From assembly GCA_009914755.4 (NCBI GenBank), contig CP086569.2, forward strand, positions 28,352,001 through 28,416,000: a stretch of 64,000 bases of DNA, in the 5' to 3' direction. Source of the DNA: the human T2T-CHM13v2.0 reference genome, Homo sapiens. The notes under the pieces are model-generated. The model ran no database searches, was not told the origin of the DNA, and saw only the letters and a list, made by a program, of their open reading frames with translations. The position numbers were made by a program, and so were the translations under genes. Below, in pieces: positions 1 to 64,000 of this stretch. Position 1 is the first letter of the stretch. Each line of letters begins with the position of its first letter.

Positions 1-3000
1 AATCGAATGGAAAGTAATCCAATGGAATAGAATCTAATGCAATAAAATCGACTCAGATAGAGTAGAATGTAATGGAATGGAGTGCAGTGCAATGGAATGG
101 AATGGAATGGAATGCAATGGAATGGAATGGAATGGGATGGAATGGTATGGAATGGATAGTAATGGACTGGAGTGAAATGGACTGGAAAGGAATGGACTCA
201 AATTGAAAGGGCTCGAAAGGAATGGAGTCAAATGGAATGGTCTGGAATGGAATGAACACGAATGTAATGCAATCCAATAGAATGGAATCGAATGGCATGG
301 AATATAAAGAAATGGAATCGAAGAGAATGGAAACAAACGGAATGGAATTGAATGGAATGGAATTGAATGGAATGGGAACGAATGGAGTGAAATTGTATGC
401 AGTAGAAGAGAATAGAATGGAATGCAAGCGAAAGGAAAGGAATGGATTGGAATGGAATGGAATTCATTGGAATGGAAGGGAATGTAGTGTAATGGACAGG
501 CCTGGAATAAAGTGGAATGCTACGGTCTCGAATGGAATAAAAATGTATGGAATGGAATGCAATGAAACGGAATCGAATGTCATAGAATGTAATGGAATGC
601 AAAAAAATGGACTCCAAAATCATTGACTGGAAAGGCTGGGTGTCGAAAGGAATTGACTCCAATGGAATGGAATCGAATGGAATGGAAGTGAATAGAATTG
701 AAGTAAAACGAATGGAATGGAATTGATAGGAACGGAATGGAAAGGAATGAAATGATTTGGCATGGAATGGAATCGAATGGCATCGAATGGAATGGAATGG
801 AATGCAATGCAATGGAATGTATTAGAATGTAATGAACTTTAATGGAATGTACTCGAATGGATTCGACTGGAATGGAATGTTCTGGAAGTGAATGGACTCC
901 AATGGAATGGATTGAAAAGGAATGGAATCGTACGGAATGGAATCTAATGGAATGGAATTAAATGGAAATGAATGAAATTGAATAGCACGGAATTGAATTG
1001 AATGGAATCGAATGCAATGGAATCTAATGAAACGGAAAGGAAAGGAATGGAATGGAATGGAATGGGCTGGAATGGAAAGGAATCGAAACGAATGGAATGG
1101 AATCGAACTGAAGAGACTGGAATGGAATGCAGTGGAATGGAAGGGAGTGTAATGGAAGGTTCTCGAAAAAAATGGAATCGAATGGAATGGAATTGAATGG
1201 AACGGAATAGAGTCGAATGGAATTGAATGGAATGGAATGGAGTAGAGAGAAATGGAATCGAACCACAAGGAATGGACAGGAATAGAATGGTCTCGAATTG
1301 AATGGAATCGTATGGAATGGCATCAAACGGAATGGAATGGACAGCCACGGAATGGAATGCACTCGAATACAATGGAGTCGAAACTAATGGACTGGAATAG
1401 AATGGACTCGACTGGTACGGACTCCAATGGAATGGAATCGAATGGAAGGGAATCGAACGGAATGGACTCGAAGGGAAAGGACTGCAATGGAAAGGTCTCG
1501 AATGGAATGGAAATTAATGGAATGGAATGGAATCGAATGAAATGGAGTCAAAAGGAATGGAATCGAATGGCAAGAAATCGAATGTAATGGAATCGCAAGG
1601 AATTGATGTGAACGGAACGGAATGGAATGGAATCCAAAGAAATGGAATAGAATGGAATGGAATCGAATGGAAAGAACTCGAATGGAAATCACTCGAATAG
1701 AATGCAATTTAATAAAATAGGATCAAATGTAATGGAATGGAATGGAAAGGAATCGAAACGAAAGGAATGGAGACAGATGGAATGGAATGGAACAGAGAGC
1801 AATGGTATAGAATGGAATGGAATCATCTGGAATGGAATTGAATGGAATGGAATAATATGAAATGGAATGGAATGGAATGGAATGCCCTTGAATTAAATGG
1901 ACTGGAATGGAATGGACTCGAACAGAGTGGAATGGAAAGTGTTGAGATAGAATGGAATGGACTCCTTTGGAATGGTCTAGTATGCAATGCAATCGACTGG
2001 CAGGGAATCAAAAGGAATGTAATCGAATGGATTGGACTGGAATGCAATGGACTCGAATAGATTGGAAACGGAATGCAAAGGAATGGAATGGAATAGTATG
2101 GAATGGAATGGAAAGGAATGGAGTGGAATAGACTAGAGTGGAATGGAATGGACTCGAAAGCAATGGACTGGAATGGAACTTTCTTGAATGGACTGGAATC
2201 AAACGGAATGGAATGCAATGCAATCAAATGGCATGGAATAAAATAGAATGAAAGAGAATCAAATGGAATTGAATCGAATGCAATCGAATGGATTGGAAAG
2301 GAATAGAATGGAATGGAATGGAATTGACTCAAATGGAATGGACTAGAATGGAATGGATTCGAATGGAAGGCAAAGGAATGGAATCTATTGGAATGGACAG
2401 CAATGGAATGGAAAGGAAGGGATTGGAATGGACTCGAATGGAATGGACTGCAATAGAAAGGATTCGAATGGAATGAAAAAGAATTGAATGGAATAGAACA
2501 GAATGGAATCAAATCGAATGAAATGGAATGGAATAGAAAGGAATGGAATGAAATGGAATGGAAAGGATTCGAATGGAATGCAATCGAATGGAATGGAATC
2601 GAACGGAATGGAATAAAATGGAAGAAAACTGGCAAGAAATGGAATCGAAATGAATGGAGTGTTATGGAACGGACTCCAAAGGAATTGAATGTAATAGAAT
2701 GGAGTGGAGTGGACTCGAATATAATGGACTGGAATGGAATGAAATCACATGGAATGGGAACGAATGGAATGGAATGGAAAGGAATGGAATCGAATGGAAA
2801 GGAATCGAATGGAAGGGAATGAAATTGAATCAACAGGAATGGAAGGGAATAGAATAGACGGTAATGGAATGGACTCGAATAGAATGGACACGAATGCTCA
2901 AATTGAATGGACTCGAATGGAATGGAAACGAAAGGAATGTCATCGAATGGAATTGAATCGATTGGAATGAAATCGCATAGAATGGAGTGGAATCAAATGG

Positions 3001-3534
3001 AATTGAATCGAAAGGAAAGGAAGCGAATGGACTGAAATGAAATGGAATGGAATTGAATGGAAAGTAAAGCAATGGAATAGAATGGAACGAAATTTCACGG
3101 AATGGAATCAAACTGAATGGAATCAAATCAATGGAATATAATCAAATGGAATGGAAAGGAATTGAATGGAGTAGATGGGATTGGATGGGATTGGAATGAA
3201 ATGTACTGGAAAGGACTCGAATTTCATGAAACGGAATGGAATGAATTGGAACGGAATGGACTCGAATGGAATGGAATGTCATGGAATGGCATCAAATGGA
3301 ATGGCATCAAATGGAATGGAATCGAATGCAATGGAATGCTATGGAATGGAATGGAATGCATTGGAATGGAATGTCCTCTAATGGAATGGATTCGAGTGGA
3401 ATGGAATCGAATATAATGGAGTCGAATGAAATGGAATTGAAAGGAATGGGATCGAATACAATGGAATATACTGGAATGTAATGTAATGATCTCGAATGTA
3501 ATTGACTGGAATGGAATGTACATGAATGGAATGT
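1..3534 (+). repeat. HOR copy 1 (3534 bp; phase set arbitrarily at motif aatcgaatggaaagtaatccaatggaatagaatctaatgc)
   Basis: The anchor motif starts at 1 and recurs at 3535. Private variants of this copy include gaattgaagtaaaacg at ~686-701. Confidence 0.85.
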
Positions 3535-6500
3535 AATCGAATGGAAAGTAATCCAATGGAATAGAATCTAATGCAATAAAATCGACTCAGATAGAGTAGA
3601 ATGTAATGGAATGGAGTGTAGTGCAATGGAATGGAATGGAATGGAATGCAATGGAATGGAATGGAATGGGATGGAATGGTATGGAATGGATAGTAATGGA
3701 CTGGAGTGAAATGGACTGGAAAGGAATGAACTCAAATTGAAAGGGCTCGAAAGGAATGGAGTCAAATGGAATGGTCTGGAATGGAATGAACACGAATGTA
3801 ATGCAATCCAATGGAATGGAATCGAATGGCATGGAATATAAAGAAATGGAATCGAAGAGAATGGAAACAAACGGAATGGAATTGAATGGAATGGAATTGA
3901 ATGGAATGGGAACGAATGGAGTGAAATTGTATGCAGTAGAAGAGAATAGAATGGAATGCAAGCGATAGGAAAGGAATGGATTGGAATGGAATGGAATTCA
4001 TTGGAATGGAAGGGAATCTAGTGTAATGGACAAGCCTGGAATAAAGTGGAATGCTACGGTCTCGAATGGAATAAAAATGTATGGAATGGAATGCAATGAA
4101 ACGGAATCGAATGTCATAGAATGTAATGGAATGCAAAAATATGGACTCCAAAATCATTGACTGGAAAGGCTGGGTGTCGAAATGAATTGACTCCAATGGA
4201 ATGGAATCGAATGGAATGGAAGTGAATAGAATCGAACTAAATCGAATGGAATGGAATTGATAGGAACGGAATGGAAAGGAATGAAATGATTTGGCATGGA
4301 ATGGAATCGAATGGCATCGAATGGAATGGAATGGAATGCAATGCAATGGAATGTATTAGAATGTAATGAACTTTAATGGAATGTACTCGAATGGATTCGA
4401 CTGGAATGGAATGTTCTGGAAGTGAATGGACTCCAATGGAATGGATTGAAAAGGAATGGAATCGTACGGAATGGAATTAAATGGAAATGAATCAAATTGA
4501 ATAGCACGGAATTGAATTGAATGGAATCGAATGCAATGGAATCTAAAGAAACGCAAAGGAATGGAATGGAATGGAATGGAATGGGCTGGAATGGAAAGCA
4601 ATCGTAACGAATGGAATGGAATCGAACTGAAGAGACTGGAATGGAATGCACTGGAATGGAAGGGAGTGTAATGGAAGGTTCTCGAAAAAAATGGAATCGA
4701 ATGGAATGGAATTGAATGGAACGGAATAGAGTCGAATGGAATTGAATGGAATGGAATGGACTAGAGTGAAATGGAATCGAACCACAAGGAATGGACAGGA
4801 ATAGAATGGTCTCGAATTGAACGGAATCGTATGGAATGGCATCAAACGGAATGGAATGGACAGCCACGGAATGGAATGCACTCGAATGCAATGGAGTCGA
4901 AACTAATGGACTGGAATAGAATGGACTCGACTGGTACGGACTCCAATGGAATGGAATCGAATGGAAGGGAATCGAACGGAACGGACTCGAAGGGAAAAGA
5001 CTGCAATGGAAAGGTCTCGAATGGAATGGAAATTAATGGAATGGAATGGAATCGAATGAAATGGAGTCAAAAGGAATGGAATCCAATGGCAAGAAATCGA
5101 ATGTAATGGAATCGTAAGGAATGGATGTGAACGGAACGGAATGGAATGGAATCCAAAGGAATGGAATAGAATGGAATGGAATCGAATGGAAAGGACTCGA
5201 ATGGAAATCACTCGAATAGAATGCAATTTAATAAAATAGGATGAAATGTAATGGAATGGAATGGAAAGGAATCGAAACGAAAGGAATGGAGACAGATGGA
5301 ATGGAATGGAACAGAGAGCAATGGTATAGAATGGAATGGAATCATCTGGAATGGAATTGAATGGAATGGAATAATATGAAATGGAATGGAATGGAATGGA
5401 ATGCCCTTGAATTAAATGGACTGGAATGGAATGGACTCGAACAGAGTGGAATGGAAAGTGTTGAGATAGAATGGAATGGACTCGTTTGGAATGGTCTAGT
5501 ATGCAATGCAATCGACTGGCAGGGAATCAAAAGGAATGTAATCGAATGGATTGGACTGGAATGCAATGGACTCGAATAGATTGGAAACGGAATGCAAAGG
5601 AATGGAATGGAATAGTATGGAATGGAATGGAAAGGAAAGGAGTGGAATAGACTAGAGTGGAATGGAATGGACTCGAAAGCAATGGACTGGAATGGAACTT
5701 TCTTGAATGGACTGGAATCAAACGGAATGGAATGCAATGCAATCAAATGGCATGGAATAAAATAGAATGAAAGAGAATCAAATGGAATTGAATCGAATGG
5801 AATCGAATGGATTGGAAAGGAATAGAATGGAATGGAATGGAATTGACTCAAATGGAATGGACTAGAATGGAATGGATTCGAATGGAAGGCAAATGAATGG
5901 AATCTATTGGAATGGACTGCAATGGAATGGAATGGAAGGGATTGGAATGGACTCGAATGGAATGGACTGCAATAGAAAGGATTCGAAAGGAATGAAAAAG
6001 AATTGAATGGAATAGAACAGAATGGAATCAAATCGAATGAAATTGAATGGAATAGAAAGGAATGGAATGAAGTGGAATGGAAAGGATTCGAATGGAATGC
6101 AAACGAATGGAATGGAATCGAACGGAATGGAATAAAATGGAAGCAAACTGGCAAGAAATGGAATCGAAATGAATGGAGTGTTATGGAACGGACTCCAAAG
6201 GAATTGAATGTAATAGAATGGAGTGGAGTGGACTCGAATATAATGGACTGGAATGGAATGAAATCACATGGAATGGGAACGAATGGAATGGAATGGAAAG
6301 GAATGGAATCGAATGGAAAGGAATCGAATGGAAGGGAATGAAATTGAATCAACGGGAATGGAAGGGAATAGAATAGACGGTAATGGAATGGACTCGAATA
6401 GAATGGACACGAATGCTCAAATTGAATGGACTCGAATGGAATGGAAACGAAAGGAATGTCATCGAATGGAATTGAATCGATTGGAATGAAATCGCATAGA

Positions 6501-7053
6501 ATGGAGTGGAATCAAATGGAATTGAATCGAAAGGAAAGGAAGCGAATGGACTGAAATGAAATGGAATGGAATTGAATGGAAATTAATGCAATGGAATAGA
6601 ATGGAACGAAATTTCACGGAATGGAATCAAACTGAATGGAATCAAATCAATGGAATATAATCAACTGGAATGGAAAGGAATTGAATGGAGTAGATGGGAT
6701 TGGATGGGATTGGAATGAAATGTACTGGAAAGGACTCGAATTTCATGAAACGGAATGGAATGAATTGGAACGGAATGGACTCGAATGGAATGGAATGTCA
6801 TGGAATGGCATCAAATGGAATGGCATCAAATGGAATGGAATCGAATGCAATGGAATGCTATGGAATGGAATGGAATGCATTGGAATGGAATGTCCTCTAA
6901 TGGAATGGATTCGAGTGGAATGGATTCGAATATAATGGAGTCGAATGAAATGGAATTGAAAGGAATGGGATCGAATACAATGGAATATACTGGAATGTAA
7001 TGTAATGAACTCGAATGTAATTGACTGGAATGGAATGTACATGAATGGAATGT
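3535..7053 (+). repeat. HOR copy 2 (3519 bp)
   Basis: Anchor motif at 3535; next anchor at 7054. Carries a cluster of private SNVs (3966, 4018, 4033, 4140, 4183), including loss of the GGCC site. Confidence 0.85.
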
Positions 7054-10000
7054 AATCGAATGGAAAGTAATCCAATGGAATAGAATCTAATGCTATAAAA
7101 TCGACTCAGATAGAGTAGAATGTAATGGAATGGAGTGCAGTGCAATGGAATGGAATGGAATGGAATACAATGGAATGGAATGGAATGGAATGGAATGGGA
7201 TGGAATGGTATGGAATGGATAGTAATGGACTGGAGTGAAATGGACTGGAAAGGAATGGACTCAAATTGAAAGGGCTCGAAAGGAATGGAGTCAAATGGAA
7301 TGGTCTGGAATGGAATGAACACGAATGTAATGCAATCCAATAGAATGGAATCGAATGGCATGGAATATAAAGAAATGGAATCAAAGAGAATGGAAACAAA
7401 CGGAATGGAATTGAATGGAATGGAATTGAATGGAATGGGAACGAATGGAGTGAAATTGTATGCAGTAGAAGAGAATAGAATGGAATGCAAGCGAAAGGAA
7501 AGGAATGGATTGGAATGGAATGGAATTCATTGGAATGGAAGGGAATGTAGTGTAATGGACAGGCCTGGAATAAAGTGGAATGCTACGGTCTCGAATGGAA
7601 TAAAAATGTATGGAATGGAATGCAATGAAACGGAATCGAATGTCATAGAATGTAATGGAATGCAAAAAAATGGACTCCAAAATCATTGACTGGAAAGGCT
7701 GGGTGTCGAAAGGAATTGACTCCAATGGAATGGAATCGAATGGAATGGAAGTGAATAGAATCGAACTAAATCGAATGGAATGGAATTGATAGGAACGGAA
7801 TGGAAAGGAATGCAATGAATTGGCATGGAATGGAATCGAATGGCATCGAATGGAATGGAATGGAATGCAATGCAATGGAATGTATTAGAATGTAATGAAC
7901 TTTAATGGAATGTACTCGAATGGATTCGACTGGAATGGAATGTTCTGGAAGTGAATGGACTCCAATGGAATGAATTCAAAAGGAATGGAATCGTATGGAA
8001 TGGAATCTAATGGAATGGAATTAAATGGAAATGAATCAAATTGAATAACACAGAATTGAATTGAATGGAATCGAATGCAATGGAATCTAATGAAACGGAA
8101 AGGAATGGAATGGAATGGAATGGAATGGGCTGGAATGGAAAGGAATCGAAACGAATGGAATGGAATCGAACTGAAGAGACTGGAATGGAATGCACTGTAA
8201 TGGAAGGGAGTGTAATGGAAGGTTCTCGACAAAAATGGAATCGAATGGAATGGAATTGAATGGAACGGAATAGAGTCGAATGGAATTGAATGGAATGGAA
8301 TGGACTAGAGTGAAATGGAATCGAACCACAAGGAATGGACAGGAATAGAATGGTCTCGAATTGAATGGAATCGTATGGAATGGCATCAAACGGAATGGAA
8401 TGGGCAGCCACGGAATGGAATGCACTCGAATGCAATGGAGTCGAAACTAATGGACTGGAATAGCATGGACTCGACTGGTACGGACTCCAATGGAATGGAA
8501 TCGAATGGAAGGGAATCGAACGGAATGGACTCGAAGGGAAAAGACTGCAATGGAAAGGTCTCGAATGGAATGGAAATTAATGGAATGGAATGGAATCGAA
8601 TGAAATGGAGTCAAAAGGAATGGAATCGAATGGCAAGAAATCGAATGTAATGGAATCGCAAGGAATTGATGTGAACGGAACGGAATGGAATGGAATCCAA
8701 AGGAATGGAATAGAATGGAATGGAATCGAATGGCAAGGACTGGAATGGAAATCACTCGAATAGAATGCAATTTAATAAAATAGGATGAAATGTAATGGAA
8801 TGGAATGGAAAGGAATCGAAACGAAAGGAATGGAGACAGATGGAATGGAATGGAACAGAGAGCAATGGTATAGAATGGAATGGAATCATCTGGAATGGAA
8901 TTGAATGGAATGGAATAATATGAAATGGAATGGAATGGAATGGAATGCCCTTGAATTAAATGGACTGGAATGGAATGGACTCGAACAGAGTGGAATGGAA
9001 AGTGTTGAGATAGAATGGAATGGACTCGTTTGGAATGGTCTAGTATGCAATGCAATCGACTGACAGGGAACCAAAAGGAATGTAATCGAATGGATTGGAC
9101 TGGAATGCAATGGACTCGAATAGATTGGAAACGGAATGCAAAGGAATGGAATGGAATAGTATGGAATGGAATGGAAAGGAATGGAGTGGAATAGACTAGA
9201 GTGGAATGGAATGGACTCGAAAGCAATGGACTGGAATGGAACTTTCTTGAATGGACTGGAATCAAACGGAATGGAATGCAATGCAATCAAATGGCATGGA
9301 ATAAAATAGAATGAAAGAGAATCAAATGGAATTGAATCGAATGGAATCGAATGGATTGGAAAGGAATAGAATGGAATGGAATGGAATTGACTCAAATGGA
9401 ATGGACTAGAATGGAATGGATTCGAATGGAAGGCAAAGGAATGGAATCTATTGGAATGGACTGCAATGGAATGGAATGGAAGGGATTGGAATGGACTCGA
9501 ATGGAATGGACTGCAATAGAAAGGATTCGAATGGAATGAAAAAGAATTGAATGGAATAGAACAGAATGGAATCAAATCGAATGAAATGGAATGGAATAGA
9601 AAGGAATGGAATGAAATGGAATGGAAAGGATTCGAATGGAATGCAATCGAATGGAATGGAATCGAACGGAATGGAATAAAATGGAAGAAAACTGGTAAGA
9701 AATGGAATCGAAATGAATGGAGTGTTATGGAACGGACTTCAAAGGAATTGAATGTAATAGAATGGAGTGGAGTGGACTCGAATATAATGGACTGGAATGG
9801 AATGAAATCACATGGAATGGGAACGAATGGAATGGAATGGAAAGGAATGGAATCGAATGGAAAGGAATCGAATGGAAGGGAATGAAATTGAATCAACAGG
9901 AATGGAAGGGAATAGAATAGACGGTAATGGAATGGACTCGAATAGAATGGACACGAATGCTCAAATTGAATGGACTCGAATGGAATGGAAACGAAAGGAA

Positions 10001-10597
10001 TGTCATCGAATGGAATTGAATCGATTGGAATGAAATCGCATAGAATGGAGTGGAATCAAATGGAATTGAATCGAAAGGAAAGGAAGCGAATGGACTGAAA
10101 TGAAATGGAATGGAATTGAATGGAAAGTAAAGCAATGGAATAGAATGGAACGAAATTTCACGGAATGGAATCAAACTGAATGGAATCAAATCAATGGAAT
10201 ATAATCAAATGGAATGGAAAGGAATTGAATGGAGTAGATGGGATTGGATGGGATTGGAATGAAATGTACTGGAAAGGACTCGAATTTCATGAAACGGAAT
10301 GGAATGAATTGGAATGGAATTCACTCGAATGGAATGGAATGTCATGGAATGGCATCAAATGGAATGGCATCAAATGGAATGGAATCGAATGCAATGGAAT
10401 GCTATGGAATGGAATGGAATGCATTGGAATGGAATGTCCTCTAATGGAATGGATTCGAGTGGAATGGAATCGAATATAATGGAGTCGAATGAAATGGAAT
10501 TGAAAGGAATGGGATCGAATACAATGGAATATACTGGAATGTAATGTAATGAACTCGAATGTAATTGACTGGAATGGAATGTACATGAATGGAATGT
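7054..10597 (+). repeat. HOR copy 3 (3544 bp)
   Basis: Anchor motif at 7054 (variant tgctataaaatcg). Identical to copy 5 at an offset of 7083 bp. Confidence 0.85.
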
Positions 10598-13500
10598 AAT
10601 CGAATGGAAAGTAATCCAATGGAATAGAATCTAATGCAATAAAATCGACTCAGATAGAGTAGAATGTAATGGAATGGAGTGCAGTGCAATGGAATGGAAT
10701 GGAATGGAATGGAATGCAATGGAATGGAATGGAATGGAATGGAATGGAATGGGATGGAATGGTATGGAATGGATAGTAATGGACTGGAGTGAAATGGACT
10801 GGAAAGGAATGGACTCAAATTGAAAGGGCTCGAAAGGAATGGAGTCAAATGGAATGGTCTGGAATGGAATGAACACGAATGTAATGCAATCCAATAGAAT
10901 GGAATCGAATGGCATGGAATATAAAGAAATGGAATCGAAGAGAATGGAAACAAACGGAATGGAATTGAATGGAATGGAATTGAATGGAATGGGAACGAAT
11001 GGAGTGAAATTGTATGCAGTAGAAGAGAATAGAATGGAATGCAAGCGAAAGGAAAGGAATGGATTGGAATGGAATGGAATTCATTGGAATGGAAGGGAAT
11101 GTAGTGTAATGGACAGGCCTGGAATAAAGTGGAATGCTACGGTCTCGAATGGAATAAAAATGTATGGAATGGAATGCAAAGAAACGGAATCGAATGTCAT
11201 AGAATGTAATGGAATGCAAAAAAATGGACTCCAAAATCATTGACTGGAAAGGCTGGGTGTCGAAAGGAATTGACTCCAATGGAATGGAATCGAATGGAAT
11301 GGAAGTGAATAGAATCGAACTAAATCGAATGGAATGGAATTGATAGGAACGGAATGGAAAGGAATGAAATGATTTGGCATGGAATGGAATCGAATGGCAT
11401 CGAATGGAATGGAATGGAATGCAATGCAATGGAATGTATTAGAATGTAATGAACTTTAATGGAATGTACTCGAATGGATTCGACTGGAATGGAATGTTCT
11501 GGAAGTGAATGGACTCCAATGGAATGGATTGAAAAGGAATGGAATCGTACGGAATGGAATCTAATGGAATGGAATTAAATGGAAATGAATCAAATTGAAT
11601 AGCACGGAATTGAATTGAATGGAATCGAATGCAATGGAATCTAATGAAACGGAAAGGAATGGAATGGAATGGAATGGAATGGGCTGGAATGGAAAGGAAT
11701 CGAAACGAGTGGAATGGAATCGAACTGAAGAGACTGGAATGGAATGCACTGGAATGGAAGGGAGTGTAATGGAAGGTTCTCGAAAAAAATGGAATCGAAT
11801 GGAATGGAATTGAATGGAACGGAATAGAGTCGAATGGAACTGAATGGAATGGAATGGACTAGAGTGAAATGGAATCGAACCACAAGGAATGGACAGGAAT
11901 AGAATGGTCTCGAATTGAACGGAATCGTATGGAATGGCATCAAACGGAATGGAATGGACAGCCACGGAATGGAATGCACTCGAATGCAATGGAGTCGAAA
12001 CTAATGGACTGGAATAGAATGGACTCGACTGGTACGGACTCCAATGGAATGGAATCGAATGGAAGGGAATCGAACGGAACGGACTCGAAGGGAAAAGACT
12101 GCAATGGAAAGGTCTCGAATGGAATGGAAATTAATGGAATGGAATGGAATCGAATGAAATGGAGTCAAAAGGAATGGAATCCAATGGCAAGAAATCGAAT
12201 GTAATGGAATCGTAAGGAATGGATGTGAACGGAACGGAATGGAATGGAATCCAAAGGAATGGAATAGAATGGAATGGAATCGAATGGAAAGGACTCGAAT
12301 GGAAATCACTCGAATAGAATGCAATTTAATAAAATAGGATGAAATGTAATGGAATGGAATGGAAAGGAATCGAAACGAAAGGAATGGAGACAGATGGAAT
12401 GGAATGGAACAGAGAGCAATGGTATAGAATGGAATGGAATCATCTGGAATGGAATTGAATGGAATGGAATAATATGAAATGGAATGGAATGGAATGGAAT
12501 GCCCTTGAATTAAATGGACTGGAATGGAATGGACTCGAACAGAGTGGAATGGAAAGTGTTGAGATAGAATGGAATGGACTCGTTTGGAATGGTCTAGTAT
12601 GCAATGCAATCGACTGGCAGGGAATCAAAAGGAATGTAATCGAATGGATTGGACTGGAATGCAATGGACTCGAATAGATTGGAAACGGAATGCAAAGGAA
12701 TGGAATGGAATAGTATGGAATGGAATGGAAAGGAAAGGAGTGGAATAGACTAGAGTGGAATGGAATGGACTCGAAAGCAATGGACTGGAATGGAACTTTC
12801 TTGAATGGACTGGAATCAAACGGAATGGAATGCAATGCAATCAAATGGCATGGAATAAAATAGAATGAAAGAGAATCAAATGGAATTGAATCGAATGGAA
12901 TCGAATGGATTGGAAAGGAATAGAATGGAATGGAATGGAATTGACTCAAATGGAATGGACTAGAATGGAATGGATTCGAATGGAAGGCAAATGAATGGAA
13001 TCTATTGGAATGGACTGCAATGGAATGGAATGGAAGGGATTGGAATGGACTCGAATGGAATGGACTGCAATAGAAAGGATTCGAAAGGAATGAAAAAGAA
13101 TTGAATGGAATAGAACAGAATGGAATCAAATCGAATGAAATTGAATGGAATAGAAAGGAATGGAATGAAGTGGAATGGAAAGGATTCGAACGGAATGCAA
13201 ACGAATGGAATGGAATCGAACGGAATGGAATAAAATGGAAGCAAACTGGCAAGAAATGGAATCGAAATGAATGGAGTGTTATGGAACGGACTCCAAAGGA
13301 ATTGAATGTAATAGAATGGAGTGGAGTGGACTCGAATATAATGGACTGGAATGGAATGAAATCACATGGAATGGGAACGAATGGAATGGAATGGAAAGGA
13401 ATGGAATCGAATGGAAAGGAATCGAATGGAAGGGAATGAAATTGAATCAACGGGAATGGAAGGGAATAGAATAGACGGTAATGGAATGGACTCGAATAGA

Positions 13501-14136
13501 ATGGACACGAATGCTCAAATTGAATGGACTCGAATGGAATGGAAACGAAAGGAATGTCATCGAATGGAATTGAATCGATTGGAATGAAATCGCATAGAAT
13601 GGAGTGGAATCAAATGGAATTGAATCGAAAGGAAAGGAAGCGAATGGACTGAAATGAAATGGAATGGAATTGAATGGAAATTAATGCAATGGAATAGAAT
13701 GGAACGAAATTTCACGGAATGGAATCAAACTGAATGGAATCAAATCAATGGAATATAATCAACTGGAATGGAAAGGAATTGAATGGAGTAGATGGGATTG
13801 GATGGGATTGGAATGAAATGTACTGGAAAGGACTCGAATTTCATGAAACGGAATGGAATGAATTGGAACGGAATGGACTCGAATGGAATGGAATGTCATG
13901 GAATGGCATCAAATGGAATGGAATCGAATGCAATGGAATGCTATGGAATGGAATGGAATGCATTGGAATGGAATGTCCTCTAATGGAATGGATTCGAGTG
14001 GAATGGATTCGAATATAATGGAGTCGAATGAAATGGAATTGAAAGGAATGGGATCGAATACAATGGAATATACTGGAATGTAATGTAATGAACTCGAATG
14101 TAATTGACTGGAATGGAATGTACATGAATGGAATGT
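10598..14136 (+). repeat. HOR copy 4 (3539 bp)
   Basis: Anchor motif at 10598. Its 5' part is identical to copy 6; its 3' part is nearly identical to copy 2. Confidence 0.85.
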
Positions 14137-17100
14137 AATCGAATGGAAAGTAATCCAATGGAATAGAATCTAATGCTATAAAATCGACTCAGATAGAGTA
14201 GAATGTAATGGAATGGAGTGCAGTGCAATGGAATGGAATGGAATGGAATACAATGGAATGGAATGGAATGGAATGGAATGGGATGGAATGGTATGGAATG
14301 GATAGTAATGGACTGGAGTGAAATGGACTGGAAAGGAATGGACTCAAATTGAAAGGGCTCGAAAGGAATGGAGTCAAATGGAATGGTCTGGAATGGAATG
14401 AACACGAATGTAATGCAATCCAATAGAATGGAATCGAATGGCATGGAATATAAAGAAATGGAATCAAAGAGAATGGAAACAAACGGAATGGAATTGAATG
14501 GAATGGAATTGAATGGAATGGGAACGAATGGAGTGAAATTGTATGCAGTAGAAGAGAATAGAATGGAATGCAAGCGAAAGGAAAGGAATGGATTGGAATG
14601 GAATGGAATTCATTGGAATGGAAGGGAATGTAGTGTAATGGACAGGCCTGGAATAAAGTGGAATGCTACGGTCTCGAATGGAATAAAAATGTATGGAATG
14701 GAATGCAATGAAACGGAATCGAATGTCATAGAATGTAATGGAATGCAAAAAAATGGACTCCAAAATCATTGACTGGAAAGGCTGGGTGTCGAAAGGAATT
14801 GACTCCAATGGAATGGAATCGAATGGAATGGAAGTGAATAGAATCGAACTAAATCGAATGGAATGGAATTGATAGGAACGGAATGGAAAGGAATGCAATG
14901 AATTGGCATGGAATGGAATCGAATGGCATCGAATGGAATGGAATGGAATGCAATGCAATGGAATGTATTAGAATGTAATGAACTTTAATGGAATGTACTC
15001 GAATGGATTCGACTGGAATGGAATGTTCTGGAAGTGAATGGACTCCAATGGAATGAATTCAAAAGGAATGGAATCGTATGGAATGGAATCTAATGGAATG
15101 GAATTAAATGGAAATGAATCAAATTGAATAACACAGAATTGAATTGAATGGAATCGAATGCAATGGAATCTAATGAAACGGAAAGGAATGGAATGGAATG
15201 GAATGGAATGGGCTGGAATGGAAAGGAATCGAAACGAATGGAATGGAATCGAACTGAAGAGACTGGAATGGAATGCACTGTAATGGAAGGGAGTGTAATG
15301 GAAGGTTCTCGACAAAAATGGAATCGAATGGAATGGAATTGAATGGAACGGAATAGAGTCGAATGGAATTGAATGGAATGGAATGGACTAGAGTGAAATG
15401 GAATCGAACCACAAGGAATGGACAGGAATAGAATGGTCTCGAATTGAATGGAATCGTATGGAATGGCATCAAACGGAATGGAATGGGCAGCCACGGAATG
15501 GAATGCACTCGAATGCAATGGAGTCGAAACTAATGGACTGGAATAGCATGGACTCGACTGGTACGGACTCCAATGGAATGGAATCGAATGGAAGGGAATC
15601 GAACGGAATGGACTCGAAGGGAAAAGACTGCAATGGAAAGGTCTCGAATGGAATGGAAATTAATGGAATGGAATGGAATCGAATGAAATGGAGTCAAAAG
15701 GAATGGAATCGAATGGCAAGAAATCGAATGTAATGGAATCGCAAGGAATTGATGTGAACGGAACGGAATGGAATGGAATCCAAAGGAATGGAATAGAATG
15801 GAATGGAATCGAATGGCAAGGACTGGAATGGAAATCACTCGAATAGAATGCAATTTAATAAAATAGGATGAAATGTAATGGAATGGAATGGAAAGGAATC
15901 GAAACGAAAGGAATGGAGACAGATGGAATGGAATGGAACAGAGAGCAATGGTATAGAATGGAATGGAATCATCTGGAATGGAATTGAATGGAATGGAATA
16001 ATATGAAATGGAATGGAATGGAATGGAATGCCCTTGAATTAAATGGACTGGAATGGAATGGACTCGAACAGAGTGGAATGGAAAGTGTTGAGATAGAATG
16101 GAATGGACTCGTTTGGAATGGTCTAGTATGCAATGCAATCGACTGACAGGGAACCAAAAGGAATGTAATCGAATGGATTGGACTGGAATGCAATGGACTC
16201 GAATAGATTGGAAACGGAATGCAAAGGAATGGAATGGAATAGTATGGAATGGAATGGAAAGGAATGGAGTGGAATAGACTAGAGTGGAATGGAATGGACT
16301 CGAAAGCAATGGACTGGAATGGAACTTTCTTGAATGGACTGGAATCAAACGGAATGGAATGCAATGCAATCAAATGGCATGGAATAAAATAGAATGAAAG
16401 AGAATCAAATGGAATTGAATCGAATGGAATCGAATGGATTGGAAAGGAATAGAATGGAATGGAATGGAATTGACTCAAATGGAATGGACTAGAATGGAAT
16501 GGATTCGAATGGAAGGCAAAGGAATGGAATCTATTGGAATGGACTGCAATGGAATGGAATGGAAGGGATTGGAATGGACTCGAATGGAATGGACTGCAAT
16601 AGAAAGGATTCGAATGGAATGAAAAAGAATTGAATGGAATAGAACAGAATGGAATCAAATCGAATGAAATGGAATGGAATAGAAAGGAATGGAATGAAAT
16701 GGAATGGAAAGGATTCGAATGGAATGCAATCGAATGGAATGGAATCGAACGGAATGGAATAAAATGGAAGAAAACTGGTAAGAAATGGAATCGAAATGAA
16801 TGGAGTGTTATGGAACGGACTTCAAAGGAATTGAATGTAATAGAATGGAGTGGAGTGGACTCGAATATAATGGACTGGAATGGAATGAAATCACATGGAA
16901 TGGGAACGAATGGAATGGAATGGAAAGGAATGGAATCGAATGGAAAGGAATCGAATGGAAGGGAATGAAATTGAATCAACAGGAATGGAAGGGAATAGAA
17001 TAGACGGTAATGGAATGGACTCGAATAGAATGGACACGAATGCTCAAATTGAATGGACTCGAATGGAATGGAAACGAAAGGAATGTCATCGAATGGAATT

Positions 17101-17680
17101 GAATCGATTGGAATGAAATCGCATAGAATGGAGTGGAATCAAATGGAATTGAATCGAAAGGAAAGGAAGCGAATGGACTGAAATGAAATGGAATGGAATT
17201 GAATGGAAAGTAAAGCAATGGAATAGAATGGAACGAAATTTCACGGAATGGAATCAAACTGAATGGAATCAAATCAATGGAATATAATCAAATGGAATGG
17301 AAAGGAATTGAATGGAGTAGATGGGATTGGATGGGATTGGAATGAAATGTACTGGAAAGGACTCGAATTTCATGAAACGGAATGGAATGAATTGGAATGG
17401 AATTCACTCGAATGGAATGGAATGTCATGGAATGGCATCAAATGGAATGGCATCAAATGGAATGGAATCGAATGCAATGGAATGCTATGGAATGGAATGG
17501 AATGCATTGGAATGGAATGTCCTCTAATGGAATGGATTCGAGTGGAATGGAATCGAATATAATGGAGTCGAATGAAATGGAATTGAAAGGAATGGGATCG
17601 AATACAATGGAATATACTGGAATGTAATGTAATGAACTCGAATGTAATTGACTGGAATGGAATGTACATGAATGGAATGT
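14137..17680 (+). repeat. HOR copy 5 (3544 bp)
   Basis: Anchor motif at 14137. Identical to copy 3. Confidence 0.85.
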
Positions 17681-20600
17681 AATCGAATGGAAAGTAATCC
17701 AATGGAATAGAATCTAATGCAATAAAATCGACTCAGATAGAGTAGAATGTAATGGAATGGAGTGCAGTGCAATGGAATGGAATGGAATGGAATGGAATGC
17801 AATGGAATGGAATGGAATGGAATGGAATGGAATGGGATGGAATGGTATGGAATGGATAGTAATGGACTGGAGTGAAATGGACTGGAAAGGAATGGACTCA
17901 AATTGAAAGGGCTCGAAAGGAATGGAGTCAAATGGAATGGTCTGGAATGGAATGAACACGAATGTAATGCAATCCAATAGAATGGAATCGAATGGCATGG
18001 AATATAAAGAAATGGAATCGAAGAGAATGGAAACAAACGGAATGGAATTGAATGGAATGGAATTGAATGGAATGGGAACGAATGGAGTGAAATTGTATGC
18101 AGTAGAAGAGAATAGAATGGAATGCAAGCGAAAGGAAAGGAATGGATTGGAATGGAATGGAATTCATTGGAATGGAAGGGAATGTAGTGTAATGGACAGG
18201 CCTGGAATAAAGTGGAATGCTACGGTCTCGAATGGAATAAAAATGTATGGAATGGAATGCAAAGAAACGGAATCGAATGTCATAGAATGTAATGGAATGC
18301 AAAAAAATGGACTCCAAAATCATTGACTGGAAAGGCTGGGTGTCGAAAGGAATTGACTCCAATGGAATGGAATCGAATGGAATGGAAGTGAATAGAATCG
18401 AACTAAATCGAATGGAATGGAATTGATAGGAACGGAATGGAAAGGAATGAAATGATTTGGCATGGAATGGAATCGAATGGCATCGAATGGAATGGAATGG
18501 AATGCAATGCAATGGAATGTATTAGAATGTAATGAACTTTAATGGAATGTACTCGAATGGATTCGACTGGAATGGAATGTTCTGGAAGTGAATGGACTCC
18601 AATGGAATGGATTGAAAAGGAATGGAATCGTACGGAATGGAATCTAATGGAATGGAATTAAATGGAAATGAATCAAATTGAATAGCACGGAATTGAATTG
18701 AATGGAATCGAATGCAATGGAATCTAATGAAACGGAAAGGAATGGAATGGAATGGAATGGAATGGGCTGGAATGGAAAGGAATCGAAACGAGTGGAATGG
18801 AATCGAACTGAAGAGACTGGAATGGAATGCACTGGAATGGAAGGGAGTGTAATGGAAGGTTCTCGAAAAAAATGGAATCGAATGGAATGGAATTGAATGG
18901 AACGGAATAGAGTCGAATGGAACTGAATGGAATGGAATGGACTAGAGTGAAATGGAATCGAACCACAAGGAATGGACAGGAATAGAATGGTCTCGAATTG
19001 AATGGAATCGTATGGAATGGCATCAAACGGAATGGAATGGACAGCCACGGAATGGAATGCACTCGAATGCAATGGAGTCGAAACTAATGGACTGGAATAG
19101 AATGGACTCGACTGGTACGGACTCCAATGGAATGGAATCGAATGGAAGGGAATCGAACGGAATGGACTCGAAGGGAAAAGACTGCAATGGAAAGGTCTCG
19201 AATGGAATGGAAATTAATGGAATGGAATGGAATCGAATGAAATGGAGTCAAAAGGAATGGAATCGAATGGCAAGAAATCGAATGTAATGGAATCGCAAGG
19301 AATTGATGTGAACGGAACGGAATGGAATGGAATCCAAAGGAATGGAATAGAATGGAATGGAATCGAATGGAAAGGACTCGAATGGAAATCACTCGAATAG
19401 AATGCAATTTAATAAAATAGGATGAAATGGAATGGAATGGAATGGAAAGGAATCGAAACGAAAGGAATGGAGACAGATGGAATGGAATGGAACAGAGAGC
19501 AATGGTATAGAATGGAATGGAATCATCTGGAATGGAATTGAATGGAATGGAATAATATGAAATGGAATGGAATGGAATGGAATGCCCTTGAATTAAATGG
19601 ACTGGAATGGAATGGACTCGAACAGAGTGGAATGGAAAGTGTTGAGATAGAATGGAATGGACTCCTTTGGAATGGTCTAGTATGCAATGCAATCGACTGG
19701 CAGGGAATCAAAAGGAATGTAATCGAATGGATTGGACTGGAATGCAATGGACTCGAATAGATTGGAAACGGAATGCAAAGGAATGGAATGGAATAGTATG
19801 GAATGGAATGGAAAGGAATGGAGTGGAATAGACTAGAGTGGAATGGAATGGACTCGAAAGCAATGGACTGGAATGGAACTTTCTTGAATGGACTGGAATC
19901 AAACGGAATGGAATGCAATGCAATCAAATGGCATGGAATAAAATAGAATGAAAGAGAATCAAATGGAATTGAATCGAATGCAATCGAATGGATTGGAAAG
20001 GAATAGAATGGAATGGAATGGAATTGACTCAAATGGAATGGACTAGAATGGAATGGATTCGAATGGAAGGCAAAGGAATGGAATCTATTGGAATGGACTG
20101 CAATGGAATGGAAAGGAAGGGATTGGAATGGACTCGAATGGAATGGACTGCAATAGAAAGGATTCGAATGGAATGAAAAAGAATTGAATGGAATAGAACA
20201 GAATGGAATCAAATCGAATGAAATGGAATGGAATAGAAAGGAATGGAATGAAATGGAATGGAAAGGATTCGAATGGAATGCAATCGAATGGAATGGAATC
20301 GAACGGAATGGAATAAAATGGAAGAAAACTGGCAAGAAATGGAATCGAAATGAATGGAGTGTTATGGAACGGACTCAAAAGGAATTGAATGTAATAGAAT
20401 GGAGTGGAGTGGACTCGAATATAATGGAGTGGAATGGAATGAAATCACATGCAATGGGAACGAATGGAATGGAATGGAAAGGAATGGATTCGAATGGAAA
20501 GGAATCGAATGGAAGGGAATGAAATTGAATCAACAGGAATGGAAGGGAATAGAATAGACGGTAATGGAATGGACTCGAATAGAATGGACACGAATGCTCA

Positions 20601-21234
20601 AATTGAATGGACTCGAATGGAATGGAAACGAAAGGAATGTCATCGAATGGAATGGAATCGATTGGAATGAAATCGCATAGAATGGAGTGGAATCAAATGG
20701 AATTGAATCGAAAGGAAAGGAAGCGAATGGACTGAAATGTAATGGAATGGAATTGAATGGAAAGTAATGCAATGGAATAGAATGGAACGAAATTTCACGG
20801 AATGGAATCAAACTGAATGGAATCAAATCAATGGAATATAATCAAATGGAATGGAAAGGAATTGAATGGAGTAGATGGGATTGGATGGGATTGGAATGAA
20901 ATGTACTGGAAAGGACTCAAATTTCATGAAACGGAATGGAATGAATTGGAACGGAATGGACTCGAATGGAATGGAATGTCATGGAATGGCATCAAATGGA
21001 ATGGCATCAAATGGAATGGAATCGAATGCAATGGAATGCTGTGGAATGGAATGGAATGCATTGGAATGGAATGTCCTCTAATGGAATGGATTCGAGTGGA
21101 ATGGAATCGAATATAATGGAGTCGAATGAAATGGAATTGAAAGGAATGGGATCGAATACAATGGAATATACTGGAATGTAATGTAATGAACTCAAATGTA
21201 ATTGACTGGAATGGAATGTACATGAATGGAATGT
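17681..21234 (+). repeat. HOR copy 6 (3554 bp)
   Basis: Anchor motif at 17681. Confidence 0.85.
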
Positions 21235-24200
21235 AATCGAATGGAAAGTAATCCAATGGAATAGAATCTAATGCAATAAAATCGACTCAGATAGAGTAGA
21301 ATGTAATGGAATGGAGTGCAGTGCAATGGAATGGAATGGAATGGAATGCAATGGAATGGAATGGAATGGAATGGAATGGAATGGGATGGAATGGTATGGA
21401 ATGGATAGTAATGGACTGGAGTGAAATGGACTGGAAAGGAATGGACTCAAATTGAAAGGGCTCGAAAGGAATGGAGTCAAATGGAATGGTCTGGAATGGA
21501 ATGAACACGAATGTAATGCAATCCAATAGAATGGAATCGAATGGCATGGAATATAAAGAAATGGAATCGAAGAGAATGGAAACAAATGGAATGGAATTGA
21601 ATGGAATGGAATTGAATGGAATGGGAACGAATGGAGTGAAATTGTATGCAGTAGAAGAGAATAGAATGGAATGCAAGCGAAAGGAAAGGAATGGATTGGA
21701 ATGGAATGGAATTCATTGGAATGGAAGGGAATGTAGTGTAATGGACAGGCCTGGAATAAAGTGGAATGCTACGGTCTCGAATGGAATAAAAATGTATGGA
21801 ATGGAATGCAATGAAACGGAATCGAATGTCATAGAATGTAATGGAATGCAAAAAAATGGACTCCTAAATCATTGACTGGAAAGGCTGGGTGTCGAAAGGA
21901 ATTGACTCCAATGGAATGGAATCGAATGGAATGGAAGTGAATAGAATCGAACTAAATCGCATGGAATGGAATTGATACTAACGGAATGGAAAGGAATGCA
22001 ATGATTTGGCATGGAATGGAATCGAATGGCATCGAATGGAATGGAAGGGAATGCAATGGAATGGAATGTATTAGAATGTAATGAACTTTAATGGAATGTA
22101 CTCGAATGGATTCGACTGGAATGGAATGTTCTGGAAGTGAATGGACTCCAATGGAATGGATTGAAAAGGAATGGAATCGTACGGAATGGAATCTAATGGA
22201 ATGGAATTAAATGGAAATGAATCAAATTGAATAGCACGGAATTGAATTGAATGGAATCGAATGCGATGGAATCTAATGAAACGGAAAGGAAAGGAATGGA
22301 ATGGAATGGAATGGGCTGGAAAGGAAAGGAATCGAAACGAGTGGAATGGAATCGAACTGAAGAGACTGGAATGGAATGCACTGGAATGGAAGGGAGTGTA
22401 ATGGAAGGTTCTCGAAAAAAATGGAATCGAATGGAATGGAATTGAATGGAACGGAATAGAGTCGAATGGAATTGAATGGAATGGAATGGACTAGAGTGAA
22501 ATGGAATCGAACCACAAGGAATGGACAGGAATAGAATGGTCTCGAATTGAATGGAATCGTATGGAATGGCATCAAACGGAATGGAATGCACTCGAATGCA
22601 ATGGAGTCGAAACTAATGGACTGGAATAGAATGGACTCGACTGGTACGGACTCCAATGGAATGGAATCGAATGGAAGGGAATCGAACGGAATGGACTCGA
22701 AGGGAAAAGACTGCAATGGAAAGGTCTCGAATGGAATGGAAATTAATGGAATGGAATGGAATCGAATGAAATGGAGTCAAAAGGAATGGAATCGAATGGC
22801 AAGAAATCGAACGTAATGGAATCGCAAGGAATTGATGTGAACGGAACGGAATGGAATGGAATCCAAAGGAATGGAATAGAATGGAATGGAATCGAATGGA
22901 AAGGACTCGAATGGAAATCACTCGAATAGAATGCAATTTAATAAAATAGGATGAAATGTAATGGAATGGAATGGAAAGGAATCGAAACGAAAGGAATGCA
23001 GACAGATGGAATGGAATGGAACAGAGAGCAATGGTATAGAATGGAATGGAATCATCTGGAATGGAATGGAATGGAATGGAATGGAATGGAATGCCCTTGA
23101 ATTAAATGGACTGGAATGGAATGGACTCGAACAGAGTGGAATGGAAAGTGTTGAGATAGAATGGAATGGACTCCTTTGGAATGGTCTAGTATGCAATGCA
23201 ATGGACTGGCAGGGAATCAAAAGGAATGTAATCGAATGGATTGGACTGGAATGCAATGGACTCGAATAGATTGGAAACGGAATGCAAAGGAATGGAATGG
23301 AATAGTATGGAATGGAATGGAAAGGAATGGAGTGGAATAGACTAGAGTGGAATGGAATGGACTCGAAAGCAATGGACTGGAATGGAACTTTCTTGAATGG
23401 ACTGGAATCAAACGGAATGGAATGCAATGCAATCAAATGGCATGGAATAAAACAGAATGAAAGAGAATCAAATGGAATTGAATCGAATGGAATCGAATGG
23501 ATTGGAAAGGAATAGAGTGGAATGGAATGGAATTGACTCAAATGGAATGGACTAGAATGGAATGGATTCGAATGGAAGGCAAAGGAATGGAATCTATTGG
23601 AATGGACAACAATGGAATGGAAAGGAAGGGATTGGAATGGACTCGAATGGAATGGACTGCAATAGAAAGGATTCGAATGGAATGAAAAAGAATTGAATGG
23701 AATAGAACAGAATGGAATCAAATCGAATGAAATGGAATGGAATAGAAAGGAATGGAATGAAATGGAATGGAAAGGATTCGAATGGAATGCAATCGAATGG
23801 AATGCAATCGAACGGAATGGAATAAAATGGAAGAAAACTGGCAAGAAATGGAATCGAAATGAATGGAGTGTTATGGAACGGACTCCAAAGGAATTGAATG
23901 TAATAGAATGGAGTGGAGTGGACTCGAATATAATGGACTGGAATGGAATGAAATCACATGGAATGGGAACGAATGGAATGGAATGGAAAGGAATGGAATC
24001 GAATGGAAAGGAATCGAATGGAAGGGAATGAAATTGAATCAACAGGAATGGAAGGGAATAGAATAGACGGTAATGGAATGGACTCGAATAGAATGGACAC
24101 GAATGCTCAAATTGAATGGACTCGAATGGAATGGAAACGAAAGGAATGTCATCGAATGGAGTTGAATCGATTGGAATGAAATCGCATAGAATGGAGTGGA

Positions 24201-24743
24201 ATCAAATGGAATTGAATCGAAAGGAAAGGAAGCGAATGGACTGAAATGAAATGGAATGGAATTGAATGGAAAGTAATGCAATGGAATAGAATGGAACGAA
24301 ATTTCACGGAATGGAATCAAACTGAATGGAAACAAATCAATGGAATATAATCAAATGGAATGGAAAGGAGTTGAATGGAGTAGATGGGATTGGATGGGAT
24401 TGGAATGAAATGTACTGAAAAGGACTCGAATTTCATGAAACGGAATGGAATGAATTGGAACGGAATGGACTCGAATGGAATGGAATGTCATGGAATGGCA
24501 TCAAATGGAATGGCATCAAATGGAATGGAATCGAATGCAATGGAATGCTATGGAATGGAATGGAATGCATTGGAATGGAATGTCCTCTAATGGAATGGAT
24601 TCGAGTGGAATGGAATCGAATATAATGGAGTCGAATGAAATGGAATTGAAAGGAATGGGATCGAATACAATGGAATATACTGGAATGTAATGTAATGAAC
24701 TCGAATGTAATTGACTGGAATGGAATGTACATGAATGGAATGT
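21235..24743 (+). repeat. HOR copy 7 (3509 bp; 20-bp deletion allele removing acagccacgg)
   Basis: Anchor motif at 21235. Shares ctcctaaatc and cgcatggaatgg with copies 8-11. Confidence 0.85.
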
Positions 24744-27700
24744 AATCGAATGGAAAGTAATCCAATGGAATAGAATCTAATGCAATAAAATCGACTCAGA
24801 TAGAGTAGAATGTAATGGAATGGAGTGCAGTGCAATGGAATGGAATGGAATGGAATGCAATGGAATGGAATGGAATGGAATGGAATGGAATGGAATGGGA
24901 TGGAATGGTATGGAATGGATAGTAATGGACTGGAGTGAAATGGACTGGAAAGGAATGAACTCAAATTGAAAGGGCTCGAAAGGAATGGAGTCAAATTGAA
25001 TGGTCTGGAATGGAATGAACACGAATGTAATGCAATCCAATAGAATGGAATCGAATGGCATGGAATATAAAGAAATGGAATCGAAGAGAATGGAAACAAA
25101 TGGAATGGAATTGAATGGAATGGAATTGAATGGAATGGGAACGAATGGAGTGAAATTGTATGCAGTAGAAGAGAATAGAATGGAATGCAAGCGAAAGGAA
25201 AGGAATGGATTGGAATGGAATGGAATTCATTGGAATGGAAGGGAATGTAGTGTAATGGACAGGCCTGGAATAAAGTGGAATGCTACGGTCTCGAATGGAA
25301 TAAAAATGTATGGAATGGAATGCAATGAAACGGAATCGAATGTCATAGAATGTAATGGAATGCAAAAAAATGGACTCCTAAATCATTGACTGGAAAGGCT
25401 GGGTGTCGAAAGGAATTGACTCCAATGGAATGGAATCGAATGGAATGGAAGTGAATAGAATCGAACTAAATCGCATGGAATGGAATTGATACTAACGGAA
25501 TGGAAAGGAATGCAATGATTTGGCATGGAATGGAATCGAATGGCATCGAATGGAATGGAAGGGAATGCAATGGAATGGAATGTATTAGAATGTAATGAAC
25601 TTTAATGGAATGTACTCGAATGGATTCGACTGGAATGGAATGTTCTGGAAGTGAATGGACTCCAATGGAATGGATTGAAAAGGAATGGAATCGTACGGAA
25701 TGGAATCTAATGGAATGGAATTAAATGGAAATGAATGAAATTGAATAGCACGGAATTGAATTGAATGGAATCGAATGCAATGGAATCTAATGAAACGGAA
25801 AGGAAAGGAATGGAATGGAATGGAATGGGCTGGAATGGAAAGGAATCGAAACGAGTGGAATGGAATCGAACTGAAGAGACTGGAATGGAATGCACTGGAA
25901 TGGAAGGGAGTGTAATGGAAGGTTCTCGACAAAAATGGAATCGAATGGAATGGAATTGAATGGAACGGAATAGAGTCGAATGGAATTGAATGGAATGGAA
26001 TGGACTAGAGTGAAATGGAATCGAACCACAAGGAATGGACAGGAATAGAATGGTCTCGAATTGAATGGAATCGTATGGAATGGCATCAAACGGAATGGAA
26101 TGGACAGCCACGGAATGGAATGCACTCGAATGCAATGGAGTCGAAACTAATGGACTGGAATAGAATGGACTCGACTGGTACGGACTCCAATGGAATGGAA
26201 TCGAATGGAAGGGAATCGAACGGAATGGACTCGAAGGGAAAAGACTGCAATGGAAAGGTCTCGAATGGAATGGAAATTAATGGAATGGAATGGAATCGAA
26301 TGAAATGGAGTCAAAAGGAATGGAATCGAATGGCAAGAAATCGAATGTAATGGAATCGCAAGGAATTGATGTGAACGGAACGGAATGGAATGGAATCCAA
26401 AGGAATGGAATAGAATGGAATGGAATCGAATGGAAAGGACTCGAATGGAAATCACTCGAATAGAATGCAATTTAATAAAATAGGATGAAATGTAATGGAA
26501 TGGAATGGAAAGGAATCGAAACGAAAGGAATGGAGACAGATGGAATGGAATGGAACAGAGAGCAATGGTATAGAATGGAATGGAATCATCTGGAATGGAA
26601 TTGAATGGAATGGAATAATATGAAATGGAATGGAATGGAATGGAATGCCCTTGAATTAAATGGACTGGAATGGAATGGACTCGAACAGAGTGGAATGGAA
26701 AGTCTTGAGATAGAATGGAATGGACTCCTTTGGAATGGTCTAGTATGCAATGCAATGGACTGGCAGGGAATCAAAAGGAATGTAATCGAATGGATTGGAC
26801 TGGAATGCAATGGACTCAAATAGATTGGAAACGGAATGCAAAGGAATGGAATGGAATAGTATGGAATGGAATGGAAAGGAATGGAGTGGAATAGACTAGA
26901 GTGGAATGGAATGGACTCGAAAGCAATGGACTGGAATGGAACTTTCTTGAATGGACTGGAATCAAACGGAATGGAATGCAATGCAATCAAATGGCATGGA
27001 ATAAAACAGAATGAAAGAGAATCAAATGGAATTGAATCAAATGGAATCGAATGGATTGGAAAGGAATAGAGTGGAATGGAATGGAATTGACTCAAATGGA
27101 ATGGACTAGAATGGAATGGATTCGAATGGAAGGCAAAGGAATGGAATCTATTGGAATGGACAGCAATGGAATGGAAAGGAAGGGATTGGAATGGACTCGA
27201 ATGGAATGGACTGCAATAGAAAGGATTCGAATGGAATGAAAAAGAATTGAATGGAATAGAACAGAATGGAATCAAATCGAATGAAATGGAATGGAATAGA
27301 AAGGAATGGAATGAAATGGAATGGAAAGGATTCGAATGGAATGCAATCGAATGGAATGCAATCGAACGGAATGGAATAAAATGGAAGAAAACTGGCAAGA
27401 AATGGAATCGAAATGAATGGAGTGTTATGGAACGGACTCCAAAGGAATTGAATGTAATAGAATGGAGTGGAGTGGACTCGAATATAATGGACTGGAATGG
27501 AATGAAATCACATGGAATGGGAACGAATGGAATGGAATGGAAAGGAATGGAATCGAATGGAAAGGAATCGAATGGAAGGGAATGAAATTGAATCAACAGG
27601 AATGGAAGGGAATAGAATAGACGGTAATGGAATGGACTCGAATAGAATGGACACGAATGCTCAAATTGAATGGACTCGAATGGAATGGAAACGAAAGGAA

Positions 27701-28297
27701 TGTCATCGAATGGAGTTGAATCGATTGGAATGAAATCGCATAGAATGGAGTGGAATCAAATGGAATTGAATCGAAAGGAAAGGAAGCGAATGGACTGAAA
27801 TGAAATGGAATGGAATTGAATGGAAAGTAATGCAATGGAATAGAATGGAACGAAATTTCACGGAATGGAATCAAACTGAATGGAATCAAATCAATGGAAT
27901 ATAATCAAATGGAATGGAAAGGAGTTGAATGGAGTAGATGGGATTGGATGGGATTGGAATGAAATGTACTGAAAAGGACTCGAATTTCATGAAACGGAAT
28001 GGAATGAATTGGAACGGAATGGACTCGAATGGAATGGAATGTCATGGAATGGCATCAAATGGAATGGCATCAAATGGAATGGAATCGAATGCAATGGAAT
28101 GCTATGGAATGGAATGGAATGCATTGGAATGGAATGTCCTCTAATGGAATGGATTCGAGTGGAATGGAATCGAATATAATGGAGTCGAATGAAATGGAAT
28201 TGAAAGGAATGGGATCGAATACAATGGAATATACTGGAATGTAATGTAATGAACTCGAATGTAATTGACTGGAATGGAATGTACATGAATGGAATGT
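24744..28297 (+). repeat. HOR copy 8 (3554 bp)
   Basis: Anchor motif at 24744. Near-identical to copy 9 (offset 3554). Confidence 0.85.
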
Positions 28298-31200
28298 AAT
28301 CGAATGGAAAGTAATCCAATGGAATAGAATCTAATGCAATAAAATCGACTCAGATAGAGTGGAATGTAATGGAATGGAGTGCAGTGCAATGGAATGGAAT
28401 GGAATGGAATGCAATGGAATGGAATGGAATGGAATGGAATGGAATGGAATGGGATGGAATGGTATGGAATGGATAGTAATGGACTGGAGTGAAATGGACT
28501 GGAAAGGAATGAACTCAAATTGAAAGGGCTCGAAAGGAATGGAGTCAAATTGAATGGTCTGGAATGGAATGAACACGAATGTAATGCAATCCAATAGAAT
28601 GGAATCGAATGGCATGGAATATAAAGAAATGGAATCGAAGAGAATGGAAACAAATGGAATGGAATTGAATGGAATGGAATTGAATGGAATGGGAACGAAT
28701 GGAGTGAAATTGTATGCAGTAGAAGAGAATAGAATGGAATGCAAGCGAAAGGAAAGGAATGGATTGGAATGGAATGGAATTCATTGGAATGGAAGGGAAT
28801 GTAGTGTAATGGACAGGCCTGGAATAAAGTGGAATGCTACGGTCTCGAATGGAATAAAAATGTATGGAATGGAATGCAATGAAACGGAATCGAATGTCAT
28901 AGAATGTAATGGAATGCAAAAAAATGGACTCCTAAATCATTGACTGGAAAGGCTGGGTGTCGAAAGGAATTGACTCCAATGGAATGGAATCGAATGGAAT
29001 GGAAGTGAATAGAATCGAACTAAATCGCATGGAATGGAATTGATACTAACGGAATGGAAAGGAATGCAATGATTTGGCATGGAATGGAATCGAATGGCAT
29101 CGAATGGAATGGAAGGGAATGCAATGGAATGGAATGTATTAGAATGTAATGAACTTTAATGGAATGTACTCGAATGGATTCGACTGGAATGGAATGTTCT
29201 GGAAGTGAATGGACTCCAATGGAATGGATTGAAAAGGAATGGAATCGTACGGAATGGAATCTAATGGAATGGAATTAAATGGAAATGAATGAAATTGAAT
29301 AGCACGGAATTGAATTGAATGGAATCGAATGCAATGGAATCTAATGAAACGGAAAGGAAAGGAATGGAATGGAATGGAATGGGCTGGAATGGAAAGGAAT
29401 CGAAACGAGTGGAATGGAATCGAACTGAAGAGACTGGAATGGAATGCACTGGAATGGAAGGGAGTGTAATGGAAGGTTCTCGACAAAAATGGAATCGAAT
29501 GGAATGGAATTGAATGGAACGGAATAGAGTCGAATGGAATTGAATGGAATGGAATGGACTAGAGTGAAATGGAATCGAACCACAAGGAATGGACAGGAAT
29601 AGAATGGTCTCGAATTGAATGGAATCGTATGGAATGGCATCAAACGGAATGGAATGGACAGCCACGGAATGGAATGCACTCGAATGCAATGGAGTCGAAA
29701 CTAATGGACTGGAATAGAATGGACTCGACTGGTACGGACTCCAATGGAATGGAATCGAATGGAAGGGAATCGAACGGAATGGACTCGAAGGGAAAAGACT
29801 GCAATGGAAAGGTCTCGAATGGAATGGAAATTAATGGAATGGAATGGAATCGAATGAAATGGAGTCAAAAGGAATGGAATCGAATGGCAAGAAATCGAAT
29901 GTAATGGAATCGCAAGGAATTGATGTGAACGGAACGGAATGGAATGGAATCCAAAGGAATGGAATAGAATGGAATGGAATCGAATGGAAAGGACTCGAAT
30001 GGAAATCACTCGAATAGAATGCAATTTAATAAAATAGGATGAAATGTAATGGAATGGAATGGAAAGGAATCGAAACGAAAGGAATGGAGACAGATGGAAT
30101 GGAATGGAACAGAGAGCAATGGTATAGAATGGAATGGAATCATCTGGAATGGAATTGAATGGAATGGAATAATATGAAATGGAATGGAATGGAATGGAAT
30201 GCCCTTGAATTAAATGGACTGGAATGGAATGGACTCGAACAGAGTGGAATGGAAAGTCTTGAGATAGAATGGAATGGACTCCTTTGGAATGGTCTAGTAT
30301 GCAATGTAATCGACTGGCAGGGAATCAAAAGGAATGTAATCGAATGGATTGGACTGGAATGCAATGGACTCGAATAGATTGGAAACGGAATGCAAAGGAA
30401 TGGAATGGAATAGTATGGAATGGAATGGAAAGGAATGGAGTGGAATAGACTAGAGTGGAATGGAATGGACTCGAAAGCAATGGACTGGAATGGAACTTTC
30501 TTGAATGGACTGGAATCAAACGGAATGGAATGCAATGCAATCAAATGGCATGGAATAAAATAGAATGAAAGAGAATCAAATGGAATTGAATCGAATGGAA
30601 TCGAATGGATTGGAAAGGAATAGAATGGAATGGAATGGAATTGACTCAAATGGAATGGACTAGAATGGAATGGATTCGAAAGGAAGGCAAAGGAATGGAA
30701 TCTATTGGAATGGACTGCAATGGAATGGAAAGGAAGGGATTGGAATGGACTCGAATGGAATGGACTGCAATAGAAAGGATTCGAATGGAATGAAAAAGAA
30801 TTGAATGGAATAGAACAGAATGGAATCAAATCGAATGAAATGGAATGGAATAGAAAGGAATCGAATGAAATGGAATGGAAAGGATTCGAATGGAATGCAA
30901 TCGAATGGAATGCAATCGAACGGAATGGAATAAAATAGAAGAAAACTGGCAACAAATGGAATCGAAATGAATGGAGTGTTATGGAACGGACTCCAAAGGT
31001 ATTGAATGTAATAGAATGGAGTGGAGTGGACTCGAATATAATGGACTGGAATGGAATGAAATCACATGGAATGGGAACGAATGGAATTTAATGGAAAGGA
31101 ATGGAATCGAATGGAAAGGAATCGAATGGAAGGGAATGAAATTGAATCAACAGGAATGGAAGGGAATAGAATAGACGGTAATGGAATGGACTCGAATAGA

Positions 31201-31851
31201 ATGGACACGAATGCTCAAATTGAATGGACTCGAATGGAATGGAAACGAAAGGAATGTCATCGAATGGAGTTGAATCGATTGGAATGAAATCGCATAGAAT
31301 GCAGTGGAATCAAATGGAATTGAATCGAAAGGAAAGGAAGCGAATGGACTGAAATGAAATGGAATGGAATTGAATGGAAAGTAATGCAATGGAATAGAAT
31401 GGAACGAAATTTCACGGAATGGAATCAAACTGAATGGAATCAAATCAATGGAATATAATCAAATGGAATGGAAAGGAATTGAATGGAGTAGATGGGATTG
31501 GATGGGATTGGAATGAAATGTACTGGAAAGGACTCGAATTTCATGAAACGGAATGGAATGAATTGGAACGGAATGGACTCGAATGGAATGGAATGTCATG
31601 GAATGGCATCAAATGGAATGGCATCAAATGGAATGGAATCGAATGCAATGGAATGCTATGGAACGGAATGGAATGCATTGGAATGGAATGTCCTCTAATG
31701 GAATGGATTCGAGTGGAATGGAATCGAATATAATGGAGTCGAATGAAATGGAATTGAAAGGAATGGGATCGAATACAATGGAATATACTGGAATGTAATG
31801 TAATGAAGTCGAATGTAATTGACTGGAATGGAATGTACATGAATGGAATGT
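28298..31851 (+). repeat. HOR copy 9 (3554 bp)
   Basis: Anchor motif at 28298. Confidence 0.85.
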
Positions 31852-34800
31852 AATCGAATGGAAAGTAATCCAATGGAATAGAATCTCATGCAATAAAATC
31901 GACTCAGATAGAGTAGAATGTAATGGAATGGAGTGCAGTGCAATGGAATGGAATGGAATGGAATGCAATGGAATGGAATGGAATGGAATGGAATGGGATG
32001 GAATGGTATGGAATGGATAGTAATGGACTGGAGTGAAATGGACTGGAAAGGAATGGACTCAAATTGAAAGGGCTCGAAAGGAATGGAGTCAAATGGAATG
32101 GTCTGGAATGGAATGAACACGAATGTAATGCAATCCAATAGAATGGAATCGAATGGCATGGAATATAAAGAAATGGAATCGAAGAGAATGGAAACAAATG
32201 GAATGGAATTGAATGGAATGGAATTGAATGGAATGGGAACGAATGGAGTGAAATTGTATGCAGTAGAAGAGAATAGAATGGAATGCAAGCGAAAGGAAAG
32301 GAATGGATTGGAATGGAATGGAATTCATTGGAATGGAAGGGAATGTAGTGTAATGGACAGGCCTGGAATAAAGTGGAATGCTACGGTCTCGAATGGAATA
32401 AAAATGTATGGAATGGAATGCAATGAAACGGAATCGAATGTCATAGAATGTAATGGAATGCAAAAAAATGGACTCCTAAATCATTGACTGGAAAGGCTGG
32501 GTGTCGAAAGGAATTGACTCCAATGGAATGGAATCGAATGGAATGGAAGTGAATAGAATCGAACTAAATCGCATGGAATGGAATTGATAGGAACGGAATG
32601 GAAAGGAATGCAATGATTTGGCATGGAATGGAATCGAATGTCATCGAATGGAATGGAATGGAATGCAATGGAATGGAATGTATTAGAATGTAATGAACTT
32701 TAATGGAATGTACTCGAATGGATTCGACTGGAATGGAATGTTCTGGAAGTGAATGGACTCCAATGGAATGGATTGAAAAGGAATGGAATCGTACGGAATG
32801 GAATCTAATGGAATGGAATTAAATGGAAATGAATCAAATTGAATGGCACGGAATTGAATTGAATGGAATCGAATGCGATGGAATCTAATGAAACGGAAAG
32901 GAAAGGAATGGAATGGAATGGAATGGGCTGGAATAGAAAGGAATCGAAACGAATGGAATGGAATCGAACTGAAGAGACTGGAATGGAATGCACTGGAATG
33001 GAAGGGAGTGTAATGGAATGTTCTCAAAAAAAATGGAATCGAATGGAATGGAATTGAATGGAACGGAATAGAGTCGAATGGAATTGAATGGAATGGAATG
33101 GACTAGAGTGAAATGGAATCGAACCACAAGGAATGGACAGGAAGAGAATGGTCTCGAATTGAATGGAATCGTATGGAATGGCATCAAACGGAATGGAATG
33201 GACAGCCACGGAATGGAATGCACTCGAATGCAATGGAGTCGAAACTAATGGACTGGAATAGAATGGACTCGACTGGTACGGACTCCAATGGAATGGAATC
33301 GAATGGAAGGGAATCGAACGGAATGGACTCGAAGGGAAAAGACTGCAATGGAAAGGTCTCGAATGGAATGGAAATTAATGGAATGGAATGGAATCGAATG
33401 AAATGGAGTCAAAAGGAATGGAATCGAATGGCAAGAAATCGAATGTAATGGAATCGCAAGGAATTGATGTGAACGGAACGGAATGGAATGGAATCCAAAG
33501 AAATGGAATAGAATGGAATGGAATCGAATGGAAAGGACTCGAATGGAAATCACTCGAATAGAATGCAATTTAATAAAATAGGATGAAATGTAATGGAATG
33601 GAATGGAAAGGAATCGAAACGAAAGGAATGGAGACAGATGGAATGGAATGGAACAGAGAGCAATGGTATAGAATGGAATGGAATCATCTGTAATGGAATT
33701 GAATGGAATGGAATAATATGAAATGGAATGGAGTGGAATGGAATGCCCTTGAATTAAATGGACTGGAATGGAATGGACTCGAACAGAGTGGAATGGAAAG
33801 TGTTGAGATAGAATGGAATGGACTCCTTTGGAATGGTCTTGTATGCAATGCAATGGACTGGCAGGGAATCAAAAGGAATGTAATCGAATGGATTGGACTG
33901 GAATGCAATGGACTCGAATAGATTGGAAACGGAATGCAAAGGAATGGAATGGAATAGTATGGAATGGAATGGAAAGGAATGGAGTGGAATAGACTAGAGT
34001 GGAATGGAATGGACTCGAAAGCAATGGACTGGAATGGAACTTTCTTGAATGGACTGGAATCAAACGGAATGGAATGCAATGCAATCAAATGGCATGGAAT
34101 AAAACAGAATGAAAGAGAATCAAATGGAATTGAATCGAATGGAATCGAATGGATTGGAAAGGAATAGAGTGGAATGGAATGGAATTGACTCAAATGGAAT
34201 GGACTAGAATGGAATGGATTCGAATGGAAGGCAAAGGAATGGAATCTATTGGAATGGACAGCAATGGAATGGAAAGGAAGGGATTGGAATGGACTCGAAT
34301 GGAATGGACTGCAATAGAAAAGATTCGAATGGAATGAAAAAGAATTGAATGGAATAGAACAGAATGGAATCAAATCGAATGAAATGGAATGGAATAGAAA
34401 GGAATGGAATGAAATGGAATGGAAAGTATTCGAATGGAATGCAATCGAATGGAATGGAATCGAACGGAATGGAATAAAATGGAAGAAAACTGGCAAGAAA
34501 TGGAATCGAAATGAATGGAGTGTTATGGAACGGACTCAAAAGGAATTGAATGTAATAGAATGGAGTGGAGTGGACTCGAATATAATGGACTGGAATGGAA
34601 TGAAATCACATGGAATGGGAACGAATGGAATGGAATGGAAAGGAATGGAATCGAATGGAAAGGAATCGAATGGAAGGGAATGAAATTGAATCAACAGGAA
34701 TGGAAGGGAATAGAATAGACGGTAATGGAATGGACTCGAATAGAATGGACACGAATGCTCAAATTGAATGGACTCGAATGGAATGGAAACGAAAGGAATG

Positions 34801-35395
34801 TCATCGAATGGAATTGAATCGATTGGAATGAAATCGCATAGAATGGAGTGGAATCAAATGGAATTGAATCGAAAGGAAAGGAAGCGAATGGACTGAAATG
34901 AAATGGAATGGAATTGAATGGAAAGTAATGCAATGGAATAGAATGGAACGAAATTTCACGGAATGGAATCAAACTGAATGGAATCAAATCAATGGAATAT
35001 AATCAAATGGAATGGAAAGGAATTGAATGGAGTAGATGGGATTGGATGGGATTGGAATGAAATGTACTGGAAAGGACTCGAATTTCATGAAACGGAATGG
35101 AATGAATTGGAACGGAATGGACTCGAATGGAATGGAATGTCATGGAATGGCATCAAATGGAATGGCATCAAATGGAATGGAATCGAATGCAATGGAATGC
35201 TATGGAATGGAATGGAATGCATTGGAATGGAATGTCCTCTAATGGAATGGATTCGAGTGGAATGGAATCGAATATAATGGAGTCGAATGAAATGGAATTG
35301 AAAGGAATGGGATCGAATACAATGGAATATACTGGAATGTAATGTAATGAAGTCGAATGTAATTGACTGGAATGGAATGTAAATGAATGGAATGT
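31852..35395 (+). repeat. HOR copy 10 (3544 bp)
   Basis: Anchor motif at 31852 (variant aatctcatgc). Confidence 0.85.
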
Positions 35396-38300
35396 AATCG
35401 AATGGAAAGTAATCCAATGGAATAGAATCTAATGCAATAAAATCGACTCAGATAGAGTAGAATGTAATGGAATGGAGTGCAGTGCAATGGAATGGAATGG
35501 AATGGAATGCAATGGAATGGAATGGCATGGAATGGAATGGAATGGGATGGAATGGTATGGAATGGATAGTAATGGACTGGAGTGAAATGGACTGGAAAGG
35601 AATGAACTCAAATTGAAAGGGCTCGAAAGGAATGGAGTCAAATGGAATGGTCTGGAATGGAATGAACACGAATGTAATGCAATCCAATAGAATGGAATCG
35701 AATGGCATGGAATATAAAGAAATGGAATCGAAGAGAATGGAAACAAATGGAATGGAATTGAATGGAATGGAATTGAATGGAATGGGAACGAATGGAGTGA
35801 AATTGTATGCAGTAGAAGAGAATAGAATGGAATGCAAGCGAAAGGAAAGGAATGGATTGGAATGGAATGGAATTCATTGGAATGGAAGGGAATGTAGTGT
35901 AATGGACAGGCCTGGAATAAAGTGGAATGCTATGGTCTCGAATGGAATAAAAATGTATGGAATGGAATGCAATGAAACGGAATCGAATGTCATAGAATGT
36001 AATGGAATGCAAAAAAATGGACTCCTAAATCATTGACTGGAAAGGCTGGGTGTCGAAAGGAATTGACTCCAATGGAATGGAATCGAATGGAATGGAAGTG
36101 AATAGAATCGAACTAAATCGCATGGAATGGAATTGATAGGAACGGAATGGAAAGGAATGCAATGATTTGGCATGGAATGGAATCGAATGGCATCGAATGG
36201 AATGGAATGGAATGCAATGGAATGGAATGTATTAGAATGTAATGAACTTTAATGGAATGTACTCGAATGGATTCGACTGGAATGGAATGTTCTGGAAGTG
36301 AATGGACTCCAATGGAATGGATTGAAAAGGAATGGAATCGTACGGAATGGAATCTAATGGAATGGAATTAAATGGAAATGAATCAAATTGAATAGCACGG
36401 AATTGAATTGAATGGAATCGAATGCGATGGAATCTAATGAAACGGAAAGGAAAGGAATGGAATGGAATGGAATGGGCTGGAATGGAAAGGAATCGAAACG
36501 AGTGGAATGGAATCGAACTGAAGAGACTGGAATGGAATGCACTGGAATGGAAGGGAGTGTAATGGAAGGTTCTCGAAAAAAATGGAATCGAATGGAATGG
36601 AATTGAATGGAACGGAATAGAGTCGAATGGATTTGAATGGAATGGAATGGACTAGAGTGAAATGGAATCGAACCACAAGGAATGGACAGGAATAGAATGG
36701 TCTCGAATTGAATGGAATCGTATGGAATGGCATCAAACGGAATGGAATGCACTCGAATGCAATGGAGTCGAAACTAATGGACTGGAATAGAATGGACTCG
36801 ACTGGTACGGACTCCAATGGAATGGAATCGAATGGAAGGGAATCGAACGGAATGGACTCGAAGGGAAAAGACTGCAATGGAAAGGTCTCGAATGGAATGG
36901 AAATTAATGGAATGGAATGGAATCGAATGAAATGGAGTCAAAAGGAATGGAATCGAATGGCAAGAAATCGAATGTAATGGAATCGCAAGGAATTGATGTG
37001 AACGGAACGGAATGGAATGGAATCCAAAGGAATGGAATAGAATGGAATGGAATCGAATGGAAAGGACTCGAATGGAAATCACTCGAATAGAATGCAATTT
37101 AATAAAATAGGATGAAATGTAATGGAATGGAATGGAAAGGAATCGAAACGAAAGGAATGGAGACAGATGGAATGGAATGGAACAGAGAGCAATGGTATAG
37201 AATGGAATGGAATCATCTGGAATGGAATTGAATGGAATGGAATAATATGAAATGGAATGGAATGGAATGGAATGGAATGCCCTTGAATTAAATGGACTGG
37301 AATGGAATGGACTCGAACAGAGTGGAATGGAAAGTGTTGAGATAGAATGGAATGGACTCCTTTGGAATGGTCTAGTATGCAATGCAATGGACTGGCAGGG
37401 AATCAAAAGGAATGTAATCGAATGGATTGGACTGGAATGCAATGGAATCGAATAGATTGGAAACGGAATGCAAAGGAATGGAATGGAATAGTATGGAATG
37501 GAATGGAAAGGAATGGAGTGGAATAGACTAGAGTGGAATGGAATGGACTCGAAAGCAATGGACTGGAATGGAACTTTCTTGAATGGACTGGAATCAAACG
37601 GAATGGAATGCAATGCAATCAAATGGCATGGAATAAAACTGAATGAAAGAGAATCAAATGGAATTGAATCGAATGGAATCGAATGGATTGGAAAGGAATA
37701 GAGTGGAATGGAATGGAATTGACTCAAATGGAATGGACTAGAATGGAATGGATTCGAATGGAAGGCAAAGGAATGGAATCTATTGGAATGGACTGCAATG
37801 GAATGGAAAGGAAGGGATTGGAATGGACTCGAATGGAATGGACTGCAATAGAAAGGATTCGAATGGAATGAAAAAGAATTGAATGGAATAGAACAGAATG
37901 GAATCAAATCGAATGAAATGGAATGGAATAGAAAGGAATGGAATGAAATGGAATGGAAAGGATTCGAATGGAATGCAATCGAATGGAATGGAATCGAACG
38001 GAATGGAATAAAATGGAAGAAAACTGGCAAGAAATGGAATCGAAATGAATGGAGTGTTATGGAACGGACTCAAAAGGAATTGAATGTAATAGAATGGAGT
38101 GGAGTGGACTCGAATATAATGGACTGGAATGGAATGAAATCACATGGAATGGGAACGAATGGAATGGAATGGAAAGGAATGGAATCGAATGGAAAGGAAT
38201 CGAATGGAAGGGAATGAAATTGAATCAACAGGAATGGAAGGGAATAGAATAGACGGTAATGGAATGGACTCGAATAGAATGGACACGAATGCTCAAATTG

Positions 38301-38929
38301 AATGGACTCGAATGGAATGGAAACGAAAGGAATGTCATCGAATGGAATTGAATCGATTGGAATGAAATCGCATAGAATGGAGTGGAATCAAATGGAATTG
38401 AATCGAAAGGAAAGGAAGCGAATGGACTGAAATGAAATGGAATGGAATTGAATGGAAAGTAATGCAATGGAATAGAATGGAACGAAATTTCACGGAATGG
38501 AATCAAACTGAATGGAATCAAATCAATGGAATATAATCAAATGGAATGGAAAGGAATTGAATGGAGTAGATGGGATTGGATGGGATTGGAATGAAATGTA
38601 CTGGAAAGGACTCGAATTTCATGAAACGGAATGGAATGAATTGGAACGGAATGGACTCGAATGGAATGGAATGTCATGGAATGGCATCAAATGGAATGGC
38701 ATCAAATGGAATGGAATCGAATGCAATGGAATGCTATGGAATGGAACGGAATGCATTGGAATGGAATGTCCTCTAATGGAATGGATTCGAGTGGAATGGA
38801 ATCGAATATAATGGAGTCGAATGAAATGGAATTGAAAGGAATGGGATCGAATACAATGGAATATACTGGAATGTAATGTAATGAAGTGGAATGTAATTGA
38901 CTGGAATGGAATGTACATGAATGGAATGT
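35396..38929 (+). repeat. HOR copy 11 (3534 bp; 20-bp deletion allele)
   Basis: Anchor motif at 35396. Confidence 0.85.
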
Positions 38930-41900
38930 AATCGAATGGAAAGTAATCCAATGGAATAGAATCTAATGCAATAAAATCGACTCAGATAGAGTAGAATGTT
39001 ATGGAATGGAGTGCAGTGCAATGGAATGGAATGGAATGGAATGCAATGGAATGGAATGGAATGGAATGGAATGGAATGGGATGGAATGGTATGGAATGGA
39101 TAGTAATGGACTGGAGTGAAATGGACTGGAAAGGAATGGACTCAAATTGAAAGGGCTCGAAAGGAATGGAGTCAAATGGAATGGTCTGGAATGGAATGAA
39201 CACGAATGTAATGCAATCCAATAGAATGGAATCGAATGGCATGGAATATAAAGAAATGGAATCGAAAAGAATGGAAATAAATGGAATGGAATTGAATGGA
39301 ATGGAATTGAATGGAATGGGAACGAATGGAGTGAAATTGTATGCAGTAGAAGAGAATAGAATGGAATGCAAGCGAAAGGAAAGGAATGGATTGGAATGGA
39401 ATGGAATTCATTGGAATGGAAGGGAATGTAGTGTAATGGACAGGCCTGGAATAAAGTGGAATGCTACGGTCTCGAATGGAATAAAAATGTATGGAATGGA
39501 ATGCAATGAAACGGAATCGAATGTCATAGAATGTAATGGAATGCAAAAAAATGGACTCCAAAATCATTGACTGGAAAGGCTGGGTGTCGAAAGGAATTGA
39601 CTCCAATGGAATGGAATCGAATGGAATGGAAGTGAATAGAATCGAACTAAATCGAATGGAATGGAATTGATAGGAACGGAATGGAAAGGAATGCAATGAT
39701 TTGGCATGGAATGGAATCGAATGGCATCGAATGGAATGGAATGGAATGCAATGCAATGGAATGTATTAGAATGTAATGAACTTTAATGGAATGTACTCGA
39801 ATGGATTCGACTGGAATGGAATGTTCTGGAAGTGAATGGACTCCAATGGAATGGATTGAAAAGGAATGGAATCGTACGGAATGGAATCTAATGGAATGGA
39901 ATTAAATGGAAATGAATCAAATTGAATAGCACGGAATTGAATTGAATGGAATCGAATGCAATGGAATCTAATGAAATGGAAATGATAGGAATGGAATGGA
40001 ATGGAATGGGCTGGAATAGAAAGGAATCGAAACGAATGGAATGGAATCGAACTGAAGAGACTGGAATGGAATGCACTGGAATGGAAGGGAGTGTAATGGA
40101 ATGTTCTCGAAAAAAATGGAATCGAATGGAATGGAATTGAATGGAACGGAATAGAGTCGAATGGAATTGAATGGAATGGAATGGACTAGAGTGAAATGGA
40201 ATCGAACCACAAGGAATGGACAGGAAGAGAATGGTCTCGAATTGAATGGAATCGTATGGAATGGCATCAAACGGAATGGAATGGACAGCCACGGAATGGA
40301 ATGCACTCGAATGCAATGGAGTCGAAACTAATGGACTGGAATAGAATGGACTCGACTGGTACGGACTCCAATGGAATGGATTCGAATGGAAGGGAATCGA
40401 ACGGAATGGACTCGAAGGGAAAAGACTGCAATGGAAAGGTCTCGAATGGAATGGAAATTAGTGGAATGGAATGGAATCCAATGAAATGGAGTCAAAAGGA
40501 ATGGAATCGAATGGCAAGAAATCGAATGTAATGGAATCGCAAGGAATTGATGTGAACGGAACGGAATGGAATGGAATCCAAAGGAATGGAATAGAATGGA
40601 ATGGAATCGAATGGAAAGAACTCGAATGGAAATCACTCGAATAGAATGCAATTTAATAAAATAAGATCAAATGTAATGTAATGGAATGGAAAGGAATCGA
40701 AACGAAAGGAATGGAGACAGATGGAATGGAATGGAACAGAGAGCAATGGTATAGAATGGAATGGAATCATCTGGAATGGAATTGAATGGAATGGAATAAT
40801 ATGAAATGGAATGGAATGGAATGGAATGCCCTTGAATTAAATGGACTGGAATGGAATGGACTCGAACAGAGTGGAATGGAAAGTGTTGAGATAGAATGGA
40901 ATGGACTCCTTTGGAATGGTCTAGTATGCAATGCAATGGACTGGCAGGGAATCAAAAGGAATGTAATCGAATGGATTGGACTGGAATGCAATGGACTCGA
41001 ATAGATTGGAAACGGAATGCAAAGGAATGGAATGGAATAGTATGGAATGGAATGGAAAGGAATGGAGTGGAATAGACTAGAGTGGAATGGAATGGACTCG
41101 AAAGCAATGGACTGGAATGGAACTTTCTTGAATGGACTGGAATCAAACGGAATGGAATGCAATGCAATCAAATGGCATGGAATAAAACAGAATGAAAGAG
41201 AATCAAATGGAATTGAATCGAATGGAATCGAATGGATTGGAAAGGAATAGAGTGGAATGGAATGGAATTGACTCAAATGGAATGGACTAGAATGGAATGG
41301 ATTCGAATGGAAGGCAAAGGAATGGAATCTATTGGAATGGACAGCAATGGAATGGAAAGGAAGGGATTGGAATGGACTCGAATGGAATGGACTGCAATAG
41401 AAAGGATTCGAATGGAATGAAAAAGAATTGAATGGAATAGAACAGAATGGAATCAAATCGAATGAAATGGAATGGAATAGAAAGGAATGGAATGAAATGG
41501 AATGGAAAGGATTCGAATGGAATGCAATCGAATGGAATGGAATCGAACGGAATGGAATAAAATGGAAGCAAACTGGCAAGAAATGGAATCGAAATGAATG
41601 GAGTGTTATGGAACGGACTCCAAAGGAATTGAATGTAATAGAATGGAGTGGAGTGGACTCGAATATAATGGACTGGAATGGAATGAAATCACATGGAATG
41701 GGAACGAATGGAATGGAATGGAAAGGAATGGAATCGAATGGAAAGGAATCGAATGGAAGGGAATGAAATTGAATCAACAGGAATGGAAGGGAATAGAATA
41801 GACGGTAATGGAATGGACTCGAATAGAATGGACACGAATGCTCAAATTGAATGGACTCGAATGGAATGGAAACGAAAGGAATGTCATCGAATGGAATTGA

Positions 41901-42478
41901 ATCGATTGGAATGAAATGGCATAGAATGGAGTGGAATCAAATGGAATTGAATCGAAAGGAAAGGAAGCGAATGGACTGAAATGAAATGGAATGGAATTGA
42001 ATGGAAAGTAAAGCAATGGAATAGAATGGAACGAAATTTCACGGAATGGAATCAAACTGAATGGAATCAAATCAATGGAATATAATCAAATGGAATGGAA
42101 AGGAATTGAATGGAGTAGATGGGATTGGATGGGATTGGAATGAAATGTACTGGAAAGGACTCGAATTTCATGAAACGGAATGGAATGAATTGGAACGGAA
42201 TGGAATCGAATGGAATGGAATGTCATGGAATGGCATCAAATGGAATGGCATCAAATGGAATGGAATCGAATGCAATGGAATGCAATGGAATGGAATGGAA
42301 TGCATTGGAATAGAATGTCCTCTAATGGAATGGATTCGAGTGGAATGGAATCGAATATAATGGAGTCGAATGAAATGGAATTGAAAGGAATGGGATCGAA
42401 TACAATGGAATATACTGGAATGTAATGTAATGAACTCGAATGTAATTGACTGGAATGGAATGTACATGAATGGAATGT
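38930..42478 (+). repeat. HOR copy 12 (3549 bp)
   Basis: Anchor motif at 38930. Confidence 0.85.
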
Positions 42479-45400
42479 AATCGAATGGAAAGTAATCCAA
42501 TGGAATAGAATCTAATGCAAGAAAATCGACTCAGATAGAGTAGAATGTAATGGAATGGAGTGCAGTGCAATGGAATGGAATGGAATGCAATGGAATGGAA
42601 TGGAATGGAATGGAATGGAATGGAATGGAATGGGATGGAATGGTATGGAATGGATAGTAATGGACTGGAGTGAAATGGACTGGAAAGGAATGGACTCAAA
42701 TTGAAAGGGCTCGAAAGGAATGGAGTCAAATGGAATGGTCTGGAATGGAATGAACACGAATGTAATGCAATCCAATAGAATGGAATCGAATGGCATGGAA
42801 TATAAAGAAATGGAATCGAAGAGAATGGAAACAAATGGAATGGAATTGAATGGAATGGAATTGAATGGAATGGGAACGAATGGAGTGAAATTGTATGCAG
42901 TAGAAGAGAATAGAATGGAATGCAAGCGAAAGGAAAGGAATGGATTGGAATGGAATGGAATTCATTGGAATGGAAGGGAATGTAGTGTAATGGACAGGCC
43001 TGGAATAAAGTGGAATGCTACGGTCTCGAATGGAATAAAAATGTATGGAATGGAATGCAATGAAACGGAATCGAATGTCATAGAATGTAATGGAATGCAA
43101 AAAAATGGACTCCAAAATCATTGACTGGAAAGGCTGGGTGTCGAAAGGAATTGACTCCAATGGAATGGAATCGAATGGAATGGAAGTGAATAGAATCGAA
43201 CTAAATCGAATGGAATGGAATTGATAGGAACGGAATGGAAAGGAATGCAATGATTTGGCATGGAATGGAATCGAATGGCATCTAATGGAATGGTATGGAA
43301 TGCAATGGAATGGAATGTATTAGAATGTAATGAACTTTAATGGAATGTACTCGAATGGATTCGACTGGAATGGAATGTTCTGGAAGTGAATGGACTCCAA
43401 TGGAATGCATTCAAAAGGAATGGAATCGTACGGAATGGAATCTAATGGAATGGAATTAAATGGAAATGAATCAAATTGAATAGCACGGAATTGAATTGAA
43501 TGGAATCGAATGCAATGGAATCTAATGAAACGGAAAGGAAAGGAATGGAATGGAATGGAATGGGCTGGAATGGAAAGGAATCGAAACGAATGGAATGGAA
43601 TCGAACTGAAGAGACTGGAATGGAATGCACTGGAATGGAAGGGAGTGTAATGGAGGGTTCTCGAAAAAAATGGAATCGAATGGAATGGAATTGAATGGAA
43701 CGGAATAGAGTCGAATGGAATTGAATGGAATGGAATGGACTAGAGTGAAATGGAATCGAACCACAAGGAATGGACAGGAATAGAATGGTCTCGAATTGAA
43801 TGGAATCGTATGGAATGGCATCAAACGGAATGGAATGCACTCGAATGCAATGGAGTCGAAACTAATGGACTGGAATAGAATGGACTCGACTGGTACGGAC
43901 TCCAATGGAATGGATTCGAATGGAAGGGAATCGAACGGAATGGACTCGAAGGGAAAAGACTGCAATGGAAAGGTCTCGAATGGAATGGAAATTAGTGGAA
44001 TGGAATGGAATCGAATGAAATGGAGTCAAAAGGAATGGAATCGAATGGCAAGAAATCGAATGTAATGGAATCGCAAGGAATTGATGTGAACGGAACGGAA
44101 TGGAATGGAATCCAAAGGAATGGAATAGAATGGAATGGAATCGAATGGAAAGGACTCGAATGGAAATCACTCGAATAGAATGCAATTTAATAAAATAGGA
44201 TGAAATGTAATGGAATGGAATGGAAAGGAATCGAAACGAAAGGAATGGAGACAGATGGAATGGAATGGAACAGAGAGCAATGGTATAGAATGGAATGCAA
44301 TCATCTGGAATGGAATGGAATGGAATGGAATGGAATGGAATGCCCTTGAATTAAATGGACTGGAATGGAATGGACTCGAACAGAGTGGAATGGAAAGTGT
44401 TGAGATAGAATGGAATGGACTCCTTTGGAATGGTCTAGTATGCAATGCAATGGACTGGCAGGGAATCAAAAGGAATGTAATCGAATGGATTGGACTGGAA
44501 TGCAATGGACTCGAATAGATTGGAAACGGAATGCAAAGGAATGGAATGGAATAGTATGGAATGGAATGGAAAGGAATGGAGTGGAATAGACTAGAGTGGA
44601 ATGGAATGGACTCGAAAGCAATGGACTGGAATGGAACTTTCTTGAATGGACTGGAATCAAACGGAATGGAATGCAATGCAATCAAATGGCATGGAATAAA
44701 ATAGAATGAAAGAGAATCAAATGGAATTGAATCGAATGGAATCGAATGGATTGGAAAGGAATAGAGTGGAATGGAATGGAATTGACTCAAATGGAATGGA
44801 CTAGAATGGAATGGATTCGAATGGAAGGCAAAGGAATGGAATCTATTGGAATGGACAGCAATGGAATGGAAAGGAAGGGATTGGAATGGACTCGAATGGA
44901 ATGGACTGCAATAGAAAGGATTCGAATGGAATGAAAAAGAATTGAATGGAATAGAACAGAATGGAATCAAATCGAATGAAATGGAATGGAATAGAAAGGA
45001 ATGGAATGAAATGGAATGGAAAGGATTCGAATGGAATGCAATCGAATGGAATGGAATCGAACGGAATGGAATAAAATGGAAGCAAACTGGCAAGAAATGG
45101 AATCGAAATGAATGGAGTGTTATGGAACGGACTCAAAAGGAATTGAATGTAATAGAATGGAGTGGAGTGGACTCGAATATAATGGACTGGAATGGAATGA
45201 AATCACATGGAATGGGAACGAATGGAATGGAATGGAAAGGAATGGAATCGAATGGAAAGGAATCGAATGGAAGGGAATGAAATTGAATCAACAGGAATGG
45301 AAGGGAATAGAATAGACGGTAATGGAATGGACTCGAATAGAATGGACACGAATGCTCAAATTGAATGGACTCGAATGGAATGGAAACGAAAGGAATGTCA

Positions 45401-45992
45401 TCGAATGGAATTGAATCGATTGGAATGAAATCGCATAGAATGGAGTGGAATCAAATGGAATTGAATCGAAAGGAAAGGAAGCGAATGGACTGAAATGAAA
45501 TGGAATGGAATTGAATGGAAAGTAAAGCAATGGAATAGAATGGAACGAAATTTCACGGAATGGAATCAAACTGAATGGAATCAAATCAATGGAATATAAT
45601 CAAATGGAATGGAAAGGAATTGAATGGAGTAGATGGGATTGGATGGGATTGGAATGAAATGTACTGGAAAGGACTCGAATTTCATGAAACGGCATGGAAT
45701 GAATTGGAACGGAATGGAATCGAATGGAATGGAATGTCATGGAATGGCATCAAATGGAATGGCATCAAATGGAATGGAATCGAATGCAATGGAATGCAAT
45801 GGAATGGAATGGAATGCATTGGAATAGAATGTCCTCTAATGGAATGGATTCGAGGGGAATGGAATCGAATATAATGGAGTCGAATGAAATGGAATTGAAA
45901 GGAATGGGATCGAATACAATGGAATATACTGGAATGTAATGTAATGAACTCGAATGTAATTGACTGGAATGGAATGTACATGAATGGAATGT
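42479..45992 (+). repeat. HOR copy 13 (3514 bp; 20-bp deletion allele)
   Basis: Anchor motif at 42479 (variant aatgcaagaaaatcg, shared with copy 14). Confidence 0.85.
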
Positions 45993-48900
45993 AATCGAAT
46001 GGAAAGTAATCCAATGGAATAGAATCTAATGCAAGAAAATCGACTCAGATAGAGTAGAATGTAATGGAATGGAGTGCAGTGCAATGGAATGGAATGGAAT
46101 GCAATGGAATGGAATGGAATGGAATGGAATGGAATGGAATGGAATGGGATGGAATGGTATGGAATGGATAGTAATGGACTGGAGTGAAATGGACTGGAAA
46201 GGAATGGACTCAAATTGAAAGGGCTCGAAAGGAATGGAGTCAAATGGAATGGTCTGGAATGGAATGAACACGAATGTAATGCAATCCAATAGAATGGAAT
46301 CGAATGGCATGGAATATAAAGAAATGGAATCGAAGAGAATGGAAACAAACGGAATGGAATTGAATGGAATGGAATTGAATGGAATGGGAACGAATGGAGT
46401 GAAATTGTATGCAGTAGAAGAGAATAGAATGGAATGCAAGCGAAAGGAAAGGAATGGATTGGAATGGAATGGAATTCATTGGAATGGAAGGGAATGTAGT
46501 GTAATGGACAGGCCTGGAATAAAGTGGAATGCTACGGTCTCGAATGGAATAAAAATGTATGGAATGGAATGCAATGAAACGGAATCGAATGTCATAGAAT
46601 GTAATGGAATGCAAAAAAATGGACTCCAAAATCATTGACTGGAAAGGCTGGGTGTCGAAAGGAATTGACTCCAATGGAATGGAATCGAATGGAATGGAAG
46701 TGAATAGAATCGAACTAAATCGAATGGAATGGAATTGATAGGAACGGAATGGAAAGGAATGCAATGATTTGGCATGGAATGGAATCGAATGGCATCGAAT
46801 GGAATGGAATGGAATGCAATGGAATGGAATGTATTAGAATGTAATGAACTTTAATGGAATGTACTCGAATGGATTCGACTGGAATGGAATGTTCTGGAAG
46901 TGAATGGACTCCAATGGAATGGATTCAAAAGGAATGGAATCGTACGGAATGGAATCTAATGGAATGGAATTAAATGGAAATGAATGAAATTGAATAGCAC
47001 GGAATTGAATTGAATGGAATCGAATGCAATGGAATCTAATGAAACGGAAAGGAAAGGAATGGAATGGAATGGAATGGGCTGGAATGGAAAGGAATCGAAA
47101 CGAATGGAATGGAATCGAACTGAAGAGACTGGAATGGAATGCACTGGAATGGAAGGGAGTGTAATGGAGGGTTCTCGAAAAAAATGGAATCGAATGGAAT
47201 GGAATTGAATGGAACGGAATAGAGTCGAATGGAATTGAATGGAATGGAATGGACTAGAGTGAAATGGAATCGAACCACAAGGAATGGACAGGAATAGAAT
47301 GGTCTCGAATTGAATGGAATCGTATGGAATGGCATCAAACGGAATGGAATGCACTCGAATGCAATGGAGTCGAAACTAATGGACTGGAATAGAATGGACT
47401 CGACTGGTACGGACTCCAATGGAATGGATTCGAATGGAAGGGAATCGAACGGAATGGACTCGAAGGGAAAAGACTGCAATGGAAAGGTCTCGAATGGAAT
47501 GGAAATTAATGGAATGGAATGGAATCGAATGAAATGGAGTCAAAAGGAATGGAATCGAATGGCAAGAAATCGAATGTAATGGAATCGCAAGGAATTGATG
47601 TGAACGGAACGGAATGGAATGGAATCCAAAGGAATGGAATAGAATGGAATGGAATCGAATGGAAAGGACTCGAATGGAAATCACTCGAATAGAATGCAAT
47701 TTAATAAAATAAGATCAAATGTAATGTAATGGAATGGAAAGGAATCGAAACGAAAGGAATGGAGACAGATGGAATGGAATGGAACAGAGAGCAATGGTAT
47801 AGAATGGAATGGAATCATCTGGAATGGAATTGAATGGAATGGAATAATATGAAATGGAATGGAATGGAATGGAATGCCCTTGAATTAAATGGACTGGAAT
47901 GGAATGGACTCGAACAGAGTGGAATGGAAAGTGTTGAGATAGAATGGAATGGACTCCTTTGGAATGGTCTAGTATGCAATGCAATGGACTGGCAGGGAAT
48001 CAAAAGGAATGTAATCGAATGGATTGGACTGGAATGCAATGGACTCGAATAGATTGGAAACGGAATGCAAAGGAATGGAATGGAATAGTATGGAATGGAA
48101 TGGAAAGGAATGGAGTGGAATAGACTAGAGTGGAATGGAATGGACTCGAAAGCAATGGACTGGAATGGAACTTTCTTGAATGGACTGGAATCAAACGGAA
48201 TGGAATGCAATGCAATCAAATGGCATGGAATAAAACAGAATGAAAGAGAATCAAATGGAATTGAATCGAATGGAATCGAATGGATTGGAAAGGAATAGAG
48301 TGGAATGGAATGGAATTGACTCAAATGGAATGGACTAGAATGGAATGGATTCGAATGGAAGGCAAAGGAATGGAATCTATTGGAATGGACAGCAATGGAA
48401 TGGAAAGGAAGGGATTGGAATGGACTCGAATGGAATGGACTGCAATAGAAAGGATTCGAATGGAATGAAAAAGAATTGAATGGAATAGAACAGAATGGAA
48501 TCAAATCGAATGAAATGGAATGGAATAGAAAGGAATGGAATGAAATGGAATGGAAAGGATTCGAATGGAATGCAATCGAATGGAATGGAATCGAACGGAA
48601 TGGAATAAAATGGAAGCAAACTGGCAAGAAATGGAATCGAAATGAATGGAGTGTTATGGAACGGACTCAAAAGGAATTGAATGTAATAGAATGGAGTGGA
48701 GTGGACTCGAATATAATGGACTGGAATGGAATGAAATCACATGGAATGGGAACGAATGGAATGGAATGGAAAGGAATGGAATCGAATGGAAAGGAATCGA
48801 ATGGAAGGGAATGAAATTGAATCAACAGGAATGGAAGGGAATAGAATAGACGGTAATGGAATGGACTCGAATAGAATGGACACGAATGCTCAAATTGAAT

Positions 48901-49526
48901 GGACTCGAATGGAATGGAAACGAAAGGAATGTCATCGAATGGAATTGAATCGATTGGAATGAAATCGCATAGAATGGAGTGGAATCAAATGGAATTGAAT
49001 CGAAAGGAAAAGAAGCGAATGGACTGAAATGAAATGGAATGGAATTGAATGGAAAGTAAAGCAATGGAATAGAATGGAACGAAATTTCACGGAATGGAAT
49101 CAAACTGAATGGAATCAAATCAATGGAATATAATCAAATGGAATGGAAAGGAATTGAATGGAGTAGATGGGATTGGATGGGATTGGAATGAAATGTACTG
49201 GAAAGGACTCGAATTTCATGAAACGGAATGGAATGAATTGGAACGGAATGGACTCGAATGGAATGGAATGTCATGGAATGGCATCAAATGGAATGGCATC
49301 AAATGGAATGGAATCGAATGCAATGGAATGCTATGGAATGGAATGGAATGCATTGGAATGGAATGTCCTCTAATGGAATGGATTCGAGTGGAATGGAATC
49401 GAATATAATGGAGTCGAATGAAATGGAATTGAAAGGAATGGGATGGAATACAATGGAATATAGTGGAATGTAATGTAATGAACTCGAATGTAATTGACTG
49501 GAATGGAATGTACATGAATGGAATGT
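45993..49526 (+). repeat. HOR copy 14 (3534 bp; 20-bp deletion allele)
   Basis: Anchor motif at 45993. Confidence 0.85.
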
Positions 49527-52500
49527 AATCGAATGGAAAGTAATCCAATGGAATAGAATCTAATGCAATAAAATCGACTCAGATAGAGTAGAATGTAATG
49601 GAATGGAGTGCAGTGCAATGGAATGGAATGGAATGGAATGCAATGGAATGGAATGGAATGGAATGGAATGGAATGGAATGGGATGGAATGGTATGGAATG
49701 GATAGTAATGGACTAGAGTGAAATGGACTGGAAAGGAATGGACTCAAATTGAAAGGGCTCGAAAGGAATGGAGTCAAATGGAATGGTCTGGAATGGAATG
49801 AACACGAATGTAATGCAATCCAATAGAATGGAATCGAATGGCATGGAATATAAAGAAATGGAATCGAAGAGAATGGAAACAAACGGAATGGAATTGAATG
49901 GAATGGAATTGAATGGAATGGGAACGAATGGAGTGAAATTGTATGCAGTAGAAGAGAATAGAGTGGAATGCAAGCGAAAGGAAAGGAATGGATTGGAATG
50001 GAATGGAATTCATTGGAATGGAAGGGAATGTAGTGTAATGGACAGGCCTGCAATAAAGTGGAATGCTACGGTCTCGAATGGAATAAAAATGTATGGAATG
50101 GAATGCAATGAAACGGAATCGAATGTCATAGAATGTAATGGAATGCAAAAAAATGGACTCCAAAATCATTGACTGGAAAGGCTGGGTGTCGAAAGGAATT
50201 GACTCCAATGGAATGGAATCGAATGGAATGGAAGTGAATAGAATCGAACTAAATCGAATGGAATGGAATTGATAGGAACGGAATGGAAAGGAATGAAATG
50301 ATTTGGTATGGAATGGAATCGAATGGCATCGAATGGAATGGAATGGAATGCAAGGCAATGTAATGTATTAGAATGTAATGAACTTTAATGGAATGTACTC
50401 GAATGGATTCGACTGGAATGGAATGTTCTGGAAGTGAATGGACTCCAATGGAATGGATTGAAAAGGAATGGAATCGTACGGAATGGAATCTAATGGAATG
50501 GAATTAAATGGAAATGAATCAAATTGAATAGCACGGAATTGAATTGAATGGAATCGAATGCAATGGAATCTAATGAAACGGAAAGGAAAGGAATGGAATG
50601 GAATGGAATGGGCTGGAATGGAAAGGAATCGAAACGAATGGAATGGAATCGAACTGAAGAGACTGGAATGGAATGCACTGGAATGGAAGGGAGTGTAATG
50701 GAAGGTTCTCGAAAAAAATGGAATCGAATGGAATGGAATTGAATGGAACGGAATAGAGTCGAATGGAATTGAATGGAATGGAATGGACTAGAGTGAAATG
50801 GAATCGAACCACAAGGAATGGACAGGAATAGAATGGTTTCGAATTGAACGGAATCGTATGGAATGGCATCAAACGGAATGGAATGGACAGCCACGGAATG
50901 GAATGCACTCGAATGCAATGGAGTCGAAACTAATGGACTGGAATAGAATGGACTCGACTGGTACGGACTCCAATGGAATGGAATCGAATGGAAGGGAATC
51001 GAACGGAATGGACTCGAAGGGAAAAGACTGCAATGGAAAGGTCTCGAATGGAATGGAAATTAATGGAATGGAATGGAATCGAATGAAATGGAGTCAAAAG
51101 GAATGGAATCGAATGGCAAGAAATCGAATGTAATGGAATCGCAAGGAATTGATGTGAACGGAACGGAATGGAATGGAATCCAAAGGAATGGAATAGAATG
51201 GAATGGAATCGAATGGAAAGGACTCGAATGGAAATCACTCGAATAGAATGCAATTTAATAAAATAGGATGAAATGTAATGGAATGGAATGGAAAGGAATC
51301 GAAACGAAAGGAATGGAGACAGATGGAATGGAATGGAACAGAGAGCAATGGTATAGAATGGAATGGAATCATCTGCAATGGAATTGAATGGAATGGAATA
51401 ACATGAAATGGAATGGAATGGAAAGAAATGCCCTTGAATTAAATGGACTGGAATGGAATGGACTCGAACAGAGTGGAATGGAAAGTGTTGAGATAGAATG
51501 GAATGGACTCCTTTGGAATGGTCTAGTATGCAATGCAATCGACTGGCAGGGAATCAAAAGGAATGTAATCGAATGGATTGGACTGCAATGCAATGGACTC
51601 GAATAGATTGGAAACGGAATGCAAAGGAATGGAATGGAATAGTATGGAATGGAATGGAAAGGAATGGAGTGGAATAGACTAGAGTGGAATGGAATGGACT
51701 CGAAAGCAATGGACTGGAATGGAACTTTCTTGAATGGACTGGAATCAAACGGAATGGAATGCAATGCAATCAAATGGCATGGAATAAAATAGAATTAAAG
51801 AGAATCAAATGGAATTGAATCGAATGGAATCGAATGGATTGGAAAGGAATAGAATGGAATGGAATGGAATTGACTCAAATGGAATGGATTCGAATGGAAG
51901 GCAAAGGAATGGAATCTATTGGAATGGACTGCAATGGAATGGAAAGGAAGGGATTGGAATGGACTCGAATGGAATGGACTGCAATAGAAAGGATTCGAAT
52001 GGAATGAAAAAGAATTGAATGGAATAGAACAGAATGGAATCAAATCGAATGAAATGGAATGGAATAGAAAGGAATGGAATGAAATGGAATGGAAAGGATT
52101 CGAATGGAATGCAATCGAATGGAATGGAATCGAACGGAATGGAATAAAATGGAAGCAAACTGGCAAGAAATGGAATCGAAATGAATGGAGTGTTATGGAA
52201 CGGACTCAAAAGGAATTGAATGTAATAGAATGGAGTGGAGTGGACTCGAATATAATGGACTGGAATGGAATGAAATCACATGGAATGGGAACGAATGGAA
52301 TGGAATGGAAAGGAATGGAATCGAATGGAAAGGAATCGAATGGAAGGGAATGAAATTGAATCAACAGGAATGGAAGGGAATAGAATAGACGGTAATGGAA
52401 TGGACTCGAATGGACACGAATGCTCAAATTGAATGGACTCGAATGGAATGGAAACGAAAGGAATGTCATCGAATGGAATTGAATCGATTGGAATGAAATC

Positions 52501-53060
52501 GCATAGAATGGAGTGGAATCAAATGGAATTGAATCGAAAGGAAAGGAAGCGAATGGACTGAAATGAAATGGAATGGAATTGAATGGAAAGTAAAGCAATG
52601 GAATAGAATGGAACGAAATTTCACGGAATGGAATCAAACTGAATGGAATCAAATCAATGGAATATAATCAAATGGAATGGAAAGGAATTGAATGGAGTAG
52701 ATGGGATTGGATGGGATTGGAATGAAATGTACTGGAAAGGACTCGAATTTCATGAAACGGAATGGAATGAATTGGAACGGAATGGACTCGAATGGAATGG
52801 AATGTCATGGAATGGCATCAAATGGAATGGCATCAAATGGCATGGAATCGAATGCAATGGAATGCTATGGAATGGAATGGAATGCATTGGAATGGAATGT
52901 TCTCTAATGGAATGGATTCGAGTGGAATGGAATCGAATATAATGGAGTCGAATGAAATGGAATTGAAAGGAATGGGATCGAATACAATGGAATATAGTGG
53001 AATGTAATGTAATGAACTCGAATGTAATTGACTGGAATGGAATGTACATGAATGGAATGT
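49527..53060 (+). repeat. HOR copy 15 (3534 bp)
   Basis: Anchor motif at 49527. Part of the 7068-bp two-unit duplication; 5-bp deletion at ~52411. Confidence 0.85.
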
Positions 53061-56000
53061 AATTGAATGGAAAGTAATCCAATGGAATAGAATCTAATGC
53101 AATAAAATCGACTCAGATAGAGTAGAATGTAATGGAATGGAGTGCAGTGCAATGGAATGGAATGGAATGGAATGCAATGGAATGGAATGGAATGGAATGG
53201 AATGGAATGGGATGGAATGGTATGGAATGGATAGTAATGGACTGGAGTGAAATGGACTGGAAAGGAATGGACTCAAATTGAAAGGGCTCGAAAGGAATGG
53301 AGTCAAATGGAATGGTCTGGAATGGAATGAACACGAATGTAATGCAATCCAATAGAATGGAATCGAATGGCATGGAATATAAAGAAATGGAATCGAAGAG
53401 AATGGAAACAAACGGAATGGAATTGAATGGAATGGAATTGAATGGAATGGGAACGAATGGAGTGAAATTGTATGCAGTAGAAGAAAATAGAATGGAATGC
53501 AAGCGAAAGGAAAAGAATGTATTGGAATGGAATGGAATTCATTGGAATGGAAGGGAATGTAGTGTAATGGACAGGCCTGGAATAAAGTGGAATGCTACGG
53601 TCTCGAATGGAATAAAAATGTATGGAATGGAATGCAATGAAACGGAATCGAATGTCATAGAATGTAATGGAATGCAAAAAAATGGAATCCAAAATCATTG
53701 ACTGGAAAGTCTGGATGTCGAAAGGAATTGACTCCAATGGAATGGAATCGAATGGAATGGAAGTGAATAGAATCGAACTAAATCGAATGGAATGGAATTG
53801 ATAGGAACGGAATGGAAAGGAATGAAATGATTTGGCATGGAATGGAATCGAATGGCATCGAATGGAATGGAATGGAATGCAATACAATGGAATGTATTAG
53901 AATGTAATGAACTTTAATGGAATGTACTCGAATGGATTCGACTGGAATGGAATGTTCTGGAAGTGAATGGACTCCAATGGAATGGATTGAAAAGGAATGG
54001 AATCGTACGGAATGGAATCTAATGGAATGGAATTAAATGGAAATGAATCAAATTGAATAGCACGGAATTGAATTGAATGGAATCGAATGCAATGGAATCT
54101 AATGAAACGGAAAGGAAAGGAATGGAATGGAATGGAATGGGCTGGAATGGAAAGGAATCGAAACGAATGGAATGGAAACGAACTGAAGAGACTGGAATGG
54201 AATGCACTGGAATGGAAGGGAGTGTAATGGAAGGTTCTCGAAAAAAGTGGAATCGAATGGAATGGAATTGAATGGAAGGGAATAGGGTCGAATGGAATTG
54301 AATGGAATGGAATGGACTAGAGTGAAATGGAATCGAACCACAAGGAATGGACAGGAATAGAATGGTCTCGAATTGAATGGAATCGTATGGAATGGCATCA
54401 AACGGAATGGAATGGAATGCACTCGAATGCAATGGAGTCGAAACTAATGGACTGGAATAGAATGGACTCGACTGGTACGGACTCCAATGGAATGGAATCG
54501 AATGGAAGGGAATCGAACGGAATGGACTCGAAGGGAAAAGACTGCAATGGAAAGGTCTCGAATGGAATGGAAATTAATGGAATGGAATGGAATCGAATGA
54601 AATGGAGTCAAAAGGAATGGAATCGAATGGCAAGAAATCGAATGTAATGGAATCGCAAGGAATTGATGTGAACGGAACTGAATGGAATGGAATCCAAAGG
54701 AATGGAATAGAATGGAATGGAATCGAATGGAAAGGACTCGAATGGAAATCACTCGAATAGAATGCAATTTAATAAAATAGGATGAAATGTAATGGAATGG
54801 AATGGAAAGGAATCGAAATGAAAGGAATGGAGACAGATGGAATGGAATGGAACAGAGAGCAATGGTATAGAATGGAATGGAATCATCTGGAATGGTATTG
54901 AATGGAATGGAATAACATGAAATGGAATGGAATGGAATGGAATGCCCTTTAATTAAATGGACTGGAATGGAATGGACTCGAACAGAGTGGAATGGAAAGT
55001 GTTGAGATAGAATGGAATGGACTCCTTTGGAATGGTCTAGTATGCAATGCAATCGACTGGCAGGGAATCAAAAGGAATGTAATGGAATGGATTGGACTGG
55101 AATGCAATGGACTCGAATAGATTGGAAACGGAATGCAAAGGAATGGAATGGAATAGTATGGAATGGAATGGAAAGGAATGGAGTGGAATAGACTAGAGTG
55201 GAATGGAATGGACTCGAAAGCAATGGACTGGAATGGAACTTTCTTGAATGGACTGGAATCAAACGGAATGGAATGCAATGCAATCAAATGGCATGGAATA
55301 AAACAGAATGAAAGAGAATCAAATGGAATTGAATCGAATGGAATCGAATGGATTGGAAAGGAATAGAGTGGAATGGAATGGAATTGACTCAAATGGAATG
55401 GACTAGAATGGAATGGATTCGAATGGAAGGCAAAGGAATGGAATCTATTGGAATGGACAGCAATGGAATGGAAAGGAAGGGATTGGAATGGACTCGAATG
55501 GAATGGACTGCAATAGAAAGGATTCGAATGGAATGAAAAAGAATTGAATGGAATAGAACAGAATGGAATCAAATCGAATGAAATGGAATGGAATAGAAAG
55601 GAATGGAATGAAATGGAATGGAAAGGATTCGAATGGAATGCAATCGAATGGAATGGAATCGAACGGAATGGAATAAAATGGAAGCAAACTGGCAAGAAAT
55701 GGAATCGAAATGAATGGAGTGTTATGGAACGGACTCAAAAGGAATTGAATGTAATAGAATGGAGTGGAGTGGACTCGAATATAATGGACTGGAATGGAAT
55801 GAAATCACATGGAATGGGAACGAATGGAATGGAATGGAAAGGAATGGAATCGAATGGAAAGGAATCGAATGGAAGGGAATGAAATTGAATCAACAGGAAT
55901 GGAAGGGAATAGAATAGACGGTAATGGAATGGACTCGAATAGAATGGACACGAATGCTCAAATTGAATGGACTCGAATGGAATGGAAACGAAAGGAATGT

Positions 56001-56594
56001 CATCGAATGGAATTGAATCGATTGGAATGAAATCGCATAGAATGGAGTGGAATCAAATGGAATTGAATCGAAAGGAAAAGAAGCGAATGGACTGAAATGA
56101 AATGGAATGGAATTGAATGGAAAGTAAAGCAATGGAATAGAATGGAACGAAATTTCACGGAATGGAATCAAACTGAATGGAATCAAATCAATGGAATATA
56201 ATCAAATGGAATGGAAAGGAATTGAATGGAGTAGATGGGATTGGATGGGATTGGAATGAAATGTACTGGAAAGGACTCGAATTTCATGAAACGGAATGGA
56301 ATGAATTGGAACGGAATGGACTCGAATGGAATGGAATGTCATGGAATGGCATCAAATGGAATGGCATCAAATGGAATGGAATCGAATGCAATGGAATGCT
56401 ATGGAATGGAATGGAATGCATTGGAATGGAATGTCCTCTAATGGAATGGATTCGAGTGGAATGGAATCGAATATAATGGAGTCGAATGAAATGGAATTGA
56501 AAGGAATGGGATGGAATACAATGGAATATAGTGGAATGTAATGTAATGAACTCGAATGTAATTGACTGGAATGGAATGTACATGAATGGAATGT
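53061..56594 (+). repeat. HOR copy 16 (3534 bp; 15-bp deletion allele)
   Basis: Anchor motif at 53061 (variant aattgaatgg). Variant gtctggatgtcg at ~53710. Confidence 0.85.
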
Positions 56595-59500
56595 AATCGA
56601 ATGGAAAGTAATCCAATGGAATAGAATCTAATGCAATAAAATCGACTCAGATAGAGTAGAATGTAATGGAATGGAGTGCAGTGCAATGGAATGGAATGGA
56701 ATGGAATGCAATGGAATGGAATGGAATGGAATGGAATGGAATGGAATGGGATGGAATGGTATGGAATGGATAGTAATGGACTAGAGTGAAATGGACTGGA
56801 AAGGAATGGACTCAAATTGAAAGGGCTCGAAAGGAATGGAGTCAAATGGAATGGTCTGGAATGGAATGAACACGAATGTAATGCAATCCAATAGAATGGA
56901 ATCGAATGGCATGGAATATAAAGAAATGGAATCGAAGAGAATGGAAACAAACGGAATGGAATTGAATGGAATGGAATTGAATGGAATGGGAACGAATGGA
57001 GTGAAATTGTATGCAGTAGAAGAGAATAGAGTGGAATGCAAGCGAAAGGAAAGGAATGGATTGGAATGGAATGGAATTCATTGGAATGGAAGGGAATGTA
57101 GTGTAATGGACAGGCCTGGAATAAAGTGGAATGCTACGGTCTCGAATGGAATAAAAATGTATGGAATGGAATGCAATGAAACGGAATCGAATGTCATAGA
57201 ATGTAATGGAATGCAAAAAAATGGACTCCAAAATCATTGACTGGAAAGGCTGGGTGTCGAAAGGAATTGACTCCAATGGAATGGAATCGAATGGAATGGA
57301 AGTGAATAGAATCGAACTAAATCGAATGGAATGGAATTGATAGGAACGGAATGGAAAGGAATGAAATGATTTGGTATGGAATGGAATCGAATGGCATCGA
57401 ATGGAATGGAATGGAATGCAAGGCAATGTAATGTATTAGAATGTAATGAACTTTAATGGAATGTACTCGAATGGATTCGACTGGAATGGAATGTTCTGGA
57501 AGTGAATGGACTCCAATGGAATGGATTGAAAAGGAATGGAATCGTACGGAATGGAATCTAATGGAATGGAATTAAATGGAAATGAATCAAATTGAATAGC
57601 ACGGAATTGAATTGAATGGAATCGAATGCAATGGAATCTAATGAAACGGAAAGGAAAGGAATGGAATGGAATGGAATGGGCTGGAATGGAAAGGAATCGA
57701 AACGAATGGAATGGAATCGAACTGAAGAGACTGGAATGGAATGCACTGGAATGGAAGGGAGTGTAATGGAAGGTTCTCGAAAAAAATGGAATCGAATGGA
57801 ATGGAATTGAATGGAACGGAATAGAGTCGAATGGAATTGAATGGAATGGAATGGACTAGAGTGAAATGGAATCGAACCACAAGGAATGGACAGGAATAGA
57901 ATGGTTTCGAATTGAACGGAATCGTATGGAATGGCATCAAACGGAATGGAATGGACAGCCACGGAATGGAATGCACTCGAATGCAATGGAGTCGAAACTA
58001 ATGGACTGGAATAGAATGGACTCGACTGGTACGGACTCCAATGGAATGGAATCGAATGGAAGGGAATCGAACGGAATGGACTCGAAGGGAAAAGACTGCA
58101 ATGGAAAGGTCTCGAATGGAATGGAAATTAATGGAATGGAATGGAATCGAATGAAATGGAGTCAAAAGGAATGGAATCGAATGGCAAGAAATCGAATGTA
58201 ATGGAATCGCAAGGAATTGATGTGAACGGAACGGAATGGAATGGAATCCAAAGGAATGGAATAGAATGGAATGGAATCGAATGGAAAGGACTCGAATGGA
58301 AATCACTCGAATAGAATGCAATTTAATAAAATAGGATGAAATGTAATGGAATGGAATGGAAAGGAATCGAAACGAAAGGAATGGAGACAGATGGAATGGA
58401 ATGGAACAGAGAGCAATGGTATAGAATGGAATGGAATCATCTGCAATGGAATTGAATGGAATGGAATAACATGAAATGGAATGGAATGGAAAGAAATGCC
58501 CTTGAATTAAATGGACTGGAATGGAATGGACTCGAACAGAGTGGAATGGAAAGTGTTGAGATAGAATGGAATGGACTCCTTTGGAATGGTCTAGTATGCA
58601 ATGCAATCGACTGGCAGGGAATCAAAAGGAATGTAATCGAATGGATTGGACTGCAATGCAATGGACTCGAATAGATTGGAAACGGAATGCAAAGGAATGG
58701 AATGGAATAGTATGGAATGGAATGGAAAGGAATGGAGTGGAATAGACTAGAGTGGAATGGAATGGACTCGAAAGCAATGGACTGGAATGGAACTTTCTTG
58801 AATGGACTGGAATCAAACGGAATGGAATGCAATGCAATCAAATGGCATGGAATAAAATAGAATTAAAGAGAATCAAATGGAATTGAATCGAATGGAATCG
58901 AATGGATTGGAAAGGAATAGAATGGAATGGAATGGAATTGACTCAAATGGAATGGATTCGAATGGAAGGCAAAGGAATGGAATCTATTGGAATGGACTGC
59001 AATGGAATGGAAAGGAAGGGATTGGAATGGACTCGAATGGAATGGACTGCAATAGAAAGGATTCGAATGGAATGAAAAAGAATTGAATGGAATAGAACAG
59101 AATGGAATCAAATCGAATGAAATGGAATGGAATAGAAAGGAATGGAATGAAATGGAATGGAAAGGATTCGAATGGAATGCAATCGAATGGAATGGAATCG
59201 AACGGAATGGAATAAAATGGAAGCAAACTGGCAAGAAATGGAATCGAAATGAATGGAGTGTTATGGAACGGACTCAAAAGGAATTGAATGTAATAGAATG
59301 GAGTGGAGTGGACTCGAATATAATGGACTGGAATGGAATGAAATCACATGGAATGGGAACGAATGGAATGGAATGGAAAGGAATGGAATCGAATGGAAAG
59401 GAATCGAATGGAAGGGAATGAAATTGAATCAACAGGAATGGAAGGGAATAGAATAGACGGTAATGGAATGGACTCGAATGGACACGAATGCTCAAATTGA

Positions 59501-60128
59501 ATGGACTCGAATGGAATGGAAACGAAAGGAATGTCATCGAATGGAATTGAATCGATTGGAATGAAATCGCATAGAATGGAGTGGAATCAAATGGAATTGA
59601 ATCGAAAGGAAAGGAAGCGAATGGACTGAAATGAAATGGAATGGAATTGAATGGAAAGTAAAGCAATGGAATAGAATGGAACGAAATTTCACGGAATGGA
59701 ATCAAACTGAATGGAATCAAATCAATGGAATATAATCAAATGGAATGGAAAGGAATTGAATGGAGTAGATGGGATTGGATGGGATTGGAATGAAATGTAC
59801 TGGAAAGGACTCGAATTTCATGAAACGGAATGGAATGAATTGGAACGGAATGGACTCGAATGGAATGGAATGTCATGGAATGGCATCAAATGGAATGGCA
59901 TCAAATGGCATGGAATCGAATGCAATGGAATGCTATGGAATGGAATGGAATGCATTGGAATGGAATGTTCTCTAATGGAATGGATTCGAGTGGAATGGAA
60001 TCGAATATAATGGAGTCGAATGAAATGAAATTGAAAGGAATGGGATCGAATACAATGGAATATAGTGGAATGTAATGTAATGAACTCGAATGTAATTGAC
60101 TGGAATGGAATGTACATGAATGGAATGT
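56595..60128 (+). repeat. HOR copy 17 (3534 bp)
   Basis: Anchor motif at 56595. Near-identical to copy 15. Confidence 0.85.
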
Positions 60129-63100
60129 AATTGAATGGAAAGTAATCCAATGGAATAGAATCTAATGCAATAAAATCGACTCAGATAGAGTAGAATGTAA
60201 TGGAATGGAGTGCAGTGCAATGGAATGGAATGGAATGGAATGCAATGGAATGGAATGGAATGGAATGGAATGGAATGGGATGGAATGGTATGGAATGGAT
60301 AGTAATGGACTGGAGTGAAATGGACTGGAAAGGAATGGACTCAAATTGAAAGGGCTCGAAAGGAATGGAGTCAAATGGAATGGTCTGGAATGGAATGAAC
60401 ACGAATGTAATGCAATCCAATAGAATGGAATCGAATGGCATGGAATATAAAGAAATGGAATCGAAGAGAATGGAAACAAACGGAATGGAATTGAATGGAA
60501 TGGAATTGAATGGAATGGGAACGAATGGAGTGAAATTGTATGCAGTAGAAGAAAATAGAATGGAATGCAAGCGAAAGGAAAAGAATTTATTGGAATGGAA
60601 TGGAATTCATTGGAATGGAAGGGAATGTAGTGTAATGGACAGGCCTGGAATAAAGTGGAATGCTACGGTCTCGAATGGAATAAAAATGTATGGAATGGAA
60701 TGCAATGAAACGGAATCGAATGTCATAGAATGTAATGGAATGCAAAAAAATGGAATCCAAAATCATTGACTGGAAAGTCTGGATGTCGAAAGGAATTGAC
60801 TCCAATGGAATGGAATCGAATGGAATGGAAGTGAATAGAATCGAACTAAATCGAATGGAATGGAATTGATAGGAACGGAATGGAAAGGAATGAAATGATT
60901 TGGCATGGAATGGAATCGAATGGCATCGAATGGAATGGAATGGAATGCAATACAATGGAATGTATTAGAATGTAATGAACTTTAATGGAATGTACTCGAA
61001 TGGATTCGACTGGAATGGAATGTTCTGGAAGTGAATGGACTCCAATGGAATGGATTGAAAAGGAATGGAATCGTACGGAATGGAATCTAATGGAATGGAA
61101 TTAAATGGAAATGAATCAAATTGAATAGCACGGAATTGAATTGAATGGAATCGAATGCAATGGAATCTAATGAAACGGAAAGGAAAGGAATGGAATGGAA
61201 TGGAATGGGCTGGAATGGAAAGGAATCGAAACGAATGGAATGGAAACGAACTGAAGAGACTGGAATGGAATGCACTGGAATGGAAGGGAGTGTAATGGAA
61301 GGTTCTCGAAAAAAGTGGAATCGAATGGAATGGAATTGAATGGAAGGGAATAGGGTCGAATGGAATTGAATGGAATGGAATGGACTAGAGTGAAATGGAA
61401 TCGAACCACAAGGAATGGACAGGAATAGAATGGTCTCGAATTGAATGGAATCGTATGGAATGGCATCAAACGGAATGGAATGGAATGCACTCGAATGCAA
61501 TGGAGTCGAAACTAATGGACTGGAATAGAATGGACTCGACTGGTACGGACTCCAATGGAATGGAATCGAATGGAAGGGAATCGAACGGAATGGACTCGAA
61601 GGGAAAAGACTGCAATGGAAAGGTCTCGAATGGAATGGAAATTAATGGAATGGAATGGAATCGAATGAAATGGAGTCAAAAGGAATGGAATCGAATGGCA
61701 AGAAATCGAATGTAATGGAATCGCAAGGAATTGATGTGAACGGAACTGAATGGAATGGAATCCAAAGGAATGGAATAGAATGGAATGGAATCGAATGGAA
61801 AGGACTCGAATGGAAATCACTCGAATAGAATGCAATTTAATAAAATAGGATGAAATGTAATGGAATGGAATGGAAAGGAATCGAAATGAAAGGAATGGAG
61901 ACAGATGGAATGGAATGGAACAGAGAGCAATGGTATAGAATGGAATGGAATCATCTGGAATGGTATTGAATGGAATGGAATAACATGAAATGGAATGGAA
62001 TGGAATGGAATGCCCTTTAATTAAATGGACTGGAATGGAATGGACTCGAACAGAGTGGAATGGAAAGTGTTGAGATAGAATGGAATGGACTCCTTTGGAA
62101 TGGTCTAGTATGCAATGCAATCGACTGGCAGGGAATCAAAAGGAATGTAATGGAATGGATTGGACTGGAATGCAATGGACTCGAATAGATTGGAAACGGA
62201 ATGCAAAGGAATGGAATGGAATAGTATGGAATGGAATGGAAAGGAATGGAGTGGAATAGACTAGAGTGGAATGGAATGGACTCGAAAGCAATGGACTGGA
62301 ATGGAACTTTCTTGAATGGACTGGAATCAAACGGAATGGAATGCAATGCAATCAAATGGCATGGAATAAAATAGAATGAAAGAGAATCAAATGGAATTGA
62401 ATCGAATGGAATCGAATGGATTGGAAAGGAATAGAATGGAATGGAATGGAATTGACTCAAATGGAATGGATTCGAATGGAAGGCAAAGGAATGGAATCTA
62501 TTGGAATGGACTGCAATGGAATGGAAAGGAAGGGATTGGAATGGACTCGAATGGAATGGACTGCAATAGAAAGGATTCGAATGGAATGAAAAAGAATTGA
62601 ATGGAATAGAACAGAATGGAATCAAATCGAATGAAATGGAATGGAATAGAAAGGAATGGAATGAAATGGAATGGAAAGGATTCGAATGGAATGCAATCGA
62701 ATGGAATGGAATCGAACGGAATGGAATAAAATGGAAGAAAACTGGCAAGAAATGGAATCGAAATGAATGGAGTGTTATGGAACGGACTCAAAAGGAATTG
62801 AATGTAATAGAATGGAGTGGAGTGGACTCGAATATAATGGACTGGAATGGAATGAAATCACATGGAATGGGAACGAATGGAATGGAATGGAAAGGAATGG
62901 AATCGAATGGAAAGGAATCGAATGGTAGGGAATGAAATTGAATCAACAGGAATGGAAGGGAATAGAATAGACGGTAATGGAATGGACTCGAATAGAATGG
63001 ACACGAATGCTCAAATTGAATGGACTCGAATGGAATGGAAACGAAAGGAATGTCATCGAATGGAATTGAATCGGTTGGAATGAAATCGCATAGAATGGAG

Positions 63101-63647
63101 TGGAATCAAATGGAATTGAATCGAAAGGAAAGGAAGCGAATGGACTGAAATGAAATGGAATGGAATTGAATGGAAAGTAAAGCAATGGAATAGAATGGAA
63201 CGAAATTTCACGGAATGGAATCAAACTGAATGGAATCAAATCAATGGAATATAATCAAATGGAATGGAAAGGAATTGAATGGAGTAGATGGGATTGGATG
63301 GGATTGGAATGAAATGTACTGGAAAGGACTCGAATTTCATGAAACGGAATGGAATGAATTGGAACGGAATGGACTCGAATGGAATGGAATGTCATGGAAT
63401 GGCATCAAATGGAATGGCATCAAATGGAATGGAATCGAATGCAATGGAATGCTATGGAATGGAATGGAATGCATTGGAATGGAATGTTCTCTAATGGAAT
63501 GGATTCGAGTGGAATGGAATCGAATATAATGGAGTCGAATGAAATGGAATTGAAAGGAATGGGATCGAATACAATGGAATATACTGGAATGTAATGTAAT
63601 GAACTCGAATGTAATTGACTGGAATGGAATGTACATGAATGGAATGT
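60129..63647 (+). repeat. HOR copy 18 (3519 bp; 15-bp deletion allele)
   Basis: Anchor motif at 60129. Near-identical to copy 16; extra 15-bp deletion at ~62465. Confidence 0.85.
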
Positions 63648-64000
63648 AATCGAATGGAAAGTAATCCAAAGGAATAGAATCTAATGCAATAAAATCGACT
63701 CAGATAGAGTAGAATGTAATGGAATGGATTGCAGTGCAATGGAATGGAATGGAATGGATGGAATGCAATGGAATGGAATGGAATGGAATGGAATGGAATG
63801 GAATGGGATGGAATGCTATGGAATGGATAGTAATGGACTGGAGTGAAATGGACTGGAAAGGAATGGACTCAAATTGAAAGGGCTCGAAAGGAATGGAGTC
63901 AAATGGAATGGTCTGGAATGGAATGAACACGAATGTAATGCAATCCAATAGAATGGAATCGAATGGCATGGAATATAAAGAAATGGAATCGAAGAGAATG
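63648..64000 (+). repeat. HOR copy 19, partial (window ends inside the unit)
   Basis: Anchor motif at 63648. The sequence continues in phase with the start of earlier units. Confidence 0.8.

What the first reader, a model, noticed from the sequence alone, without database searches (positions are those of the whole stretch)
4700..18950. Very recent tandem duplication of a two-unit (~7.08-7.10 kb) segment
The segment ~4770-11860 reappears at ~11860-18950. Many shared private variants are reproduced exactly, for example the 279-aa and 336-aa minus-strand ORF artefacts at 8447-9286/15530-16369 and 8886-9896/15969-16979, and the variant tgctataaaatcg at 7081 and 14164. The offset is 7083 bp over ~6900-11500 and 7098 bp over 4770-6800, explained by one 15-bp indel near 6828/13911. 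Only a handful of single-base differences exist between the copies. Flanking copies at 1-4700 and beyond 18950 are clearly more diverged. This shows that the array is currently expanding by multi-unit unequal exchange.
Basis: seen in the sequence. Interest (0 to 1): 0.5.

Follow-up and report, generated by a model that had tools for sequence, protein, structure and literature searches.

The report
Two-unit duplication in human DYZ1 satellite
The window is human Y-chromosome DYZ1 satellite, and the flagged segment is a real, nearly perfect back-to-back duplication of two 3.5-kb repeat units, which is the ordinary, already documented way such satellite arrays turn over.

Summary
Observation confirmed. 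4743-11840 (7098 bp) is repeated at 11841-18923 (7083 bp). The copies differ by one substitution (6093 T / 13191 C) and one 15-bp indel, against a median of 70 differences for other two-unit blocks. Thirty-five variants private to these units are reproduced in both copies. The junction is a clean recombinant joint inside a 79-bp stretch shared by all three boundaries.

The window is human DYZ1 (HSat3A6, Yq12). It has 3514-3554 bp units built from GGAAT pentamers, one HaeIII site per unit, 38-40% GC and 1 CpG per 35 bp. Eight published DYZ1 primers hit once per unit, and seven of ten published amplicon sizes are reproduced exactly.

The event is not unique. An independent two-unit duplication lies at 48017-62371 (3 substitutions), and a 3.1-kb near-identical one-unit-lag tract lies at 23610-30306.

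Best explanation: unequal sister-chromatid exchange, or an equivalent replication-based event, two units out of register. With the pedigree-measured Yq12 mutation rate it is about 180 generations old (95% range 5-1000).

"Currently expanding" over-reads the data: only gains leave this footprint, so net growth is not shown. Unequal exchange in Yq12, and de novo 1-2 unit changes in DYZ2, are already published. This is already known and of low interest.

The parts
4743..11840 (.). Event A, copy 1 of the duplicated two-unit block (7098 bp). It keeps the ancestral state at both sites that differ between the copies.
11841..18923 (.). Event A, copy 2 (7083 bp). It carries both derived differences.
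11841..11919 (.). Event A junction, the interval within which the exchange occurred. These 79 bp are identical at the left boundary (4743-4821), the junction and the right boundary (18924-19002). Upstream markers match the right boundary and downstream markers match the left boundary.
   Evidence: three-way comparison. Informative sites are 4742 T / 11840 C / 18923 C and 4822 C / 11920 C / 19003 T.
18924..19002 (.). Right-hand extension of identity beyond copy 2. This is homology that already existed between units two apart, not part of the duplicated block.
6093..6093 (.). The only substitution between the copies: T here and C at 13191. T is ancestral, being present in all 16 other units and in outside copies. 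The change in copy 2 creates a CpG.
6800..6829 (.). Tandem doublet of the 15-mer ATGGAATGGCATCAA in copy 1. Copy 2 has a single copy at 13898-13912, a slippage-type 15-bp deletion. The doublet is ancestral, being present in 16 of 17 units and in outside copies.
7091..7103 (+). Private variant TGCTATAAAATCG, repeated at 14174-14186. All other units have TGCAATAAAATCG. It is one of 35 private variant columns shared by the two copies.
48017..55084 (.). Event B, copy 1 of a second, independent two-unit duplication (period 7068 bp).
55085..62152 (.). Event B, copy 2. There are three substitutions between the copies (50051/57119, 52960/60028, 53519/60587) and no indel. The junction interval is 55085-55303 (219 bp), and identity extends to 62371.
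23610..30306 (.). Event C: 23610-26752 is nearly identical to 27164-30306 (3143 bp, 2 substitutions, offset 3554). The tract is shorter than one period, so it is either a conversion tract or an eroded single-unit duplication. Unresolved.
1..64000 (-). The whole window is one DYZ1 (HSat3A6) array of 18 units of 3514-3554 bp. The classic TTCCA/CATTC orientation, and DYZ1 primers 1-4, lie on the minus strand.

Best explanation
The window is part of a human Y-chromosome DYZ1 (HSat3A6) satellite array in Yq12. A block of two adjacent 3.5-kb units (4743-11840) was duplicated head to tail. The most likely route is homologous exchange between sister chromatids paired two units (about 7.1 kb) out of register, resolved inside a 79-bp stretch that was identical in the two misaligned partners. 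A replication-based template switch or break-induced replication at the same register would give the same product.

After the event, copy 2 gained one T-to-C substitution and lost one copy of a 15-bp tandem doublet by slippage.

Shown here: the near-identity, the block size, the recombinant junction, the polarity of the two later changes, and the DYZ1 identity. Inferred: the molecular mechanism, the sister chromatid as partner (from the established absence of a homologue for Yq12), and the age.
For: Identity as DYZ1:
- The period is 3514-3554 bp and the repeat is built on GAATG pentamers.
- There is one HaeIII site per unit.
- GC is 38-40% and there is 1 CpG per 34.7 bp. These match the published 38% and 1 per 35 bp.
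- Eight published DYZ1 primers hit once per unit in the right orientation. Amplicons of 266, 242, 773, 275, 329, 2056 and 1612 bp are reproduced exactly, and the three long ones differ only by multiples of 5 bp.
- Collapsed contaminant copies in unrelated 'bacterial' assemblies are 98.2-99.0% identical. The complete-Y paper describes exactly this kind of contamination.

Duplication:
- There is 1 substitution and 1 indel in 7.16 kb, against a median of 70 differences for other two-unit blocks.
- 35 private variant columns are shared by the two copies, against 0-3 in control pairs.
- The identity tract is the period plus 79 bp.
- The three-way marker switch at the junction is clean.
- Event B repeats all of these features with a different junction phase and a different unit type.

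Base quality: all indels between units are 5-20 bp multiples of five, with no single-base indels.

Published context:
- Yq12 rearrangement patterns are described as consistent with unequal exchange, and sister-chromatid exchanges in Yq12 were seen in about 15% of Strand-seq libraries.
- De novo changes of 1-2 whole DYZ2 units occur about once per Y transmission.
Against: - No reads are available, so a false duplication in the assembly cannot be ruled out.
- A gene-conversion tract exactly one period long would give the same three-way pattern.
- Sequence cannot separate crossover from replication-based duplication.
- The de novo structural changes reported in pedigrees were all in DYZ2, not DYZ1.
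- The species and the Y-chromosome location are inferred from sequence markers. I could not compare the window with a reference Y assembly.
Confidence: 0.85

Rival explanations
1. Assembly artefact. The assembler falsely duplicated a 7.1-kb stretch of a hard satellite region, so the individual really has only one copy.
For: Yq12 is the hardest part of the Y to assemble, and published population assemblies carry flagged issues in satellite classes. Near-perfect adjacent copies are what a false duplication looks like.
Against: - The copies are not identical. They differ by a T/C substitution and a 15-bp (three-pentamer) deletion, and neither is a typical homopolymer-type read error.
- The window shows no single-base indels between any units.
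- Two further events with their own junctions and their own differences exist in the same 64 kb.
- The junction is a clean homologous joint.
Confidence: 0.07
2. Gene conversion without any change in copy number. A 7.1-kb tract was copied from one two-unit block onto its neighbour, overwriting a previously diverged pair of units.
For: Interlocus gene conversion is reported in Yq12: 29% of de novo single-base changes match non-orthologous sites in one study, and 17% of events in another. Event C (3143 bp, shorter than a period) and a 1001-bp exact match at 40620/47668 look like conversion-type tracts.
Against: In both event A and event B the near-identical tract equals one full two-unit period plus only 79 or 219 bp. 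That surplus is what pre-existing homology at about 1% divergence would give. A conversion tract has no reason to match the period twice, and 7 kb is far longer than typical mammalian conversion tracts (general knowledge, not tested here).
Confidence: 0.05
3. There was no single event. DYZ1 here has a stable 7.1-kb two-unit higher-order repeat, and the reader simply saw its periodicity.
For: Offsets near 7.07-7.10 kb are among the commonest exact-word offsets. Loss of one HaeIII site creates a 7063-bp fragment.
Against: Outside events A and B, units two apart are no more alike than neighbours: 26-49 substitutions at lag 2 against 23-50 at lag 1. There is no odd/even pattern in unit lengths or distances. 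Divergence rises smoothly with lag, from about 10-11.5 per kb to 13.4 per kb. The high counts at +7068 and +7083 come from the two events themselves.
Confidence: 0.02

Closest known systems
Human DYZ1 / HSat3A6 satellite of Yq12 (classic 3.4-3.56 kb HaeIII male-specific repeat)
   Same: The unit size, pentamer origin, HaeIII periodicity, GC and CpG content, the published primer map, and more than 98% unit-to-unit identity all match.
   Different: None of the 17 complete units has the modal 3,569-bp length reported for DYZ1. They are 3514-3554 bp, all equal to 4 mod 5 like the canonical unit. No DYZ2 block boundary falls in the window.
Recent tandem duplications in Yq12 attributed to unequal exchange (complete human Y sequence, Rhie et al.; 43 Y assemblies, Hallast et al.)
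   Same: The same array type and the same signature of long exact-match off-diagonals. The same proposed mechanism, with local homogenisation in which nearer units are more alike.
   Different: The published examples emphasise very large events, up to 5 Mb and spanning whole DYZ1/DYZ2 blocks. This one is at the smallest scale: two units, 7.1 kb, resolved to a 79-bp junction.
De novo whole-unit gains and losses in DYZ2 seen in a four-generation pedigree (Porubsky et al. 2025)
   Same: Events of one to two whole repeat units (2,416-4,839 bp) in Yq12 satellite, about one per Y transmission. The scale in units is the same as here.
   Different: Those events were in DYZ2 (HSat1B) and were observed directly between generations. 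The DYZ1 event here is inferred from one haplotype and is probably hundreds of generations old.
Satellite evolution by unequal crossing-over (Smith-type model; alpha-satellite higher-order repeat arrays)
   Same: Out-of-register homologous exchange creates multi-unit duplications and local homogenisation. This comparison rests on general knowledge.
   Different: There is no homologue here, so the partner must be the sister chromatid or the same chromatid.

Membership tests
Human DYZ1 / HSat3A6 | Tandem higher-order unit of about 3.5-3.6 kb | tested here: met
   There are 17 complete units of 3514-3554 bp. The literature gives about 3.5-3.6 kb.
Human DYZ1 / HSat3A6 | Built from diverged CATTC/GGAAT pentamers | tested here: met
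   Tandem Repeats Finder reports a period-5 GAATG consensus over 65-63993. The top five 5-mers are rotations of GGAAT.
Human DYZ1 / HSat3A6 | One HaeIII (GGCC) site per unit | tested here: met
   There are 17 GGCC sites spaced 3514-3554 bp apart. One unit has lost its site, giving a 7063-bp fragment. HaeIII digestion is how Hallast et al. cut DYZ1 into units.
Human DYZ1 / HSat3A6 | Published DYZ1-specific primers present at the published spacing | tested here: met
   Primers DYZ1-1 to DYZ1-8 (PMC3402420, Tables S3 and S7) each hit every unit. Amplicons of 266, 242, 773, 275, 329, 2056 and 1612 bp are reproduced exactly. The 3378, 1564 and 2095 bp amplicons are off by multiples of 5 bp. The 'human DYZ assay' primers of PMC4184833 also match.
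Human DYZ1 / HSat3A6 | Base composition of about 38% GC and about 1 CpG per 35 bp | tested here: met
   GC is 0.377-0.397 and there is 1 CpG per 34.7 bp, against the published 38% and 1 per 35 bp.
Human DYZ1 / HSat3A6 | Located in Yq12, alternating with DYZ2 blocks, and male-specific | not testable with these tools
   No reference Y assembly is available here. The 64-kb window is DYZ1 throughout, which fits DYZ1 blocks of 50 kb to 3.6 Mb but does not show the location.
Tandem duplication by unequal exchange | Adjacent head-to-tail copies far more alike than other pairs at the same lag | tested here: met
   2 differences against a median of 70 and a maximum of 99. 35 shared private columns against 0-3 in controls.
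Tandem duplication by unequal exchange | The identity tract equals one period plus only the chance extension expected from flanking homology | tested here: met
   Event A: 7177 bp against a period of 7098, a surplus of 79 bp. Event B: 7287 bp against 7068, a surplus of 219 bp. Background spacing of differences is about 80-100 bp.
Tandem duplication by unequal exchange | Recombinant junction: markers switch cleanly from right-boundary type to left-boundary type within a stretch of homology | tested here: met
   for event A (six markers of one type, then two of the other, with none mixed). for event B.
Tandem duplication by unequal exchange | Presence/absence polymorphism of the block, or the reciprocal deletion, in related chromosomes; read-level support | not testable with these tools
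   No other high-quality Y assemblies or reads could be reached. The one multi-unit outside contig (L010) is too error-rich, with about 50 single-base indels per unit.
Dimeric (7.1-kb) higher-order repeat | Alternate units consistently more alike than adjacent units across the array | tested here: not met
   The distance matrix shows no odd/even pattern outside the two events. Divergence rises smoothly with lag.
Interlocus gene conversion tract | Tract length unrelated to the repeat period, and no change in unit count | tested here: inconclusive
   The tract lengths of events A and B match the period, which argues against conversion. Event C (3143 bp, less than the 3554 period) fits it. The unit count before the event is unknown.

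The most novel reading that the evidence does not exclude
DYZ1 turnover may have a preferred two-unit (about 7.1 kb) exchange register. Both complete recent duplications in this window are exactly two units long, although they have different junctions and involve different unit types. That would mean a 7.1-kb higher-order periodicity is emerging or is favoured by chromatin or pairing geometry. Two events cannot establish this, and the rest of the window shows no dimer pattern.
Probability: 0.07. Interest if true: 0.3.

Novelty: already known. Interest (0 to 1): 0.1.

Why it matters
It matters little beyond being a tidy worked example. It shows, at single-base resolution, the smallest-scale version of a process already described for Yq12: out-of-register exchange that duplicates whole repeat units, with the junction narrowed to 79 bp and the later changes polarised.

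Such young block duplications could serve as lineage markers within Y haplogroups. Counted across complete Y assemblies, they could calibrate DYZ1 unit turnover against the pedigree-measured rates that so far exist only for DYZ2.

A practical point: this repeat also turns up as human contamination in microbial genome and metagenome records.

Tried and rejected
1. I searched the literature for the two 23-mer primers I recalled as the classic DYZ1 sexing pair (TCCACTTTATTCCAGGCCTGTCC and TTGAATGGAATGGGAACGAATGG). There were no hits in the library, so their attribution rests on memory. They do match once per unit and define a 154-bp amplicon. I relied instead on primers printed in PMC3402420 and PMC4184833.

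2. I looked for outside multi-unit DYZ1 sequence to test whether two-unit events are general. The genome-collection hits are collapsed single units of at most 3.6 kb. The only multi-unit metagenome contig held (L010, four units) has about 50 single-base indels per unit and cannot be used.

3. The unit-alignment lag scan cannot see event B, because the last unit is incomplete. Event B rests on the exact-match map and the three-way comparison.

4. Dimeric higher-order repeat: rejected.

5. Coding potential of the long minus-strand ORFs: rejected. They translate to (HSIPF)n-like low complexity because the pentamer repeat lacks stop codons, and similar ORFs occur in most units.

6. Rfam: no family matched at gathering score.

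7. The two post-duplication changes in copy 2 lie only about 0.7 kb apart and are both in the same copy. That hints at mutagenic repair synthesis, but the chance probability is about 0.1 on my own estimate, so I did not pursue it.


Full report
**What the window is**

The whole 64 kb is one satellite. Tandem Repeats Finder reports a period-5 GAATG array over 65-63993. The composition is flat at 38-40% GC with strong G-over-C and A-over-T skew. A 23-mer anchor cuts the window into 18 units, 17 of them complete, of 3514-3554 bp.

There is one HaeIII site per unit and 1 CpG per 34.7 bp. These values match published descriptions of human DYZ1 (HSat3A6), the Yq12 satellite:
- a unit of about 3.5-3.6 kb derived from CATTC
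- 38% GC and 1 CpG per 35 bp
- units cut out by HaeIII
- units more than 98% alike

As a direct membership test I took eight DYZ1 primers and ten stated amplicon sizes from the supplement of PMC3402420. Every primer hits each unit once, in the expected orientation. The sizes 266, 242, 773, 275, 329, 2056 and 1612 bp are reproduced exactly. The three long amplicons differ only by multiples of 5 bp. A published 'human DYZ assay' primer and probe set also matches.

Outside sequences agree. A scan of microbial genome contigs with a unit-specific 23-mer found six short contigs filed under unrelated bacteria. They are 98.2-99.0% identical to window units over their full length, and two are single collapsed units with terminal overlaps. 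The complete-Y paper describes exactly this kind of HSat3 contamination. I could not compare the window with a reference Y chromosome, so the chromosomal location is inferred.

**Checking the observation**

With 200-bp exact words, the longest repeats in the window are 6815-11919 = 13898-19002 (5105 bp, offset 7083), with 4743-6092 and 6094-6823 at offset 7098. Global alignment shows that 4743-11919 and 11841-19002 differ by one substitution (6093 T / 13191 C) and one 15-bp indel. The flanks at the same lag diverge by about 1.2-1.4%.

Units 7426-10979 and 14509-18062 are identical, while other unit pairs differ at 13-58 sites. A scan of every phase and lag gives 2 differences for the two-unit block starting at 4743, against a median of 70 and a maximum of 99. 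That is about 1e-27 by a Poisson yardstick. Thirty-five alignment columns carry a state found only in the two copies, against 0-3 for control pairs.

Minor corrections:
- The private variant TGCTATAAAATCG is at 7091/14174, not 7081/14164.
- The 336-aa ORF is not private, because it recurs in at least seven units.
- There is one single-base difference, not a handful.

The ORFs are artefacts of a pentamer repeat that has no stop codons.

**Anatomy of the event**

Comparing the three homologous boundaries shows a clean recombinant joint. Upstream of 11840 the junction carries the variants of the right boundary (six informative sites). Downstream of 11920 it carries those of the left boundary. The switch falls inside 79 bp that are identical in all three.

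The identity tract is therefore one period plus 79 bp. That is what a duplication gives when the partners already share about 99% identity.

Both differences are derived in copy 2. All 16 other units and four outside copies have T at the substituted site and a tandem doublet of ATGGAATGGCATCAA. Copy 2 has C, creating a CpG, and a single 15-mer, which is a slippage-type deletion. All indels among the 17 units are 5, 10, 15 or 20 bp and there are no single-base indels. This points to high base accuracy and makes the two differences credible.

**It is not unique**

A second two-unit duplication lies at 48017-55084 / 55085-62152. Its period is 7068 bp, it has three substitutions and no indel, and identity extends 219 bp further. 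It shows the same clean marker switch within 55085-55303. Its junction sits at a different place in the unit, and its units differ from those of event A by about 43 substitutions, so it is an independent event.

A third tract, 23610-26752 = 27164-30306, has 2 substitutions at offset 3554. It is only 3143 bp long, shorter than one period, and its flanks return to background divergence at once. I leave it unresolved between a conversion tract and an eroded single-unit duplication.

There is no general two-unit periodicity. Lag-2 distances outside the events are no lower than lag-1 distances. Divergence rises gently with lag, from about 10-11.5 to 13.4 per kb, which is the pattern expected from local homogenisation.

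**Mechanism**

The best explanation is homologous exchange between sister chromatids paired two units out of register, or an equivalent replication-based template switch. Yq12 has no homologue to pair with, which is established knowledge.

Published work supports this. The complete-Y paper describes Yq12 rearrangement patterns as consistent with unequal exchange and reports sister-chromatid exchanges there in about 15% of Strand-seq libraries. A four-generation pedigree found de novo gains and losses of one to two whole DYZ2 units at about one per Y transmission.

Gene conversion would produce the same three-way pattern only if the tract happened to equal the period, and it would have to do so in both events. 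A false duplication in the assembly cannot be excluded without reads. It is made less likely by the non-homopolymer differences between the copies and by the clean base quality.

**Age**

One substitution in 7162 bp is 1.4e-4. With the pedigree-measured Yq12 rate of 3.86e-7 per bp per generation, this gives about 181 generations, with a 95% Poisson range of 5-1008. Event B comes out at about 533 generations. With euchromatic rates the figures are roughly 30 times larger.

The event is therefore recent relative to the array's 1.2% background divergence, but the data do not show that it is current. Deletions leave no comparable footprint, so net expansion cannot be inferred.

**Verdict**

The core interpretation, a recent two-unit tandem duplication of the unequal-exchange type, is supported, while 'currently expanding' is an over-reading. 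The phenomenon and its mechanism are already described for this satellite, so novelty is 'already known' and interest is low.

The only mildly novel reading left open is a preferred two-unit exchange register, since both complete events are dimers. Two events cannot support that.

Noticed in passing
window 48017-62371: A second, independent two-unit tandem duplication: period 7068 bp, three substitutions, no indel, junction within 55085-55303. It is as clean as the flagged one but lies outside the finding's coordinates.
   Followed up: yes
window 23610-26752 and 27164-30306: A 3143-bp near-identical tract at a one-unit lag (offset 3554, 2 substitutions). It is shorter than the period, so it is either a candidate gene-conversion tract or an eroded single-unit duplication.
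   Followed up: partly
window 40620-41620 and 47668-48668: A 1001-bp exact match at a two-unit lag (offset 7048). This is far longer than typical exact matches between units and may be a short conversion tract.
   Followed up: no
window 4028-4050: One unit has lost its HaeIII/StuI site (GGCC to GGCT inside the conserved 23-mer). A HaeIII digest would therefore give a 7063-bp 'dimer' fragment (499 to 7562).
   Followed up: partly
whole window (17 complete units): Every indel between units is 5, 10, 15 or 20 bp, and every unit length equals 4 mod 5. None of the units has the modal 3,569-bp length reported for DYZ1; they are 3514-3554 bp.
   Followed up: partly
window 7972, 10317 and 15055, 17400: Extra EcoRI sites found only in the duplicated unit and its copy. 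They would act as restriction markers for this duplication.
   Followed up: no
whole window, e.g. 1333, 4852, 11950: The TaqMan probe of a published 'human DYZ assay' (TGGCTGTCCATTCCA) matches exactly in only 10 of 18 units, and the forward primer in 16 of 18. Copy-number assays of this kind would undercount units in this block.
   Followed up: no
whole window (unit alignment): Among two-state variable columns, transversions (121) outnumber transitions (79). This is unusual for human single-copy DNA. It may relate to the lowered transition/transversion ratio that the pedigree paper reports for segmental duplications.
   Followed up: no
L001-L006 (e.g. BMRF01000076.1 Actinomadura cremea; CAYVXY010000078.1 Polyangiaceae MAG) and L007-L039: Contigs filed under bacteria, and 33 metagenome stretches, are human DYZ1 at 98-99% identity. 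Several are single collapsed units with terminal overlaps. This is human Y contamination in public microbial records.
   Followed up: partly
window 13191 and 13898-13912: Both changes that followed the duplication lie in copy 2, within about 0.7 kb of each other. This could be chance (roughly 0.1 on my own estimate) or a trace of error-prone repair synthesis during the event.
   Followed up: no

What the first reader, a model, noticed from the sequence alone, without database searches (positions are those of the whole stretch)
48000..62140. Second two-unit tandem duplication (offset 7068 bp) near the 3' end of the window
Region ~48000-55067 is repeated at ~55068-62135 with near-perfect identity. 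Shared private variants include gcaataacatgaaatgg and ggaaagaaatgccc (51391-51425 / 58459-58493), the 5-bp deletion ctcgaatggacacg (52411 / 59478), and ECSLMEW-type changes. Only a few differences are visible. There is a G/C SNV at 50050 vs 57118, a T/G SNV at 53517 vs 60588, an A-to-A/G change at ~60025 and a 15-bp deletion near 62465 that is absent at 55395. Together with the 7083-bp duplication this shows the array growing in two-unit (ABAB) steps.
Basis: seen in the sequence. Interest (0 to 1): 0.5.

Follow-up and report, generated by a model that had tools for sequence, protein, structure and literature searches.

The report
Recent two-unit duplication in Y-satellite DYZ1
A 7,068-bp block (two neighbouring 3.5-kb repeat units) of the human Y-chromosome satellite DYZ1 has recently been copied in tandem, which is a real but ordinary example of how such satellite arrays are already known to grow and homogenise.

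Summary
Window 48017-55303 equals 55085-62371 at a fixed offset of 7,068 bp, with 3 substitutions and no indel in 7,287 bp (99.96%). Ordinary pairs of units in this window differ at 10-15 sites per kb, so P(<=3 mismatches) is about 1e-31.

The whole window is 18 head-to-tail units (3,514-3,554 bp) of the (GGAAT)n-derived satellite DYZ1/HSat3A6 of human Yq12. The evidence is:
- published DYZ1 primers match once per unit;
- the published HSat3A6 24-mer is present;
- there is one HaeIII site per unit;
- GC is 38.8% and CpG density is 1 per 35 bp.

The tract is one offset plus 219 bp long. All 3 internal differences are private to one copy, and the flanking differences are old polymorphisms shared with other units. 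The middle unit (U16) is a hybrid of a U18-type head and a U14-type tail. This is the signature of a single in-register unequal exchange displaced by two units, roughly 10^2-10^3 generations ago at the published Yq12 mutation rate.

The "array grows in two-unit ABAB steps" reading is only partly supported. A second, independent two-unit duplication exists, but so does a one-unit duplication. Once the recent events are removed there is no even/odd periodicity. Known sequence, known mechanism, low interest. An assembly artefact cannot be excluded without reads.

The parts
1..64000 (-). Uninterrupted DYZ1 / HSat3A6 satellite array: 18 head-to-tail units of 3,514-3,554 bp. The + strand shows GGAAT, so the classical TTCCA/CATTC strand is the - strand.
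   Evidence: TRF finds a 5-bp period over 65-63993. There is one GGACAGGCCTG/HaeIII anchor per unit. Primers and the 24-mer match. Composition is uniform across the window.
48017..55084 (.). Copy 1 of the 7,068-bp two-unit block: tail of U14, all of U15 and head of U16.
   Evidence: Offset-7068 identity with 3 mismatches and 0 indels.
55085..62152 (.). Copy 2 of the 7,068-bp block: tail of hybrid unit U16, all of U17 and head of U18.
   Evidence: U15 versus U17 is 0.9 mismatches/kb.
62153..62371 (.). 219-bp run-on of identity, also present at 48017-48235 and 55085-55303. It is the interval within which the exchange point must lie. The units two apart were already identical here.
   Evidence: The tract is 7,287 bp, which is 7,068 + 219. 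The first flanking differences (48016, 55304) are polymorphisms shared with other units.
50051..50051 (.). Post-duplication substitution in copy 1 (C). The other 17 units and 5 of 5 external DYZ1 contigs have G.
   Evidence: It lies inside the classical DYZ1 primer site.
60028..60028 (.). Post-duplication substitution in copy 2 (A). All other units and 4 of 4 external contigs have G.
60587..60587 (.). Post-duplication substitution in copy 2 (T). All other units in the window have G.
53569..57107 (.). Hybrid junction unit U16. Its head (to 55084-55303) is identical to U18's head and its tail is identical to U14's tail.
   Evidence: U16-U18 is 4.2/kb and U14-U16 is 7.1/kb, against a background of about 12/kb. 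The 15-bp segment is shared by U14 and U16 only.
55392..55406 (.). 15-bp segment (AATGGAATGGACTAG) present in U14 and U16 and absent in U15, U17 and U18. It is a pre-existing polymorphism just beyond the right edge of the tract.
4743..19002 (.). Independent earlier-in-window two-unit duplication: 4743-11919 = 11841-19002, at offset 7098 and then 7083. It carries 1 private SNV and a 15-bp deletion private to U04.
23151..30306 (.). One-unit duplication: 23151-26752 = 26705-30306, offset 3554, 5 private SNVs.

Best explanation
The window is part of a DYZ1 (HSat3A6) satellite array of human Yq12. Within it, one homologous exchange between copies of the array misaligned by exactly two units joined position x of unit i+2 to position x of unit i. 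The most likely route is unequal sister-chromatid exchange, because this part of the Y has no homologue. The exchange point lies somewhere in a 219-bp stretch where the two units were already identical. The product carries the 7,068-bp segment twice in tandem, with a hybrid unit (U16) at the junction. Since then one substitution has arisen in copy 1 and two in copy 2. The block is non-coding and has no function of its own. It is a snapshot of the expansion and homogenisation process that keeps DYZ1 units about 99% alike and makes Yq12 length polymorphic.

Shown: the identity tract, its boundaries, the hybrid unit, the private status of the 3 SNVs, and DYZ1 identity.

Inferred: the exchange mechanism, the sister chromatid as partner, the age, and the Y location.
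For: Identity of the sequence:
- 5-bp GAATG period across the window.
- 18 units of about 3.5 kb, each with one HaeIII site.
- Two classical DYZ1 primers, recalled from memory, match exactly once per unit and are 154 bp apart.
- 7 of the 8 DYZ1 primers in PMC3925983 Table 5 match once per unit, at positions that fit the published 3,564-bp map on the minus strand.
- The HSat3A6 24-mer of PMC4022460 Table 1 is present 35 times.
- GC is 38.8% and CpG density is 1 per 34.7 bp, against a published 38% and 1 per 35 bp for DYZ1.
- Five public contigs filed under unrelated bacteria are 98-99% identical to these units. This is the pattern of human HSat3 contamination described by the T2T-Y paper.

Duplication:
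- 3 mismatches and 0 indels in 7,287 bp, against a background of 10-15/kb.
- Tract length is the offset plus 219 bp. The other two events give offset plus 79-94 bp and offset plus 48 bp. A tandem duplication predicts this and a conversion tract does not.
- All three internal differences are singletons. The ancestral base is found in every other unit for all three, and in the external contigs for the two sites whose context could be matched there.
- The flanking differences are polymorphisms shared with other units.
- U16 is a head/tail hybrid.

Mechanism precedent:
- T2T-Y reports iterative tandem duplications consistent with unequal exchange, and sister-chromatid exchanges in Yq12 in about 15% of Strand-seq libraries.
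- A four-generation pedigree shows about one de novo SV per Y transmission. These are 2,416-4,839 bp, each affecting whole DYZ2 repeat unit(s) of about 2.4 kb. The same study gives a Yq12 SNV rate of 3.86e-7 per bp per generation.
- With that rate, 3 SNVs imply about 550 generations (95% interval 113-1,607).
Against: - No reads are available, so a false duplication made by the assembler cannot be excluded.
- The mechanism cannot be separated from replication-based template switching or break-induced replication, which would leave the same product.
- The age depends on a mutation rate that includes conversion-like events. With an assumed euchromatic-like rate of 2e-8 it would be about 10,600 generations.
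- The species and chromosome are inferred from diagnostic sequences, not from mapping to an assembly. PMC4022460 lists HSat3A6 as 'Y, 7'.
- The three 'private' SNVs are private only within this 64-kb window. Donor units elsewhere in the array could carry them.
Confidence: 0.85

Rival explanations
1. Gene conversion without copy gain. Two pre-existing units (i+2, i+3) were overwritten by a non-reciprocal 7.3-kb transfer from units i, i+1, so the array did not grow.
For: Interlocus gene conversion is frequent in Yq12. 29% of de novo SNVs there match non-orthologous sites, and 17% of events are classed as conversion in PMC13252187. Shorter exact tracts of 0.6-1.0 kb at lags 1, 2, 3 and 5 in this window look conversion-sized.
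Against: A conversion tract has no reason to be as long as the donor-acceptor distance. Here all three long tracts are the offset plus only 48-219 bp. That is the chance run-on expected at about 1% divergence. A 7.3-kb tract is also much longer than the other exact tracts seen in the window.
Confidence: 0.06
2. Assembly artefact. The assembler walked a repeat loop twice and created a false extra copy of a two-unit block.
For: Yq12 is the hardest region of the genome to assemble. PMC13252187 describes unwalked or mis-walked loops in tandem repeats. Near-identical copies are what a false duplication looks like.
Against: - The copies differ at three sites, each private to one copy. A re-used consensus would be identical.
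- The junction unit is a clean hybrid in register.
- From general knowledge, the whole 14.3-kb structure is short enough to be spanned by single long reads.
- Two other events of the same kind, with different ages, are in the same window.
Confidence: 0.05
3. An emerging dimeric (about 7.07 kb) higher-order repeat. DYZ1 here preferentially exchanges in two-unit register, so ABAB blocks are the real unit of growth.
For: Two of the three recent events in the window are two-unit duplications.
Against: - One event is one-unit.
- There is no even/odd periodicity in divergence versus lag after removing the recent events.
- The A and B units of the two events are unrelated, at 12.5-15/kb.
- Breakpoints differ between the two events.
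- Intermediate-similarity pairs are mostly lag 1.
- Published de novo DYZ2 SVs range from 2,416 to 4,839 bp, which corresponds to one to two of the ~2.4-kb units.
Confidence: 0.04

Closest known systems
DYZ1 / HSat3A6 satellite of human Yq12 (3.56-kb HaeIII repeat; Nakahori 1986 as cited in PMC3925983 and PMC4022460; T2T-Y and Hallast et al. 2023)
   Same: It has a pentamer base, a unit of about 3.5 kb with one HaeIII site, the diagnostic 24-mer and primers, matching GC and CpG density, and about 98-99% identity between units.
   Different: None of the 17 complete units has the canonical 3,564/3,569 bp. They are 3,514-3,554 bp and differ by multiples of 5 bp. This is within known variation.
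Tandem duplications by unequal exchange in Yq12 (T2T-Y) and de novo whole-unit DYZ2 gains and losses in a pedigree (PMC12240836)
   Same: An in-register gain of an integer number of satellite units, with no junction scar, followed by slow divergence.
   Different: It is in DYZ1 and not DYZ2, and it is inferred from sequence and not observed in transmission. At 7 kb its scale is far below the Mb-scale duplications highlighted for T2T-Y.
Alpha-satellite higher-order repeats and their local expansions
   Same: The same homogenisation logic applies. Neighbouring units are more alike than distant ones, and divergence rises with lag.
   Different: There is no stable multi-unit higher-order period here above the 3.5-kb unit. 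The 7-kb blocks are single events.

Membership tests
DYZ1 / HSat3A6 | Derived from tandem pentamer CATTC/GGAAT | tested here: met
   TRF gives period 5, consensus GAATG, over 65-63993. Base composition is A 40%, G 30%, T 21%, C 8%.
DYZ1 / HSat3A6 | Nested repeat of about 3.5-3.6 kb with one HaeIII (GGCC) site per unit | tested here: met
   17 GGCC sites are spaced 3,514-3,554 bp apart. One site is lost, giving a 7,063-bp fragment. The published unit is 3,564/3,569 bp.
DYZ1 / HSat3A6 | Subfamily-specific 24-mer TCGTTTCGATTCCTTTCCATTCCA (PMC4022460 Table 1) | tested here: met
   35 matches on the - strand (30 exact, 5 with one mismatch), against 0 expected.
DYZ1 / HSat3A6 | Published DYZ1 PCR primers anneal in the published order | tested here: met
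   Primers A-G of PMC3925983 match 17-18 times, with 0-2 mismatches, at positions that fit the 3,564-bp map. Primer H as printed was not found at 2 mismatches or fewer. The 154-bp primer pair matches 18 times. Those two primer sequences are from memory, and a literature search did not find them.
DYZ1 / HSat3A6 | GC about 38% and about 1 CpG per 35 bp (Hallast et al.) | tested here: met
   GC is 38.8% and CpG density is 1 per 34.7 bp.
DYZ1 / HSat3A6 | Located in Yq12 of a human male, alternating with DYZ2 blocks | not testable with these tools
   No human assembly is available. The window contains no DYZ2 and no array edge.
Tandem duplication by in-register unequal homologous exchange | Near-identity tract equals the duplication offset plus only a short chance run-on | tested here: met
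   The tract is 7,287 bp against an offset of 7,068 bp. The same holds for the two other events.
Tandem duplication by in-register unequal homologous exchange | Differences inside the tract are new and private, and differences at the edges are old and shared | tested here: met
   Column states across 18 units and external DYZ1 contigs.
Tandem duplication by in-register unequal homologous exchange | Hybrid junction unit with no inserted or deleted bases at the junction | tested here: met
   U16 has U18's head and U14's tail. The offset is constant and the tract has 0 indels.
Tandem duplication by in-register unequal homologous exchange | Both copies really present in the individual's DNA | not testable with these tools
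   This needs the long reads behind the assembly.
Stable dimeric (ABAB) higher-order repeat | Units an even number apart are systematically more alike than units an odd number apart | tested here: not met
   Mean divergence by lag 1-7, after removing recent events, is 10.5, 10.0, 11.6, 11.9, 12.4, 12.6, 13.0 per kb.
Stable dimeric (ABAB) higher-order repeat | The same A and B unit types recur along the array | tested here: not met
   U15/U16 versus U02-U05 differ by 12.5-15.1/kb, the same as the background.

The most novel reading that the evidence does not exclude
DYZ1 arrays could have a real bias toward two-unit register in unequal exchange, for example because of a structural or chromatin periodicity of about 7 kb. 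Local dimeric higher-order repeats would then be nascent, and this window would catch two independent instances of that.
Probability: 0.05. Interest if true: 0.3.

Novelty: already known. Interest (0 to 1): 0.1.

Why it matters
It matters little on its own. It is a clean, base-resolved example of the unit-level gain events that homogenise DYZ1 and drive Yq12 length polymorphism. It has datable copies, a breakpoint interval of 219 bp and a visible hybrid unit. Events like this could serve as rare-event markers of Y lineages, or as calibration points for satellite turnover rates if catalogued across assemblies. The kind of sequence and the mechanism are both well documented.

Tried and rejected
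The ORFs of 120-270 aa are low-complexity translations of the pentamer (…IPFHS…, …MESNGME…) on both strands, repeated once per unit.
- Larger-scale periodicity. The best global self-offset, 24,798 bp (7 units), only reflects unit lengths adding up in register. Lag-7 divergence is 13.0/kb, no lower than the other lags.
- Internal sub-duplication of the 3.5-kb unit. No 150-bp segment of U03 matches elsewhere in the unit at 82% or more (one search was a script error).
- Literature look-up of the 23-nt primer as a string found nothing. The primers from PMC3925983 were used instead.
- Scan of bacterial and archaeal genomes. It returned only 5 short contaminant contigs of 3.6 kb or less. They were useful as external DYZ1 units for polarising two of the three SNVs, but are too short to show any two-unit structure.
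Full report
**What the window is.** The 64-kb window is strongly strand-biased (A 40%, G 30%, T 21%, C 8%; GC 38.8%). Tandem Repeats Finder reads it as one array of a degenerate pentamer GAATG from 65 to 63993. On top of the pentamer there is a sharp periodicity of about 3.5 kb.
- A motif containing a HaeIII site (GGACAGGCCTG) occurs once per period and divides the window into 18 head-to-tail units. The 17 complete units are 3,514-3,554 bp long, and all length differences are multiples of 5 bp.
- Two classical DYZ1 primers that I recalled from memory match exactly once per unit and bracket 154 bp.
- Citable evidence: seven of the eight DYZ1 primers listed in PMC3925983 match once per unit, at positions that fit that paper's 3,564-bp map read on the minus strand.
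- The 24-mer listed for HSat3A6 in PMC4022460 is present 35 times.
- GC content and CpG density (1 per 34.7 bp) equal the values published for DYZ1, which are 38% and 1 per 35 bp.
- Five public contigs filed under unrelated bacteria are 98-99% identical to these units. This fits the human HSat3 contamination of microbial databases reported by the T2T-Y paper.

I therefore take the window to be an interior piece of a DYZ1 (HSat3A6) array of human Yq12, shown in the GGAAT orientation. Its chromosomal position could not be tested.

**Check of the observation.** At a fixed offset of 7,068 bp, positions 48017-55303 equal 55085-62371 with three substitutions and no indel. The substitutions are 50051 C/G, 52960 G/A and 53519 G/T. 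This is 99.96% identity over 7,287 bp.
- An alignment of all units gives a mean of 11.7 mismatches/kb over the 136 pairs of complete units. The lowest value outside three recent events is 6.5/kb. The probability of three or fewer mismatches in 7,068 bp is about 1e-31 at the mean background and 2e-16 at the lowest.
- Two of the 'private' strings are indeed found only in the two copies, and the 5-bp deletion is private to U15 and U17.
- One quoted string is slightly wrong. The true string is shared by four units.
- The 15-bp indel is real but lies beyond the right edge of the identical tract. It is an older polymorphism, present in U14 and U16 and absent in U15, U17 and U18.

**Anatomy and mechanism.** Four features point to a single tandem duplication by in-register homologous exchange displaced by two units.
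1. The identical tract is one offset plus 219 bp long. A duplication of 7,068 bp must give exactly 7,068 bp of identity, plus a run-on until the first pre-existing difference between units two apart. At about 1% divergence that run-on is expected to be of the order of 100-200 bp. A conversion tract has no such constraint.
2. All three internal differences are singletons. Every other unit in the window carries the alternative base at all three sites. The external DYZ1 contigs carry it at the two sites whose context could be matched there. So there has been one new mutation in copy 1 and two in copy 2.
3. The first differences outside the tract on both sides are polymorphisms shared with other units.
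4. The unit at the junction, U16, is a hybrid. Its head is identical to the head of U18 and its tail to the tail of U14, including the 15-bp segment.

The exchange point lies somewhere in the 219-bp segment that is now present three times (48017-48235, 55085-55303, 62153-62371). Because this part of the Y has no homologue, unequal sister-chromatid exchange is the most likely route. A replication-based template switch would give the same product, and the two cannot be told apart here.

Published work already documents this behaviour:
- Hallast et al. infer expansion and contraction inside arrays.
- A four-generation pedigree shows about one de novo SV per Y transmission, 2,416-4,839 bp in size, each affecting whole DYZ2 repeat unit(s). 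Given the ~2.4-kb DYZ2 unit, that corresponds to one to two units.

With the pedigree Yq12 SNV rate of 3.86e-7 per bp per generation, three differences imply about 550 generations (95% interval 113-1,607). With an assumed euchromatic-like rate of 2e-8 it would be about 10,600 generations. This dating is an inference.

**The 'two-unit steps' interpretation.** The window holds three recent events.
- Two-unit event at 4743-11919 = 11841-19002. The offset is 7,098 and then 7,083 bp. It carries one private SNV and a 15-bp deletion private to U04. The tract is the offset plus 79-94 bp.
- The present two-unit event.
- One-unit event at 23151-26752 = 26705-30306. The offset is 3,554 bp, with five private SNVs. 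The tract is the offset plus 48 bp.

The two two-unit events have different breakpoints within the unit, and their units are as diverged from each other as any others. They are independent. Once the recent pairs are set aside, divergence rises smoothly with distance in units: 10.5, 10.0, 11.6, 11.9, 12.4, 12.6 and 13.0 per kb for lags 1-7. There is no even/odd alternation, and the next most similar pairs are mostly immediate neighbours. Shorter exact tracts of 0.6-1.0 kb occur at lags 1, 2, 3 and 5 and look like conversion or older exchange. So there is no dimeric higher-order repeat. 'A' and 'B' are simply two adjacent ordinary units, and three events cannot show a preference for two-unit steps.

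**Rivals.**
- Gene conversion without copy gain is disfavoured by the tract-length argument, which holds for all three events.
- An assembly artefact cannot be excluded without reads. It is made less likely by the three copy-specific SNVs, the clean hybrid unit, and the presence of similar events of different ages.
- A coding interpretation is rejected. The long ORFs are low-complexity translations of the pentamer.

**Verdict.** The feature is real and correctly described. It is a recent tandem duplication of two DYZ1 units, and an ordinary instance of a known process in a known satellite. Interest is low. The only mildly novel reading left open is a genuine bias toward two-unit register, which needs a census over whole arrays.

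Noticed in passing
window 4028-4050: Unit U01 has lost its HaeIII site (GGCC to GGCT within the conserved GGACAGGCCTG motif). A HaeIII digest would give a 7,063-bp 'dimer' fragment here.
   Followed up: partly
window 23151-30306: One-unit tandem duplication (23151-26752 = 26705-30306, offset 3,554 bp) with five private SNVs. It is older than both two-unit events.
   Followed up: yes
window 4743-19002: The other two-unit duplication: one private SNV (13191) and a 15-bp deletion private to U04, which changes the offset from 7,098 to 7,083 bp. It is independent of the 7,068-bp event.
   Followed up: yes
window 40620-41620 and 47668-48668: A 1,001-bp exact match between units two apart (U12 and U14) that runs across the left edge of the 7,068-bp tract. 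Its size suggests gene conversion or a remnant of an older exchange.
   Followed up: no
window ~63741-63766: A private 4-bp insertion (…ggaatggaatggATGGaatgc…) in U18 breaks the 5-bp frame. Every other indel among the units is a multiple of 5 bp. It could be a real frame-breaking mutation or a base-level assembly error.
   Followed up: no
whole window: None of the 17 complete units has the canonical DYZ1 length (3,564/3,569 bp). They are 3,514-3,554 bp, so this stretch of the array carries a set of 5-, 15- and 20-bp deletions shared by subsets of units.
   Followed up: partly
L001-L005 (BMRF01000076.1, CALPCJ010000043.1, NZ_JBFAJD010000109.1, BNBB01000077.1, CAYVXY010000078.1): Contigs in genome assemblies labelled Actinomadura, Senimuribacter, Streptomyces, Streptosporangium and a Polyangiaceae MAG are 98-99% identical to DYZ1 units. 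They are almost certainly human male DNA contamination.
   Followed up: partly
window 50040-50062: The post-duplication SNV at 50051 falls inside the annealing site of the classical 154-bp DYZ1 sexing primer, 3 bp from the HaeIII site.
   Followed up: no
alignment columns ~1453-1754 of the unit (e.g. window 23151, 26752, 48017-48235): The exchange intervals of the one-unit event and of the 7,068-bp event lie within about 300 bp of each other in unit coordinates, next to a segment with 5- and 20-bp indel polymorphism. With only two events this may be coincidence.
   Followed up: no
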